In this document: positions 1-20,062 of the stretch, one piece after another
Numbering within the stretch: the stretch's first letter is position 1
Layout of the letters: every line of letters starts with the position of its first letter
Source of the DNA: a virus
Lineage: Duplodnaviria; Heunggongvirae; Uroviricota; Caudoviricetes
Reading direction: 5' to 3' (one strand)
Length of the DNA: 20,062 nt
IMG/VR virus record: IMGVR_UViG_2778261543_000001
Program-made: the position numbers and the translations under genes
The notes under the pieces: generated by a model
Seen by the model: the letters and a program-made list of their open reading frames with translations, nothing else
Databases searched by the model: none
Told to the model about the DNA's origin: nothing

Positions 1-66
1 GATGCGCTCCGGATGAATATGATGATCTCATATCAGGAACTTGTTCGCACCTTCCTTAACGGATAA
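1..66 (+). CDS. 3' end of an upstream ORF (last 21 codons, stop TAA at 64-66); product unknown
   Basis: Open frame 1 from the window edge to TAA at 64-66, just upstream of the next gene's ribosome-binding site. Too short to identify. Confidence 0.3.
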   Translation, partial: DALRMNMMISYQELVRTFLNG

Positions 67-78
67 ACGGAGCCAACA

Positions 79-321
79 ATGGCAGAGATTATTCCCATGA
101 CTGAAGAACAGAAATTCCAGTTAGAGATTTACAAACTGGTCATGAACCAGAACGCAGCCGCAGAAGAAGCATTTCAATTCATTGGCACTGACGAACTGAA
201 GCTTGAGCTATTCAAAATTCACTTCCAGTCAGGTGGCGCTAATTCAGATATCACGACCCGCACTATCGAAGCGGTGCGTAAATCGAAGGAAGTGTTAGAC
301 CTGTTCACTACCGGAGTGTAA
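79..321 (+). CDS. Hypothetical small phage protein (80 aa) upstream of the terminase genes
   Basis: ATG start with GGAG-like site 7-9 nt upstream; co-oriented and tightly packed with the following ORFs. No recognisable motif. P22-like phages carry small unnamed ORFs at this position. Confidence 0.6.
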   Translation: MAEIIPMTEEQKFQLEIYKLVMNQNAAAEEAFQFIGTDELKLELFKIHFQSGGANSDITTRTIEAVRKSKEVLDLFTTGV

Positions 322-324
322 GAG

Positions 325-612
325 ATGACTGAACAAGAAATGCCGAGATACCAGTGCCACAAAAAAGTTCGCGCCCTGAAGATTGGCTCTATAGAACATA
401 AGCCAAACCCAGATCAGCCTGGTAAGTCTGGCTCTTCTAGTTATGGGGCAATTATTCATCCGGATGATAAGAAATACGCAGCATTTGATGTTAGCGCGGA
501 ATATATCTGTAAGCACCGACCAATGCCTGGAGGCTATTACGTTGTCTATGAGGATGGATATGAATCATATTCTCCTGCTGAGGTATTTGAGTCTGGATAT
601 TCAAAATTATAG
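325..612 (+). CDS. Hypothetical small phage protein (95 aa)
   Basis: ATG at 325 lies 4 nt after the previous stop, suggesting coupled translation in the same operon. Contains two Cys and a Tyr/Gly-rich C-terminal half; function not recognisable. Confidence 0.6.
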   Translation: MTEQEMPRYQCHKKVRALKIGSIEHKPNPDQPGKSGSSSYGAIIHPDDKKYAAFDVSAEYICKHRPMPGGYYVVYEDGYESYSPAEVFESGYSKL

Positions 613-621
613 GAATCCTCT

Positions 622-801
622 ATGACAATCGTCGTTGATCTTGGTAAGGAGAAGAAATTCCCAATTACTCAAGAGCTATACGAGCGACTTGAAAGCGTCA
701 TCCATGATTACGATGGTGAAATCAGTTTATGCGAGGCGATTGGCACACTCGAATTGCTGAAGCAGTCATTGATGGAAGGAGCGAAAGAGTCCTCAACCTG
801 A
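622..801 (+). CDS. Hypothetical small protein (59 aa), below the ORF-track length cutoff
   Basis: ATG at 622 to TGA at 799-801, read by hand (MTIVVDLGKEKKF...). It fills the otherwise non-coding gap between the 95-aa ORF and the small terminase gene. Ribosome-binding site is weak. Confidence 0.4.
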   Translation: MTIVVDLGKEKKFPITQELYERLESVIHDYDGEISLCEAIGTLELLKQSLMEGAKESST

Positions 802-824
802 AATAACGATTAAGTGAGATTAAT

Positions 825-1313
825 ATGGCAGCACCAAAGGGCAACCGATTTTGGGAGGCCCGCAGTAGTCATGGGCGAAATCCTAAATTCGAATCGCCTG
901 AGGCGCTGTGGGCTGCTTGTTGTGAATACTTCGAGTGGGTGGAAGCTAACCCGCTATGGGAGATGAAGGCGTTCTCGTATCAGGGTGAAGTGATACAAGA
1001 GCCTATCGCCAAGATGCGAGCGATGACCATTACCGGCCTCACTCTGTTCATTGATGTGACGCTTGAAACATGGCGCACGTATCGCCTGCGAGAAGATTTA
1101 TCTGAAGTCGTTACGCGAGCAGAGCAGGTCATCTACGACCAGAAATTCTCTGGCGCAGCCGCTGACCTTCTCAACGCTAATATCATCGCCCGTGATTTGG
1201 GCCTGAAAGAGCAGTCGCAAGTTGAAGACGTGACACCTGATAAGGGAGATCGCGATAAGCGGCGCTCTCGTATCAAGGAGCTATTCAACCGTGGAACTGG
1301 ACGCGATTCTTGA
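825..1313 (+). CDS. 3: Terminase small subunit, P22 gp3 type (162 aa)
   Basis: 162 aa, the same length as P22 gp3, and the sequence ([29 protein letters not shown]...) matches my recollection of P22 gp3 nearly residue for residue. Sits immediately upstream of and overlapping the large terminase gene. Confidence 0.9.
1092..1113. other. Candidate pac site (DNA packaging initiation sequence) inside the small terminase gene
   Basis: GAAGATTTATCTGAAGTCGTTA at 1092-1113, about 267 nt into gene 3. This matches the 22-bp P22 pac sequence as I recall it and its known location inside gene 3. The identification is from memory, not a computed alignment. Confidence 0.55.
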
Positions 1314-2790
1314 TAACCTGAGCGACGAAGAGCAAATCGAATTGCTCGAGCTACTCGAAGAAGAAGAGAACTACCGGAACACACACCTGCTATATGAATT
1401 TACGCCATACAGCAAACAGCGTGAGTTCATCGACGCCGGGCATGACTATCCAGAGCGCTGTTTTATGGCTGGTAACCAGCTTGGTAAGTCATTTACTGGT
1501 GCTGCTGAAGTCGCGTTTCACCTTACCGGGCGTTATCCGGGCACAAAAGGCTATCCTGCTGATGGTAAATATGGCGGTGAGTGGAAAGGTAAGCGTTTCT
1601 ATGAGCCTGTTGTCTTCTGGATTGGCGGCGAGACAAACGAGACTGTAACCAAAACGACTCAACGCATCCTGTGTGGTCGTATCGAAGAGAATGATGAGCC
1701 AGGCTACGGTTCCATACCTAAAGAAGACATCATTAGCTGGAAGAAGTCTCCTTTCTTTCCGAACCTTGTTGATCACCTTCTGGTTAAGCATCACACGGCT
1801 GATGGCGTTGAAGATGGCATTTCAATCTGCTACTTCAAGCCATACTCGCAAGGCCGCGCTCGCTGGCAGGGTGACACAATCCACGGCGTGTGGTTTGACG
1901 AAGAGCCACCATACAGCATTTATGGCGAAGGGCTTACCCGTACCAACAAATACGGGCAATTCTCAATTCTGACGTTTACCCCGCTGATGGGGATGTCTGA
2001 CGTTGTTACCAAGTTCCTGAAGAATCCCAGCAAGTCGCAGAAAGTGGTCAACATGACCATCTATGACGCTGAGCACTACACCGACGAGCAGAAAGAGCAA
2101 ATCATCGCATCCTATCCTGAGCATGAGAGAGAGGCGCGTGCTCGCGGTATTCCTACGATGGGTAGCGGGCGAATCTTCCAGATACCGGAAGAGACGATTA
2201 AGTGTCAGCCGTTCGAGTGTCCTGATCACTTCTACGTAATTGGCGGGATGGATTTTGGATGGGATCACCCGCAGGCGCAGGTTCAGCTTTGGTGGGATAA
2301 GGACGCAGACACAATCTACGTTTCACGCGTGTGGAAGGCGAAAGAAAAAACAGCCGTTCAGGCATGGGGAGCTGTTAAATCATGGGCGCATAAAGTGCCA
2401 ACAGCATGGCCTCATGACGGAAACCAGCACGAGAAGGGCGGCGGTGAGCAGCTCAAAGGGCAGTATGCAGATGCTGGTTTTATGATGTTGCAGGAGCATG
2501 CGACATGGCCTGATGGCGGTAATGCTGTTGAACCTGGCATCACTGAATTGCGCGACATGATGCTCAACGGTCGCTTCAAAGTATTCAACACCTGTGAGCC
2601 ATTCTTTGAGGAGTTTCGCCTCTATCACCGTGATGAAAACGGGAAGATCGTCAAGCTTAACGACGACGTGCTATCCGCCGTTCGCTATGCATACATGATG
2701 CGCCGCTTCGCAAAAATGATGCGCGACATCAAAAAACCAAAAGAGAAAAAGATACCAGCCCCAATCAGGCCCATCGCACGGAGAACTTAA
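1291..2790 (+). CDS. 2: Terminase large subunit (ATPase/nuclease), P22 gp2 type (499 aa)
   Basis: 499 aa as in P22 gp2, with a sequence that matches my recollection of it. Initiates at GTG (1291) with a strong AAGGAG site at 1275-1280. The start overlaps the 3' end of the small terminase gene by 23 nt in another frame. Confidence 0.9.
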
Positions 2791-4956
2791 ATGGCCGACG
2801 AAAACAGACTCAATTCCATTCTGTGTAAGTTTGACGCGGACTGGATGGCGAGCGATGAAGCCAGAACCGAGGCGACAAATGACCTGTATTTTAGCCGAGT
2901 GTCGCAATGGGATGACTGGCTATCAAACTACACTACCCTGCAATATCGCGGACAATTCGATGTTGTTCGCCCGGTGGTCAGGAAACTGGTCGCAGAGATG
3001 CGCCGTAACCCTATCGACGTTCTCTTCAGACCAAAAGACGGCGCTAATCCTGATGCAGCCGATGTGTTGATGGGGATGTATCGTACTGATATGCGCCATA
3101 ACACGGCAAAAATTGCCGTTAACGTTGGCGTTCGTGAGCAGATAGAGTCCGGCGTTGGTGCATGGCGTCTGGTCACGCAGTACGAAGACAACGATCCAAC
3201 AAGCAACAATCAGGTAATTCGACGCCTGCCAATTCATGAAGCCTGCTCACACGTCATATGGGACGCCAACAGCAAGCAGATGGATAAGAGCGACGCTAAG
3301 CACTGCACGGTGATTAACGCTTTGTCACGCAATGGCTGGAAAGAGTTCGCAGAGGATTACGGTATTGATCCGGATACCTTGCCATCTTTCCAGAATCCGA
3401 ACGATACATGGCTGTTTCCGTGGGTATCGAATGATGTCGTCTACGTCGCTGAGTATTACGAGGTCGAAGAGAAGAAAGAGAAAGTCTTCATCTACCGCGA
3501 TCCGCTGACAGGTGAGCCGGTCAGCTATTACCAGCAGGATATTAAAGACGTTATCGACGACCTGGCTAATCGTGGATTCATTAAGGTAGCAGAGCGCAAG
3601 GTGAAGCGTCGGCGTGTGTATAAGTCGATCATCACCTGCACGCAGATACTGAAAGACCGCGAGAAGATAGCCGGAGAGCATATTCCAATCGTTCCAGTGT
3701 ATGGAGAATGGTCATTCGCTGGTGACAAGGAGTGCTACGAGGGAGTGGTAAGGCTGACGAAAGACGGTCAACGCCTTCGTAACATGATCATGTCGTTCAA
3801 CGCCGATATTGTTGCTCGGTCACCGAAGAAGAAACCGACCTTCTTCCCTGAGCAAATCGAAGGCTACGAATACATGTACGGTGGAAATGATGACTATCCG
3901 TACTATCTGCAGAACAGGACCGATGAAAACGGTAACGACCTGCCGATTGGTCCAATCTCCTACATGGAAAACCCTGAAGTGCCGCAAGCCAACGCTTACA
4001 TGCTTGAGGCTGCCACCAACGCAGTGAAAGAGGTGGCTAGTCTTGGCGTGGATGCGCAGGCGGCAAATGGTCAGGTCGCTTTCGATACCGTCAATCAACT
4101 GAACATGCGGGCAGACCTTGAGACATACGTGTTTCAGGATAACCTGGCTACCGCAATGCGACGTGATGGCGAGATTTATGCCTCAATGGTCAACGATATT
4201 TATGACGTTCCTCGTCATGTGACGCTGACACTTGAAGATGGAAGCGAGAAAGACGTTCAACTCTATGCGCAAGTTGTCGATTATCAGTCCGGCAATGTGG
4301 TCACACTCAACGACATTCGCGGTCGCTATGAGTGCTATACGGACGTTGGGCCATCCTTCCAGAGCATGAAGGAACAGAACCGCGCAGAGATTCAGGAGTT
4401 ACTCACCAAGGTTCCGCAAGGTACTCCAGAGTTCCAGATGCTGATGCTGCAATACTTCACGCTGCTTGACGGTAAAGGCGTCGAGATGATGCGAGAGTAC
4501 GCGAACAAGCAACTGGTGATGATGGGACTGAAGAAACCAGAAACACCTGAAGAGATGGAGATGGTACAGCAGGCGCAACAGCAGCCGCAGCAGCCATCAG
4601 CAGAGCAAATTCAGGCGCAGGGTATCCTTCTGCAAGGTCAGGCTGAATTGCTCAAGGCAGAGAACCAACAGGCGCAGATTCAGGTTGAAGCTGCCAAGGT
4701 TGAAGCCCAAAACCAACTCAACGCCGCGAAGATTGCAGAAATCTTCAACAATATGGACCTCGACAAGCAGGCAGAACTGCGTGAGTACCTCAAGCTCGTA
4801 GGTCAATTCCAGCAACAGCGCAGCAAAGATGCTCGTGCTAACGCTGAGCTGCTTCTTAAAGATGCAGACCAGACTCATTCACAACGCATGGATTTCGCGA
4901 ATCTTATGCGTCAAGTTCAAATCCCCTCCGGCGGAGTAGCCGAGACACCTCAATAA
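2791..4956 (+). CDS. 1: Portal protein, P22 gp1 type (721 aa)
   Basis: 721 aa (P22 portal is about 725 aa), starting directly after the large terminase stop with a GGAGA site. The Gln/Ala-rich helical C-terminus ([18 protein letters not shown]...) is typical of the P22 portal barrel. Confidence 0.9.
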
Positions 4957-4969
4957 GAGAGAGTTAATC

Positions 4970-5881
4970 ATGGACCAAACCACCGACATTCAGGCTTCTG
5001 AAGAATTAACCATGCCCGGCAATCATGCAGCGGCATCTGCTGATGGCTTAGTTGTCGATAATGCCAACGACAACGCAGGTCAGGAAGAAGGCTTCGAGAT
5101 TGTCCTGAAAGACGATGAGAAACCAAAACAAGACCCGGCAACTAATGCTGAATTTGCCCGTCGCCGCATCGAACGCAAACGCCAGCGTGAGCTTGAGCAG
5201 CAGATGGAAGCGGTTAAGCGTGGAGAGTTGCCGGAGCACCTGCGGGTGAACCCTGAGTTACCAAAACAACCAGACCCTAACGATTATCTTTCCGAAGATG
5301 CACTGGCTAAGTACGACTATGACCAGAGCCGCGCACTGGCTGCCTTCCAGCAGGCAAACAGTGAATGGCAGATCAAGGCTATGGACGCAAGAAGCCAGGC
5401 TGTCGCCGAGCAGGGTCGCAAAACTCAGGAGTTCACCCAGCAATCAGCGCAATACGTCGAGGCAGCCCGTAAGCACTACGACGCAGCGGAAAAGCTCAAT
5501 ATCCCTGACTATCAGGAGAAAGAGGATGCATTCATGCAACTGGTGCCGCCAGCAGTCGGTGCCGACATCATGCGCCTCTTCCCGGAGAAATCCGCTGCTC
5601 TCATGTATCACCTTGGTGCTAATCCTGAGAAGACACGCCAGTTGCTGGCGATGGACGGGCAATCCGCGCTGATTGAACTCACTCGACTGTCAGAACGTTT
5701 AACTCTCAAGCCTCGAGCCAAGCCTGTTTCAGAAGCCCCGTTACCTGATGAACCCATTCAGGGACACGCTGTTGCTGCAAATATCTCTGCGATTGAAAAG
5801 CAGATGGAAGCGGCAGCAAACAAAGGGGATGTAGAGACGTACCGCAAGCTCAAGGCGCAACTGAATAAAGGAATTCGATAA
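4970..5881 (+). CDS. 8: Scaffolding protein, P22 gp8 type (303 aa)
   Basis: 303 aa, the same as P22 gp8; highly charged, helix-prone composition; lies between portal and coat. Its stop overlaps the coat start (TAATG). Confidence 0.85.
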
Positions 5882-7176
5882 TGGCATTAAATGAAGGTCA
5901 ACTGGTCACGTATGCTCTGGATGAAATCATCGAAACCGTCCAGAACCTGACGCCAATGGCGTCCAAAGTGACAAAATACACCCCTCCGGCAGAATCCATG
6001 CAACGTTCAAGCAACACCGTGTGGATGCCTGTTGAGCAGGAAGCGCCAACCCAGACTGGCTGGGATTTAACTGGCAACGCAACCGGGATTCTGGAACTCT
6101 CCGTGAAATGCAACATGGGCGATCCGGATAACGATTTCTTCGAGCTTCGTGCAGATGACCTGCGTGATGAGCGTTCTTACCGTCGCCGCATCCAGGCATC
6201 CGCCAAAAAACTGGCGAATAACATTGAGTCAGCGATTGCCAAACAGGCAACTGAAATGGGCTCGCTTGTTGTTCACGATACCCGAGCAATTGGTCCATCT
6301 ACTGGCCTGTCTGGCTGGGATTTTGTGTCTGATGCAGAGCGCCTGATGTTCTCCCGTGAGCTAAACCGCGATATGGGCATCAGTTACTTCCTGAACCCTG
6401 ACGATTACCGCAAAGCAGGCCGCAACCTGGTAGATGGTGACATCTTCGGGCGCGTTCCTGAAGAAGCGTATCGCAACGGTACTATTCAGCGTCAGATTGC
6501 TGGCTTTGATGAAATTCTTCGCTCACCGAAACTTCCGGCAGTTACCAAGTCAACCGCTACTGGTGTAACTGTTTCTGGTGCGCAGAAGTTTAAGCCGCAG
6601 GCATACACCCTTGATACCGATGGTAACAAAGAGAACGTCGACAACCGTGTTGCAACGGTGACCGTATCCTCCACCACCGGATTTAAGCGCGGCGACAAAA
6701 TCAGCTTCACTGGTGTGAAGTTCCTGTCTCAGATGGCGAAGAATGTGCTGACTGATGACGCGACTTTCTCAATCACCCGTGTGATCGATAGTACTCACAT
6801 CGAAATCACGCCGAAGCCGATTGCGCTGGATGACGCGTCACTGACAAAAGAAGAGAAGGCTTACGCGAATGTAAACACCTCTCTTGCTGATACCACACCG
6901 GTAAACGTTCTGAACGTGGCAACAACCACCGCTAACGTGTTCTGGGCTGATGACTCAATCCGCCTGCTGTCTCAGCCGATCCCGGTAACCCATGAACTGT
7001 TTGCTGGCATGAAAACGTCTTCCTTCAGCATTCCTGGTATTGGTGTTAACGGCATCTTCGCAACGCAGGGTGATATCAACACTCTGTCTGGTAAGTGCCG
7101 TATTGCTGTGTGGTATTCAGCATGTGCTGTACGACCAGAGGCAATTGGTGTTGGTCTGCCTAACCAGACCGCGTGA
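5881..7176 (+). CDS. 5: Major capsid (coat) protein, P22 gp5 family (431 aa), diverged from P22 itself
   Basis: 431 aa against 430 for P22 coat. N-terminus MALNEGQ..., the RADDLRDE motif and the C-terminal [13 protein letters not shown] agree with recalled P22 coat, but many internal substitutions are visible, so this is a different allele from the P22-identical terminase. Confidence 0.9.
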
Positions 7177-7184
7177 TAACCAGA

Positions 7185-7208
7185 GGGAGCTTCGGCTCCC
7201 TTTTCTAT
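7185..7208 (+). terminator. Rho-independent terminator or attenuator downstream of the coat gene
   Basis: GGGAGC-TTCG-GCTCCC hairpin (7185-7200) followed by TTTTCT, 9 nt after the coat stop codon. Confidence 0.6.
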
Positions 7209-7219
7209 TGGAGATACCA

Positions 7220-7825
7220 ATGAGCGTAATGATTTTTCAGGCTGGCGGAGATACCAAAATATGGGGACGCAAGCTGAAAACGAAAACCGTTGATCCTGAT
7301 GATGTAGCTGTGCACTTAGCAAATGGCTGGTATAAGCACCCTGACGATGTTCCTGATGATCCTCTTGTTGGTGATCAAATTGGGAGTGTTGGCGGAGGTG
7401 AAACTTCCCCAGTTGATATGGGCGAAGTGTCCGACGGTTATCACACTTTTAACGAGCTTTACGCTCACCGAGTGCGCCTCTTCTCATCGCTGATGCATGC
7501 TTACGCTGAGCTTTCGTGGTGGTCTCGCAAACACAGTGACGGTGAAGAGTGGGATGGCTGGATCATTGCTGGTATCACCACTCCAGAAGGCGAAATCACT
7601 TATCACCTACCTGTTGAAGAAATCGAGTTCCTTCCTGAAGGTACTGAGCTTGAGTTCGGGAAAGAGTGGGATGGTCATGAAGCAAATGATGTTCTTGGAC
7701 GACTCCTGAGTTTGCGTCCGGCTATTGCAGAGCCAGAGCCAGAGCCAGAGCCAGAAGAAAAACAGCGTAAAAAGCCTAGTCGAAAACCTAAGGCGGCAGC
7801 AGATGAACCTGACAACGAAGGGTGA
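7220..7825 (+). CDS. Acidic hypothetical protein (201 aa) with an (EP)4 repeat and a Lys/Arg-rich tail, inserted between coat and gp4
   Basis: ATG at 7220 with a GGAGA site 5 nt upstream. The ORF track begins this frame at 7040 inside the coat gene, but 7220 is the first start after the coat terminator. Protein is Asp/Glu-rich and ends ...[22 protein letters not shown].... Its 3' end overlaps the gp4 start by 23 nt. P22 has no gene here as far as I recall. Confidence 0.6.
7729..7752. repeat. Perfect tandem hexanucleotide repeat (AGAGCC)x4
   Basis: Read directly at 7729-7752. Encodes EPEPEPEP in the 7220 frame. The WLWLWLWL and GSGSGSGS stretches in antisense and alternate-frame ORFs are artefacts of this repeat. 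Confidence 0.95.
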
Positions 7826-8303
7826 TTTAGTCCTTGCGGCATTACGTAAGCTCGGTGTTGCATCAAATGCCACGTTAACCGATGTCGAACCGCAGTCTAT
7901 GGAAGACGGCGTCAACGACCTCGAAATGATGATGGCTGAATGGCTTGGCGGTGATGTGTCACCTGGTATCAACGTTGGCTACATTTTTGCTGATGCAGAT
8001 GTCGCTCCGGATCCGGGCGATGAGCACGGTTTATCAAATAACGCTATCAATGCCGTCATTTTCAACCTTGCCTGCCGCATTGCTCCAGATTATGCGCTGG
8101 AAGCGTCTGCAAAACTTATAACCACTGCCAGATACGGTAAAGAGCGACTCGTCAAACTGTCTGCAATGGATAGGGCAAAAGCCGCTAAATGTAAGTCCGG
8201 TTATCCAAACCGTATGCCTGTTGGTAGCGGTAACCAGTTGGCGAAGTGGAACGGTTGGAATTACTTCCACCGGAAGGAACCTTGCGATAACGGGAGCGAA
8301 TAA
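7803..8303 (+). CDS. 4: Head-completion / tail-adaptor protein, P22 gp4 type (166 aa)
   Basis: Starting at the ATG at 7803 gives 166 aa, the P22 gp4 length, and the sequence ([27 protein letters not shown]...[14 protein letters not shown]) matches recalled gp4. The ORF-track start at 7725 is an upstream extension running through the repeat. Confidence 0.85.
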
Positions 8304-9722
8304 ATGCCGATTCAGCAACTTCCGCTTATGAAAGGTGTCGGCAAAGACTTTCGAAACGCCGACTATATCGACTATCTGCCAGTGAATATGTTGGCTACAC
8401 CCAAAGAAATCCTTAACAGCAGCGGATATCTTCGCTCATTCCCGGGCATTGCCAAACGTTCCGACGTGAACGGTGTATCGCGCGGCGTCGAGTACAACAT
8501 GGCGCAGAATGCTGTTTATCGCGTGTGTGGCGGCAAGCTCTACAAAGGCGAAAGCGAAGTCGGTGACGTCGCCGGAAGTGGTCGTGTATCAATGGCGCAT
8601 GGTCGGACATCACAGGCAGTAGGCGTTAATGGTCAACTGGTCGAGTATCGCTATGATGGCACGGTTAAAACCGTCTCAAACTGGCCTACAGACAGCGGAT
8701 TCACGCAGTATGAGTTAGGTTCAGTCCGCGACATTACGCGCTTACGTGGGCGTTATGCGTGGTCAAAAGACGGCACTGATTCATGGTTTATCACTGACCT
8801 TGAAGACGAATCGCATCCTGACCGCTACAGCGCACAATATCGTGCTGAGTCTCAGCCTGACGGCATCATCGGCATCGGAACATGGCGAGACTTCATCGTC
8901 TGCTTTGGTTCATCGACGATTGAATATTTCTCCCTGACTGGCGCAACAACTGTTGGTGCTGCTTTGTATGTCGCACAGCCATCACTGATGGTGCAGAAAG
9001 GCATTGCCGGAACTTACTGCAAAACGCCATTCGCTGATTCGTATGCGTTTATCAGCAATCCGGCAACGGGTGCGCCGTCTGTATACATCATCGGATCCGG
9101 TCAGGTGTCACCAATCGCCAGCGCGAGCATTGAGAAAATTCTCCGCTCCTACACTGCTGATGAACTGGCTGATGGTGTGATGGAGTCTCTGCGATTTGAT
9201 GCGCATGAGCTGCTGATTATCCATCTTCCGCGCCATGTTCTGGTGTACGACGCATCTTCAAGCGCCAATGGTCCGCAATGGTGTGTACTGAAAACAGGCC
9301 TGTATGACGATGTGTATCGCGCTATCGACTTCATTTACGAAGGCAATCAGATAACGTGCGGCGATAAGCTGGAATCCGTGACCGGGAAATTGCAATTCGA
9401 TATCAGCAGCCAGTACGACAAGCAACAGGAACATCTGCTGTTTACTCCACTCTTCAAAGCAGATAACGCCAGAGTTTTCGACCTTGAGGTTGAATCGTCA
9501 ACTGGCGTTGCGCAGTACGCTGACCGCCTGTTCCTCTCTGCAACCACTGACGGCATCAATTACGGGCGTGAGCAGATGATTGAGCAGAATGAACCGTTCG
9601 TTTACGACAAACGCGTTTTGTGGAAGAAAGTAGGGCGCATCAGGAAAAACATTGGCTTCAAATTGCGCGTTATCACTAAGTCACCTGTCACTCTGTCTGG
9701 CTGCCAGATAAGGATTGAGTAA
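8304..9722 (+). CDS. 10: Tail hub / head-completion protein, P22 gp10 type (472 aa)
   Basis: 472 aa, the same as P22 gp10; it follows gp4 directly (TAA then ATG) with a GGGAG site. Assigned by size and conserved order. Confidence 0.85.
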
Positions 9723-10570
9723 TGGCTGATTCGAATCTTAATGTGCCGGTAATCATTCAGGCTACACGACTCGACACATCAGTCCTTCCGCGTAATATCT
9801 TCTCGCAGTCGTATCTGCTTTACGTTATCGCACAGGGAACTGATGTTGGTAACGTGGCTAACAAAGCCAACGAGGCCGGACAGGGCGCTTATGATGCACA
9901 GGTCAGGAACGATGAGCAGGATGTGATTCTGGTCGATCACGAAATTCGACTGGCATCGGCTGAAGCGAAGATACAGGACCACGAAACAAGGATCACTAAC
10001 GCAGAAGCGGCGATAGTCGGCCTTGATTCACGATTAACGACAGCAGAAAACGATATTGATTATCTGACTGATGAAGTTATCGCCATTCAAAACACGCTTT
10101 CAGACCATGAAACGCGCATCGATGCTCTGGAGTATGCCACTACTCGCAAGAAGTCAGAGGTTGTTTACTCTGGCGTATCTGTAACCATCCCGACAGCGCC
10201 GACCAACCTTGTTAGCCTGCTGAAAACGCTCACGCCGTCATCTGGCTCGTTGGCACCATTCTTCGACACTGTTAACAACAAGATGGTTGTGTTCAACGAG
10301 AACAAAACCTTGTTCTTCAAGCTGTCGATCGTCGGGACGTGGCCCAGCGGAACCGCCAACAGGTCAATGCAGCTAACCTTTTCCGGCTCTGTTCCTGACA
10401 CGTTGGTCAGCAGTCGTAATGCAGCGACAACAACCGATAACATCCTGTTAGCTACGTTCTTCAGCGTGGATAAAGACGGCTTTCTTGCCACAAATGGCAG
10501 CACGTTAACCATTCAGTCGAATGGTGCGGCGTTTACTGCCACAACCATCAAGATAATCGCGGAGCAGTAA
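9722..10570 (+). CDS. 26: Tail needle (cell-puncturing plug), P22 gp26 family, 282 aa with a C-terminal extension
   Basis: N-terminus [43 protein letters not shown]... matches the recalled gp10-binding N-terminal domain of P22 gp26. The centre carries repeated DHE(I/T)R heptad-type coiled-coil motifs. At 282 aa it is longer than P22's 233 aa, and the extra C-terminal part is Ser/Thr/Asn-rich, as in the knobbed needles of Sf6/HK620-type phages. Confidence 0.9.
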
Positions 10571-11025
10571 TGATTCAGTTCAAACCAACGCGAAACATCG
10601 ACCTGATAGAAGCAGTCGGAAATCACCCTGACATCATCGCCGGGAGCAACAACGGTGATGGATACGACTACAAACCTGATTGCCGTTACTTTGAGGTGAA
10701 CGTGCACGGTCAGTTTGGCGGCATTGTTTACTATCAGGAGATTCAGCCGCTGACATTCGATTGCCACGCCATGTACCTGCCAGAGATTCGCGGATTCAGC
10801 AAGGAAATCGGGCTGGCGTTCTGGCGATACATTCTGACTAACACCACCGTTCAGTGCGTCACATCGTTCGCCGCACGCAAATTCCGCCACGGGCAGATTT
10901 ACTGCGCAATGATTGGCCTTAAGCGTGTCGGAACCATCAAGAAATACTTCAAAGGCGTGGATGACGTGACTTTTTACAGCGCCACACGCGAAGAACTAAT
11001 CGACTTCCTGAATCACGGGAGATAG
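10570..11025 (+). CDS. Protein in the P22 gene-14 position (151 aa); probable assembly or ejection-associated protein
   Basis: Start overlaps the gp26 stop (TAATG) with a GGAG site. It occupies the slot between tail needle and gp7 that gene 14 fills in P22. I do not recognise the sequence, so the call is positional only. Confidence 0.45.
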   Translation: MIQFKPTRNIDLIEAVGNHPDIIAGSNNGDGYDYKPDCRYFEVNVHGQFGGIVYYQEIQPLTFDCHAMYLPEIRGFSKEIGLAFWRYILTNTTVQCVTSFAARKFRHGQIYCAMIGLKRVGTIKKYFKGVDDVTFYSATREELIDFLNHGR

Positions 11026-11027
11026 CC

Positions 11028-11720
11028 ATGTTATATGCATTTAAGCTGGGCAGAAAACTGCGCGGCGAGGAACCTTATTGCCCTGAAAAAGGCGGGAAAG
11101 GTGGCAGCTCTGATAAAAGCGCAAAGTATGCAGCAGAAGCTCAGAAGTATGCCGCAGACCTGCAAAATCAGCAGTGGCAGACGATCATGAAAAACCTTGC
11201 TCCGTTCACGCCGCTTGCGGAGCAGTATGTTAACCAGCTTCAGAATCTTTCCAGTTTAGAAGGTCAGGGGCAGGCACTTAATCAGTATTACAATTCTCAG
11301 CAGTATAAAGACCTTGCAGGTCAGGCGCGTTACCAGAGTCTTGCTGCTGCGGAGGCGACGGGTGGACTTGGTTCGACAGCCACAAGCAATCAACTGGCTA
11401 CGATCGCGCCGACACTCGGTCAGTCTTGGTTATCAAACCAGATGAGCAATTACAACAATCTGGCAAACGTTGGGCTTGGTGCGCTGCAAGGTCAGGCAAA
11501 CGCCGGGCAGACGTACGCCAACAACATGAGCAGCATTGCACAGCAAAGCGCAGCTCTTGCCGCTGCTAATGCCAACAAACCATCAAGTCTTCAGACAGCA
11601 ATTAGTGGCGGAACGTCTGGTGCGATTGCCGGTGCAGGTCTTGCCAGCCTTTTGGGGACATCAACACCTTGGGGCGCTGGCATTGGTGCTGGTATCGGAT
11701 TGCTTGGCTCGTTGTTTTAA
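11028..11720 (+). CDS. 7: Ejection (internal virion) protein, P22 gp7 type (230 aa)
   Basis: 230 aa (P22 gp7 about 229 aa) at the expected position. Gln/Ala/Asn-rich with a Gly-rich hydrophobic C-terminus (GAIAGAGLASLLG...GIGAGIGLLGSLF), consistent with a membrane-inserting ejection protein. Confidence 0.7.
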   Translation: MLYAFKLGRKLRGEEPYCPEKGGKGGSSDKSAKYAAEAQKYAADLQNQQWQTIMKNLAPFTPLAEQYVNQLQNLSSLEGQGQALNQYYNSQQYKDLAGQARYQSLAAAEATGGLGSTATSNQLATIAPTLGQSWLSNQMSNYNNLANVGLGALQGQANAGQTYANNMSSIAQQSAALAAANANKPSSLQTAISGGTSGAIAGAGLASLLGTSTPWGAGIGAGIGLLGSLF

Positions 11721-11729
11721 GGGGTAATC

Positions 11730-13136
11730 ATGGCTACTTGGCAAGGATCAAATGGCGGATTGTTAGCTGGTATCGGCGGCGTCAACTCAAACGCTCCGAG
11801 CGTAAATGACATCGGCAATACGCTTCAGCTTATCAGGCAGAACAATGATATTGAGCGTTCAGGCGCTAACAATGTTGGGCTGACTGCTTTGCAAGGTCTT
11901 TCAGGTATTGCAGGGGTGTTTCAGCAGGAAAAGCAGGCTCAGCGGCAGAAAGAATTTCAGCAGGCGTACGCTAATGCTTATGCGTCTGGTGATCGCGGTG
12001 CTTTGCGTCAGTTGGCTACTCAATATCCAGACCAGATTGAATCCGTTCGTAAAGGCATGGGATTCATTGATGAAGACCAGCGCAATTCTATCGGCACCTT
12101 AGCGGCTGGCGCACGCCTTGCGGCCTCGTCTCCAGAAGCAATGCAATCATGGCTGCAAAACAACGCCAATGAGCTGGCGCGCGTCGGTGTTGACCCTAAT
12201 AACGTTGCTCAGATGTATCAGCAGAATCCTTCAGGATTTGGTGAGTTTGTTGATCACCTTGGGATGGCTGCTCTTGGTCCGATTGATTACTTCAATGTTC
12301 AGGACAAGATGGCAGGTCGTGAGATTGACCGAGGCAGGCTGGCAGAGACAATCCGCAGCAATCAGGCTGGTGAAGCACTTCAGGCGAGAGGGCAAAACCT
12401 TTCCTATCAGTCAGCAATGACTGGGCACAATATCGCAGCACAACGCTTGGCTCTGGATCAGCAAGAGTTCGGGTTTAAGATGCAGCAAGCGCAGGAAAAG
12501 GCTCAGCAGTTGATTAGCGAAGCACCTAAGCTGTCAGTAAACATGGAAAAAGGCATCGAGACGGCTGTAAACAATGCCACAGCATCATCAAACTCAGCCA
12601 ATTCCATGAGTGCGCTTGCTCAACAGTTCAGAGCAGAAAAACCAACGACCGGTTTGTTCGGTAACGCACAGAACATGTTCGCAAAACTTACCGGAAGCGA
12701 TACGACATTGCGTGATTTGCGCATTCGCCAAAATGCCCTTGTTAACAGTCAGGTTCTTAAATTCCTACCTCCCGGCCCAGCAACGGATAAAGACGTTGAG
12801 ATTGTTCGACAGGGTGCGCCAACTGACATGGATAACCCTGAGACGGTCGCAAGATGGCTTGATGCAATGGCAAACCTTGAGCGACGAAACGCGCAGTTTA
12901 ATGAGTTTAAAGCTGAGTGGATGAGCGCGAATGGCAACCCTGGACAATCGCGTAATGGCGGTCAGATATTGGGGTTGGATGTTAAAAAAGGTGAATCATT
13001 GGGGAGTGCCGTTAAGCGGTATATGTCAATGAATACTGACGCAGCGCCAGCACAAGATTCGACACCTTCAGGAGAACCACGGAATCAGGTTGGATCATAT
13101 ACCTCAAAATCAGGCATTCAATTTACGGTGGAATGA
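11730..13136 (+). CDS. 20: Ejection protein, P22 gp20 type (468 aa)
   Basis: 468 aa (P22 gp20 about 471 aa), in the conserved 7-20-16 order, with an AAGGGG site. Its stop overlaps the gp16 start. Confidence 0.7.
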
Positions 13137-14977
13137 TGAAAGTAACTGCAAACGGTAAGACATTTACCTTTCCTGATGGTACGAGCACCGAAGATATTGG
13201 CACCGCCATTGATGAGTATTTTGCTGGTCAGGCTGTTCAGCAACAAACAGTTAATCAGGCCAATAATGCACCAACACGGGAAGAACCATCATTGATGCAA
13301 CAAGCTGGCGATTGGCTCACTGGTGGTCAAAGTGCAGGGCAAATTGCGGAACAGGCTGGTCGTGGTCTGGTAAACATACCATTTGACGTATTGCAGGGCG
13401 GCGCAAGTCTGATTAATGCAATCAGTCAGGGGCTTGGTGGACCCAAGGTTTTGGATGATGTTTATCGTCCAGTAGACAGACCGACAGACCCCTACGCTCA
13501 AGCTGGAGAAACAATTGGCGGGTATTTAGTTCCAGGAGTTGGAACGGCAGGAAGCATGGCTATTGGATCACTGGCAGAGGCCGCAAATCAGAAAGGTGAT
13601 TTCGCACAAAATGCAGCTAAAAATGCCGGAGTTAACCTTGCCGCTCAGGGTGTTCTTTCCGCAGCAGCAAAGGGAATAGGGCGTGGAATAACGGCTATAA
13701 AAGGTGATATTGCGCCAGAAGTGGCAAAGAAAATTGCCACATCAGAATCGATGGGCGTGACACCAATGACATCTGATGTTATCCCGCCGAAAAATGCTTT
13801 CACTCGCGGACTTACTCAGGATGCTGAGGGGGCTTTGCTCGGGACAGGCTCAAAGCGAGCGGAGCAATATGCAACGCGTAGTAAGCTGGTAAGCAATTAT
13901 TTTGACCGTTTTGGTGAGTACAACCCTGATGATGTGGTGAAATCTCTGACCACCACGTTAAGGGGACGGAAGGATGCCGCTGGCGCTGTTATCAATGACG
14001 TCACCAATAAAATGGGTAATGCCGCAGTTGATACCACAAATACCATGAATGCTCTGAATACAGCGATCGCAAGACAGGAACGGCTTGGGACGTCTGCCAA
14101 TCAAAGCCTGCTTACATCCTTGCGTAACCTACGTGAAGAATTAGCAAACCCTGCAACTGATTTGGATGTTACGTTTGATCTCTTGCGTCAGCACAGAACA
14201 GCATTTAGATCTAATGTTCAGGGAGATGCTATGGTCTTCCCCAACCAGGCAAAAGCAGCTACCAATATGGTAGAGAATGCAATGTCAAAAGACCTTCGTA
14301 ACGCAGTTGCAAAAAACCTCGGTGCATCAGACGCAGCAAAATACCTTAAAGCAAATTCCGATTATGCAAACGTTTATAATAAGGTTCTTAATAAAAACAT
14401 TGCTAACAAGCTCAACAAGGCAAGCAGTGAAGCCAGTCCTGAACTTATAAATACCGTTGTATTAAGCAGAAAACCATCTGACGTGAAACGAATCTGGAGC
14501 GCACTGGATGATAAAGGGAAAGATGCTATGCGTGCAGCTTACGTCAGCAAAATAGCGGAAAAGGCCGGTGACTCTCCAGCCAAGTTCATCACTGAAGTTA
14601 ATAAGCTGAAATCTCAGTCAGGTGGTGAAATTTACAACACTATTTTTTCTGGAAAGCACATGAAAGAGCTTGATGCTCTTCATGAAGTTCTACAGCAAAC
14701 AGCAAGGTCAGACACCGCAAATGTAGTAACTCAGACGGGGCAATCGCAAGCCAACAGGATAAGGACGATTGGCGCAACTGCGACTCTTGGCGTATCAATG
14801 GGGCTTGAGGCTGGTTTCGGTGCAATGATGCGCTTGTATGAATCCAAAGCAGCAAGGAATGCGCTCTTACGTCTGGCAAACACCAAAGCTGGAACGCCAG
14901 CTTATGAAAGAGCGCTAAATAATGCTGCAAATGCGATACGTCCTATACTTTCAAGCCAAATTACAGCAGAACAATAG
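13133..14977 (+). CDS. 16: Ejection protein, P22 gp16 type (614 aa)
   Basis: 614 aa (P22 gp16 about 609 aa). It is the last gene of the 7-20-16 block and starts in the ATGATG at 13133-13138, which contains the gp20 stop (TGA, 13134-13136). Confidence 0.7.
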
Positions 14978-15026
14978 ATAAATAATTAACTAAGCACATA
15001 ACTACTGACAGATAACCAACGCAACG

Positions 15027-15050
15027 ACCCAGCTTCGGCTGGTTTTTTTA
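15027..15050 (+). terminator. Rho-independent terminator between gp16 and the tailspike gene
   Basis: CCAGC-TTCG-GCTGG hairpin (15029-15042) followed by a run of seven T, about 50 nt after the gp16 stop. Confidence 0.6.
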
Positions 15051-15107
15051 TGCCCAAAATTCACCGTAGCCACGCTGCGGCGTTTCCTTGTATCTGGAGC
15101 AAATTAA

Positions 15108-17057
15108 ATGACAGACATTACAGCCAATGTTGTAATTGGGATGCCTTCGCAACTCTTCACTATGGCTCGTTCTTTTAAAGCCGTAGCCAATGGCAAAATT
15201 TATATCGGTAAAATTGACACTGACCCGGTAAATCCTGAAAACCAGATTCCGGTTTATATAGAGAACGAAGACGGTTCTCACGTTCCTGTTTCGCAACCAA
15301 TTATCATTAACGCTGCTGGTTATCCTGTATATAACGGGCAGATTGCCAAGTTCGTAACTGTGCAAGGCCATTCTATGGCTGTTTATGATGCATACGGTGC
15401 TCAGCAGTTTTATTTTCCGAATGTTCTGAAGTACGATCCTGACAGATTGCGACAGGATTTAGCGCTTCCAACAGGCGCTGAGCTTGTAGGCGTGCAACCA
15501 CAAGGAAATCTTTCGCAAGTCATTCAGTTTGTATCTCCAGAGCAGTTTGGCGCCATCGGAGATGGTACGGTTCATCCATTATCTGAGCGTTATGCGACTC
15601 TTGCAGCAGCGCAGGCTGTATACCCATTCGTAACATCTCTGACCCAGACAATTGACTGGGCAGCGTGTCAGGCGGCTGAGAACTATGCGCGTGGTAAAAC
15701 AGCGGTAAGATGCCCTTTCTACGCCAAGTATCATCTTGGCAACAATTATCTTGAGCTAAGCGAGAAAAGTAAATGGTATGGCAATGACAATCCCACTATA
15801 GATCGCCCATGCACCACTATCATACGAGAGGGAAATGCTGGCAGCTTCGGAAGAAATGCAATCGTCCGCGTTATGAGCTCTAGCGAAGCAGGAAGTTCGG
15901 ATGAATTTGTTCGCGGAGTCGTTTTCAAAGGTTTCTATTTATCTAGAAACCGCCCTCGTCGATTTAACAGCAAGTATGAAGGGTCAATAGGCTTTCATGT
16001 TAACTTTGCAATTAGAGCAGATATCGACGTGGCAATAAGCGGCTGTGAATATGGCCTTTTTGGCTATGGGTGCTGGGGACTGGTTGGTAGGGTTCGCGTG
16101 GATTCATGCCATAAATCTATTTGGCTGGATCCTGACACCGCAACTCCAGAGCATACCAACCCAGGCGGTTCAATAACGGCTCTTGATTTACGCGTAGAGG
16201 TGGATGCATGCGTCTACGGACCAGTGCTTCGACATGTGCAATATAGTAGAATTTCTGGATGGGTCGAAGGAATGCTTATTGATTCCGCAGTATACCCAAT
16301 CTATGACTACACCAACGAAACAGCTATAGCTATTACGGCATATGGATGCGATGGTTTAGATATAGAAAATCTAGGAATTGAAGCCTGGCAGGGAGTGATG
16401 GTTTACGCCAATTCCAGTACAGTATCCACTGGGATAAAATGGAATCAAGGAGCATTACTAACAAATACAACCGGTAAACACGGGCCATACCAGGCCATGG
16501 CAGCACTTACTGGCGCAACAGAATTGTTCACTTTACCATCGACTAACAACTCATATTTCTATGCAAAAAGTGGAGGCCTACTTAAGTTAAGAAATATGAC
16601 AGGAGATATGTCGACCGCTTCTTTCGCAAATACATTCCTTGTTACGGTTGATGCTGACTCTCGATTCTTAATGGAGAATACTGGCATTTACTTTGGAAGT
16701 AGTCGACTAATTGCCCCCGGCAATTGGGAGAATATTGAATTTATCAACGATAGATTCATGCAGAACTATATGGTGCCAGCTGGGTACTCATATGAAGGAC
16801 GCGGTATTTGTACTGCTAGCGCATGGTCAAACAAGACGATAAATGCCGGCGATGGTAGGGTTACACTTGATGCCCCTACTGGGTGGAAAATTATTGATTT
16901 TGTGGCCTACGTAATAACAAGCACCATATCACAAACTAGAAGCTACTCTCCTGTAGGAGTTGTATCCACATCAGATACGCGGATTATTCTGCAGACTGGT
17001 GTGGACACTACAGGTTTTTCTGTAACCTACAAACTAAGACTAAAGGTAATAAAGTAG
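15108..17057 (+). CDS. 9: Tailspike protein (649 aa): P22 gp9-like N-terminal head-binding domain fused to an unrecognised receptor-binding domain
   Basis: The first ~110 aa ([11 protein letters not shown]...[36 protein letters not shown]...[12 protein letters not shown]) match the recalled P22 gp9 head-binding domain. The rest has no resemblance to the P22 endorhamnosidase domain, though its Gly/Asn/Ser/Thr-rich repetitive composition would suit a beta-helix fold. TGGAG site upstream. Confidence 0.9.
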
Positions 17058-17061
17058 AGTG

Positions 17062-17086
17062 AAAGCCCCTTACGGGGCTTTTTTAT
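17062..17086. terminator. Terminator hairpin between the convergent tailspike and gtrC-like genes
   Basis: AAAGCCCC-TTAC-GGGGCTTT hairpin (17062-17081) with a T-run to 17086, 5 nt after the tailspike stop and overlapping the stop of the - strand gene. The T-tract follows only on the + strand, so termination of the minus-strand gtr transcript is less certain. Confidence 0.6.
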
Positions 17087-18603
17087 ATGCCTGTTTTTAT
17101 TCTGTGGTTGTAAACCATTATTATCATGCCATTGTAACTTAGAACTTCATCAGGACTGCCAATAGTAGCCTCGACTCCTTTCCTACATAAATCTATGTCT
17201 GCGCACTGATCTCCAGTATTGCCCTTCCTTAAAGCTATGAACTGTCGTTCAGGTTTTGATTCTACAAATTCATTTGTGTGCCAAAACTTCATTGTTTGAA
17301 CGCGGGCATCCTTGAAGTTGATAACCCCTGTTTTTTTATGAAAGTAAACAGGGGTTATATGTATGTCTCCGCCAGACAGCCAATTCACGCCCATAGACAT
17401 CCCCCAAAAACTACCATATCCGTAAGTAAGATCATGATGCTTAAGGAAGTCTATATATGAATTGACAGGGTTATCGTTAAGCTTGTAGCGAATATTCATT
17501 AATGAGTAGCCATAAATGCACGTAGCAAAACTTAACAGCAAAGGAATTACTAATAATATAGCTCGTTTAGAAGATGCTGCTACTGACAATAGCACGATCA
17601 CCATTGGGGCAATATTAAGATAAAATCTTTGATGGGGAGTTTGATCACCTATTATTGAAGATGAGTATATTCCTGCTATAGACATGATTGAAAATATTGC
17701 AATGTAGCGAGCCGCACCGCCTCGCTTTATGCATATGAACACGGCATATAAGCATGTAATAGACCATGTAAAAAATATTGCATACCTGAAATACTCGTTG
17801 CCTATATTCGTTATTGGCAACATCTTGGCTGTGATATCAACAGCAAGCCTGGCATTATCAAGCATAACATCAAAAGGTGCCAAGTGGAAAGAGTGAACAG
17901 GAAGACCTATAATCTTTTGAATTACATTTGAGAAAGCCAATGCAAAAAACACAAAGTATATAATGAAATTTCTTTTTGTGGTTTTCTCAAAAACGATGAT
18001 AGCACACTCAGTAATTATCATTGGTAGGAAAAAAGCCGCCAGAAGCCATGGATCAGACGCGCTCGCTAGCAGCGAAATCAAAGAGCATACAAACGGTATA
18101 AATATGTTTTTGCTTTTTAAGCTTAACACAAACAAAGAAAAAACTACGAACCCATACGCATTAGTAGAGTTATGCGAAAATGGGTGTGAGAAATAACCGT
18201 GTCTGTATAGGTCTGGAGAAACAAATGTTATGCATATTAAAGCAATTAAAGCTAGATAGTTACCTGAACATGACCTAACCATTTCTGTTACGCATGCTGT
18301 GATAACAAAAATAAATATTGCGCTTGATATCACTAATGGCAACAGACCATCATCACCGAGCAGTAAAAACAAAGCAAAGTTTACTGGATAAACTGTAAAA
18401 TACCAGTTATCAAATGTTGGTTGCCATTGAGTAAAAGAACTCCATCCACTGTCCAGGAATGCCCTCCAAACTATTGGGCTATTGGCGGCATCTGCATCCC
18501 CTGACCATAAGTAGCTGTGTCGCGATGTAAGATAAAGAGACACGCAAAAAGATGCGAGATATAAAAAACACCAAAAAGCTCTGCTATCAGATATCCTATT
18601 CAT
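17083..18603 (-). CDS. GtrC-like serotype-specific O-antigen glucosyltransferase (polytopic inner-membrane protein, 506 aa); specificity unknown
   Basis: Third gene of a gtrA-gtrB-gtrX arrangement, with its start overlapping the gtrB stop (ATGA). The protein is very hydrophobic with many predicted membrane spans and a ~130-aa hydrophilic C-terminal domain. AT-rich codon usage. I do not recognise it as a specific named Gtr type. Confidence 0.7.
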
Positions 18604-19523
18604 GATTTACTAACACCCTTTAATATATAACGAGGCCTATTTTTGGACTCAACATATATCCTGCCAATGTACTCACCAAGAACGCCAATGCCAATCAATT
18701 GAACCCCGCCAAGGAACAGAATAGAGACAAGCAGGGATGGATATCCACGCACAGCATTGCCGAAGGCCAGTGTGTCGATAATCATCCAAGCACCGTACAG
18801 AAACGCCACTCCAGCTACGAACAGGCCAATGTAAGTCCACATGCGCAACGGGAAAGTAGAGAAGCTTGTGATCCCCTCAAGTGCCAGGTTCCACAGTTTC
18901 CATCCATTAAATTTAGTACTGCCTGCCACTCGTTCTGCGCGTGCATACTCGACAACATCTGTGCGACCGCCAACCCAACTCAGCACACCTTTCATAAAAA
19001 GGTTGCGCTCTGGCATAAGCTTAATGTTTTCGACAACTTCACGGCTCATTAACCGGAAATCGCCAACGTTTTCTTCTATCTTTGGGTTGCTGATTTTGTT
19101 ATGAAGCTTATAGAACCACTCAGCAGATTTACGTTTTAGTCGGCTGTCAGTTGAGCGATCAGAGCGCTTAGCAAGAACCATATCCGCGCCGGCCTGCCAC
19201 TTCTCAATAAGATGAGGGATGACTTCAATCGGGTCCTGCAGGTCAACGTCAATTGGAATTACAGCCTCTCCGGTTGCATGTTCTAACCCTGCAAACAATG
19301 CTGGTTCTTTACCAAAGTTGCGTGTAAATGACAGTGGAACAACCAGCGGGTCTGAAACAGCCAGAGCATTAATAATTGACTCCGTAGCGTCTTTACTTCC
19401 GTCATTTATGAATACAATTTCCACTTCATATGGCTTCAACTCTTCGAATTCACGTACCGTTTTATAGAAAATTGGTATCGCTTCTTCTTCATTGAGGACA
19501 GGAACAACCAGAGATATCTTCAT
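18600..19523 (-). CDS. gtrB: Bactoprenol glucosyltransferase GtrB (GT2 family, 307 aa)
   Basis: N-terminal GT2 fold signature ([14 protein letters not shown]...INDGSKD...) with a DxD-type motif (PIDVDLQDP) and two C-terminal hydrophobic helices, as in GtrB. Flanked by gtrA and the gtrC-like gene with ATGA overlaps. Confidence 0.9.
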
Positions 19524-19882
19524 TTCGCATTCCTAAAGACAATGAGCTTTGAATAGACGAAACCGCACACCAGGCTGATGGCGGAGAAAGTGATAAGGGT
19601 GACCATTGGAGGAAGTGCACATCTATCAGCAGCCCATCCAATAGTTGCACTCAGTGTTCCCATGAACCCGACATATAACATGTAGCGCATCGTTGTAGTT
19701 GATGCTTTGAATGTGAATTTTGCATTCGCGAAGAAGCTAAAACTCACAGCCACAACAAAACCTGCGAAGTTTGCCAGAGCCTGATTGGTATGCGCGGCAT
19801 AGATACATACACCAAAAACCACCCAGTGTATAAGTGTGTTCAGCACGCCAATCGAGGTGTACTTTGCAAATAGCTTTAACAT
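19520..19882 (-). CDS. gtrA: GtrA, small membrane protein (flippase for undecaprenyl-phosphate glucose), 120 aa
   Basis: 120 aa with four hydrophobic segments, first gene of the operon, typical GtrA size and position. Confidence 0.85.
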
Positions 19883-19920
19883 TTCTTCTATCAGCTAATA
19901 ATCAAAGGCATGAAGTCTAT

Positions 19921-20062
19921 TGGATTTGCCCCTATATTTCCAGACACCTGTTATCACTTAACCCATTACTGGCTTGCTGCCGTAGATATTCCCGTGGCGA
20001 GCGATAACCCAGTGCACTATGCGGATGCCATTCGTTATAATGCTCGAACGCCTCTGCAAGGT
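19921..20062 (-). mobile_element. IS2 insertion sequence, right terminal inverted repeat plus 3' end of the transposase gene; truncated by the window edge
   Basis: 19921-19961 (TGGATTTGCCCCTATATTTCCAGACACCTGTTATCACTTAA) matches the IS2 right inverted repeat as I recall it, with one mismatch. The adjoining minus-strand reading frame ends in a typical IS2 transposase C-terminus. Confidence 0.8.
19932..20062 (-). CDS. insD: IS2 transposase (orfB/InsD) C-terminal fragment; 5' part lies outside the window
   Basis: Minus-strand translation from the window edge reads ...[42 protein letters not shown], with the stop at 19932-19934. This is the conserved IS3-family integrase-fold C-terminus and matches the recalled IS2 InsD tail. 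Confidence 0.75.

Follow-up and report, generated by a model that had tools for sequence, protein, structure and literature searches.

The 22 bp at positions 1092-1113 of the window (by which we mean the whole 20,062-bp stretch of DNA that was analysed) are very probably a packaging-initiation (pac) site of P22 specificity, and it is highly likely that they form the genuine pac site of a P22-like prophage late region, working as in P22. The window is one entire draft contig (NLNW01000079.1, GCA_002229875.1) and holds late genes only. It is the late region of a P22-like (Lederbergvirus-type) prophage, a common type, and the host of this prophage was most probably Escherichia coli or a close relative. 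Nothing about the pac site, the protein that reads it or the way packaging proceeds is new; P22 pac, gp3 and headful packaging are textbook P22 biology. The value of the present analysis is in annotation and prediction, and it opens no new question. To the first-pass annotation of this DNA it adds two points. Lateral transduction, absent from that annotation, is in our reading the chief outcome to be predicted, and an allelic segment of 189 bp sets the element apart from several of its nearest relatives.

The plus-strand sequence at 1092-1113, GAAGATTTATCTGAAGTCGTTA, agrees at 22 of 22 bases with the pac misc_feature at bases 4-25 of the RefSeq P22 genome (NC_002371.2). That feature carries the label 'packaging recognition by terminase (pac) site', and a 34-mer alignment maps it onto 1092-1113. 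The same 22-mer is quoted in the literature as the P22 pac site, with AAGATTTATCTG as its 12-bp core (PMC11447400, PMC11226127, PMC9611059). Within the 489 nt of gene 3 it covers nt 268-289, the placement also stated for P22 and phage L (PMC8022706). It is thus close to mid-gene and on the coding strand, with gene 2 downstream, so that packaging would run toward gene 2. The first-pass annotation had located a P22-type pac here, inside the small terminase gene, and this is borne out in sequence, position and orientation. Since the match to the published site is complete, all the bases described as critical in P22 mutants, as far as those data are quoted second-hand, are present, with no mismatch at any of them. 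The 22-mer is single-copy in the window when both strands are searched with up to three mismatches permitted, and none of 100 dinucleotide-preserving shuffles of the window yielded a match. The pseudo-pac consensus AASRYWWHYYTKVVVTC, applied as AA[GC][AG][TC][AT][AT][ATC][TC][TC]T[GT][ACG][ACG][ACG]TC, is matched at 1093-1109 and nowhere else, and the window search found no second pac or pseudo-pac site. Scans of the window for tRNAs and Rfam families gave no RNA features.

Gene 3 (825-1313, plus strand), which contains pac, encodes the 162-aa small terminase (TerS, gp3). Its product is identical to P22 gp3 at all 162 residues and is the only protein in the window identical to its P22 counterpart. 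It matches Pfam GP3_package (E=3.5e-33) and the crystal structure of the P22 gp3 nonamer (PDB 3P9A, E=1.3e-108). The 489 nt of the gene show 8 differences from P22 (98.4% identity), every one synonymous. None falls within the 22 bp, the nearest being 3 nt upstream and 11 nt downstream. Because the whole gene is this close to P22 gene 3, the match of the 22-mer is due to homology and not to chance. The element thus encodes, together with pac, the cognate small terminase of P22 specificity and not the IME10 allele described below. The prediction of headful packaging with P22 specificity, made in the first-pass annotation, is supported by these comparisons, the inference being of the kind published for phage L (PMC8022706).

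One base of pac bears on transduction. In P22 HT105/1 int-201 (MN161573.1, bases 2-35) the G at pac position 4 is replaced by A, and phage ER25 has the identical replacement in a pac that is otherwise as in the window. This G to A change gives gp3 D91N, so that a single base alters both the site and its reader. The window has G at the corresponding position (1095), and its gp3 is wild type at D91; an altered gp3 such as D91N, by which high-transducing (HT) variants are recognized, was not found. The wild-type base and residue therefore give no reason to predict unusually high generalised transduction.

Gene 2 (1291-2790, plus strand) overlaps gene 3 and encodes the partner large terminase (TerL, gp2) of 499 aa. 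The protein has the gp3-binding N-terminus (aa 1-58), the ATPase domain and the nuclease domain. Full-length Pfam matches were obtained for Terminase_6N (aa 57-302) and Terminase_6C (aa 318-470), and the nuclease domain matched the P22 nuclease domain structure (PDB 4DKW). The first-pass annotation had called both terminases P22-identical, which holds for gp3 but not for gp2. The latter is 92.6% identical to P22 gp2 overall, and the divergence is very unevenly spread: aa 1-317, which include the gp3-binding region and the ATPase domain, show a single substitution (A38T), whereas aa 318-499, the nuclease domain, are about 81% identical. The DNA shows the same break, with 46 differences in the 950 nt of gene 2 before position 2240 (4.8%) and 152 in the 550 nt after it (27.6%). 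This mosaic junction (at about 2240, gp2 residue ~317) falls where, by Pfam, the ATPase domain gives way to the nuclease domain.

A similar pattern is seen in 80 IMG/VR contigs with an identical gp3. Gene 3 and the 5' 950 nt of gene 2 in these contigs match the window and P22 alike, at 94-99% identity, and the remaining 550 nt of gene 2 are of at least three classes. The window type is the majority, the P22 type is represented by one contig, and a third class, about 79% identical, comprises eight contigs; for this third class no nucleotide similarity to the window or P22 was detectable in the 5' region of the portal gene. These classes imply that pac is inherited as a unit with gp3 and the ATPase domain of TerL, and that the unit is recombined onto differing nuclease-domain and portal modules. 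Mosaicism of P22-like phages had reportedly been described already, by Casjens and Thuman-Commike in 2011 and by Leavitt et al. in 2013. Two isolated E. coli phages, APC_JM3.2 and JEP4, share the pac 34-mer with the window. APC_JM3.2 is 97.8% identical to it across both terminase genes, from which it follows that a mosaic terminase of the window type works in a viable phage.

The 13 virion genes (3, 2, 1, 8, 5, 4, 10, 26, 14, 7, 20, 16 and 9) are intact open reading frames in P22 order, all of those described here lying on the plus strand. Terminases aside, their products are 48-93% identical to those of P22 and nearest to E. coli P22-like phages. The 721-aa portal protein (2791-4956; Pfam P22_portal, E=5.9e-162) is 77.9% identical to P22 gp1, the scaffolding protein (4970-5881; Pfam Phage-scaffold) 84.9% identical to gp8, and the coat protein (5881-7176; Pfam P22_CoatProtein) 72.9% identical to gp5. 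Genes for head completion, the needle and ejection, which Pfam assigns as homologues of 4, 10, 26, 14, 7, 20 and 16, follow uninterrupted at 7803-14977; gp4 and gp20 are 60% and 48% identical to their P22 counterparts. Two local departures from P22 occur here. Between the coat gene and gene 4 lies a 201-aa open reading frame with a WDGH domain (PF25311; 7220-7825, plus strand), where P22 has the unrelated 69-aa ORF69. The tail needle, the gp26 homologue (9722-10570, plus strand), has 282 aa and a C-terminal knob domain of the Sf6 type, unlike the 233-aa needle of P22.

The 649-aa tailspike gene (15108-17057, plus strand) encodes an N-terminal Head_binding domain (Pfam, aa 1-113), which is the only part that aligns to P22 gp9 (76% identity). 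For the remainder (aa ~115-649, 15450-17057) no Pfam family was found and no near nucleotide match in the phage and complete E. coli genome collections. The tailspike thus appears to combine a head-binding domain of P22 type with a receptor-binding part of unrelated sequence. O-antigen modification genes in a gtrC-gtrB-gtrA arrangement follow on the minus strand (17083-19882), where packaging from pac would reach them after the virion genes. GtrA has a PHROG match (E=6e-69) and GtrB is a family 2 glycosyltransferase; the 506-aa protein in the gtrC position (17083-18603, minus strand) gave no Pfam family and, in the same two collections, no near nucleotide match.

Two further stretches differ from P22 in gene content. 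The immI region (sieA, mnt, arc, ant) is absent between gene 16 and the tailspike gene, where there are only about 130 bp (14978-15107). Within this interval, 14996-15076 is 96% identical to a P22 stretch made up of the final 13 nt of ant and the sequence preceding gene 9. The arrangement suggests either a deletion of immI or a recombination joint at the conserved ant/gene 9 boundary. Upstream of gene 3, 317-642 is an insertion relative to both P22 and the prophage of E. coli STEC379, in which the spacing between ORF80 and gene 3 is 35 bp. The insertion contains a 95-aa open reading frame (325-612, plus strand), possibly a truncated gene, since its match to the 182-position family phrog_11049 is confined to positions 1-94.

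The contig begins and stops in insertion-sequence termini. The first 55 bp (1-55), 23 bp upstream of ORF80, are the terminus of an IS5-family (ISKpn26-like) element; they are 100% identical to sequence adjoining an ISKpn26-family transposase gene and occur in 1,828 E. coli genomes, with 5,512 places in all. The last 142 bp (19921-20062), 38 bp upstream of the gtrA start, are the terminus of an IS3-family element, with 100% matches annotated as IS3 family transposase in 4,363 of 5,426 E. coli genomes. The alignment of related prophages to the window ends at 19920, and the IS3-family end occupies the region where the gtr promoter would be expected. It is these IS-end repeats that account for the thousands of E. 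coli matches to the window, and they are probably also what broke the contig.

Is the prophage, then, still a working one? The intact pac could instead lie in a defective remnant, in which an IS insertion or deletion has cut the late block off from the early and lysis genes, so that its own phage no longer uses it; we regard this as possible, though less likely than not. The contig ends are indeed IS ends of two different families, no early, lysis or integrase gene is visible in the window, immI is missing, and the frame at 325-612 covers only the first half of its family. Against this, the 13 virion genes run uninterrupted over about 16 kb, and the differences in the gp3 gene are all synonymous. 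Comparison with the STEC379 prophage places both IS ends in intergenic positions, one between a lysis-region accessory gene and ORF80 and the other between gtrA and int, which is the picture expected if simple insertions had entered a prophage that is intact elsewhere. Draft contigs, moreover, routinely break at IS copies, and the break is uninformative about deletion. The IS-bounded contig covers late genes only, and the early, lysis and integration regions of the prophage may be intact, interrupted or lost.

Taken together, the roughly 16 kb of intact reading frames and the absence of any but synonymous drift in gene 3 speak for function in the recent past, as the first-pass annotation had suggested. 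The IS5-family end lies within the expected late operon and could reduce terminase expression, and we put the chance that the prophage is currently inducible at roughly even. Even a remnant's pac could serve another phage in trans, if that phage is co-resident or superinfects and has a P22-type gp3; it would then package the block and adjacent host DNA; in P22, a pac placed on a plasmid or in the chromosome suffices to direct packaging (PMC11260489).

Comparison with close relatives shows that gene 3 exists in two alleles. In phages IME10, Dewey, Louie and Bas106 (CurroJimenez_Bas106), gene 2 is nearly identical to that of the window, and these phages agree with it in genome type and in the genus of the host. 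In gene 3, nt 1-115 are 100% and nt 305-489 are 98.4% identical to the window. Between these flanks, however, nt 116-304 (940-1128 of the window, plus strand, encoding aa 39-102 and including pac) differ at 70 of 189 positions (63% identity). The IME10-type gp3 has 29 amino-acid changes, every one within aa 39-102, and its pac equivalent, GAAGGTTTTTCTGACGTCACAT, has 7 mismatches in 22. The P22 allele is also that of APC_JM3.2, JEP4 and the STEC379 prophage. Among 5,426 complete E. coli genomes the P22-type 34-mer was found in 110 and the IME10-type in 141, so that the two alleles are of similar frequency; among the matches listed, both fall within a gene annotated as a DNA-packaging protein.

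Whether pac is constrained as DNA was examined in both alleles. The P22-allele set comprised 82 gene 3 sequences (80 IMG/VR contigs, P22 and the window), of which 62 are distinct and which encode essentially the same protein. It has 53 variable positions, none of them in gene nt 266-299. In 80 contigs with the IME10 allele (49 distinct sequences), the pac-equivalent 22-mer is invariant and lies within the second-longest invariant run. Seven third-codon positions fall in pac and none varies in either set; gene-wide, 30% of third positions are variable in the P22 allele and 22% in the IME10 allele. The probability of such invariance is about 0.08 and about 0.17 for the two alleles separately, which is weak, and about 0.013 jointly. 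A synonymous-site test on one allele as proof of constraint was rejected, as it is not significant alone (p about 0.08). The two alleles combined give modest support for a DNA-level constraint on pac.

These figures bear on the view that the 22 bases are conserved only as the codons for gp3 E90-T97, and that packaging starts elsewhere or has another specificity conferred by the divergent half of gp2. The sequence is of course coding, 14.5% of the 22-bp windows in gene 3 are invariant anyway, and the gp2 nuclease domain is only about 81% identical to that of P22. Such a view is nevertheless very improbable. Besides the lack of any change at the seven third-codon positions among 62 and 49 distinct sequences of two alleles, the embedded site changes together with the central part of gp3 in the IME10 allele. 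P22 specificity has been assigned to gp3 and not to the gp2 nuclease domain (PMC9611059). Above all, four synonymous changes in the P22 pac, which leave gp3 wild type, attenuate self-packaging (PMC11260489). In this pac-wobble mutant AAGATTTATCTG is converted to AGGACTTGTCGG, and transducing particles make up about 80% of the yield (PMC11260489). We take these P22 synonymous-mutant experiments to be the decisive evidence for pac function. That the site is a chance pac-like sequence can be dismissed: pseudo-pac sites do exist in host genomes (PMC11226127), but a 22/22 match, never reproduced in the shuffles, stands at the homologous position of a gene nearly identical to that of P22.

With 1092-1113 read as the genuine pac, we infer that the segment 940-1128 determines packaging specificity, and the IME10 allele may be presumed to have a different one. 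It is somewhat more probable than otherwise that the segment is a self-contained, exchangeable specificity cassette, holding both the part of gp3 that chooses the DNA and its own target site. If so, one short recombination in the near-identical flanks would switch specificity without ever separating reader and site, and a phage with one allele would be unable to package the genome, or the lateral-transduction substrates, of a phage with the other. Casjens et al. in 1992 and Leavitt et al. in 2013 reportedly compared P22 with relatives of different pac specificity, and much the same was probably concluded then. The proposal thus probably restates an earlier conclusion and offers little that is new even if true. 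Beyond the two alleles, 60 more distant gp3 homologues from many genera (42-92% identity) were compared, and their DNA at the pac position diverges along with the protein. A scan of the genome contigs found the exact site in none of the 60; these homologues bear on the divergence of the site and not on its function. The homologues in four prophages, of Citrobacter, Erwinia, Proteus and Xenorhabdus (70-92% identity), have 19-21 of the 22 pac bases, and most others retain only the GAAGATTT or GAAGGTTT start of pac. The site thus seems to decay in step with the residues encoded there.

Because both the site and gp3 are identical to those of P22, a P22-like mechanism can be proposed. The late operon would express gp3 (825-1313) and gp2 (1291-2790), and a gp3 nonamer, with gp2 bound through its C-terminal tail, would recognize the asymmetric 22-bp site within its own gene, on concatemeric or still-integrated DNA. 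In P22, residues 140-162 at the gp3 C-terminus bind gp2 residues 1-58, and specific binding of purified gp3 to pac DNA was not reproduced in vitro (PMC9611059). The recognition step consequently rests on genetics. The gp2 nuclease domain would then cut within about 60 bp on either side of pac. The predicted zone for series-initiation cuts, taken from P22, where these fall in a region of roughly 120 bp around pac (PMC11226127, PMC11260489), is the stretch of about 120 bp centred on pac at 1043-1162. This stretch differs from P22 at just three positions (gene nt 255, 265 and 300), all synonymous.

DNA would next be pumped unidirectionally into procapsids, toward the 3' end of gene 3 and along the plus strand, until a headful slightly larger than one genome is reached. 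Further headfuls would be filled processively, giving circularly permuted, terminally redundant virion DNA. Packaging in P22 is likewise unidirectional and runs to the 3' side of terS, each headful measuring about 44 kb (PMC8575938). Cut positions and headful size may differ from those of P22, since identity to P22 is only about 81% for the gp2 nuclease domain and 78% for the portal. Use of the site in the host strain, the cut zone, the headful size and transduction are all matters that we infer from P22.

Packaging from 1092 would take up about 19 kb of phage DNA first (1092 to 20062) and then the DNA beyond gtrA. Were packaging to begin before excision, host DNA past gtrA and the prophage end would be mobilized by lateral transduction; in the STEC379 prophage gtrA is followed by an integrase gene, tRNA-Arg and then host genes. 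Lateral transduction from unexcised P22 prophages extends over more than 300 kb and is, in P22, the more frequent and better documented outcome (PMC8575938). Generalised transduction requires pseudo-pac sites somewhere in the host's own DNA (PMC11226127, PMC11260489). Provided that excision is as late as in P22, the flank beyond gtrA would be expected to move by lateral transduction far more often than by generalised transduction.

In practical terms, pac marks where the ends of virion DNA would map and sets the direction in which host DNA would be mobilized, beyond gtrA and via the IS element and prophage end. The predicted packaging specificity is common to the element, P22 and about 2% of complete E. 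coli genomes, so that such phages could package each other's DNA, or the present locus in trans.

Among known systems, the best overall relatives are APC_JM3.2, IME10, Dewey, Louie, Bas106 and the STEC379 prophage (95-98% identity), all from E. coli and none a Salmonella phage, and no record spans more than 77% of the window. Gally, a P22-like podovirus prophage of E. coli LF82, was considered as direct evidence for a P22-type pac in E. coli and rejected, because its terminase is of the Sf6 type, with an unrelated TerS (140 aa) and a TerL of the PBSX family; it serves as an analogy only. Gally has a pac inside terS, and both its headful packaging in steps of about 40 kb and its lateral transduction of more than 200 kb have been measured (PMC9928086). 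APC_JM3.2, JEP4 and STEC379-type prophages have the pac 34-mer and the mosaic terminase of the window and match its virion module at 95-97%, but the receptor part of the tailspike and the gene in the gtrC position are unmatched in them. In the STEC379 prophage pac is exact, and gene 3 differs from that of the window at just five nucleotides; unlike the window, it has an immI-like region and no IS at either of the positions where the window has IS ends. P22 itself, a Salmonella phage (NC_002371.2/AF217253), shares the gene order 3-2-1-8-5-4-10-26-14-7-20-16-9-gtrCBA with the window, and differs in the receptor domain of the tailspike, in the protein at the gtrC position and in having immI. P22 specificity of packaging is a real distinction between the window and several of its closest relatives.

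Follow-up and report, generated by a model that had tools for sequence, protein, structure and literature searches.

In P22 the interval between the coat gene and gene 4 is occupied by orf69 (BK000583, positions 6135–6344), and in phage L by orf186. The orf69 product matches phrog_1175 (E=4.5e-31) and is laid out as an N-terminal domain followed by a basic patch, while orf186 was listed in the phage L genome paper with "detailed function unknown" (PMC8022706). Our literature searches on orf69 returned nothing about the P22 gene, and the coat–gp4 slot is not discussed in the epsilon34 genome paper.

The other described systems that bear on the present locus are accessory proteins. Ocr and ArdA are acidic proteins of this kind from phages or plasmids. 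The sponges Tad2 (PF11195), Sequestin (PF21825) and Acb2/Tad1 are short phage accessory domains that are found fused to one another. The domain now named Sequestin sequesters 3'cADPR, was chosen for testing through its fusion to Tad2 and Acb4, and was reported in 639 of about 25,000 phage genomes (bioRxiv 10.1101/2025.07.12.664507). Acb5 is a short oligomeric phage protein that cleaves cGAMP, has an inter-protomer pocket of Arg, Trp and His, and occurs mostly in Streptomyces and Mycobacterium phages (Tal et al. preprint).

The stretch of DNA analyzed here, called the window below, comes from the IMG/VR record IMGVR_UViG_2778261543_000001 (20,062 nt). It represents the late region of an E. coli phage or prophage of the P22-like group (Lederbergvirus), with Pfam matches to scaffold, coat, gp4, gp10, a gp14-like DUF2824 protein and gtrA/gtrB, as well as to a Sf6-type needle knob and a tailspike head-binding domain. 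The subject of this study is a 201-aa ORF in the slot that has the coat gene as its upstream limit. The features of the slot are collected in Table 1.

Table 1. Features of the coat–gp4 slot and its borders (positions in the window)
Feature	Position	Strand	Basis
Coat protein gene (P22 gp5 family)	5881..7176	+	PF11651 P22_CoatProtein, E=1.2e-165
Coat terminator-like hairpin, UUCG loop and U-rich tail	7182..7209	+	Folding
Shine-Dalgarno GGAG, 6 nt 5' of ATG	7210..7213	+	Read off the sequence
Allele-specific cassette (N-domain, linker, WDGH)	7215..7727	+	blastn junctions
201-aa ORF, orf69/orf186-family late gene with WDGH domain	7220..7825	+	Pfam, PHROGs, homologues
N-terminal orf69-type domain, residues 1–46	7220..7357	+	phrog_1175, AF2
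Poorly conserved, predicted-disordered linker, residues 47–67	7358..7420	+	pLDDT, phage L identity
WDGH domain, residues 68–165	7421..7714	+	PF25311
Hexanucleotide GAGCCA repeat coding (EP)4	7728..7755	+	Tandem Repeats Finder
Basic patch, residues 181–191	7760..7792	+	Comparable patches in orf69 family
gp4 gene (tail accessory factor / head-tail adaptor)	7803..8303	+	PF11650 P22_Tail-4, E=1.3e-58

The ORF, which runs from an ATG at 7220 to a TGA at 7823–7825, is a real gene because it matches the Pfam WDGH family (PF25311, E=1.4e-39) and, over its whole length, phrog_3769 (E=1.9e-99), and has 1348 homologues in the database; a 100% identical copy is present in the IMG/VR locus L101. An earlier, preliminary description of this DNA had read it as an ORF with its own ribosome-binding site that follows the coat terminator and overlaps gp4, and all of this was confirmed: the GGAG lies between the coat hairpin and the ATG, and the 3' end overlaps the start of gp4 (ATG 7803) by 23 nt. 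Its place in the late operon likewise stands; the ORF is on the same strand as coat and gp4 and between them. The hairpin 3' of the coat stop has the core GGGAGC-UUCG-GCUCCC, followed by UUUUCUAUU, and the segment 7174–7222 folds with an energy of −18.3 kcal/mol (z = −3.2). A simple terminator scan did not flag this hairpin, which was seen by direct folding of the segment; the records of phage L, Sf6 and P22 mark the corresponding element as a terminator or stem-loop. Judging from this anatomy, the ORF would be part of the late-operon transcript, through transcription past the coat hairpin, and would be translated from its own GGAG, with its last codons overlapping the gp4 start. In the minimum-energy fold UAUUGG (7206–7211) also pairs with CCAAUG (7217–7222), which would partly mask the GGAG and the ORF start; this pairing is weak (6 bp).

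Of the residues of the encoded protein 41 are acidic and 20 basic, for a net charge of −21, and its pI is 4.6, so that the strong acidity noticed earlier is genuine and the estimate of a charge near −25 was not borne out. We are confident that it contains a 98-aa WDGH domain set between an N-domain of about 45 residues and an EP linker with a basic tail, four parts in all. The N-domain, for which residues 1–44 match phrog_1175 (E=4.1e-13), comprises a beta-hairpin and a helix and bears a GW..HP motif, and the block-mean pLDDT of the AF2 model is 77–88 across residues 1–40. The pLDDT falls below 50 in the linker that follows (residues 48–64). Genome records treat this ORF unevenly. In RefSeq NZ_CP061185.1 (L091, 20279–20605) only a 108-aa 3' fragment is called, as "hypothetical protein", which leaves the N-domain and half of the WDGH domain unannotated; in other genomes the full ORF is labelled "WDGH domain-containing protein".

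On the strength of its sequence we firmly regard the ORF as equivalent, in an E. coli phage, to phage L orf186, and as the long allelic form of the small late gene between coat and gp4 that is represented in P22 by orf69. Phage L Orf186 lies in the same slot, is preceded by the same terminator and overlaps gene 4 in the same way, combines an N-domain, a WDGH domain and a basic tail, and belongs to phrog_3769 as well. The two proteins are about 61% identical overall, with 75% in the WDGH domain, 50% in the N-domain, 39% in the tail and 11% in the linker (2 of 18 positions, residues 47–64); they differ in that phage L has EPATKE in place of the EP repeat and in that the window copy is more acidic. 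The coat–orf186–gp4 region of phage L is about 65% identical to the window at the nucleotide level. By the NG86 method the WDGH segment has a dN of 0.19 against phage L orf186, and dS was inestimable for both folded segments; for WDGH it was returned as the −1 sentinel, which we read as saturation of the synonymous sites. By tblastn, homologues covering residues 1–165 are present in many P22-like phages of Salmonella, among them phage L (Orf186), ST104, g341c, SE1, ST160 and BTP1.

The short proteins of the P22 orf69/phrog_1175 type share with the ORF the slot, a homologous N-domain, an acidic/Pro linker (often an EP repeat) and the basic patch, but they lack the WDGH domain. APC_JM3.2 and IME10, the E. 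coli phages closest to the window, have in the slot an 88-aa ORF composed of an orf69-type N-domain, (EP)8 and a tail. The APC_JM3.2 ORF is a phrog_1175 member with the layout of P22 orf69, and its C-terminal 21 residues are those of the window protein except for a Gly in place of Ser187. A 77-aa orf69-type gene is found in the slot of a Serratia P22-like prophage, and the position and strand are common to the window ORF, P22, phage L, APC_JM3.2 and this prophage. An orf69-type gene was present in the slot in six of six Salmonella, E. coli and Serratia P22-like phages and prophages examined (the window included) and in 76 of 76 resolvable IMG/VR loci. A profile search with the N-domain returned 427 proteins; among the matches listed, lengths were 44–84 aa and most came from enterobacterial genomes, and the one context examined was again the coat–gp4 slot. 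We are firm in the view that the slot gene is kept by P22-like phages of this head-gene type.

The premise of the preliminary description, that the P22 assembly cassette normally has no gene between coat and gp4 and that the ORF was inserted into an empty slot, is therefore wrong; P22, phage L and the Serratia prophage all carry one. The EPEPEPEP linker and Lys/Arg-rich tail that it reported are present, not as marks of an inserted gene but as features of the orf69 family (see below). The Sf6 slot gene, to which it had looked for a comparison, is gp6; it belongs to PHROG 3251, shows no HMM link, and was rejected as a homologue of orf69, leaving it a positional analogue only. The gene in the window is itself ordinary, recognised and repeatedly annotated, of a known but uncharacterised kind. 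It was rightly singled out as a likely seat of an uncharacterised function; it is the least understood gene of the window, and its function is undescribed in the literature searched.

Long and short alleles were compared in 76 IMG/VR loci that share at least 98% gp4 identity with the window. The long allele is present in 14 of these, and the other 62 carry a short allele of 74–104 aa without the WDGH domain. The flanks of the ORF (7000–7214 and 7728–8399) are 97–98% identical by blastn to the short-allele phages APC_JM3.2 and IME10, whereas the cassette between them has no detectable nucleotide similarity to either phage; the swapped segment must thus extend from the ribosome-binding site up to where the EP repeat begins, and the GAGCCA repeat itself marks the right-hand junction of the exchange. 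Between the two E. coli alleles the N-domains share only 33% identity. A search of 5426 complete E. coli genomes found the long cassette in 43 (about 0.8%), always in the chromosome, and the short cassette in 174. Because most phages that share this head module (the 62 short-allele loci) do without it, the WDGH domain is non-essential for assembly. The two alleles in otherwise near-identical P22-like prophages also provide a ready-made isogenic pair.

The EP repeat and the basic tail are variable within the family. (EP)4 of the window corresponds to residues 171–178 (7730–7753), and Tandem Repeats Finder scores the DNA here as 4.7 perfect copies of a 6-nt unit. The copy number is (EP)1–3 in the 14 long alleles and (EP)1–15 in the short ones, always in frame; the window and locus L101 have (EP)4, and the protein P0001 has (EP)1. 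Because the repeat is hypervariable in frame, it is suggested to be a flexible spacer whose length is uncritical. Basic patches comparable to that of the window were found in P22 orf69, phage L orf186, the APC_JM3.2 ORF and the Serratia and Klebsiella homologues, and since EP-type linkers together with basic patches recur in the Serratia, Klebsiella and Citrobacter versions, both are features of the orf69 family. The patch reads KKPSRKPK in the window and in five other loci (L034, L044, L048, L074 and L083), KKPGRKPK in most copies, and KKPGPKPK in phage L, so the AT-hook-like core is conserved loosely rather than strictly.

In the WDGH domain, residues 68–165 match the Pfam model over its full length (1–97 of 97) with 134.7 bits against a cutoff of 27. 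All the signature motifs are present in the ORF: SDGYHTFxELYxHR (71–84), HxDG (105–108), TYHLP (127–131) and WDGH (150–153). They are near-invariant in 150 WDGH representatives, in which the invariant or near-invariant positions are D72, H75, E79, Y81, H83, R84, W100, H105, D107, Y128, H129, W150, D151, H153, D157 and R161. Five near-invariant His residues together with Asp, Arg and Trp make a pattern typical of a ligand, metal or catalytic pocket. The AF2 model of the domain is a confident alpha/beta structure (block-mean pLDDT 94–97 over residues 81–160) with the order helix, three strands, short helix, helix, and with a disordered linker and tail on either side.

Profile searches with the ORF gave PF25311, phrog_3769 and phrog_1175. 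In Pfam, at E up to 1, the ORF matches WDGH only, with neither a sponge family such as Tad1, Tad2, Acb2, Acb4, Sequestin or Lockin nor an anti-restriction family among the matches, and no match was obtained in NCBIfam, PADLOC or Rfam. A PDB sequence search (E up to 1) and a Foldseek search against the PDB (E up to 0.001) returned no match, and in BFVD the structural matches were WDGH family members and one DUF551 fusion, with nothing else. The family is very large, with 4462 cluster representatives at 50% identity (E up to 0.001), and neither WDGH nor PF25311 is mentioned in the literature searched. Most members are stand-alone proteins of 100–130 aa, as judged from the best 120 matches to Listeria phage A511 gp21, the Firmicutes-type branch, all of which are single-domain proteins of 100–202 aa.

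Two tandem WDGH–WDGH proteins, P0306 and P0338, show complementary decay of the conserved residues (alignment A4). Copy 1 has kept DGYH and H83 and lost H105, D107, H129 and WDGH, and copy 2 has lost Y74, H75 and H83 and kept R84, HxDG, YHLP and WDGH. The simplest reading of this decay is that one site would be formed from two domains, which would place the pocket at a dimer interface.

Fusions provide a further indication of function. Among the 150 representatives the other Pfam domains were Sequestin/PF21825 (7), Lar restriction alleviation (3), Tad2-like (1), the Acb2/Tad1 hairpin (1) and DUF551 (1). One protein, P0102, combines Tad2-like, WDGH and Sequestin (PF21825) domains and is encoded by a late-region gene of a Serratia P22-like prophage, with the lysis genes on one side and the terminase–portal genes on the other. 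The preprint on Sequestin does not mention WDGH, and its tables hold no WDGH motif (bioRxiv 10.1101/2025.07.12.664507).

The neighbourhoods of WDGH genes were sampled as well. In an IMG/VR census 139 of 157 WDGH loci were P22-like prophages. Outside the P22 slot about 27 contexts were sampled (8 places from 6 proteins, 18 loci, of which two pairs share a contig, and 4 places), and in 7 of these a sponge-family gene lies within 5 kb of a stand-alone WDGH gene (L092, L097, L098, L099, L174, L175 and L177). In L092 an Acb2/Tad1-hairpin gene is directly downstream of the WDGH gene and a Tad2–Sequestin fusion is 3 kb upstream. L097 has a Tad2-like gene directly upstream of its WDGH gene, L098 has Acb2-hairpin and Tad2-like genes less than 2.3 kb away, and L099 has an Acb2-hairpin gene at 3.3 kb. 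The neighbours in L174, L175 and L177 were detected with weak home-made HMMs, and three of the seven contigs (L092, L097 and L098) look like related phages. Positions 1031–5846 of L092 hold all three genes in less than 5 kb and are apparently an anti-defence island; L097 and L098 are similar. Elsewhere the WDGH gene keeps different company. SSB, YopX and MazG genes are its neighbours in Gram-positive prophages, an SNF2 helicase gene was seen together with MazG, a dUTPase gene is beside it in Staphylococcus phage phiSP15-1, and DNA methylases, or no recognisable partner, were found as well; in Streptococcus phage IPP39 it stands among head genes and in Klebsiella phage LASTA among early hypothetical genes. 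The association of WDGH with sponges is real but partial. Fusion or adjacency to sponges, the criterion behind the discovery of Sequestin, was found for the WDGH family and not for the copy in the window.

The comparison with sponges and with Acb5 has two sides. WDGH resembles Tad2, Sequestin and Acb2/Tad1 in being fused to them and in sharing islands with them, and its tandem-duplication pattern hints at an inter-subunit site. It differs in that none of them is matched by the ORF sequence, the predicted fold is alpha/beta with a three-stranded sheet, and its many invariant His and Asp residues point to a catalytic or metal-binding role more than to simple sequestration. Like Acb5, which with Acb1 and Apyc1 is among the signal-cleaving phage enzymes, it would be a small phage protein with an interface pocket containing Arg, Trp and His. 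Identity with Acb5 was rejected on the grounds of a different host distribution, a spacing of R10, W38 and H61 that does not fit, and supplementary tables without the WDGH motif. TadIV-1 was rejected as an identity for WDGH as well.

We propose that the ORF product would be a non-structural late accessory protein. Its WDGH domain is probably a dimer, with a pocket made from two groups of invariant residues, Y74, H75 and H83 on one side and R84, H105, D107, H129, W150, D151 and H153 on the other. A small nucleotide-like molecule would be bound or cleaved in such a pocket, most likely with the purpose of blunting host defence signalling that uses such molecules (of Thoeris or CBASS type) or another defence. 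To the reading of the domain as a counter-defence module that binds or cleaves a ligand of this kind at a composite, probably dimeric site we give a little less than an even chance. The wider claim, that WDGH (PF25311) is a new and very widespread counter-defence family of phages with a dimeric His/Asp/Arg/Trp site acting on a nucleotide immune signal, and that it was grafted into orf69, is more tentative, and we think it somewhat more probably wrong than right. Sponges have positively charged pockets and the WDGH domain of the ORF is strongly acidic, which counts against a sponge; the timing of late-operon expression is not obviously ideal for counter-defence, and the conserved N-domain and tail are left unaccounted for. 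Sponge neighbours occur in few contexts, and SSB, YopX, MazG and dUTPase neighbours would fit nucleotide metabolism equally well. WDGH could instead serve as a housekeeping enzyme of nucleotide metabolism, such as a metal-dependent hydrolase of (d)NTPs or modified nucleotides that moves between genomes and has no relation to defence. We regard this as unlikely: the constellation of invariant His and Asp does resemble a metal or catalytic site, and the dUTPase, MazG, SNF2 helicase, SSB and DNA methylase neighbours are in its favour, but no fusion to a recognised metabolic enzyme was found in the 150 representatives or the 120 Firmicutes-type matches, the recognised fusion partners bear anti-defence names (DUF551, a label without function, aside), and there is no fold match to known hydrolases.

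The constant presence of an orf69-type gene in the slot, the translational coupling of the ORF end to gp4 and the WDGH gene among the head genes of IPP39 would all suit a helper in assembly or head completion, or a minor virion component, in which the N-domain and basic tail act at the portal/gp4 step and WDGH is an add-on. Against such a role, WDGH comes and goes among phages with near-identical coat and gp4, and most WDGH genes lie outside structural modules; moreover, orf186 is absent from the 13 of 22 proteins, identified in phage L virions by mass spectrometry, that are named in the main text of the genome paper (PMC8022706). We therefore judge this role improbable, and the earlier suggestion of an accessory virion component is left without support by the near-identical head modules that lack the WDGH domain. 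The preliminary description had cast its anti-defence idea as a DNA mimic, an acidic protein able to block restriction enzymes or other defence proteins that bind DNA; this seems to us very improbable. The net charge and pI of the protein recall Ocr and ArdA, and three representatives carry WDGH fused to a Lar-type restriction-alleviation domain. Acidity is however not conserved in the family: the net charge of the domain has a median of −6 and a range of −14 to 0 in the 150 representatives, and the window copy, at −14, is at the extreme, which argues against DNA mimicry as the mechanism of the family. Conservation falls on His, Asp, Arg and aromatic residues such as Trp instead of on surface carboxylates, and the lack of any Pfam match but WDGH extends to the known anti-restriction families. 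The DNA-mimic idea is thus not supported, while the general anti-defence guess receives indirect support from the domain fusions and gene neighbourhoods.

The lead of worth is then WDGH as a candidate anti-defence family that can be tested. The family is large and lacks a structural relative that has been solved, validated immune-signal sponges are among its fusion partners, it sits in sponge islands, and these fusions and islands are of the same sort as led to Sequestin.

Several minor observations concern the surroundings of the gene. The needle gene (9722–10570) encodes a Sf6-type knob domain (PF16532, E=2.2e-108) beside a P22-type coat, a combination that shows the module to be mosaic. On the minus strand, 17083–19882 is likely an O-antigen glucosylation cassette with a GtrA-like (PF04138) and a GtrB-like (PF00535) protein and a 506-aa ORF that has no Pfam match and is taken, by its position, to be the serotype-specific GtrC-type transferase. 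In the close relatives Louie (PQ850616.1, L002, 583–1110) and Dewey the scaffold and coat genes are separated by an HNH endonuclease gene of the opposite strand, which is not in the window. In the APC_JM3.2 record (MG197996.1, L001, 2166–2666) the gp4 homologue is labelled "recombinase RmuC", which is almost certainly a mis-annotation.

Follow-up and report, generated by a model that had tools for sequence, protein, structure and literature searches.

The closest described relatives of the protein analyzed here are the tail needles of phages Sf6, HK620 and P22 and of the E. coli prophage HS1. The N-terminal domain of these needles plugs the tail hub/portal channel (PMC3741392, PMC9728967), and, according to the abstract of PMC3741392 and to PMC9400499, the needle extends past the tailspikes and makes the first contact with the cell surface. 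It is released at ejection, and the ejection proteins then build the DNA conduit (PMC3741392, PMC9728967, PMC9400499). The knobs of Sf6 and HS1 are TNF-like jellyroll trimers (HS1 knob paper, Leavitt et al. 2013, PMC3741392), with one L-glutamate site per subunit interface and, at the distal tip, a site for phosphate (PMC3741392). In the Figure 2 legend and text of that paper, Sf6 residues E146, K200, S248, D250, L255 and K277 are given as the contacts of the buried L-glutamate, and an S-R-N triad (residues 231–233) is placed at the phosphate site. The published boundary of the Sf6 knob is residues 140–282. The knob was present in 69 of 164 P22-like genomes in the same survey, where the P22-like carriers were confined to phages of Escherichia and Shigella, with 0 of 48 from Salmonella (PMC3741392). 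More distant homologues were reported in T4-like and other phages, and the knob was regarded by Leavitt et al. (2013) as a recent arrival in the P22-like group (PMC3741392).

The window, that is, the whole stretch of 20,062 nucleotides of viral DNA that was analyzed, almost certainly carries the gene for a tail needle of the Sf6 type, from a P22-like (Lederbergvirus) phage or prophage; the protein, judging from its homologues, would form a trimer with a plug, a shaft and a jellyroll knob (Table 1). The 282-residue product comes from a single open reading frame in the list of ORFs. The ATG of the gene shares one base with the stop codon of the gp10 homologue that precedes it, and one base is likewise common to the gene's own stop codon and the ATG of the gp14 homologue that follows. 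The protein matches PHROG 1030 ('tail needle knob') over residues 1–282 and PHROG 1219 ('tail needle protein', E=3.7e-54) over residues 1–146. The latter match, the identity to P22 gp26 described below and the hits to needle structures in the PDB (residues 1–144) place the N-terminal part and the shaft in the gp26 family. Residues 3–64 match the N-terminal segment of P22 gp26 in the virion structure 8EAP (chain B) with an E-value of 1.8e-27. Two antisense ORFs on the minus strand, at 10165–10512 and 10513–10890, were rejected as genes because they lie wholly within strongly conserved virion genes of the plus strand and because no minus-strand gene is annotated in the needle region of the Sf6, Kapi1, HK620 and Gally records that were inspected.

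The genomic neighborhood is that of a P22-type morphogenesis block. Upstream of the needle are found a small terminase (PF16677), a large terminase, a P22-type portal, a scaffold, a P22 coat, gp4 (PF11650) and gp10 (PF11134, Phage_stabilise). Downstream, the gp14 position is taken by a PF11039 (DUF2824) protein, followed by PF25688 (P22_gp7), PF16928 (Inj_translocase, at the gp20 position), an ORF of 614 codons at the gp16 position and the tailspike. The needle gene thus lies between gp10 and gp14, and the order gp10, needle, gp14, gp7, gp20 is that of Sf6, HK620 and P22. The 614-aa ORF at the position of the ejection protein gp16 has no Pfam or NCBIfam match, and its neighbors at the gp7 and gp20 positions match dedicated families. 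A search of NCBIfam gave no match for the needle, the tailspike or the 506-aa ORF at the GtrC position either. The gp16-position ORF ends only about 130 bp before the tailspike begins, and the immI region (sieA, mnt, arc, ant), which occupies this place in P22, is absent. An ORF with a WDGH domain (PF25311, residues 128–225) follows the coat gene and precedes the gp4 homologue; its true start is probably further downstream than the listed TTG, because that codon overlaps the end of the coat gene.

Table 1. Positions in the window of the needle gene, its domains and the other features discussed in the text.
Feature	Position	Strand	Basis
Tail needle gene	9722..10570	+	homologue of P22 gene 26 and Sf6 gene 9; PHROG 1030, E=8e-134
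N-terminal domain, residues 1–72	9722..9937	+	71/72 identical to Sf6 gp9
Predicted trimeric coiled-coil shaft, residues 73–139	9938..10138	+	helix in AF2 model; aligns to P22/HK620 helical cores
Sf6-type tail needle knob, residues 140–282	10139..10567	+	PF16532, E=2.2e-108; identity to 3RWN/4K6B
ORF with WDGH domain	7040..7825	+	PF25311
614-aa ORF, gp16 position	13133..14977	+	position
Interval between gp16-position ORF and tailspike	14977..15108		
Tailspike, 649 aa	15108..17057	+	head-binding domain
O-antigen modification (serotype-conversion) cassette	17083..19882	−	
GtrA	19520..19882	−	PF04138
GtrB (GT2)	18600..19523	−	PF00535
506-aa ORF, GtrC position	17083..18603	−	position
IS3-family insertion sequence terminus	19915..20062		98–99% matches in plasmid records

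The best matches in the PDB to residues 131–282 are the two solved knobs, 3RWN of Sf6 gene 9 (E=1.2e-89; 149/152 residues identical) and 4K6B of HS1 (E=3.5e-89; 150/152). The Pfam family PF16532 (Phage_tail_NK, 'Sf6-type phage tail needle knob') is matched with 360 bits, the gathering cut-off being 27, and positions 2–175 of its 175-position profile are covered. The domain is an Sf6-type knob, an ordinary feature that has already been described. All nine residues named above for the glutamate and phosphate sites (E146, K200, S248, D250, L255, K277 and S231-R232-N233) are conserved at the corresponding positions here. Relative to Sf6, the knob carries the substitutions T176S, S234A and S270A; the second and third are present also in the needles of Kapi1 and Gally, and the third in HS1. 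At 98% identity to the solved structures, the present knob is expected to share their jellyroll fold, trimeric state and ligands. A single-sequence AF2 model of the 282-aa protein gives a mean pLDDT of 56.9, with the knob mostly below 50–70 and the strands between residues 145 and 281 of low confidence; because this confidence is too low, the model, though consistent with a helical shaft that leads into strands, gives no independent support for the fold.

P22 gp26 has 233 residues, as has the HK620 needle, and the protein encoded here is 49 residues longer, close to the excess of about 50 residues given in the first-pass annotation. BLASTP against P22 gp26 yields an alignment that is limited to residues 1–137 (61% identity, E=2e-55), which bears out the earlier description of the N-terminal and coiled-coil parts as P22-like. 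Likewise, the P22 and HK620 needle structures in the PDB match residues 1–144 or 1–153 only. The last 140 residues (143–282), compared with residues 141–233 of P22 gp26, show no significant similarity by BLASTP (E=0.14), and homology to the P22-type tip, with its P22/HK620/epsilon34 subtypes A–C, was not found. The knob of about 143 residues substitutes for the P22 tip of 93 residues; this is a domain replacement and not an addition to a complete P22-type needle. The C-terminal region had been called an extension absent from P22: its absence from P22 holds, and the term extension does not, because the tip has been replaced.

The composition of the two halves agrees in part with what had been proposed. 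In residues 143–282, Ser accounts for 12.1%, Thr for 15.0% and Asn for 7.1% (34% summed), against 4.9%, 8.5% and 7.0% (about 20% summed) in residues 1–142, and Phe rises from 0.7% to 7.1%. The C-terminal enrichment is therefore one of Ser, Thr and Phe, and of the Ser/Thr/Asn richness that was first noticed only the Asn component is missing. The beta-type, globular character proposed for this region agrees with its 98% identity to the crystallized TNF-like jellyroll knobs 3RWN and 4K6B, and the continuous P22-like coiled coil without a globular domain, which had been named as the opposite outcome, was not found. As to its limits, the interval 10150–10570 that had been marked corresponds to residues 143–282 plus the stop codon; it begins four residues inside the knob boundary and, as position 10150 falls on the last base of a codon, out of frame.

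A gapless comparison with Sf6 gp9 reveals a pronounced difference in the shaft. Identity amounts to 71/72 residues (98.6%) over 1–72, falls to 22/58 (37.9%) over 73–130 and returns to 149/152 (98.0%) over 131–282. At the nucleotide level, it is 88–100% over 9722–9931, about 50% over 9932–10111 and 87–100% from 10112 on. The low identity of the shaft between near-identical flanks indicates recombination within the coiled coil. Since the divergent segment (9932–10111) has the same length as in Sf6 and no indels, the heptad register of the shaft is kept. In the single-sequence AF2 model, residues 74–139 form a continuous helix, with pLDDT values of 84–92 at residues 81–130, and the segment lines up with the helical cores of the P22 and HK620 needles. 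The divergent sequence is partly HK620-like (DVDYLLDEVIDIQ versus the 13-letter HK620 counterpart). The mosaic shaft is the sole local peculiarity of the needle, and such variability has been described before, the shaft of HS1 being 67% identical to that of Sf6 and comprising 16 heptads rather than 11 (PMC3741392). Nor is the present variant unique, because E. coli prophages hold full-length needle matches at about 97%.

The needle gene is widespread. A megablast search against phage records found it at 92–97% identity in Kapi1, N7, Sf6, Louie, Gally, JEP4, vB_EcoP-720R6 and phiKp_30, and it is present over at least 80% of its length in 314 of 5,426 complete E. coli genomes, where the records listed annotate a 'tail needle knob protein'. 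The first-pass annotation had implied that the C-terminal region is unusual, which does not stand beside these 314 genomes, the 69 of 164 P22-like genomes of the 2013 survey or an Sf6 gp9 of equally 282 residues. The alignment that it proposed with the knobs of Sf6 and HK620 succeeds for the first phage, which is knobbed and 98% identical in this domain, and fails for the second, whose 233-residue needle has a P22-type tip and no knob. With the knob alone as the query (from position 10148), tblastn returned 287 phage records, 272 of them below 60% identity; these more distant matches come from phages of Salmonella, Escherichia, Klebsiella, Aeromonas, Dickeya, Edwardsiella and Citrobacter, including Cba120, SFP10 and RB43. 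Klebsiella phage phiKp_30 (LC768498.2, 13779–14627) carries a needle-knob gene that is 95% identical in nucleotides, in a host outside the Escherichia/Shigella-only range of 2013.

Taken together with the described systems, the three parts of the protein suggest the following course of events. Residues 1–72 would plug the tail channel and hold the DNA within the virion, residues 73–139 would form the coiled-coil shaft of the needle trimer, and residues 140–282 would fold at the far end into a jellyroll knob of the TNF-like type, in which the interfaces between subunits bury three L-glutamates. On infection, the needle would contact the outer membrane and then be released, after which the ejection proteins (homologues of gp7, gp20 and gp16, whose genes lie immediately downstream) would leave the virion together with the DNA. 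The knob may tune the kinetics of DNA delivery or act as a mechanical tip, and would not determine host specificity. A part in delivery kinetics is suggested by experiments with P22 chimeras: tip changes slow K+ efflux, and a needle tipped with a foldon works, yet K+ release is slower (PMC3741392). On the published evidence, modulation of delivery kinetics, or service as a mechanical tip, is the best-supported role for the knob.

A knob that determined host range by binding a specific secondary outer-membrane receptor, for example an Omp protein, would suit a tip that projects beyond the tailspikes and is first to reach the cell (abstract of PMC3741392; PMC9400499). The abstract of PMC3741392 also likens the TNF-like fold to that of the fibre knobs with which adenovirus and PRD1 bind their receptors, and the restriction of the knob to Escherichia and Shigella P22-like phages in 2013, with none among the 48 from Salmonella, suggests some host-linked selection. 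These points are outweighed by genetic results. P22 furnished with Sf6 codons 69–282, or with the HS1 knob alone, has normal titre and infectivity on Salmonella, mutants of the glutamate site behave normally in P22 on Salmonella (PMC3741392), and even the foldon serves as a tip. All mutations that expand the host range of Sf6 lie in the tailspike gp14, which also holds the OmpC-binding region (PMC9400499). Moreover, the knobs of P22-like phages diverge by no more than 4.9% in amino acids despite diverse hosts and serotypes (PMC3741392), unlike true receptor-binding proteins, and the needle of a Klebsiella phage record is 95% identical in nucleotides to the one described here. We therefore consider a receptor-binding knob unlikely; the suggestion that the tip, as the first part to touch the envelope, can matter for host range is contradicted by the P22 chimeras and the Sf6 tailspike mutants.

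The tailspike presents a different picture. Its head-binding domain (residues 1–119) alone matches solved tailspikes, namely those of Sf6 (gp14, 7SG7) and P22. For the receptor-binding body, solved structures offer no close relative, only weak matches of about 40–55 residues to the phage tailspikes 4RU4 and 4RU5 and to Phi92 gp150 (6E0V), and no match was found for it in the 5,426 complete E. coli genomes. In the present phage, this body, and not the needle, is likely the host-range determinant. An O-antigen modification cassette for serotype conversion is located downstream of the tailspike on the minus strand. It comprises GtrA, GtrB and, at the GtrC position, the 506-aa ORF, for which no Pfam or NCBIfam match was obtained. 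The DNA of this ORF appears to be absent from the complete E. coli genome set, because no more than 41% of the query 15000–20062 is covered in any of the 5,426 genomes. At its right edge, the window runs into one end of an insertion sequence of the IS3 family, immediately upstream of the gtrA-like gene. Matches to this end at 98–99% occur in 4,281 plasmid records, where the annotation reads 'IS3 family transposase', and the query that includes this end matches at up to 43 places per E. coli genome.

The IS3 end points to some insertion activity in the locus, and needle remnants have been noted in PMC3741392, so the gene might be a non-functional relic in a piece of a prophage that has decayed. 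The full-length needle ORF is intact, however, and lies in an uninterrupted, apparently complete morphogenesis block of intact ORFs and not in a remnant of a few genes, which makes decay very unlikely. Slightly less probable still is an adaptation to an unusual host or serotype, in which the Sf6 knob, the partly HK620-like shaft and the unmatched tailspike body and GtrC-position gene would belong together, and the knob, for example through the otherwise unseen T176S, would aid a native-host-specific step that the P22/Salmonella chimeras missed. That the C-terminal region is an undescribed extension or domain, distinct from the known needle tips, has virtually no chance of being correct, with only differences in length and composition from P22 gp26 in its favor, set against 98% identity to two crystallized knobs, a PF16532 score far above the cut-off and an Sf6 gp9 of equal length.

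An intact Sf6-type needle, with a knob that would act on DNA delivery, is accordingly the reading that we retain. Finding a knobbed needle of this type in a phage or prophage related to P22 amounts to a correct annotation and is of little consequence as such. It assigns the element to the Escherichia/Shigella-associated P22-like subgroup and is one more example of the modular exchange of tips and shafts already known for these needles. The action of the knob and its buried glutamates in native hosts concerns the family as a whole, and the present copy makes it no more accessible.

Among the named needles, Sf6 gp9 is alike in architecture, with the same length of 282 residues, a gapless alignment, all residues of the L-glutamate and phosphate sites and the order of the flanking genes in common; it differs in the shaft at residues 73–130 (38% in amino acids, about 50% in nucleotides) and in the three knob substitutions. 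The best match in the phage database is Escherichia phage vB_EcoP_Kapi1 (QOC59570.1), with 97.1% nucleotide identity over the aligned pieces. Its needle also has 282 residues and a knob region that is 98.7% identical to the present one, and its shaft is Sf6-like and only 38% identical over residues 73–130. The knob of the E. coli prophage HS1 (4K6B) shares with the present one 150 of 152 residues and the Ala at Sf6 position 270. The HS1 needle is nevertheless 317 residues long, with 16 shaft heptads versus 11 in Sf6 and P22, and the Gally needle is likewise of the long 317-aa form, whereas the present protein has a short shaft of Sf6 length.

The needles of P22 and HK620 stand further apart. 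For P22 gp26 (in the structure set 2POH, 3C9I and 5BU5, together with HK620), the plug and the shaft are homologous over residues 1–137, and the HK620 needle, the type member of subtype A of the P22-type tip (PMC3741392), is 66% identical over residues 1–148. The place in the virion and in the gene order is common to all three needles; the C-terminal 93 residues of the two 233-residue proteins, which form the P22-type tip, show no sequence relationship with the knob. The reverse holds for the knobs outside the P22-like phages, in Cba120, SFP10, RB43 and phages of Aeromonas, Dickeya, Edwardsiella and Klebsiella, which share the C-terminal PF16532-type domain (31–56% identity over about 126–140 residues, in 272 phage records) and carry it on other N-terminal parts or on none, in large myoviruses and other phages. 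The residues that contact the glutamate are reported to be kept in 21 knob homologues outside the P22-like phages (PMC3741392), and they are kept in the needle described here.

What the first reader, a model, noticed from the sequence alone, without database searches (positions are those of the whole stretch)
14978..15107. No immI region between gp16 and the tailspike
In P22 the interval between gene 16 and gene 9 holds about 2.5 kb with sieA, mnt, arc and ant. Here the two genes are separated by only 130 bp containing a terminator. This phage therefore lacks the antirepressor immunity system and the SieA superinfection exclusion at this site, resembling Sf6-type phages in layout while carrying P22-type terminases.
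Basis: partly seen in the sequence, partly recalled or inferred. Interest (0 to 1): 0.35.

Follow-up and report, generated by a model that had tools for sequence, protein, structure and literature searches.

The report
P22-like prophage lacking the immI module
In this P22-like E. coli prophage the accessory "immunity I / ant moron" cassette (sieA, mnt, arc, ant) between the DNA-ejection gene 16 and the tailspike gene is missing, and only the last 16 bases of ant and its terminator remain; this is an ordinary, already documented kind of variation in these phages.

Summary
Gene 16 stops at 14977, the tailspike gene starts at 15108, and the 130-bp spacer carries a canonical intrinsic terminator (15029-15049). 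P22 has 2,890 bp here, holding sieA, ORF59, mnt, arc and ant. No homologue of SieA, Mnt, Arc or Ant is found anywhere in the 20-kb window. The window is a whole draft contig, so the rest of the prophage cannot be inspected.

The spacer is not Sf6-like in sequence. From 14993 onward it is the ant-to-gene-9 spacer of immI-bearing phages:
- the last 16 nt of ant (AHNY*, preceded by an in-frame stop);
- the tANT terminator;
- the conserved gene-9 leader.

It is therefore most likely a deletion scar. HK620 carries a comparable annotated "remnant of ant", with a different breakpoint.

The same junction occurs in 18 complete E. coli genomes and 3 IMG/VR contigs. There it is combined with both terminase types and several tailspikes, so it is real and heritable.

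Villafane et al. 2008 already describe this "ant moron" as highly variable, from absent (Sf6, APSE, phiSG1) to degraded (HK620). Low interest; already known.

The parts
13133..14977 (+). Gene 16 homologue (DNA ejection/transfer protein, 614 aa); stop codon TAG at 14975-14977.
   Evidence: 74% aa identity to P22 gp16 over 607 aa. phrog_770 'DNA transfer protein', E 4e-280. PF26808 Phage_P22_gp16. The same 3' allele, at 96-98% nt identity, occurs in about 328 complete E. coli genomes, most of which carry an ant moron downstream.
14978..14992 (.). 15-nt AT-rich stretch (ATAAATAATTAACTA) of ambiguous origin.
   Evidence: It aligns about equally well with two sequences. One is the gene-16-proximal edge of the ant moron in E. 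coli strain 41 and Ecol_545, including CTA, the minus-strand stop codon of the sieA-position gene. The other is ant sequence further upstream, with a 4-nt gap. The two cannot be told apart.
14993..15008 (+). Remnant of the 3' end of the antirepressor gene ant. AGCACATAACTACTGA encodes ..AHNY*, and an in-frame TAA lies just upstream at 14991-14993.
   Evidence: 15 of 16 nt are identical to the end of ant in E. coli ST12468 and strain 41 (SVHNY*); compare P22 SLHRY*. Megablast matches of ant-bearing E. coli prophages start at window 14993 or 14996.
15029..15049 (+). tANT intrinsic terminator: stem 15029-15033 / 15038-15042, UUCG loop, then T7 at 15043-15049.
   Evidence: Found by the terminator scan. 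It is homologous to the terminator annotated after ant in HK620 ('tANT, associated with remnant of P22 ant gene') and in P22, epsilon34 and Emek records. A G->T change shortens the stem: -8.2 kcal/mol here against -14.1 in P22.
15056..15080 (+). Conserved gene-9 leader element AAAATTCACCGTAGCCACGCTGCGG containing a 7-bp hairpin (15064-15080).
   Evidence: Scan hit; -10.4 kcal/mol. Conserved in P22, HK620 and E. coli prophages. It is present twice in P22, flanking a 110-bp insert that holds a second terminator, and twice in IMG/VR L011.
15096..15110 (+). Shine-Dalgarno GGAG (15096-15099), an 8-nt spacer and the ATG of the tailspike gene.
   Evidence: Read directly from the sequence. GGAGCAAATTAAATG is conserved in P22, Sf6, HK620 and E. 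coli prophages.
15108..17057 (+). Tailspike gene (gene 9 homologue, 649 aa). The head-binding domain is conserved and the receptor-binding part is divergent.
   Evidence: PF09008 Head_binding at aa 1-113, E 5e-66. 76% aa identity to P22 gp9 and 90% to Sf6 gp14 over the first 113-118 aa only.

Best explanation
The 130-bp interval is an empty 'ant moron' (immI + sieA) site produced by deletion of the whole cassette from an immI-bearing P22-like ancestor. What remains is about 15 nt next to gene 16, the last 16 nt of ant, the tANT terminator, and the conserved leader, SD and start of gene 9.

The functional consequences below are inferred, not shown:
- The prophage makes no P22-type antirepressor, and so needs no Mnt/Arc/sar control of one.
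- It has no SieA exclusion encoded at this locus.
- The tailspike gene is transcribed only as the distal end of the late operon. Late-antiterminator-modified RNA polymerase coming from P-late reads through the now weakened tANT hairpin.

The scar is old enough to have spread by recombination. The same junction sits in prophages with P22-type or Sf6/PBSX-type terminases and with at least four different tailspike receptor domains.
For: Shown:
- Exact coordinates and the terminator.
- P22 has 2,890 bp with sieA-ORF59-mnt-arc-ant at this position. E. coli prophages carrying the same gene-16 3' allele (98% nt identity) have a 2,800-bp moron there: strain 41, containing a sieA-position gene, hkcC-like genes, two Arc-family genes and ant.
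- Window 14993-15107 aligns base for base with the ant 3' end, tANT and gene-9 leader of P22, ST12468, strain 41 and HK620. The alignment score against the strain 41 right edge is 22, with 0 of 2000 shuffles reaching it.
- The remnant keeps ant's last codons, HNY*, behind an in-frame stop.
- HK620's curated annotation calls the homologous element a remnant of ant. It keeps about 24 nt of ant rather than 16, so that was an independent deletion.
- The flanks of the empty site are nested within the diversity of ant-bearing prophages. 1175 of 5426 complete E. coli genomes match the region, and only about 18 have the direct junction.
- The junction is also present in 3 IMG/VR contigs.
- No SieA, Mnt, Arc or Ant homologue occurs in the window, and no Rfam RNA in 14000-16000.
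- No promoter-like site occurs in 14700-15400.

Literature: Villafane et al. 2008 (PMC2629481) describe the ant moron as rapidly changing, absent in Sf6, APSE-1/2 and phiSG1 and degraded in HK620 and Scho1. Phage L has only 836 bp here (PMC8022706).
Against: - The direction of the event (loss versus ancestral emptiness) is inferred from a 16-nt remnant and from nesting among relatives. No phylogeny was built.
- The 15 nt at 14978-14992 cannot be assigned to either edge.
- No significant flanking direct repeat or clean microhomology that would explain the deletion was found. For the left versus right edge of the moron in strain 41, 767 of 2000 shuffles score at least as well.
- Read-through of tANT by antiterminated polymerase is carried over from P22 genetics, as cited in PMC2629481. 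It was not tested here, and the late antiterminator gene lies outside the window.
Confidence: 0.8

Rival explanations
1. Ancestral empty site. The 130-bp spacer is the state before any moron was inserted, as assumed for Sf6 and APSE. Morons then inserted between 14992 and 14993, and the ant reading frame simply runs into pre-existing spacer sequence until the first stop codon.
For: Sf6 and APSE phages also have gene 16 directly followed by the tailspike gene (PMC2629481). SD-proximal spacer sequence is shared by all these phages. Casjens-style 'boundary sequences' are annotated at module junctions in Sf6 and CUS-3.
Against: The Sf6 spacer shares only about the last 25 nt with this one. tANT is a terminator that serves the ant transcript in P22. 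The mnt-only moron of Ecol_545 has a completely different spacer without tANT, so tANT travels with ant and not with gene 9. HK620 retains a longer stretch of ant, about 24 nt, upstream of the same tANT. The empty junction is rare, about 18 of 1175 genomes, and its flanks are 96-98% identical to those of ant-bearing prophages.
Confidence: 0.1
2. Assembly artefact. The draft contig collapsed or mis-joined across the immI region.
For: The window is a 20,062-bp contig of a draft assembly, GCA_002229875.1.
Against: The same 130/131-bp junction is contiguous in 16-18 closed E. coli chromosomes and in 3 IMG/VR contigs. Both flanking reading frames are intact.
Confidence: 0.01
3. immI is present but relocated. 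The prophage still encodes an antirepressor-based secondary immunity system elsewhere, on another contig.
For: The window stops 78 bp upstream of ORF80 and 180 bp beyond gtrA, so all early genes are unseen. Relatives with the same junction carry a KilAC/Rha-domain 'antirepressor' in the nin region, and some have a Rha-family gene before ORF80.
Against: Those proteins carry the Pfam domains ANT/KilAC (PF03374) and Phage_pRha, not the P22_AR_N and P22_AR_C domains of P22 Ant. They sit inside the early-right operon with no adjacent Arc/Mnt-family genes. No Arc-family, P22-type Ant or SieA gene is annotated anywhere in the complete JKHS016 prophage. No P22-like phage is reported with immI at another position (PMC2629481).
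Confidence: 0.07

Closest known systems
Phage HK620 gene 16-gene 9 region (AF335538; Clark et al. 2001 annotation)
   Same: It carries the same tANT terminator, a short 3' remnant of ant and the same gene-9 leader directly upstream of the tailspike gene. There is no functional ant, arc or mnt.
   Different: HK620 still has 1,165 bp here, with hkcB, hkcC, a possible hkcD and a tMNT remnant. Its ant remnant is longer, about 24 nt against 16, so the breakpoint differs. The window has nothing but the scar.
Phage Sf6 gene 13-gene 14 junction (AF547987); also APSE-1/2 and phiSG1, the 'ant moron absent' class of Villafane et al. 2008
   Same: The gene 16 homologue is followed directly by the tailspike gene with no intervening ORF: 164 bp in Sf6, 130 bp here. 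The window also shares the Sf6-type tail-needle knob.
   Different: The spacer sequences are unrelated except for the SD and start region, and Sf6 has no tANT or ant remnant. Sf6 has a different terminase type, whereas the window has P22-type gp3 and gp2.
Phage P22 immI region / ant moron (sieA, hkcC/ORF59, mnt, arc, ant, sar; Sauer et al. 1983)
   Same: The flanking genes 16 and 9 are the same, as is the ant-distal spacer, both in sequence and in order.
   Different: All five genes (about 2.8 kb) are missing here. P22 additionally has a 110-bp repeat-flanked insert with a second terminator between tANT and gene 9.
Phage L / ST64T / E. coli Ecol_545 mnt-only morons
   Same: These are reduced ant morons that lack ant, arc and sieA (PMC8022706).
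   Different: They retain an mnt-like gene and one more ORF, in 836-957 bp. Their gene-9-proximal spacer has no tANT.

Membership tests
P22-like (Lederbergvirus) late operon | Syntenic virion gene order 3-2-1-8-5-(orf)-4-10-26-14-7-20-16-9 | tested here: met
   The ORF map matches the P22 annotation gene by gene. Pfam families for gp7, gp20, gp14, the needle, gp16 and the tailspike head-binding domain are found. Nucleotide identity is 81% to P22 and 95-96% to E. coli Lederbergviruses.
P22 immI (immunity I) region | Antirepressor gene ant (P22_AR_N + P22_AR_C domains) between genes 16 and 9 | tested here: not met
   Only 130 bp lie between the genes. tblastn with P22 and E. coli Ant finds nothing in the window (E >= 0.26). 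Only the last 16 nt of ant survive.
P22 immI (immunity I) region | Arc and Mnt repressor genes with divergent Pant/Pmnt promoters, and sar antisense RNA | tested here: not met
   There are no Arc or Mnt homologues; the single Mnt hit lies in frame inside gene 20. No promoter-like site is found in 14700-15400, and no Rfam family in 14000-16000.
SieA superinfection exclusion | sieA homologue on the minus strand immediately downstream of gene 16 | tested here: not met
   tblastn with P22 and E. coli SieA gives E >= 2 across the whole window. At most the stop codon of the sieA-position gene may remain, at 14990-14992, and this is ambiguous.
'Ant moron absent' class (Sf6/APSE type, Villafane et al. 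2008) | No ORF between the gene 16 and gene 9 homologues | tested here: met
   The spacer is 130 bp and contains no complete ORF. One minus-strand ORF (15048-15371, 107 aa) begins in the spacer and runs antisense into the tailspike gene; it was not tested further. Sf6 has a 164-bp spacer.
'Ant moron absent' class (Sf6/APSE type, Villafane et al. 2008) | Spacer homologous to the Sf6 spacer (common origin of the empty site) | tested here: not met
   The alignment shows similarity only in about the last 25 nt, covering the SD and start codon.
Degraded ant moron with tANT remnant (HK620 type) | tANT terminator and a 3' fragment of ant retained upstream of gene 9 | tested here: met
   The sequence is near-identical to the HK620 element annotated 'tANT, associated with remnant of P22 ant gene'.
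Rho-independent (intrinsic) terminator | G+C-rich stem-loop immediately followed by a U tract | tested here: met
   A 5-bp stem (4 G-C pairs), a UUCG loop and U7 at 15029-15049; -8.2 kcal/mol. Termination activity itself cannot be tested with these tools.

The most novel reading that the evidence does not exclude
The retained tANT hairpin and the conserved, sometimes duplicated leader hairpin (15056-15080) may not be inert debris. They could form a selected cis-regulatory cassette that sets tailspike dosage relative to the other late proteins, which would explain why independent deletions (this one and HK620's) all stop just upstream of tANT instead of removing it.
Probability: 0.12. Interest if true: 0.3.

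Novelty: already known. Interest (0 to 1): 0.1.

Why it matters
This matters little beyond annotation. It says that this prophage, at this locus, has neither antirepressor-based secondary immunity nor SieA exclusion, and that tailspike expression should depend only on the late promoter. It adds one more clean example of the high turnover of the 'ant moron' in P22-like phages. This example has both deletion edges essentially visible, and the scar was inherited across mosaically different prophages. That is useful for prophage typing, but it opens no new question.

Tried and rejected
1. Mnt-like hit. tblastn with P22 Mnt hit window 12288-12482 (E 7e-4). The hit is in the reading frame of gene 20 and was found with SEG off, so I treat it as compositional, not as a relocated mnt.
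2. Flanking direct repeats as the deletion mechanism. The left and right edges of the moron in strain 41, ST12468 and P22 were aligned against each other. Scores are no better than shuffles (767, 1881 and 576 of 2000 shuffles at least as good). Only an ATAACTA(C)CTGA microhomology exists in strain 41, and the window keeps both TAACTA copies, so a simple microhomology deletion from a strain-41-like parent does not reproduce the junction.
3. Origin of 14978-14992. This could not be decided between the left edge of the moron and more of ant.
4. Source genome. No complete E. coli genome covers more than 53% of the right half of the window. The exact-junction pattern found nothing in the one-genome-per-species collection. 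The window is an entire draft contig, so the rest of this particular prophage could not be examined.
5. Known structured RNAs. The Rfam scan of 14000-16000 found no match at E <= 1. The fold of the whole spacer is not unusually stable (z = -1.3).
6. APC_JM3.2, IME10 and Dewey, the closest isolated phages. They also lack an ant moron, but with an unrelated 278-bp spacer and a much longer gene in the gene-16 position (911 aa in APC_JM3.2), so they are a different kind of empty site.

Full report
**What the window is.** The 20,062-bp window is the complete contig NLNW01000079.1 of the draft assembly GCA_002229875.1. It carries the late region of a P22-like (Lederbergvirus) prophage, in this order:
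- ORF80/DUF2560 (79-321);
- small and large terminase (825-1313 and 1291-2790);
- portal, scaffold and coat;
- a 201-aa ORF;
- gp4, gp10, the tail needle, gp14, gp7 and gp20;
- gp16 (13133-14977);
- the tailspike gene (15108-17057);
- a gtrA-gtrB-gtrC-like O-antigen modification cluster on the minus strand (17083-19882).

The closest isolated phages are E. coli Lederbergviruses (APC_JM3.2, Dewey, IME10) at 95-96% nt identity over about 55% of the window. P22 itself is 81% identical over 48%.

**The observation.** It is exact. Gene 16 ends with TAG at 14975-14977, the tailspike ATG is at 15108, and the spacer is 130 bp. It contains a textbook intrinsic terminator: CCAGC-UUCG-GCUGG followed by U7, at 15029-15049 (-8.2 kcal/mol). 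In AF217253 the 16-to-9 interval holds sieA, ORF59, mnt, arc and ant. It measures 2,890 bp rather than about 2.5 kb.

**What the 130 bp are made of.** Alignments show that window 14993-15107 is colinear and nearly identical with the region downstream of ant in four references: P22, two ant-bearing E. coli prophages (ST12468 and strain 41), and HK620. This region has four parts:
- the last 16 nt of the ant reading frame, AGCACATAACTACTGA. This encodes ..AHNY*, compared with SVHNY* in E. coli ant and SLHRY* in P22, and is preceded here by an in-frame TAA;
- the tANT terminator;
- a conserved leader with a second hairpin (15064-15080);
- the SD (GGAG, 15096-15099) and the start codon.

Against the right edge of the strain 41 moron, the alignment score is 22, and 0 of 2000 shuffles reach it. 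Megablast hits from ant-bearing E. coli prophages begin at window 14993 or 14996, with an antirepressor gene annotated immediately upstream.

P22 differs in carrying a 110-bp insert with a second terminator, bracketed by two copies of AAAATTCACCGTAGCCAYGCT. The window has one copy, at 15056.

The remaining 15 nt (14978-14992) are AT-rich. They align about equally well with the gene-16-proximal edge of the moron in strain 41 and Ecol_545, including the minus-strand stop codon CTA, or with slightly more of ant. I leave their origin open.

**Comparison with Sf6 and HK620.** Sf6 has the same layout, with gene 13 followed by gene 14 after 164 bp. Its spacer, however, shares only the SD and start region with this one.

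HK620's curated record annotates the homologous terminator as 'tANT, associated with remnant of P22 ant gene'. It also annotates a tMNT remnant, and the 1,165-bp interval still contains hkcB and hkcC. HK620 keeps about 24 nt of ant against 16 here, so the two deletions are independent.

The mnt-only moron of Ecol_545 (957 bp) has a different gene-9-proximal spacer without tANT. tANT therefore travels with ant rather than with gene 9.

**Direction of the change.** The gene 16 3' allele of the window occurs at 96-98% identity in about 328 complete E. coli genomes. In most of them it is followed by a moron. In strain 41, for example, that moron is 2,800 bp and holds a sieA-position gene, two small ORFs, two Arc-family genes and ant.

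Of the 1,175 genomes that match the region, only 16 have the contiguous junction at 80% coverage or more, plus 2 at lower coverage. The junction also occurs in 3 IMG/VR contigs at 95-96% identity.

It is combined with different modules in different genomes:
- P22-type terminases in the window and in strain 2018-01-1CC;
- Sf6/PBSX-type terminases in JKHS016;
- at least four different tailspike receptor domains.

The best reading is therefore a single deletion of the cassette from an ant-bearing ancestor, with the scar then passed around by recombination. The evidence for this is a rare state nested among ant-bearing relatives, the retained ant codons and ant's own terminator. I found no significant flanking repeat to explain the deletion mechanistically.

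**Are immI genes elsewhere?** Within the window, no. tblastn with P22 and E. coli SieA, ORF59, Mnt, Arc and Ant, and with the KilAC and Rha proteins of relatives, gives nothing credible. The one hit at E 7e-4, for Mnt, is in frame within gene 20. Beyond the window I cannot tell, because the contig ends.

In a complete prophage with the same junction (JKHS016) no Arc/Mnt-family, P22-type Ant or SieA gene is annotated. It does have sieB and a nin-region protein with ANT/KilAC and Rha domains. That protein is a different family from P22 Ant, which has P22_AR_N and P22_AR_C domains.

**How it most likely works (inferred).** With Pant and Pmnt gone, and no promoter-like site in 14700-15400, the tailspike gene can only be reached by late-operon transcription. 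In P22 the late antiterminator lets polymerase pass the terminators in this region. Villafane et al. note that the ant moron is thought to modulate how much late transcription reaches the tailspike gene, and that phages with a degraded or absent moron, such as HK620 and Sf6, may lack this effect (PMC2629481).

Here a G->T change has weakened the tANT stem (-8.2 against -14.1 kcal/mol). That fits either relaxed constraint or easier read-through. At this locus the prophage should provide neither antirepressor-based immunity functions nor SieA exclusion.

**Novelty.** The phenomenon is documented. Villafane et al. 2008 (PMC2629481) named this interval the 'ant moron'. They found ten types in sixteen genomes, listed it as absent in Sf6, APSE-1/2 and phiSG1, and read HK620 and Scho1 as degraded former immI regions. 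Phage L has 836 bp with only an mnt-like gene (PMC8022706).

The window adds a clean, fully emptied scar variant that no phage record in the INPHARED collection shows contiguously but that recurs in E. coli prophages. This is a routine annotation-level result: already known in kind, and of low interest.

Noticed in passing
window 7220-7825 (+): A 201-aa ORF sits between the coat gene and gene 4, where P22 has the 69-aa ORF69. Its N-terminus (aa 1-44) resembles the short ORF69-position family phrog_1175, and aa 68-165 are a Pfam WDGH domain (PF25311, E 1e-39). This looks like a second variable, expanded site inside the morphogenetic cluster, although Villafane et al. 2008 state that no morons occur elsewhere in that cluster.
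   Followed up: partly
window 325-612 (+), and non-coding 613-824: A 95-aa ORF lies between ORF80/DUF2560 and the small terminase gene. It matches only positions 1-94 of the 182-position family phrog_11049, so it is probably a truncated gene. It is followed by 212 bp without an ORF. P22 has only 204 bp between ORF80 and gene 3.
   Followed up: partly
window 9722-10570 (+): The tail needle (gp26 homologue, 282 aa) carries the Sf6-type knob domain (PF16532, E 2e-108; 86% aa identity to Sf6 gp9). The terminases are P22-type (gp3 100% and gp2 93% aa identity to P22). This is a mosaic of P22-type and Sf6-type virion modules within one late operon.
   Followed up: partly
window 15056-15080 (+); L001 (P22) 19767 and 19877; L011: The conserved 21-25-nt leader element AAAATTCACCGTAGCCAYGCT(GCGG), with a 7-bp hairpin (-10.4 kcal/mol), lies just upstream of the tailspike SD. 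It is duplicated in P22 around a 110-bp insert that holds a second terminator, and it is also duplicated in one IMG/VR contig. Its function is unknown.
   Followed up: partly
window 15462-17057 (+) and 17083-18603 (-): The receptor-binding part of the tailspike (beyond about aa 118) has no close match in the phage collection or in complete E. coli genomes at megablast level. The adjacent 506-aa gtrC-position protein has no Pfam hit. Together with gtrA and gtrB they probably form a serotype-specific pair of O-antigen recognition and modification functions.
   Followed up: no
window 15048-15371 (-): A 107-aa ATG-initiated ORF runs antisense to the 5' end of the tailspike gene and starts inside the spacer. 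It is probably spurious, since it lies over the highly conserved head-binding-domain coding sequence, but it was not tested.
   Followed up: no
L002 (phage APC_JM3.2) 17100-20113: The closest isolated phages (APC_JM3.2 and relatives) have a much longer gene in the gene-16 position (911 aa in APC_JM3.2, against 614 aa here). It is followed by an unrelated 278-bp spacer and no ant moron, which makes a third, independent kind of empty site.
   Followed up: partly
L010 (E. coli JKHS016) 29755-32357: The prophage with the same empty junction in JKHS016 has a portal-to-coat deletion: the portal is truncated at its C-terminus and fused next to an N-terminally truncated coat gene. It is therefore defective, and at least some carriers of the scar are decaying prophages.
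   Followed up: no

Follow-up and report, generated by a model that had tools for sequence, protein, structure and literature searches.

Which glycan does a phage bind when its tailspike attaches to the virion by a familiar P22-type domain and the part that faces the host belongs to no named family, and how did the two come together? The question is raised by positions 15108-17057 (plus strand) of the window, i.e., the whole stretch of 20,062 nucleotides analysed here, where one intact open reading frame, running from ATG to TAG, encodes a tailspike of 649 amino acids. A database protein 100% identical to it, NCBI WP_244568665.1, carries the label 'phage head-binding domain-containing protein [Escherichia coli]'. 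The gene lies directly 3' of the gp7/gp20/gp16 injection (ejection) genes and occupies the distal end of a P22-type virion module, complete from terminase to gp16. In a search with the whole window, this module (56-15461) showed 95-96% DNA identity to E. coli phages APC_JM3.2, Dewey and IME10, and portal, coat and DNA-transfer proteins are annotated in the P22-like coliphages that were matched. One of the loci used for comparison, L001, has the same gene order as the window, with Pfam labels present. The sequence is prophage DNA throughout, and at its end has an IS3 fragment where an integrase is expected; no tRNA or attachment site was found within the window.

The head-binding, or virion-attachment, domain occupies residues 1-113 (15108-15446, plus strand). 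These residues match all 113 model positions of Pfam PF09008, Head_binding (E = 4.7e-66; 220.6 bits, with a cut-off of 24), and align with residues 1-119 of Sf6 gp14 (E = 1.9e-65) and residues 1-114 of P22 gp9 (E about 1e-50), proteins with N-terminal structures; identity is about 93% to Sf6 gp14 and 72-75% to P22. Foldseek matches of the domain are 1lkt, 7sg7 and 8tvr. PF09008 is common to the window spike, P22 gp9, Sf6 gp14, HK620 gp9 and the CUS-3 endosialidase, and P22-like tailspikes also have in common with it the gene position after gp16, a joint at residue ~112-118 and a β-helical receptor part. Judged from PF09008, gene position and the predicted β-helix, the window spike belongs to the P22-like tailspike class.

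Similarity to these phages stops abruptly. Megablast of the tailspike gene against 50,697 phage records matched 30 P22-like phages, among them Sf6, HK620, CUS-3, IME10, epsilon34 and the BASEL phages Dewey, Huey and Louie; each match stops at base 336-356 of the query, which is window 15443-15463, and covers at most 18% of the gene. Homology of the whole window to APC_JM3.2, Dewey and IME10 likewise ends at 15449-15461. Because DNA homology to P22-like phages ends within 15443-15463, the primary joint is at residue ~112-118, nucleotide ~15445-15461. It is held in a linker or neck (residues 114-140; 15447-15527, plus strand) of low model confidence (pLDDT 55-66, with helices predicted at 111-127). 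Past the joint, phmmer and family-profile searches found no similarity to the P22 endorhamnosidase, and matches to 2xc1 and 8tvr end at residue 114; on these comparisons the tailspike falls outside the endorhamnosidase family of receptor-binding domains.

Much of this had been anticipated by a sequence-only reading of the locus, which took the N-terminal ~110 residues to be P22 gp9-like, placed the joint at roughly 15450 and called the protein beyond it unrelated to the P22 endorhamnosidase. Those proposals stand, with protein and DNA matches limited to the N-terminal region. The same reading regarded domain swapping at this joint as well established, and all matches to P22-like phages do end at the same joint; exchange of domains here, and across phage genera, is already established, and the gene is an unremarkable case of domain swapping in phage tailspikes. 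The reading erred on composition. It described the DNA past the joint as visibly more AT-rich, and GC instead rises slightly, from 42.5% in 15108-15458 to 45.2% in 15459-17057, so AT-richness was rejected as a marker of the joint. The first 800 nucleotides past the joint have 48.1% GC and the last 800 have 42.2%; the tailspike gene as a whole is lower in GC than the virion module (50.2%), and it is the adjoining gtrC, at 37.8%, that is clearly AT-rich.

What, then, is the part past the joint? We built an AlphaFold2 monomer model from a family alignment, A1, of 89 sequences with the window tailspike as the first row. Mean pLDDT is 89.6, exceeding 90 for nearly all residues between 140 and 649. 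The model consists of the head-binding β domain, a poorly defined helical linker (111-127), a helical cap (144-194), many short β strands at about 197-445, and an all-β C-terminal region (482-647). Its structural neighbours are gp42 of Acinetobacter phage AS12 (score 32.0; 387 residues aligned at 15% identity), Belisarius gp86 (31.0), CBA120 TSP2 (28.4), phi297 (25.0), LKA1 gp49 (22.8) and HK620 (20.0). Since the neighbours, from AS12 gp42 to HK620, are tailspikes, the receptor-binding part is predicted, at high pLDDT in this monomer model, to be a right-handed parallel β-helix, the fold expected for tailspikes and the one that the earlier reading proposed to look for by structure prediction. 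The likeness to AS12 gp42 (6eu4) and CBA120 TSP2 (5w6p), at 14-15% identity, is one of fold alone, with no sequence-level relationship.

The helix is preceded by a conserved N-terminal cap, residues 141-195 (15528-15692, plus strand), with a motif that ends in IDWAACQAA (33 letters of it are not shown here). This cap is common to otherwise unrelated tailspikes, including those of Pseudomonas phage LKA1 (gp49) and phi297. PDB hits are 4ru4 for residues 141-192 (E = 5.4e-15) and 4ru5 for residues 144-197 (E = 5.5e-14); with the family profile the cap matches residues 15-63 of 4ru4 (E = 9.3e-24), as well as 4ru5 (E = 3e-22). Column conservation is 83-90%, and 20 cap residues are invariant. The cap motif is what the window spike has in common with LKA1 gp49 and phi297 gp27 (4ru4, 4ru5), which are O-antigen lyase tailspikes; adaptor and host differ, and no sequence similarity to them is detectable in the helix body and active-site region.

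The helix body, residues 196-460 (15693-16487, plus strand), presumably provides the glycan-binding and catalytic face. In A1 its invariant residues are H297, W323, T357, D366, G384, E387, Y399, E404-T405-A406 and E425, and D332, C334, H335, K336, D341 and E348 are nearly so. Together with the C-terminal region the body has 17 invariant residues beyond the 20 in the cap, and the window tailspike, being the first row of the alignment, carries every family-invariant residue. Residues 461-649 (16488-17054, plus strand), delimited by predicted secondary structure and regional identities, would form a C-terminal β-sandwich region. Searches with the single protein and with the family profile found no PDB relative of the helix body, and Pfam, NCBIfam and PHROGs gave no named family past residue ~195; the labels seen are PF09008 and unnamed tail PHROGs limited to the cap.

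The receptor-binding family is narrow: a census with residues 196-649 against 1.84 billion representatives of 50% identity clusters returned 32 clusters at E <= 0.001, 14 of them at E <= 1e-30. Close alleles (90-100% identity) number about 25, every one of them found in a draft genome or read-set assembly of E. coli, and in 5,426 complete E. coli genomes nothing matched beyond the first 224-328 nucleotides past the joint. More distant members, at 40-73% identity, come from Obesumbacterium, Kosakonia, Yersinia, Cronobacter, Pantoea, Proteus, Morganella, Hafnia and Enterobacter. The N-termini of family members are PF09008 (P22 type), PF18668 (TSP1/gp66 type), PF03906 (T7 fibre type), PF03374, or none recognised, so that by domain annotation the same receptor-binding family sits on at least four different adaptors. 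Megablast and tblastn against the 50,697 phage records found no near-identical characterised tailspike, the best phage relative being 58% identical. Near-identity of the C-terminal part to a characterised spike would have spoken against the suggestion of a possibly uncharacterised glycan specificity, and the suggestion is supported; the family has no named label and the helix body no PDB relative.

That best relative is QBJ02991.1, the sole tailspike of the Kagunavirus ZCEC5, a phage isolated on O157:H7 NCTC 12900. Identity is 58% over residues 110-645 (543 aligned), with 66% in the helix and 41% in the C-terminal region; the two spikes are of the same receptor-binding family, and the ZCEC5 adaptor is of siphovirus type where that of the window spike is PF09008. 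Pas et al. 2023 (PMC10408124), who define subtypes of receptor-binding proteins by at least 30% amino-acid identity in the receptor-binding domain, list the ZCEC5 spike in supplementary file 1 as subtype X19, an orphan whose serogroup specificity is not validated. On that threshold the window spike groups with X19 by sequence, and the likeness confers no functional label, as the serogroup specificity of X19 is listed as not validated. Of 53 papers naming ZCEC5, the ten ranked highest are, as far as titles and abstracts go, on encapsulation or biosensors or are reviews, and the tailspike is not their subject; the deposited name of the protein, '63D sialidase', has no support in any result here.

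A second relative is the one member of the family that comes with a phenotype. Gp51 of Proteus phage BigMira, an Acadevirus tail fibre with a depolymerase domain, is 50% identical over 94% of the receptor-binding part, and Gp51 of MidiMira, another Proteus Acadevirus, is likewise a relative at 50% identity. BigMira is a member of the Autographiviridae, and its 545-residue Gp51 has no head-binding domain, in contrast to the window spike with its PF09008. BigMira makes plaques with halos, and MidiMira, which has no halo, is set apart from it by four missense changes, each of them in Gp51 (PMC10537623). Mapped through A1, the Tyr-to-Cys change falls on W385 of the window spike, an always-aromatic column within the invariant motif G384..E387; A580 and D582, which belong to a conserved GDG motif with an invariant G583, correspond to the Gly-to-Ser and Asp-to-Asn changes; and Q629 corresponds to Phe-to-Leu. 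The loss of halo in MidiMira thus indirectly connects Gp51, and by analogy perhaps the window spike, with depolymerisation, the four mutations being confounded with one another.

The receptor-binding part is itself a mosaic. A second recombination joint lies just past the cap, at 15683-15782: in two of the comparison loci, DNA identity stays at 92-95% beyond the first joint, as far as 15782 in L004 and 15683 in L008, and from there drops steeply, recovering at 18643, in the 3' end of gtrB. Synonymous divergence differs by region as well. Relative to L001, dS is 0.33 in the head-binding domain and 0 in the helix; relative to L002, it is 0.64-0.92 in the cap and helix and 0 in the C-terminal region. 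These differences confirm recent piecewise transfer. By such comparisons the number of joints in the tailspike gene is three or more, with positions at residues ~118, ~192-225 and ~460, and the C-terminal region recombines independently of the helix body. Over the entire gene dN/dS is 0.16-0.19 (against alleles at 98% and 90% identity), which shows it to be under purifying selection. In the C-terminal region the ratio of nonsynonymous to synonymous changes is 9:2 against L001 and 5:0 against L002, with recurrent allele differences at 571/572, 580, 584, 586 and 605.

What the spike binds is suggested by the genes on its other side. Convergent with the tailspike gene is a gene for a membrane protein of 506 amino acids (17083-18603, minus strand), a candidate serotype-specific O-antigen glucosyltransferase of gtrC type. 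Its sole phage relative is GtrI of Shigella phage SfI, and we call the gene a GtrI-like gtrC because its product is 40% identical to that protein along 95% of its length. No Pfam or NCBIfam model describes it, and it has no match in the 5,426 complete E. coli genomes. It is accompanied on the same strand by gtrB, a bactoprenol glucosyltransferase of GT2 (18600-19523; PF00535, E = 1.4e-30), and gtrA, a flippase-type small membrane protein (19520-19882; PF04138, E = 1.9e-13). By gene content the three make up a gtrABC O-antigen glucosylation cluster, in which the transfer activity is predicted. SfI GtrI and the window GtrC are both 506 amino acids long and both come after gtrA and gtrB; unlike SfI GtrI, the window GtrC is convergent and co-inherited with the 3' end of a tailspike gene, in a P22-like prophage, and with an identity of 40% the two may have different acceptor sugars. 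Exactly between the convergent stops of tailspike and gtrC, at 17062-17081 (no strand assigned), direct reading of the intergenic sequence revealed a hairpin, AAAGCCCC-TTAC-GGGGCTTT, followed by a T run, which the pattern scan did not report and which is likely a terminator.

GtrC and the spike tend to change together. In L001 and L002, with spikes 98% and 90% identical overall, GtrC is 96% identical in both. In L003 and L004, with spikes about 62-66% identical beyond residue 117, GtrC differs from that of the window; in L004 (62%) it is an unrelated PF14264 GtrC, at 21%, and GtrC is also at 21% in L008, whose spike beyond residue 195 is about 31-36% identical. The flanking genes do not follow this pattern: gtrA and gtrB of L001, L002 and L004 are about 95-97% identical to those of the window, and gtrB is 94-97% identical across loci whatever the tailspike type. 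The convergent pair of spike family and GtrC family recurs in siphovirus-type prophages, namely L011 of Hafnia alvei (helix 50%, C-terminal region 79%, GtrC 87%) and L009 of Obesumbacterium proteus (helix 74%, C-terminal region 63%, GtrC 56%). By these identities the C-terminal domain and gtrC behave as one inherited block, and a prophage with this block would carry both a recogniser of O-antigen and the transferase that masks it. The linkage is imperfect and could reflect physical proximity alone, since the Hafnia GtrC tracks the adjacent C-terminal domain and not the helix. Pairing of spikes with O-antigen modification is already established in phages; what is new here, as far as sequence comparison goes, is the receptor-binding family with its internal joints and the GtrI-like gene that travels with it.

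Taken as a whole, then, we consider it probable that the gene encodes the functional tailspike of an E. coli prophage of the P22-like (Lederbergvirus) type, a P22-like spike that binds O-antigen, is probably an endoglycosidase, and is co-inherited with a GtrI-like gtrC. Residues 1-113 would dock the spike to the tail hub, as shown for P22 and Sf6, and the linker and the widely shared cap would lead into the β-helix and C-terminal β-sandwich of what is assumed to be a trimer, as for other tailspikes. The β-helix and C-terminal part would bind the O-antigen of the host along the helix, and the spike would most probably cleave it as an endoglycosidase, allowing the virion to reach the outer membrane. 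The receptor-binding part would come from a small enterobacterial tailspike family exchanged among podovirus-, siphovirus- and T7-type adaptors, and GtrABC of the lysogen would glucosylate the O-antigen, so that re-adsorption or superinfection is blocked. We favour O-antigen as the target because the 3' part of the spike travels with the convergent GtrI-like gtrC; trimer state, target and hydrolytic cleavage are all argued by analogy with P22, Sf6 and HK620. The candidate active site would lie around D332/H335/K336, D366, E387, E404 and E425.

The best-surviving alternative keeps the architecture and the O-antigen target, and makes the enzyme a polysaccharide lyase, acting by β-elimination at uronic acid, instead of a hydrolase. 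It is live because the sole sequence link of the spike to a solved enzyme is the cap common with LKA1 gp49, a lyase, and because the family has a conserved D-x-C-H-K motif. The active site of LKA1 gp49 is made by His494/Asp497/His499, and the protein has a β-barrel insertion domain (PMC5701251); for this site and this domain no counterpart was matched in the window spike. The invariant ladder of carboxylates, together with hydrolase tailspikes among the top structural neighbours, favours a hydrolase, and we regard a lyase as unlikely.

Less likely again is a spike directed against capsule or another exopolysaccharide, as in the P22-like phage CUS-3, whose tailspike, annotated as an endosialidase, combines the PF09008 adaptor with a capsule-specific domain. 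Structurally, the spike comes closest to two Acinetobacter tailspikes, both of which act on capsule and one of which carries a depolymerase annotation, and the family has members in Cronobacter, Pantoea, Kosakonia and Proteus, genera that make abundant capsule or EPS. A capsule target is made less likely by the tight convergent linkage of the spike with the gtrABC O-antigen glucosylation operon, in which the serotype-specific gtrC changes along with the spike body. The isolation of ZCEC5, with a spike of this family as its only one, on an O157:H7 strain also speaks for O-antigen, as does the host range of BigMira, which its authors relate to the LPS locus (PMC10537623).

A third possibility, which we judge very improbable, is that the spike plays no enzymatic part, being either a binder of glycan only or the decaying remnant of a defective prophage: the terminal IS3 fragment in place of an integrase, the excess of nonsynonymous changes in the C-terminal domain among close alleles, and the L002 allele, which sits in a clearly degraded prophage keeping only gp20, gp16, spike, gtr and int, agree with it, and against it are the intact frame of 649 amino acids, equal in length to that of the alleles, the complete virion module upstream, the overall dN/dS, the retention of all family-invariant residues and the halo phenotype tied to the homologous gene in BigMira (PMC10537623).

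Beyond the O-antigen-binding endoglycosidase that we prefer, a bolder reading may be ventured, which we think possible but doubtful as a whole. According to it, the spike represents a depolymerase family that is new, of narrow distribution and of an O-antigen specificity beyond all characterised tailspikes, and forms with its GtrI-like partner a two-gene serotype cassette that would 'recognise and then mask'. The active site would possibly be unusual, combining D332-x-C-H335-K336 with the carboxylates D366/E387/E404/E425; the two genes of the cassette may travel together between prophages of podovirus and siphovirus type in Escherichia, Hafnia and Obesumbacterium; and adaptive fine-tuning may centre on the loop at 571-586 in the C-terminal domain.

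The interest of such a spike is partly practical. Receptor-binding domains of tailspikes decide which O-serogroup is attacked by a phage or an engineered tailocin, and each newly defined specificity is an extra reagent for typing or targeting. Expressing the window spike would fill one empty cell of the map from receptor-binding proteins to serogroups, and the GtrI-like transferase linked to it would tell which change in the O-antigen protects the lysogen. The understanding of tailspikes and their modular exchange is unchanged, the principle being a textbook one.

Two smaller features lie near the start of the tailspike gene. An open reading frame of 107 amino acids on the minus strand (15048-15371), which overlaps the coding region of the head-binding domain, was treated as spurious; it is unrelated to the 107-amino-acid genes upstream of the spikes in L003 and L004. 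The other feature, reported by the pattern scan, is a terminator-like hairpin, CCAGCTTCGGCTGG, followed by a T7 run, which separates gene 16 from the tailspike gene at 15029-15049 on the plus strand.

A β-helix cap motif of the tailspike (residues 141-195; window 15528-15692, plus strand) shows column conservation of 83-90%, far above that of the remaining protein. Phages of Pseudomonas, Klebsiella, Acinetobacter and Salmonella have this motif in tailspikes that are otherwise unrelated. Because a recombination joint is located directly 3' of it, the cap may serve as a homology patch for domain exchange.

The differences between near-identical E. coli alleles of the tailspike recur in a stretch of the C-terminal domain, residues 571-605 (window 16818-16923, plus strand). 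The recurrently variable residues are 571/572, with changes of S to R or I and of A to E; 580; 584; 586, which is T, A or V; and 605. In this domain, nine nonsynonymous and two synonymous differences separate the window from L001, the locus with a 98% identical allele, and five nonsynonymous and no synonymous differences separate it from L002, where the allele is 90% identical; across the whole gene, in contrast, dN/dS is 0.16-0.19. Small as these counts are, they may reflect diversifying selection on the C-terminal domain. The GDG motif (residues 580 and 582) is the map position of two of the halo-associated changes between Proteus phages BigMira and MidiMira (PMC10537623).

The closest phage homologue of the window tailspike, that of phage ZCEC5 (L015; MK542015.1, 24050-26047), was deposited under the product name "tailspike 63D sialidase". 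None of our searches supported the sialidase name, and its receptor-binding part, rather than being an endosialidase, belongs to the same receptor-binding family as that of the window tailspike.

Upstream of the tailspike, gene 16 is followed only by a 130-nt spacer (14978-15107) containing a terminator-like hairpin (15029-15049). The immI region (arc, mnt, ant), which is present in L001, in L004 and L008, two loci with more divergent spikes, and in L011, a Hafnia alvei prophage of siphovirus type, is absent from this interval. A minus-strand ORF of 107 aa (15048-15371), which runs across part of the sequence encoding the head-binding domain, shows no relationship to the genes of equal length that precede the spike in L003 and L004; most probably it is spurious.

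The gtrC-type gene next to the tailspike (17083-18603, minus strand) encodes a 506-aa protein matched by none of the Pfam and NCBIfam models and is, by sequence, a rare GtrI-like variant, with 40% identity to GtrI of Shigella phage SfI. The databases yielded no more than 63 relatives, of which the nearest outside E. coli is from Hafnia alvei (87% identity), and a search of 5,426 complete E. coli genomes for the gene gave 0 matches.

The L002 allele resides in a heavily degraded prophage (GCA_052268225.1, locus 6623-16075), which keeps only gp20, gp16, the tailspike, gtrABC and the integrase; the adjoining genes encode the domains PF01226 (formate/nitrite transporter), PF04333 (MlaA) and PF03349 (Toluene_X). 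We take these flanking genes to resemble yfdC, mlaA and fadL of E. coli K-12, the genes around the CPS-53 yfdGHI remnant; if this assignment is right, it would suggest that the spike-gtr block has been selectively retained.

At its end, the window carries a fragment of an IS3-family element (19921-20062), in the place of the integrase that adjoins gtrA in the related prophages L002 and L004. The element is present in 4,364 of the 5,426 E. coli genomes (median 3, maximum 41 copies) and was probably the cause of the contig break.

Follow-up and report, generated by a model that had tools for sequence, protein, structure and literature searches.

Does the AT-rich right end of this phage contig represent a single island, taken up recently from a donor of lower GC content, or does it belong to the phage lineage itself? 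The window analyzed here is a 20,062-nucleotide stretch of viral DNA (IMGVR_UViG_2778261543_000001), in which the first-pass annotation had marked positions 15450-19900, from the middle of the tailspike gene through gtrA, as one AT-rich block consistent with recent foreign origin. The right end is indeed AT-rich: GC content is 0.507 over 826-14000 and 0.427 over 15450-19900 (z = 9.2), and the run cited as an example, 17100-18600, reaches 0.380. However, this AT-richness is very probably a graded, lineage-wide feature of this P22-like arm, built as a mosaic, and not a single recent import.

The AT-rich end is part of the late region of an Escherichia coli P22-like (Lederbergvirus-type) prophage. 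In this region, terS, terL, portal, scaffold, coat, gp4, gp10, needle, gp14, gp7, gp20, and gp16 are collinear and carry P22-family Pfam domains. The virion module is 93 to 98% identical in DNA to Escherichia phages APC_JM3.2, IME10, and Dewey, and ~81% identical to P22. The window then ends with the tailspike gene and a convergent gtrA-gtrB-gtrC lysogenic-conversion operon. On the plus strand lie the gp16 ejection protein gene (13133-14977; PF26808) and the tailspike gene, which encodes a head-binding (adaptor) domain (aa 1-118; 15108-15461) and a receptor-binding part (15462-17057). Tailspike residues 1-113 match the Pfam Head_binding domain (PF09008, E = 4.7e-66), and a search of the PDB matched this N-domain to those of Sf6 gp14 and P22 gp9. 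The AlphaFold2 model of the tailspike (pLDDT 88) has a low-confidence linker at residues 108-138, a parallel beta-helix body to ~aa 445, and a C-terminal beta region at ~aa 480-649; Foldseek matched the tailspikes of Sf6, P22, phi297, LKA1, and HK620 with a probability of 1.0. For the receptor part, the PDB search returned no close solved homolog. By analogy with these tailspikes, the protein is expected to bind and cleave its O-antigen receptor.

On the minus strand, gtrC (17083-18603), gtrB (18600-19523), and gtrA (19520-19882) are joined by 4-bp overlaps at 18600-18603 and 19520-19523. GtrB, the predicted bactoprenol-phosphate glucosyltransferase, is a GT2 enzyme (PF00535, E = 1.4e-30), and GtrA, a small membrane protein matching PF04138 (E = 1.9e-13), is a putative flippase for lipid-linked glucose. 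Judged by DNA identity, both genes are the usual E. coli/Shigella alleles: gtrB is 88 to 95% identical to many E. coli and Shigella prophages, and the two genes are 83 to 95% identical to annotated Shigella/E. coli phage copies. gtrC is a variable polytopic membrane gene directly downstream of gtrB and, from the overlap, predicted to be translationally coupled to it. Pfam and NCBIfam searches gave no match for its 506-aa product, which is 39.8% identical to SfI GtrI over 95% of its length (E = 5e-96) and has an Obesumbacterium homolog named "GtrI family protein" in UniRef. GtrC has the multiple hydrophobic segments of a polytopic membrane protein; 44.7% of its residues are FILMVWY, and 41.7% are F, I, L, Y, N, or K. 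It is presumed to be a serotype-specific O-antigen glucosyltransferase; because identity to GtrI is just ~40%, the acceptor sugar and linkage specificity of GtrI are not transferable to it. The gene identities are confirmed: a tailspike with a head-binding domain, a GT2-family GtrB, a PF04138 GtrA, and a GtrI-homologous GtrC.

The stop codons of the convergent tailspike and gtrC genes are separated by a 25-bp spacer (GC 0.52) filled by a GC-rich hairpin read from the sequence, AAAGCCCC-TTAC-GGGGCTTT (17062-17081), flanked by an A-run on the left and a T-run on the right. This hairpin is probably a bidirectional terminator; a simple consensus terminator scan did not list it. At the other end of the operon, an IS3-family element has inserted 38 bp ahead of the gtrA start codon, and the contig terminates within the element, which we take to be IS2-like. 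Its terminal 142 bp (19921-20062) have matches in 4,399 of 5,426 E. coli genomes (median, 3 copies; up to 42), and these matches are 93 to 96% identical and annotated as IS3 family transposase. At the insertion point, the conserved gtrA-upstream sequence runs on in three related loci, L004, L005, and L006. The element displaces the GATC-containing stretch present in them, so that the gtr upstream promoter/regulatory region is not intact here. In Salmonella gtr examples, Dam/OxyR phase variation acts from this upstream region.

GC content changes along this arrangement at places other than the borders of the proposed block. The sole change-point left under strict penalties falls at 13989-14125, inside gp16 (2LLR, 90 versus a null maximum of 18), and not at the mid-tailspike boundary of 15450; this change-point emerges only in comparison with the long head region and is nonsignificant when gp16 is taken alone (p = 0.27). 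Third-position GC has already dropped at gp16 (GC3 0.371, with GC 0.465; gp20, 0.458; head genes, 0.526), so the ejection genes are not all GC-balanced, contrary to the earlier description. At 15450 itself there is no step (14001-15449 versus 15450-17057, z = -1.0), nor was a change-point found within the tailspike ORF (best split, 16240; permutation p = 0.41). AT-richness in the conserved head-binding domain equals or exceeds that in the receptor domain (GC 0.421 versus 0.452 for the remainder, z = -1.1; GC3 0.381 and 0.382). DNA matches with known phages break off at 15449-15461 (aa 114-118 of 649), in the linker; this joint marks a border of homology and of domains but not of GC content. 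A significant shift in the profile was thus found, as the first-pass annotation expected, but its breakpoint is not at the tailspike domain boundary.

The interior of the region is also not uniform. The optimal partition gives three tiers: 14001-17000 (GC 0.446), 17001-18675 (0.378), and 18676 to the end (0.458). Both ends of gtrC carry significant compositional steps, the one toward gtrB falling at ~18660 (p < 0.005). gtrC is the sole strongly AT-rich gene (GC 0.378, GC3 0.349), whereas gtrB (GC 0.453, GC3 0.435) and gtrA (GC 0.449, GC3 0.488) are mildly so, at 0.45, and the GC3 of gtrA does not differ from that of the head genes (z = -0.8). In dinucleotide signature, 15450-19900 departs from the head region (delta* 97 versus a null of 27 +/- 6), but gtrB plus gtrA is within the usual range (p = 0.32). 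A compositional island in the strict sense, with shifts at the proposed borders and a uniform interior, was sought; the profile gave a step at ~14000 and three tiers.

The low GC content of gtrC is shared by genes in the same position elsewhere. Each of the slot-gene families GtrI, PF14264, WsfD-like, 606-aa type, and YfhO-like forms the GC minimum of its own locus. GtrI-family loci have a lower GC content than their flanks in each of 25 species (mean, -0.111), and this shift is not correlated with host GC (r = 0.15; 25 species-level loci). gtrC stays at 0.33 to 0.39 across hosts of 0.31 to 0.52 GC, whereas gtrB tracks its host (0.366 to 0.490). Such universality across families and hosts would be expected if low GC in the slot gene were maintained by selection (H-NS-type silencing, phase-variable low expression, or slow membrane-protein translation), being neither inherited from a donor nor produced by neutral AT-biased drift, and Dam/OxyR and H-NS themes are published for prophage genes (PMC7380047). 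We consider this explanation possible but unlikely. That the gtrC copies share a more recent ancestor (dS, 0.6 to 0.9 across genera) accounts for their narrow range equally well, and polarised substitutions, which place the GC content of the gtrC clade ancestor at ~37%, reveal drift toward host composition on individual branches: the Proteus copy is losing GC (33 AT>GC versus 58 GC>AT), the L016 copy gains it, and the E. coli copy gains it weakly (32 AT>GC versus 21 GC>AT, a slight, nonsignificant excess). This branch-specific drift argues against a tightly held optimum.

Comparison with ~20 related loci looked at in detail revealed how the region was assembled. The tailspike-gtrCBA cassette also occurs on a different P22-like backbone in L005, where 15063-19920 is one colinear 96.3% match, and in the argW-linked remnant L006, where gp20-gp16-tailspike-gtrCBA matches at 95.4% over 8.7 kb and is followed by int, tRNA-Arg(CCU), yfdC, and mlaA. 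gp16 lies in a separate mosaic module, with 99% identity to L006 and only 69% to P22. Within the cassette, the tailspike beta-helix, the tailspike C terminus, gtrC, gtrB, and gtrA have discordant divergences. The segment 16100-18051, nearly identical in L005 and L006, takes in the 3' portions of both convergent genes (tailspike aa ~331-649 and GtrC aa ~185-506); it has ~6 mismatches in ~1,950 bp against L006 (~99.7% identity), and its dS is 0 to 0.044. Next to it, a patch at 18052-18708, comprising the gtrC 5' end and the gtrB 3' end on the minus strand, differs by ~10% from L005 and L006 and has near-identical stretches on either side; gtrB has a second divergent patch at 19053-19300. In the other direction, tailspike aa 119-330, the first part of the beta-helix, has a dS of 2.1 against L006, compared with 0.287 for GtrC codons 1-210 and ~0.29 for the gtrC 5' part and gtrB, all dS values being rough in genes so strongly AT biased. 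Further joints within the receptor part lie at ~aa 331 and ~aa 450. The receptor part has E. coli homologs at 98% and 90% identity and an Obesumbacterium homolog at 70%; elsewhere this receptor-domain family is paired with three other modification-gene families, and the domain is likewise attached to PF18668-type anchors and present in 757-aa spikes of other phage types.

Across genera, gtrC has a history of its own. Close alleles occur in Hafnia and Proteus prophages with other tail types (the hosts of L012 to L014 were identified as Proteus). Whereas gtrC has a cross-genus dS of 0.6 to 0.9, comparisons of gtrA, gtrB, and the tailspike with Proteus and L016 are saturated, and those with Hafnia are saturated or nearly so (gtrB, 2.0; tailspike C terminus, 1.7). 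Amino acid identities are likewise discordant: 87% for gtrC and 56% for the tailspike helix against Hafnia, versus 57% and 73% against Obesumbacterium. Homology with Hafnia forms an unbroken tract whose start coincides with the same tailspike C-terminal border (16455). Members of the gtrC clade have moved among phages of Proteus, Hafnia, and Escherichia that represent three or more tail architectures, and gtrC did so independently of gtrA and gtrB. Given the slight excess of AT>GC changes in E. coli and an allele 80% identical at the amino acid level in Proteus, a genus of ~39% GC, gtrC may ultimately come from a low-GC lineage. The best cross-genus DNA identity is 78 to 86%. No donor can be named.

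These data bear directly on the proposal that 15450-19900 is one AT-rich island in which the receptor domain and the whole gtr operon were acquired together, recently, from a lower-GC donor. The lower GC of the block than of the head genes, the end of phage homology at 15449-15461, the colinear L005 match on another backbone, and the Proteus allele all speak for it, yet we judge it very improbable. The deficit starts in gp16, with no GC step at 15450 or within the tailspike; composition is tiered, with steps at the gtrC ends; and module ages differ, dS being ~0 over 16100-18051 and ~0.29 in the gtrC 5' part and gtrB. Moreover, across genera gtrC has a dS of 0.6 to 0.9 while its neighbors are at or near saturation, and the receptor-domain family has other modification genes as partners elsewhere. 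Horizontal exchange is supported by the joint at 15449-15461, by L005 and L006, and by the Hafnia and Proteus alleles, but the data do not support one recent uptake from a low-GC donor that could be identified. Recency cannot be read from composition, because P22 shows this profile although its alleles are unrelated and GtrI-family loci lie below their flanks in all 25 species, and a low-GC source is not implied when the clade ancestor was already at ~37% GC and the Proteus copy is itself losing GC. A near-identical donor copy, or a pattern absent from sister phages, was also looked for; P22 and relatives share the pattern.

The segment 16100-18051 is flanked on both sides by dS of ~0.3 or more among E. 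coli prophages. It is conceivable, though doubtful, that the selected unit is not a gene but the convergent C-terminal halves of the tailspike and GtrC with the shared putative terminator between them; the Hafnia tract and the spread of the gtrC clade also speak for this. If so, a co-adapted cassette to recognise and mask the same O-antigen would travel across genera as one recombination unit.

The GC deficit was divided into amino acid and synonymous components relative to the head genes. The host-interaction genes, gp16 and both tailspike parts, have a uniform synonymous deficit of about -0.06 (gp16, -0.064, with an amino acid effect of +0.019; receptor part, -0.063 and +0.005), and the long-resident, conserved head-binding domain shows the same synonymous depletion as gp16. 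In the housekeeping-like gtrB and gtrA the synonymous deficit is only -0.03 to -0.04, whereas the type-specific gtrC combines -0.088 from synonymous codon choice with -0.043 from amino acid composition; the amino acid effect in gtrA and the tailspike N-domain is -0.029. That AT-richness is a mere by-product of protein composition (membrane proteins rich in F/I/L/Y/N/K, beta-helix repeats) without evolutionary signal fits the hydrophobic GtrC and these negative amino acid effects but is highly implausible and, as a sole cause, is refuted by the decomposition, most of the deficit being synonymous and GC3 z-scores against the head genes reaching -6 to -7.

A graded AT-richness of the whole P22-like arm is the reading we favor. 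By homology, GtrB would place glucose on undecaprenyl phosphate, GtrA would flip the lipid-linked glucose into the periplasm, and a GtrI-family GtrC would transfer it to a specific O-antigen position; such glucosylation would change the receptor that is bound and cleaved by the beta-helix tailspikes of the phage itself and of others. The region was most probably built up through many rounds of homologous and illegitimate recombination whose joints fall at domain and gene borders: in the linker behind the head-binding domain, at positions inside the beta-helix and at its end, where gtrC meets gtrB, and in the gtrB patches. The gtrC clade was already at ~37% GC as it spread among Escherichia, Hafnia, and Proteus phages, long after those genera diverged, yet not recently, given its dS. 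Long-term low GC may reflect AT-biased mutation and weak codon selection in low-expression, often-transferred accessory genes; donor composition and selection, for instance through H-NS-dependent control, are other candidate causes.

The AT-richness of the tailspike and gtr genes is an ordinary feature of known biology. P22 (AF217253) has a similar gene order and orientation, with gp20 and gp16 followed by the tailspike gene and then gtrC, gtrB, and gtrA on the opposite strand, and its head-binding domain is held in common. In P22, however, the immI region (sieA, mnt, arc, ant) sits between gp16 and gene 9, whereas here the tailspike gene directly follows gp16, and the needle here has an Sf6-type knob, unlike that of P22. 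P22 gtrB and gtrA are ~76% identical in DNA to the copies here, but neither its tailspike receptor domain nor its gtrC is related in sequence to those here, and P22 was absent from the matches to either. The P22 GC values are nevertheless alike: 0.50 to 0.53 in head genes, 0.421 and 0.439 in the N- and C-terminal tailspike parts, 0.319 in gtrC, 0.418 in gtrB, and 0.455 in gtrA. The same hierarchy occurs in APC_JM3.2, L005, and L006, whether alleles are related or unrelated.

In E. coli, argW-linked prophages and remnants (CPS-53/KpLE1 type) have the order intS-yfdG(gtrA)-yfdH(gtrB)-gtrC, and we presume that loci of the L004/L006 type are equivalent to CPS-53 of K-12. L004, from the argW-linked GPEC1405 locus, shares gtrB and gtrA at 93.7% but has a WsfD-like slot gene and another tailspike C terminus. 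In Shigella SfI, gtrB and gtrA of the gtrA-gtrB-gtrI operon are ~84% identical in DNA to those here, and the three-gene logic is alike (PMC3259042); SfI is not a P22-like podovirus (PMC3636060), and here, unlike in SfI, the upstream region is broken by an IS element. The general biology, including tailspike and gtrC modularity, is known (PMC2629481, PMC7380047, PMC10408124): an analysis of epsilon34 described tailspike modularity (PMC2629481), and tailspike receptor-binding protein modules are exchanged across phage genera (Virol J 2023, PMC10408124). The tailspike here likewise combines a conserved N-terminal anchor (aa 1-115) with interchangeable receptor domains, in nothing fundamentally different from such modular exchange, and adds extra joints inside the receptor part.

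The window coincides with the full contig NLNW01000079.1 (20,062 bp; assembly GCA_002229875.1; exact-match proteins carry E. coli names) and represents the late region of a prophage of the P22-like type. Plus-strand terS (825-1313) is followed by terL, portal, scaffold, coat (5881-7176), a 201-amino-acid WDGH-domain open reading frame (7220-7825; PF25311, E = 1.4e-39), gp4, gp10, a 282-amino-acid tail needle with an Sf6-type knob (9722-10570; PF16532, E = 2e-108), gp14, gp7, gp20 (11730-13136), gp16 (13133-14977), and the tailspike (15108-17057). Convergent to the tailspike on the minus strand are gtrC, which fills the third, type-specific slot of the gtr operon (17083-18603), gtrB (18600-19523), and gtrA (19520-19882), and the final 142 bp of the window are the end of a multicopy IS3-family element. 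GtrB belongs to the GT2 enzymes, and GtrA has a PF04138 match. The strongly hydrophobic 506-amino-acid slot protein had no match in Pfam or NCBIfam; by tblastn against phages it is a full-length homolog of GtrI from Shigella phage SfI (39.8% identity, E = 5e-96). It is thus an uncharacterized GtrI-family transferase; the tailspike receptor domain is likewise uncharacterized, and both probably target one E. coli O-antigen. Between the stop codons of the tailspike and of gtrC, the entire 25-bp spacer (17058-17082) reads by eye as a perfect GC hairpin, AAAGCCCC-TTAC-GGGGCTTT (17062-17081), with an A-run ahead and a T-run behind. This hairpin was absent from the output of a consensus terminator scan; from its structure, it is probably a bidirectional terminator. 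A 107-amino-acid frame antisense to the tailspike start (15048-15371, minus strand) was rejected as a gene, with no homologs found among similarly sized neighboring open reading frames. Stop-free antisense frames of 107 to 108 amino acids also occur in the related E. coli loci L004, L005, and L006, and frames of 84 to 86 amino acids occur in Salmonella phage P22 and Escherichia phage APC_JM3.2; the frame is probably a spurious one opposite conserved head-binding codons.

The right end of the window is AT-rich, as the first-pass annotation had claimed for 15450-19900: GC content was 0.427 over this interval versus 0.507 over 826-14000 (z = 9.2), and 0.380 over 17100-18600. That annotation had also described head and ejection genes roughly balanced in GC, a shift beginning mid-tailspike, and a single AT-rich block. 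Because of the change-point and step tests, we conclude instead that not all ejection genes are balanced, that the onset is not mid-tailspike, and that the region comprises three compositional tiers. The strongest change-point of the whole window fell inside gp16, at 13989-14125 (2LLR 90; the highest value among 100 shuffles was 18). At the proposed left border there was no step (0.435 over 14001-15449 versus 0.452 over 15450-17057, z = -1.0), no split within the tailspike open reading frame was significant (the best, at 16240, gave p = 0.41), and GC in the conserved head-binding domain was, if different at all, lower than in the receptor part (0.421 versus 0.452, z = -1.1). GC changed significantly on entering and on leaving gtrC (z = 4.2 and -4.0; change-point ~18660, p < 0.005). 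High-threshold binary segmentation found only the ~13989 split and missed the gtrC "bump"; a permissive optimal partition was used instead, which returned 0.507 for 826-14000, 0.446 for 14001-17000, 0.378 for 17001-18675, and 0.458 from 18676 to the end. Positions 1-825, upstream of terS, are also low in GC (0.433); they contain a DUF2560 open reading frame (79-321) and a 95-amino-acid open reading frame without a Pfam match (325-612), and the APC_JM3.2 match there is limited to 56-316.

GC at third codon positions was 0.526 in the head genes, 0.458 in gp20, 0.371 in gp16 (low throughout the gene), 0.381 in the tailspike N-domain, 0.382 in the receptor part, 0.349 in gtrC, 0.435 in gtrB, and 0.488 in gtrA, the last showing no difference from the head genes (z = -0.8). 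By back-translating each protein with head-gene codon usage, we split the GC deficit into amino acid and synonymous components, which were, respectively, +0.019 and -0.064 for gp16, -0.029 and -0.057 for the tailspike N-domain, +0.005 and -0.063 for the receptor part, -0.043 and -0.088 for gtrC, -0.016 and -0.040 for gtrB, and -0.029 and -0.031 for gtrA. Membrane-protein composition therefore accounts for only one-third of the gtrC deficit, and a synonymous deficit is common to the tailspike and gp16. In dinucleotide signature, gp16, the tailspike, and gtrC departed from the head region (0 of 300 subsamples gave a value as large); gtrB and gtrA taken together did not (p = 0.32).

The tailspike breakpoint proposed in the first-pass annotation is real as a homology and domain joint where the head-binding domain ends, but not as a GC step. 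Matches of the head and tail genes in the phage database, at 95 to 96% to the P22-like Escherichia phages APC_JM3.2, IME10, and Dewey, all end at 15449-15461, corresponding to tailspike residues 114-118 in the interdomain linker. In Pfam, the N terminus is assigned to Head_binding (E = 4.7e-66); this domain matches the Sf6 and P22 N-domains. An AlphaFold2 model (pLDDT 88) places this domain at residues ~23-106, followed by a linker of low confidence (108-138), an extended beta body reaching residue ~445, and a C-terminal beta region; in Foldseek, the model matches the Sf6, P22, phi297, LKA1, and HK620 tailspikes. Among 5,426 complete E. coli genomes and 50,697 phage records, no near-identical DNA was found for the receptor part or gtrC, and gtrB and gtrA had thousands of 85 to 95% matches. 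A separate exchange module extends from the gp20 C terminus through gp16 (12270-15063); it is 99% identical to L006, an argW-linked remnant, and 69% identical to P22, and its match to APC_JM3.2 and L005 is patchy, covering only ~13233-13641. Homology to these last two is also lost across 7215-7727, in the WDGH region, where a short open reading frame lies (76 amino acids in L005); the 201-amino-acid WDGH frame resembles a variable insertion among the head genes, without a GC anomaly. Needle homology to the same two, which have 233-amino-acid P22-type needles, ends at ~9943, another intragenic mosaic joint.

Within E. coli, the tailspike and gtr genes are themselves mosaic. In a mismatch map of the window versus L006, ~6 differences fell in the ~1,950 bp of 16100-18051, followed by ~10% divergence over 18052-18708, identity over 18709-19052, and ~16% divergence over 19053-19300. 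Synonymous divergence (dS; Nei-Gojobori, applied to the window versus L005 or L006 and across genera) was 0 to 0.044 against L005/L006 for tailspike residues 331-649 and GtrC residues 211-506 and ~0.29 to 0.32 for the head-binding domain, GtrC residues 1-210, and gtrB; it was 2.1 against L006 for tailspike residues 119-330. Such discordant values speak against acquisition of the receptor domain and the gtr operon as one unit. The near-identical ~1.9-kb piece consists of both convergent 3' halves and the terminator; alongside the independent mobility of gtrC across genera, it is the one mildly novel lead.

The low GC is a mark of the family, not of one acquisition event. P22 has the same GC hierarchy as the window, with unrelated receptor-domain and gtrC alleles (head genes, 0.50 to 0.53; TSP-N, 0.421; TSP-C, 0.439; gtrC, 0.319; gtrB, 0.418; gtrA, 0.455). 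In APC_JM3.2, L004, L005, L006, the Obesumbacterium proteus locus L010 (CP014608), and three further loci (L045, L046, and L049), GC falls from backbone to tailspike to slot gene, and gtrB and gtrA have intermediate values, independent of slot-gene family or host GC. Family-wide, we used 25 distant species-level GtrI-family loci from a genome contig scan (31 to 46% identity, no Hafnia or Proteus). The GtrI-family gene was below its distal flanks in GC at all 25 (mean, -0.111; range, -0.245 to -0.025), and across these loci the deficit did not correlate with flank GC (r = 0.15). Among close relatives, gtrC GC was 0.345 in Proteus, 0.369 in Hafnia, 0.370 to 0.378 in E. coli, and 0.394 in locus L016, with gtrB tracking the host more closely (0.366 to 0.490). 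Polarized singleton changes (AT>GC/GC>AT) showed Proteus losing GC (33/58), L016 (21/10) and E. coli (32/21) gaining it, and Hafnia balanced (20/25). From these data, the ancestor of the gtrC clade already had a GC content of ~37%, and they do not allow a donor to be named. Proteus was considered as the low-GC donor but rejected as a demonstrable one, given the GC loss on its branch and the star-like shape of the clade (pairwise identities, 0.81 to 0.86). Horizontal exchange of the tailspike and gtr genes, as proposed in the first-pass annotation, thus has good support, which does not extend to one recent acquisition event from a low-GC source. Since the tailspike/gtr dip is the norm for P22-like phages and gtr slot genes, its presence alone gives neither the date nor the origin of an acquisition, and the main value of the result is as a caution. 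A statement on the low GC of gtr(type) genes was not found in the open-access literature; Allison and Verma (2000) reportedly noted it.

Across genera, gtrC appears to have its own history. Its dS was 0.6 to 0.9 versus Hafnia, Proteus, and L016. Versus Proteus and L016, gtrB, gtrA, and every part of the tailspike were saturated; versus Hafnia, gtrA and most of the tailspike were saturated, with dS of 2.0 for gtrB and 1.7 for the tailspike C terminus. GtrB is the better conserved protein, yet its dS is higher than that of gtrC across genera. With its neighbors at or near saturation, gtrC therefore moved between genera on its own, much later than the genera diverged, though not recently. Hafnia alvei carries gtrABC (GtrC, 87% amino acid identity) convergent to a PF18668-anchored spike of 668 amino acids; the tail is of the tape-measure/NlpC type. 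In Proteus loci, with the host assigned by exact FliA and CbpA proteins, GtrC (80%) adjoins three different spikes/backbones. In Obesumbacterium, the receptor domain is 70 to 73% and GtrC 57% identical; that locus has an extra YfhO-family membrane gene between gtrC and gtrB (L010 11544-13184; 546 amino acids; GC, 0.311), giving its operon two candidate type-specific transferases. Receptor domains at 60 to 69% identity adjoin PF14264-type, WsfD-like, or 606-amino-acid slot genes, so that, viewed from the tailspike side, the linkage to gtrC breaks. None of the 25 distant loci had a tailspike of this type nearby; the pairing is therefore limited to a phage-borne subclade.

Closer to home, L005 matches 15063-19920 as one 96.3% segment on a different P22-like backbone (233-amino-acid needle, 767-amino-acid gp16, mnt/arc gene). 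Directly after its gtrA, with no integrase between, lies a tRNA-3'-like att fragment (...GGTTCGACTCCTATTATCGGCACCA; L005 14776-15142); ARAGORN found no complete tRNA at this end. L006 matches 11206-19920 at 95.4% in the order gp20, gp16, tailspike, gtrCBA, int, tRNA-Arg(CCU), yfdC, mlaA. There (L006 14776-16311) and in L004, the integrase is followed by tRNA-Arg(CCU) argW. One tailspike-gtrCBA cassette is thus joined to two different integration modules in L005 versus L006.

In the window, the sequence ahead of gtrA is different. Within 19883-20062, the IS3-family terminal sequence, which we take to be IS2-like, begins at 19921, which places it exactly 38 bp ahead of the gtrA ATG; the contig terminates within the element. 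The conserved gtrA-upstream sequence of L004, L005, and L006 (CATCCAAGTCTCAATCGATCGATGA...) is replaced by the IS end, and the native gtr promoter/regulatory region is therefore displaced. Judging from this arrangement, the conversion operon may no longer be expressed, or the IS may drive its expression. When expressed, GtrB would make undecaprenyl-phosphate-glucose, GtrA would translocate it, and GtrC would glucosylate the O-unit at a type-specific position, altering the tailspike receptor, by analogy with the established gtr-operon and P22 mechanism (PMC2629481, PMC7380047). The uncharacterized transferase and receptor domain, their related alleles in Hafnia, Obesumbacterium, and Proteus prophages, the mapped joints, and an insertion that may have silenced or rewired the operon are all relevant to sequence-based prediction of serotype conversion and of phage host range. 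That tailspikes are modular and gtrC is variable has been published before (PMC2629481, PMC10408124), and none of these specifics alters current understanding; the window adds a new, uncharacterized pairing of alleles in a well-known cassette, in which a GtrC of the GtrI family stands with a new receptor domain of the tailspike.

Follow-up and report, generated by a model that had tools for sequence, protein, structure and literature searches.

A phage gtrABC module with a GtrI-related third gene between a convergent tailspike gene and the right end of IS2

The window analyzed here, a DNA stretch of 20 062 nt, very probably carries an intact phage conversion module, gtrABC, in which a GtrI-family GtrC would glucosylate the O-antigen and which is most likely driven by a hybrid promoter formed with the insertion sequence IS2 or by read-through from IS2. 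The window comes from assembly GCA_002229875.1 and holds P22-like virion genes, in line with a P22-like E. coli prophage. The preliminary description had seen here a gtrABC lysogenic-conversion module convergent with the tailspike gene; the open reading frames (ORFs), along with the family matches of GtrA and GtrB, bear this out (Table 1).

Table 1. Features of the right part of the window (coordinates are those of the whole window)
Feature	Coordinates	Strand	Description
Tailspike	15108..17057	+	649 aa
Tailspike head-binding adaptor, residues 1-113	15108..15446	+	PF09008 Head_binding, E 5e-66, P22 type
Tailspike receptor-binding domain, residues 114-649	15447..17057	+	right-handed beta-helix; AF2 pLDDT 93.4
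Intergenic hairpin	17058..17082	both	AAAGCCCC-TTAC-GGGGCTTT, GC-rich, T-run on + strand
gtrC (type-specific)	17083..18603	-	506 aa; GtrI-family, predicted GT-C fold
gtrB	18600..19523	-	307 aa; PF00535, E 1e-30; PHROG 841/34335 'GtrB'
gtrA	19520..19882	-	120 aa; PF04138, E 2e-13; PHROG 2224, E 6e-69
Predicted hybrid promoter	19914..19942	-	-35 TGGAAA 19942..19937 (in IRR), 17-nt spacer, -10 TAGACT 19919..19914
IS2 right end (IS3 family)	19921..20062	-	3' end of orfB and 41-bp right inverted repeat (IRR); contig ends inside
orfB stop codon	19934..19932	-	in IS2 right end
IS2 IRR	19961..19921	-	40/41 identical to published IRR (PMC3299598)

The gtr operon and the product of its third gene

In the ORF list of the window, gtrA, gtrB and gtrC appear as three minus-strand ORFs with a 4-bp overlap between each pair of neighbors. 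Reading of these ORFs revealed no frameshifts or internal stops. With the ORFs intact and dN/dS of 0.11–0.17 in gtrC, we saw no sign of operon decay; the dN/dS values for gtrB were 0.05–0.07.

The tailspike gene and gtrC converge, with 25 bp between them. This interval forms a hairpin which, by RNA folding of positions 17050–17095 in the two strands, had energies of -16.0 and -14.1 kcal/mol (z -3.55 and -3.27). The hairpin is likely to be a terminator of the tailspike gene and, more weakly so, of the gtr operon. It was not flagged by a generic terminator scan; direct folding was used in place of such scans, as comparative alignment was for the promoter described below.

A tailspike gene followed by convergent gtrC-gtrB-gtrA is also seen in P22, epsilon34 and HF4s-type phages (Lederbergvirus), where attP and int come next. 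Upstream of gtrA, one sibling locus (L037) has a match to the tRNA-like attP core annotated in SfI, and another (L038) has an integrase gene; in the window this side is taken up by IS2, after which the contig ends.

GtrA scored 51 bits against PF04138 (cut-off 26) and matched PHROG 2224, 'GtrA-like O-antigen conversion', over its full length. It is 95% identical to its counterparts in E. coli prophage EC2 and in HF4s, and 88% identical to that of the S. flexneri phage SfI. It is a small membrane protein and the proposed flippase for undecaprenyl-phosphate-glucose (Und-P-Glc). GtrB scored 107 bits against PF00535, with identities of 92% to SfI and 95% to both EC2 and HF4s; by homology, it is a GT2 bactoprenol glucosyltransferase, predicted to convert UDP-Glc to Und-P-Glc. 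Thus, the two proteins are the conserved pair that they had been taken for.

The third gene is AT-rich, and its 506-aa product is hydrophobic, as stated earlier: GC content is 37.8% in gtrC versus 45% in gtrAB and 49.8% in the remaining phage sequence, and the protein has many hydrophobic helices. Searches of GtrC against Pfam and NCBIfam models gave no match, those against PHROGs gave just one weak match, covering part of the protein, to a family with no assigned function, and a sequence search of PDB detected no relative. The identity of the protein was assigned by tblastn, by homology in large databases and by fold comparison.

In these comparisons GtrC aligned with GtrI of SfI over 488 of 506 aa with 39.8% identity (E 1e-126), and the two proteins share motif blocks such as PERQFIA. 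A protein 99.8% identical to SfI GtrI (P0021) came up as a member of the GtrC family. Among 62 family sequences there are 22 invariant columns, including D38, D65, H144 and D184, and all 22 residues are present both in GtrC and in SfI GtrI. The gene, called not recognizable as a named type in the preliminary description, can thus be placed in the GtrI family; its identity to this characterized type is only 39.8%, far from a close match.

In the AF2 model of GtrC (pLDDT 93.2, pTM 0.91), an N-terminal membrane domain of many helices is followed by an alpha/beta domain at the C-terminus (about residues 379–506). All 16 Foldseek matches of the model in PDB at E ≤ 0.001 were GT-C enzymes, STT3, PglB and ArnT, with query-normalised TM-scores of 0.45–0.55 and probability 1.0. 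The combination of a multi-helix membrane domain with a soluble C-terminal domain is shared with the GT-C enzymes that use polyprenyl-phosphate sugars (ArnT, PglB/STT3, AftD, Emb); sequence identity to GtrC is, however, just 10–15%. The invariant D38 and D65 are situated between the first helix (residues 8–28) and the next membrane helices, and may be regarded as candidate catalytic residues. Taken at the level of sequence and modeled fold, GtrC is a distant relative of Shigella GtrI and a predicted glycosyltransferase of GT-C fold.

The SfI operon gtrA-gtrB-gtrI has the same three-gene order as the one described here, with genes overlapping or abutting, and its GtrI is also 506 aa long. SfI GtrI produces the type I antigen by alpha-1,4 glucosylation of GlcNAc. 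With 60% of residues different, the acceptor or the linkage may differ; at just 40% identity, GtrC cannot be assumed to share either with GtrI. SfI itself is different in kind: a myovirus-like phage with tail fibres, its gtrI has no adjacent tailspike gene, whereas here a P22-like chassis carries gtrC next to a convergent tailspike gene.

One could go further and suppose that GtrC acts on another glycan (enterobacterial common antigen, LPS core or capsule) or with a sugar other than glucose, as the GT-C fold is common to enzymes with very different acceptors and the identity to GtrI is modest. We consider this highly improbable: the gene occupies the canonical third slot behind gtrA and a gtrB whose product has 92% identity to the Und-P-glucose synthase of Shigella, the protein aligns with GtrI over its full length with all invariant residues kept, and its constant neighbor is a tailspike whose nearest structures include those of the O-antigen-degrading Sf6 and HK620 tailspikes.

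Pairing of the tailspike body with gtrC

Three parts can be distinguished in the tailspike. The head-binding adaptor (residues 1–113, to which the family-model match is limited) is 96% identical to that of EC2, is of the type found in HF4s-type phages and gave PDB sequence matches to the N-terminal domains of the Sf6 and P22 tailspikes. Residues 114–192, with 99% identity to EC2, make up a conserved neck; residues 193–649 make up a variable body which travels together with gtrC.

The closest PDB folds to the receptor-binding domain are the tailspikes LKA1 gp49, phi297 gp61, Sf6 and HK620. The domain had been called new, a description that does not hold, as it belongs to a widespread family of beta-helix tailspikes. 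Its relatives were found in two other E. coli strains (98% and 91% identity) and in phage ZCEC5 (56%), as well as in more distant hosts: in prophages of Hafnia and Obesumbacterium type (61–73%) and in Proteus phages (48%). A published study of tailspikes and O-serogroups covers neither this receptor-domain family nor ZCEC5, and the O-antigen cluster of the host lies outside the contig.

We observed a sharp division among loci with related gtrC genes. In all 17 fetched loci where GtrC was at least 58% identical to the one described here, a homologous receptor domain adjoined gtrC in convergent orientation at a distance of 30–72 bp; among 40 loci whose GtrC was no more than 49% identical, none had such a neighbor. 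The 17 paired loci fall into about seven distinct sequence groups and have at least three kinds of tailspike adaptors (Head_binding, Tail_spike_N and a 757-aa form). The tailspike body and gtrC are thus found paired on other phage chassis too, both in Hafnia alvei and in further prophage and viral contigs.

The borders of the paired segment could be seen from comparison with EC2. The window is ∼95% identical at the DNA level to this E. coli prophage on the gtrAB side (18643–19920) and over tailspike codons 1–192 (15064–15683), while the stretch between these flanks had no near match among 5426 complete E. coli genomes. The same middle stretch could be aligned continuously, at 78% identity, with a Hafnia alvei prophage, from the 3′-end of the tailspike gene through gtrC into gtrAB. 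The GtrC proteins of EC2 and HF4s are unrelated to the one here (no significant BLASTP match). In comparison with sibling L037, dS was 0.07 in the tailspike gene and 0.11 in gtrC, both lower than the 0.29 in gtrB. Judged from these alignments, the variable tailspike body and gtrC (about 15684–18642) are a unit embedded in E. coli P22-like phage sequence.

Still, the two genes do not always move as one. The locus with the closest GtrC (87% identity) has a receptor domain of 61% identity, and a receptor domain of 70% identity sits with a GtrC of 58%. As the best relatives of GtrC and of the receptor domain are in different loci, the genes must at times have recombined apart. The earlier statement that tailspike and gtr operon were acquired together therefore stands in part: it agrees with the strict 17/17 linkage and with the mosaic boundaries, but not with this distribution of best relatives, nor with receptor domains of 34–56% identity adjoining unrelated modifiers (Glucos_trans_II, YfdI_N, Acyl_transf_3), among them a domain of 56% identity paired with a GtrC of the Glucos_trans_II type.

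The adjacency could be a matter of position only, due to hitch-hiking at the recombination-prone right end of temperate phages, with no functional matching of the two genes. The unrelated modifiers next to the more distant receptor domains are in line with this, as is the absence of a monotonic relation between receptor-domain and GtrC identities; in addition, exchange of gtr clusters among phages of different types is known (PMC2629481). On the other hand, a split of 17/17 versus 0/40, over at least three adaptor types and about seven sequence groups, is hard to obtain from position alone, and some O-antigen modifier was present next to every related tailspike examined, which argues for a rule of functional pairing. 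We thus see a purely positional origin as somewhat unlikely.

The IS2 end and the predicted hybrid promoter

The preliminary description did not mention IS2, whose insertion cuts the operon off from its native promoter region. The contig covers 142 bp of the element, which has the same orientation as the gtr genes. Of 5426 E. coli genomes, 4364 carry this IS2 stretch, with IS3 family transposase as the annotation; at other IS2 sites the IRR end is identical and the flanks are unrelated. Apparent occurrences of the IS2-gtrA junction elsewhere, near ehaB and mchS3, were rejected: the alignments included the IS2 part only, with unrelated flanks.

IS2 lies 38 bp upstream of gtrA and splits the conserved extended -10 element of the native promoter, the break falling exactly between TG and TAGACT. 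In the uninterrupted siblings L037 and L038 (assemblies GCA_003290525.1 and GCA_052268225.1) the sequence ...TTGGATG is followed directly by ATAGACTTC..., and their homology to the window stops exactly at position 19920. The pattern TCGATC-17-TGnTAnACT is conserved at gtr loci of E. coli, SfI, HF4s, Escherichia sp. E1V33 and Enterobacter; SfI has it as TCGATC-17-TGATAGACT, and the copy in the window is broken by IS2.

Phase variation by Dam and OxyR has been described for the gtr promoter of Salmonella P22, where two pairs of GATC sites are combined with three OxyR half-sites (PMC2909390). In the window, the 180 bp before gtrA are free of GATC; in each of the four uninterrupted relatives examined, the stretch of about 160 bp before the ATG has a single such site, at -58. 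There are thus two pairs in the Salmonella promoter, one site in the E. coli/Shigella type and none here; with the GATC-pair architecture absent, regulation of the Salmonella P22 type was rejected for this operon.

By its insertion IS2 removed the native -35 region together with everything upstream, and set the outward -35 of its right end 17 bp from TAGACT, the native gtr -10. With the IS2 -35 so placed, the operon is most likely transcribed from the hybrid promoter or by read-through from IS2; transcription is predicted to be free of native control.

The layout and hexamers of the hybrid promoter match those of Pjunc, the promoter at the IS2 minicircle junction, whose hexamers TGGAAA/TAGACT we reconstructed from the published IRR, IRL and junction sequences and the spacer rule. 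Pjunc has an outward -35 in IRR, an obligatory 17-bp spacer resulting from a 1-bp junction spacer and a Pribnow box that begins at the terminal TA of IRL; it was described as powerful and as strictly needing the 17-bp spacing (PMC3299598, PMC3219604). The gtr junction likewise consists of IRR, one base pair and TAGACT, with the -35 in IRR and a 17-bp spacer. The -10 of Pjunc, though, is made of the first six bases of IRL, while that of the gtr junction is the native gtr TAGACT and not the left end of IS2; unlike Pjunc, the gtr junction is without the OrfA-binding part of this left end. Fusion promoters of the same principle, formed by the IS2 right end, are known to activate ampC, acrEF and neoR (PMC9330008). 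The known IS2 promoters drive a transposase or a resistance gene; the gtr junction faces a serotype-conversion operon.

Transposase bound at the IS2 right end could occlude the hybrid promoter.

It may also be that the operon is intact yet silent here, a cryptic conversion locus recently inactivated by IS2. Genes are often silenced by insertion sequences, and with this one, located at -38 relative to the ATG, two conserved elements, TCGATC and TG, are lost. The -35 TGGAAA and the -10 TAGACT each agree with consensus at four of six positions; with 8 of 12 matches, the hybrid promoter fell below the threshold of a consensus promoter scan and was not called. The native gtr promoter was also not found by a generic promoter scan of EC2. 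We regard silencing as unlikely, since the junction copies Pjunc, strong and dependent on 17 bp according to the IS2 literature, right-end fusions of IS2 are documented activators, and the transposase genes are co-directional with gtr, which makes read-through possible. The lack of any disabling mutation in the three genes also speaks against it, though a recent insertion would show no decay yet.

As to how IS2 came to lie precisely there, one could speculate that its transposase took the gtr TAGACT as a surrogate left end and attached the right end a single base outside it, in a reaction of figure-of-eight type, or else that the insertion was selected under phage pressure; in such a scenario, the normally regulated operon would have become hard-wired to a copy of the strongest IS2 promoter and the lysogen constitutively glucosylated at its O-antigen, with a new GtrI-like specificity matched to its own tailspike family. 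We hold this scenario to be speculative and, as a whole, quite unlikely. The end-mimicry idea comes from the sequence coincidence and from the behavior of IS911. Our search for literature on IS2 target-site preference returned nothing usable.

Expected action and significance of the module

By homology to the Shigella system, GtrB would use UDP-glucose to make Und-P-Glc on the cytoplasmic side of the membrane, GtrA would flip it to the periplasmic side, and GtrC would move the glucose onto one defined position of the O-antigen repeat, with a change of serotype as the outcome. Glucosylated O-antigen would probably be recognized less well by the phage's own beta-helix tailspike; the precedents of P22 and Shigella suggest that the gtr operon may block superinfection in this way.

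Few E. coli genomes carry the GtrI-like subclade (three drafts were found, and none of the 5426 complete genomes has it); it probably defines an undescribed O-antigen variant, common to Hafnia alvei and other hosts. Side-chain modifications encoded by prophages escape genetic O-typing of E. coli, in which the O-antigen gene cluster is read.

The tailspike and GtrC would make a pair of receptor-degrading and receptor-masking enzymes, suited to testing how temperate phages protect their lysogens; the pairing may also help to predict phage host range from sequence. The IS2-gtr junction, for its part, represents a natural case of an insertion sequence replacing the control region of a conversion operon with its own promoter architecture, a change that could make a regulated surface modification constitutive.

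Identity and distribution of the third gene

Three intact minus-strand ORFs, tightly packed with 4-bp overlaps at the gtrA/gtrB and gtrB/gtrC junctions, lie exactly where the preliminary description placed a three-gene operon; its convergent layout was also confirmed, as the plus-strand tailspike gene meets gtrC across 25 bp, a GC-rich hairpin on both strands (z -3.6 and -3.3, RNA folding). In three structural respects the module agrees with the gtrABC family, to which its sequence assigns it; O-antigen glucosylation is its predicted function. GC content is 37.8% in gtrC (AT-rich) against 45% in gtrAB and 49.8% in the phage body. The remaining window is a P22-like virion module with homologues of coat, gp4, gp10, gp26, gp7, gp20 and gp16; the whole window corresponds to NLNW01000079.1, a contig in the E. 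coli assembly GCA_002229875.1.

Features of the gtr-tailspike region (window coordinates)
Feature	Position	Strand	Description
IS2 right end (IRR + orfB 3' end)	19921-20062	same orientation as gtr	contig terminates inside
Hybrid promoter (predicted)	-35 TGGAAA 19942..19937; TAGACT 19919..19914	-	17-nt spacer
gtrA	19882..19520	-	120 aa; PF04138 and PHROG 2224 ('GtrA-like O-antigen conversion')
gtrB	19523..18600	-	307 aa; PF00535 and GtrB PHROGs
gtrC	18603..17083	-	506 aa, intact ORF
tailspike	15108..17057	+	convergent on gtrC

The GtrC protein matched no Pfam or NCBIfam model. Among 50,697 phage records searched by tblastn its single full-length relative was GtrI of Shigella flexneri phage SfI, with 39.8% identity across 488 aa (blastp E 1e-126), a level too low to carry GtrI's acceptor or linkage over to the window protein. 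A search of 5.8 billion proteins retrieved 63 family members, of ∼490-530 aa except for one partial sequence; among them P0021, which represents 273 member sequences, shares 99.8% identity with SfI GtrI. A 62-sequence alignment has 22 invariant columns (e.g. D38, S42, W46, D65, W67, H144, D184, W186, R326 and R434), and both the window GtrC and SfI GtrI keep 22/22; to call the third gene unrecognisable was thus an overstatement. With this alignment as input, AlphaFold2 produced a high-confidence model (pLDDT 93.2, pTM 0.91) in which a multi-helix membrane domain precedes an alpha/beta domain that starts near residue 379. Foldseek gave 16 PDB matches at E<=0.001, every one a GT-C glycosyltransferase using polyprenyl-phosphate-linked sugars (STT3, PglB, ArnT), with query-normalised TM-scores of 0.45-0.55. 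Taken together, the homology to GtrI, the invariant residues and the GT-C matches identify the predicted product as a GtrI-family enzyme of the GT-C fold class. Such an identity fits the accepted Gtr model, where GtrB produces Und-P-glucose, GtrA flips this lipid-linked sugar over to the periplasmic side and the type-specific enzyme puts glucose on the O-antigen in the periplasm (PMC3259042). Values of dN/dS for gtrC against its relatives (0.11-0.17) indicate purifying selection.

No DNA match covering gtrC at >=65-70% identity was found in 5426 complete E. coli genomes. The same cassette is present in two further draft E. coli assemblies, the sibling loci L037 (GCA_003290525.1) and L038 (GCA_052268225.1), both with identities to the window of 96% for GtrC, 97% for GtrB and 95% for GtrA, and with tailspikes 98% and 90% identical, respectively. 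After these, the nearest GtrC proteins share 87% (Hafnia alvei), 85% and 80% identity with the window's; Yersinia kristensenii and Obesumbacterium proteus are among the sources of more distant relatives, at 58-64%. Judged by these matches, the window gtrC represents a rare GtrI-like subclade within E. coli, here in an operon with an unusual IS2 junction.

In Escherichia phage N7 (MH717096.1, 18703-19362) a GtrI-like gene reduced to a C-terminal fragment, 47% identical to GtrC residues 287-506, adjoins the tailspike, and N7 also matches window DNA just upstream of gtrA; this is apparently the decayed remnant of a gtr locus in the genome of a sequenced phage.

IS2 insertion and the predicted promoter of the operon

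The preliminary description lacked one element: an IS2 right end 38 bp upstream of the gtrA ATG. On the gtr strand the final 142 window bases comprise the 3' end of an IS3-family transposase gene and then TTAAGTGATAACAGGTGTCTGGAAATATAGGGGCAAATCCA, identical at 40/41 positions to the published right inverted repeat (IRR) of IS2. The right-end stretch occurs in 4364 of the 5426 E. coli genomes; at other insertion sites it has the same terminal base and unrelated flanks. Upstream of gtrA the uninterrupted siblings, E. coli prophage EC2, SfI and the P22-like HF4s read TCGATCGATTGAGACTTGGATG followed directly by ATAGACTTCATGCC, and their homology to the window breaks exactly between the two, at position 19920.

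Across divergent gtr loci TCGAT(C/T)-17-TGnTA(G/C/A)ACT is kept upstream of gtrA within variable flanks, and we regard it as a putative native extended -10 promoter. Such sites (TCGAT(C/T)-17-TGnTAnACT) were seen at 7749-7800 in L001, at 2090-2152 in L002 and upstream of gtrA in both siblings (alignment A2 of gtrA upstream regions; E. coli, Shigella, Enterobacter). Since IS2 entered between TG and TAGACT, the native -35, the TG and everything upstream were displaced, while the -10 hexamer stays.

The operon could then be silent in this strain, a reading that we consider unlikely given the sequence of the new junction, IRR + A + TAGACT. An IS2 minicircle junction consists of IRR, 1 bp and the left repeat IRL, which starts TAGACT; the right end contains an outward -35, the Pribnow box arises from the terminal TA of IRL, and the single junction base gives the 17-bp spacer mandatory for the 'more powerful' promoter Pjunc (PMC3299598, PMC3219604). 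The window's TGGAAA-17-TAGACT reproduces this arrangement, and IS2 right-end fusion promoters activate ampC, acrEF and neoR (PMC9330008). By this analogy we predict that an IS2-gtr hybrid promoter drives the gtr operon, which would then not be silenced. A random site would present TAGACT at precisely this distance with a probability of ∼1 in 4096; the choice of site may reflect selection or the targeting of a sequence resembling the left end.

The Dam/OxyR phase-variation architecture of Salmonella P22-type loci was rejected for the window, where no GATC occurs upstream of gtrA. In four uninterrupted relatives the sole GATC within ∼160 bp upstream of the gtrA ATG is at -58. A Dam site (GATC) occupies the -35 position in the loci of E. 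coli and Shigella and in one from Enterobacter, a layout different from that of Salmonella.

Also upstream of gtrA, the L037 prophage (∼11040-11142) ends in GGTGCCGATAATAGGAGTCGAACCTACGACCTTCGCATTACGAAT, a match to the tRNA-like attP core of the SfI annotation. This points to the tRNA gene used by Shigella serotype-converting phages as its integration site.

Linkage of tailspike and gtrC

The P22 head-binding adaptor accounts for tailspike residues 1-113 only. Between the window and EC2, tailspike codons 1-192 and gtrAB are ∼95% identical in DNA, whereas the tailspike bodies are 34% identical in protein and EC2 GtrC is unrelated; by this comparison the differing unit is the tailspike body plus gtrC, ∼15684-18642. 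The receptor domain is modelled as a right-handed beta-helix (pLDDT 93.4), and the tailspikes LKA1 gp49, phi297 gp61, Sf6 and HK620 are the nearest structures. It had been described as new; as the tailspike of phage ZCEC5 shares 56% identity with it and those of Proteus phages 48%, this went too far.

Residues 114-192 (15447-15683) form a conserved 'neck' that includes AAENYARG, 99% identical to EC2; Hafnia-type spikes, whose adaptors are different, share 67-75% identity with it. Among PDB structures it matches the cap at the N-terminus of the LKA1 gp49 and phi297 tailspikes. The neck may be a recombination anchor for receptor-domain swaps. The gap between the gp16 homologue and the tailspike is just 130 bp (14978-15107), and the P22 immI genes (mnt, arc, ant) are absent there from the window; in other phages the matching DNA is annotated as the end of ant, and this gap holds an Arc/Mnt-like gene in L037 and none in L038.

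In the Hafnia alvei prophage and other loci with close GtrC, the distance between gtrC and a convergent tailspike is 30-35 bp, the body of that tailspike is 40-61% identical to the window's, and N-terminal adaptors vary (Tail_spike_N on siphovirus-like tails; a 757-aa form). GtrC homologues were present in 57 of the loci fetched: a homologous receptor domain adjoins gtrC in 17/17 with GtrC >=58% identical (about seven distinct sequence groups), but in 0/40 with GtrC <=49% identical. Synonymous divergence from L037 is lower in the tailspike (0.07) and gtrC (0.11) than in gtrB (0.29), consistent with a more recent shared history of tailspike body and gtrC than of gtrAB.

The reciprocal test tempers this conclusion. 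Tailspikes of the same family (34-56% identical) face other modifiers, also convergent, in L062, L064, L065/L066, L067/L068 and L001: a Glucos_trans_II-type GtrC, a YfdI_N-type GtrC or an Acyl_transf_3 acetyltransferase. The proposed joint acquisition of tailspike and operon is plausible and has support from the linkage, but is weakened by these alternative pairings; we infer that the operon would block superinfection. Within the close-GtrC clade the top GtrC match and the top receptor-domain match sit in separate loci, and exchange of gtr clusters among phage types was described previously (PMC2629481). Convergence of a tailspike and an O-antigen modifier looks to be a general architecture on several phage chassis, with partners that are sometimes reshuffled.

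Follow-up and report, generated by a model that had tools for sequence, protein, structure and literature searches.

A candidate IS2::gtr hybrid promoter with minicircle-junction geometry upstream of a prophage gtrABC operon

What drives a prophage gtrABC operon when an insertion sequence ends only a few dozen bases upstream of its first gene? The window examined here raises this question. It is a stretch of 20062 bp that, by exact-protein look-up, constitutes the whole of contig NLNW01000079.1 (assembly GCA_002229875.1), which is recorded for two samples. An initial annotation had placed an IS2 end just upstream of gtrA and proposed that it displaced a P22-type phase-variable promoter controlled by Dam and OxyR, after which the operon would either be transcribed by read-through or from a hybrid promoter, or else be silenced. 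The distinction is of interest, as gtr operons alter the O-antigen and with it serotype, phage receptor recognition, and immune recognition. Our literature search found no paper dealing with an IS element in front of E. coli gtrA, no yfdG start-site data, and no mention of accession NLNW01000079.1/GCA_002229875.1.

The gtrABC operon and the IS2 end upstream of it

The contig contains the late/structural half of a P22-like prophage together with gtrCBA. Three co-oriented ORFs on the minus strand, in which neighbors share 4-bp overlaps, make up the operon. The first is gtrA (19520-19882, start codon at 19882-19880), which encodes a 120-aa member of the bactoprenol-linked glucose flippase family (PF04138, E = 1.9e-13) and carries a yfdG/GtrA annotation in homologous genomes. 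It is followed by gtrB (18600-19523), encoding a 307-aa bactoprenol glucosyltransferase of the GT2 type (PF00535, E = 1.4e-30), and by a full-length gtrC-type gene for a GtrI-like serotype-specific glucosyltransferase of 506 aa (17083-18603). Because GtrA matches PF04138, GtrB matches PF00535, and the third protein is GtrI-like, the operon reads as an intact gtrABC-type cluster. Its gtrAB DNA is 95-97% identical to that of E. coli. Aligned across 95% of its length, the gtrC-type protein shares 39.8% identity with the GtrI protein of Shigella phage SfI (E = 5e-96). It had no Pfam or NCBIfam match in profile searches, a nucleotide search of 5426 complete E. coli genomes did not find the DNA of its gene, and only two recorded contigs encode exactly this protein. 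Its product is probably an uncharacterized serotype-specific glucosyltransferase.

The operon lies downstream of a P22-type tailspike gene, which is encoded on the plus strand. The tailspike gene (15108-17057) follows a gp16-like gene (13133-14977) after ~130 bp (14977-15108), and there is no immI-type region (ant/arc/mnt) between the two, unlike the situation in P22. In related prophages (Logan contigs L003 and L004), Arc/Mnt-like and HNH genes adjoin the tailspike gene.

Upstream of gtrA, the proposed IS2 end was confirmed. The minus strand of positions 19921-20062, at which point the contig stops, corresponds to the 3' end of this IS3 family element and agrees with the final 142 bp of E. 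coli K-12 IS2A at 135/142 positions, including all of the terminal 26 bp. The short-read assembly broke at this repeat and only 142 bp of IS2 are readable, a piece that has thousands of matches in E. coli genomes. The right inverted repeat (IRR), which is 41 bp long in IS2 (PMC3299598), occupies 19921-19961 (minus strand) and agrees with the K-12 IS2A IRR at 40/41 positions, the single mismatch being at position 27 from the tip. The tip, ...GGGGCAAATCCA-3' at 19921, ends in CA-3' as does the terminal right inverted repeat of IS2, and the plus strand from 19921 (TGGATTTGCCCCTATATTTCCAGACACCTGTTATCACTTAA) is the reverse complement of the IS2 IRR. Translation of the minus strand at 19932-20060 yields the C-terminal 42 codons plus the stop of OrfB/InsD, and this peptide matches positions 260-301/301 of the NCBIfam model NF006918, 'IS2 transposase TnpB' (E = 2.4e-24). 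The orfB stop codon, TAG at 19934-19932, falls within the IRR, 11 bp from the IS2 tip. Two further particulars of the initial annotation held up as well: the OrfB frame places the transposase on the same (minus) strand as gtrABC, and the gap between the gtrA ATG and the IS2 tip is exactly 38 bp (19883-19920).

Assuming a simple insertion of a complete element, the 5-bp target-site duplication would be predicted at 19916-19920 (TCTAT on the plus strand, ATAGA on the minus strand), and the IRL-side junction would read ...GGGGGCCAGTCTA followed by TCTAT and CATCCAAGTCTCAATCGATCG. Duplications of 5 bp flank both K-12 IS2A (ATTAC) and a complete IS2 in E. coli F719 (TCCTA). A search of metagenome contigs for the predicted IRL-side junction yielded no match, and looking up the exact GtrA and GtrC proteins led to no contig longer than the window. 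The alternative to simple insertion would be a deletion of int mediated by IS2. The IS2 of E. coli F719 (NZ_OY754392.1; L002 3803-5133) represents an independent insertion upstream of a gtrA in the same orientation. It is 1331 bp in length, lies next to dacD at 321 bp from the ATG, and leaves the native gtr promoter intact. On the IRL side, its flank GCAAATCCTA is similar to the IRR tip GCAAATCCA.

The initial annotation had suggested a comparison with an uninterrupted allele, and such alleles proved to be plentiful. In hundreds of E. coli genomes, the match to the gtrA side extends precisely to base 19920, beyond which the sequence is native, while Logan contigs L003 and L004 encode an identical GtrA preceded by the identical 38 bp and then by native sequence. 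Position 19920 is accordingly a true homology break, at which the native upstream control DNA has been displaced. Native alleles run from the argW tRNA through intS and an intergenic region of 151 bp to gtrA, as in the K-12 CPS-53 prophage, and the int-gtrA intergenic region is present in ~640/5426 complete E. coli genomes. The exact IS2-gtrA junction of the window was absent from the same 5426 genomes, one record of which has IS2 near gtrA at a different site, and the IRR-side junction was also absent from GTDB species representatives (searched with 50-nt and 25-nt patterns) and from metagenome contigs. The junction is known from one draft assembly only.

The int-gtrA spacer of native E. coli alleles also includes a conserved imperfect hairpin, CACAAAGCCTTGCA...TGCAAAGATTTGTG, followed by a T-run (L001 3560-3600). 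Hairpin and T-run both occur in P22 (L007 about 6150-6200), and the hairpin core is found next to intS in ~1900 E. coli genomes. It may serve as an int terminator or as a recombination-protein site; its fold was no better than that of shuffled sequence (z = 0.23), with a local stem present.

The native gtr promoter and the question of phase variation

The native promoter can be located by reference to P22, in which the mapped gtr transcription start precedes the gtrA start codon by 25 bp and follows GATC4 by 33 bp, with GATC sites at -110, -97, -46, and -33 (PMC2909390). Upstream of gtrA, P22 and E. coli can be aligned without a gap across the last 63 bp and share a common layout of GATC, 17 nt, TA(C/G)ACT, 6 nt, start, 25 nt, and ATG. 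When the start is set 25 nt before the ATG, the P22 GATC sites are computed at -110, -97, -46, and -33, which are the published positions. From this gapless alignment and the mapped P22 start, the native -10 of the window is therefore predicted to be the TAGACT hexamer at 19919-19914 on the minus strand (TACACT in P22), a hexamer that is the same as the first 6 bp of the IS2 IRL. By the same homology, the transcription start is predicted at 19907 (minus strand), 25 nt upstream of the gtrA ATG.

The native E. coli alleles have TGA in front of the -10, forming an extended -10 with its TG at -15/-14, and the P22 equivalent reads TGC TACACT. Both TAGACT and the preceding TG are conserved in 4/4 native E. 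coli alleles aligned. The native -35 is a poor hexamer, TCGATC, which contains the -33 GATC. Overall, the E. coli promoter looks like the P22 promoter minus an OxyR/GATC module or, equally, the P22 promoter looks like the E. coli promoter plus such a module. The single E. coli gtr GATC is situated within a perfect 10-bp palindrome, ATCGATCGAT, that extends from -36 to -27 (L001 3535-3544) and stands at the position of P22 GATC4.

The window has kept a defined portion of this promoter. Its retained native gtrA leader (19883-19920, minus strand) consists of 1 bp, the -10, the start site, and the 5' UTR, and is without the -35, the GATC, and the extended -10 TG. That these 38 bp still hold the native -10 and start site had gone unremarked in the initial annotation. 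The core matches the P22-type core, with the -10 located ~32-37 nt and the predicted start 25 nt before the gtrA ATG. A promoter scan detected no independent promoter within 19883-19920, and the 38 bp accommodate only a -10 and a start.

The view that a P22-type Dam/OxyR phase-variable promoter had been displaced did not survive comparison with the native alleles. It is correct that the 38 bp lack GATC, as there are 0 GATC in all of 19883-20062, and this is not the P22 pattern of four GATC arranged in pairs (-110/-97 and -46/-33). However, the native E. coli alleles (L001, K-12 CPS-53, and L003) themselves have a single proximal GATC at -33, to which some alleles add a further GATC in the int stop codon near -128. 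In the alignment, a block of ~70 bp that holds GATC1-3 together with the OxyR A and B half-sites in P22 is missing from the native E. coli alleles. Scanning for the OxyR half-site consensus gave the P22 A, B, and C half-sites scores of 8, 10, and 8 of 10 at the expected positions, whereas the same scan returned no half-sites of at least 8/10 in either the native E. coli alleles or the window. In Salmonella, phase variation is not seen in a gtr operon that has a single GATC and lacks an OxyR site (Broadbent et al., PMC2909390). Under the published predictive rule, the native promoter of the E. coli lineage is expected not to be phase-variable. Loss of phase variation was rejected as a consequence of the insertion, given that the native alleles are without the module and that the reduced signature is not phase-variable in Salmonella (PMC2909390). 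What IS2 removed would instead be parts of a plain extended -10 promoter with one Dam site, namely the native -35, the GATC, and the TG. In P22, Dam status also acts directly on the core promoter (PMC2909390), and any such direct effect would be lost in the window allele. These comparisons correct an over-generalization, as the P22/Salmonella Dam-OxyR module is absent from the common E. coli argW/intS-type gtr promoters.

A putative hybrid promoter at the IS2-gtrA junction

The IS2 tip is located exactly 1 bp upstream of the native -10 TAGACT, with a single native base, A at 19920 (minus strand), between the two. An outward -35 hexamer, TGGAAA, can be assigned within the IRR at 19937-19942 on the minus strand, its position being derived from the published 17-bp spacing of Pjunc and the window sequence, and it thus has the same orientation as gtrA. 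The spacer between TGGAAA and TAGACT, TATAGGGGCAAATCCAA, is 17 nt in length (16 IRR bases + 1). Read on the gtrA strand, the junction runs ...GTGTC TGGAAA TATAGGGGCAAATCCA up to the IS2 boundary and continues with A TAGACT TCATGC C... beyond it.

The same arrangement is found in Pjunc, the IS2 minicircle-junction promoter, which reportedly goes back to the work of Lewis et al. in 2004 and Szeverenyi et al. in 1996. Pjunc forms when IRR and IRL abut upon circularization of IS2 and draws its Pribnow box from the TA terminus of the IRL (PMC3299598; PMC3219604), while its -35 reads outward from the IS2 right end (PMC3219604). Its 17-bp spacer is mandatory and is reached only with a 1-bp junction spacer (PMC3219604; PMC3299598), and the promoter has been described as 'more powerful' than the internal promoter of IS2 and as essential for the second transposition step (PMC3219604; PMC3299598). 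We deduced the Pjunc hexamers from these published spacing statements together with the IS2 sequence, in which the IRL begins TAGACT. A modelled K-12 junction (IRR + N + IRL) is identical to the window from the -35 through TAGACT, except for the free spacer base, and the A at 19920 would act as the 1-bp minicircle-junction spacer. The hybrid promoter with an outward -35 in the IS2 end that had been suggested initially can now be given a specific form, i.e., a putative TGGAAA located 17 bp from TAGACT with the geometry of Pjunc. A complete outward promoter inside the IS2 end was rejected, as a published assay detected no promoter activity from the terminal 150 bp of IS2 on their own (PMC12095673). 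Therefore, any activity would have to come from the hybrid, for which the flanking -10 would be needed.

In the scenario that we propose, IS2, oriented like gtrABC, would have inserted into the int-gtrA region of a P22-like prophage and thereby separated the -10 from its native -35 (TCGATC, with the -33 GATC) and from the extended -10 TG. In the case of a complete IS2, the displaced native elements would now be found ~1.3 kb upstream. TAGACT, the start site, and the leader would have been kept, with the TGGAAA of the IRR becoming the new -35, and the hybrid would transcribe gtrABC constitutively from about the native start (near 19907), with no contribution from the DNA that formerly adjoined it upstream. 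Transcripts of the IS2 transposase gene reading through into gtrA would augment this output weakly. A constitutive IS2::gtr hybrid promoter with Pjunc geometry is in our judgment the best explanation of the locus and a reasonably probable one. The sequence shows its anatomy, its homology-based assignment, and its identity with the Pjunc elements, while we infer its activity and strength. Several considerations weigh against its activity: binding of the IRR by transposase or OrfAB could occlude the -35, the extended -10 TG, which is shared by the native promoter and P22, was destroyed by the insertion, the discriminator and start region depart from those of Pjunc, and the consensus score of the hybrid is low.

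The insertion may instead have silenced or strongly reduced gtrABC, in which case it would be an ordinary neutral or loss-of-function IS event in a prophage accessory operon. Such an outcome would fit the loss of the native TG (-15/-14) and -35, as well as the consensus score of the hybrid, which is 8/12 (4/6 each for TGGAAA and TAGACT) and was not flagged as a promoter by a generic promoter scan. It would also be in keeping with the commonness of IS elements in prophages (103 distinct IS2 flanks occur in viral contigs) and with the occurrence of the junction in one assembly only. However, the same hexamers and spacing form a promoter that has been called powerful and essential (PMC3299598; PMC3219604), and all of the gtr ORFs (3/3) are intact. 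Furthermore, in ampC::IS2 a -35 provided by IS2 at 17 bp raised activity 20-fold by the same route, despite the weakness of that -35, according to the passage of PMC9330008 that cites Jaurin and Normark 1983. We consider silencing to be rather unlikely. There is likewise little probability, and in this case very little, that the junction is an assembly artefact or that a solo IS2 end fragment is present instead of a full element. The contig does end 142 bp into a multicopy repeat, but the native sequence breaks exactly at the IS2 terminal base, as in a true transposition junction, the contig is recorded for two samples, and a solo IRR would still yield the same hybrid promoter.

It is also conceivable that gtrABC is transcribed mainly by read-through from IS2, whether from the PIRL transposase transcript or from transcription entering from upstream, with only a minor role for the hybrid. 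Read-through, which the initial annotation had also raised, is physically possible. The transposase is on the gtrABC strand, a terminator could not fit between the IS2 tip and the orfB stop, which lies inside the IRR only 11 bp away, and a scan of 19400-20062 identified no terminator-like site on either strand. Nevertheless, this reading would leave the exact Pjunc geometry as an unexplained coincidence, and it faces the possibility of a block by the element itself, as IS2 can be polar and rho-dependent in its effect. Reference titles listed in PMC12095673 mention an IS2 insertion in the gal operon that is polar and rho-related. PIRL is moreover a weak extended -10 promoter that is repressed by OrfA (PMC3299598; PMC3219604). 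Because the internal IS2 promoter is weak and OrfA-repressed, we rank read-through as a minor contributor and view it as an unlikely principal source of gtrABC transcription.

We also considered how often an IS2 insertion would create such a configuration. Within the native intergenic region, 3/143 insertion positions place any -10-like hexamer at 17 bp and 1/143 uses the real gtr -10 at this distance. Among the distinct IS2 IRR flanks in viral contigs, 0/103 have N-TAGACT, while a -10-like hexamer of any kind occurs at the 17-bp offset in 1/103, compared with 0-7 at control offsets. The idea that IS2 is drawn to mimics of the IRL tip was rejected as a general preference, based upon the limited likeness to the IRL (15/42) and the 1/103 flanks. 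The configuration is either a ~1% accident or the result of selection for expression. If the insertion was selected, it would have re-created a strong junction promoter and locked a rare GtrI-like operon ON, e.g., for phage resistance or immune evasion. Because the -35 is within the transposase-binding part of the IRR, gtr expression would then also be coupled to transposase/OrfAB occupancy. We find this selective account quite doubtful.

Relation to known promoters and insertions

Should the IS2::gtr hybrid promoter be active, the strain would express a rare GtrI-like modification from an IS2-derived promoter, independently of the prophage upstream DNA. The locus would serve as a clean natural example of an outward IS2 -35 capturing a resident -10, a capture that works only at one exact base position, as the 17-bp spacing is mandatory. 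It is a further instance of a known IS effect, as in ampC::IS2, rather than a new mechanism.

With respect to its genomic setting, the window is closest to the E. coli K-12 CPS-53 yfdGHI and argW-intS-gtrABC modules, with which it shares the same gene order and a near-identical int-gtrA region, but, unlike in these modules, its intergenic region is occupied by IS2 and its third gene is a different one. The P22 gtr promoter has a homologous gtrA leader, in which GATC4 is spaced from the -10, the start, and the ATG as it is in native E. coli alleles. An extended -10 (TGn + TAnACT) is present in both P22 gtr and native E. coli gtr, whereas the window allele is, compared with P22 gtr, also without GATC4 and the -35. 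Pjunc has the same -35 TGGAAA, 17-bp spacer, and -10 TAGACT as the window, yet the -10 of the window is chromosomal, being that of native gtr, and not the tip of an IRL; similarity between the window flank and the IRL ends after 6 bp and amounts to 15/42 overall. The two also differ in their discriminator and start region, and the window hybrid is permanent and reads into gtrABC, whereas Pjunc is transient and reads into the transposase gene. In ampC::IS2 of E. coli K-12, IS2 likewise lies between a resident -35 and -10 and provides a new -35 at the optimal 17 bp. The target there was a beta-lactamase gene under laboratory selection, whereas in the window it is a prophage O-antigen glucosylation operon in a natural isolate, and, unlike in ampC::IS2, the resident -10 captured in the window also equals the junction -10 of IS2 itself.
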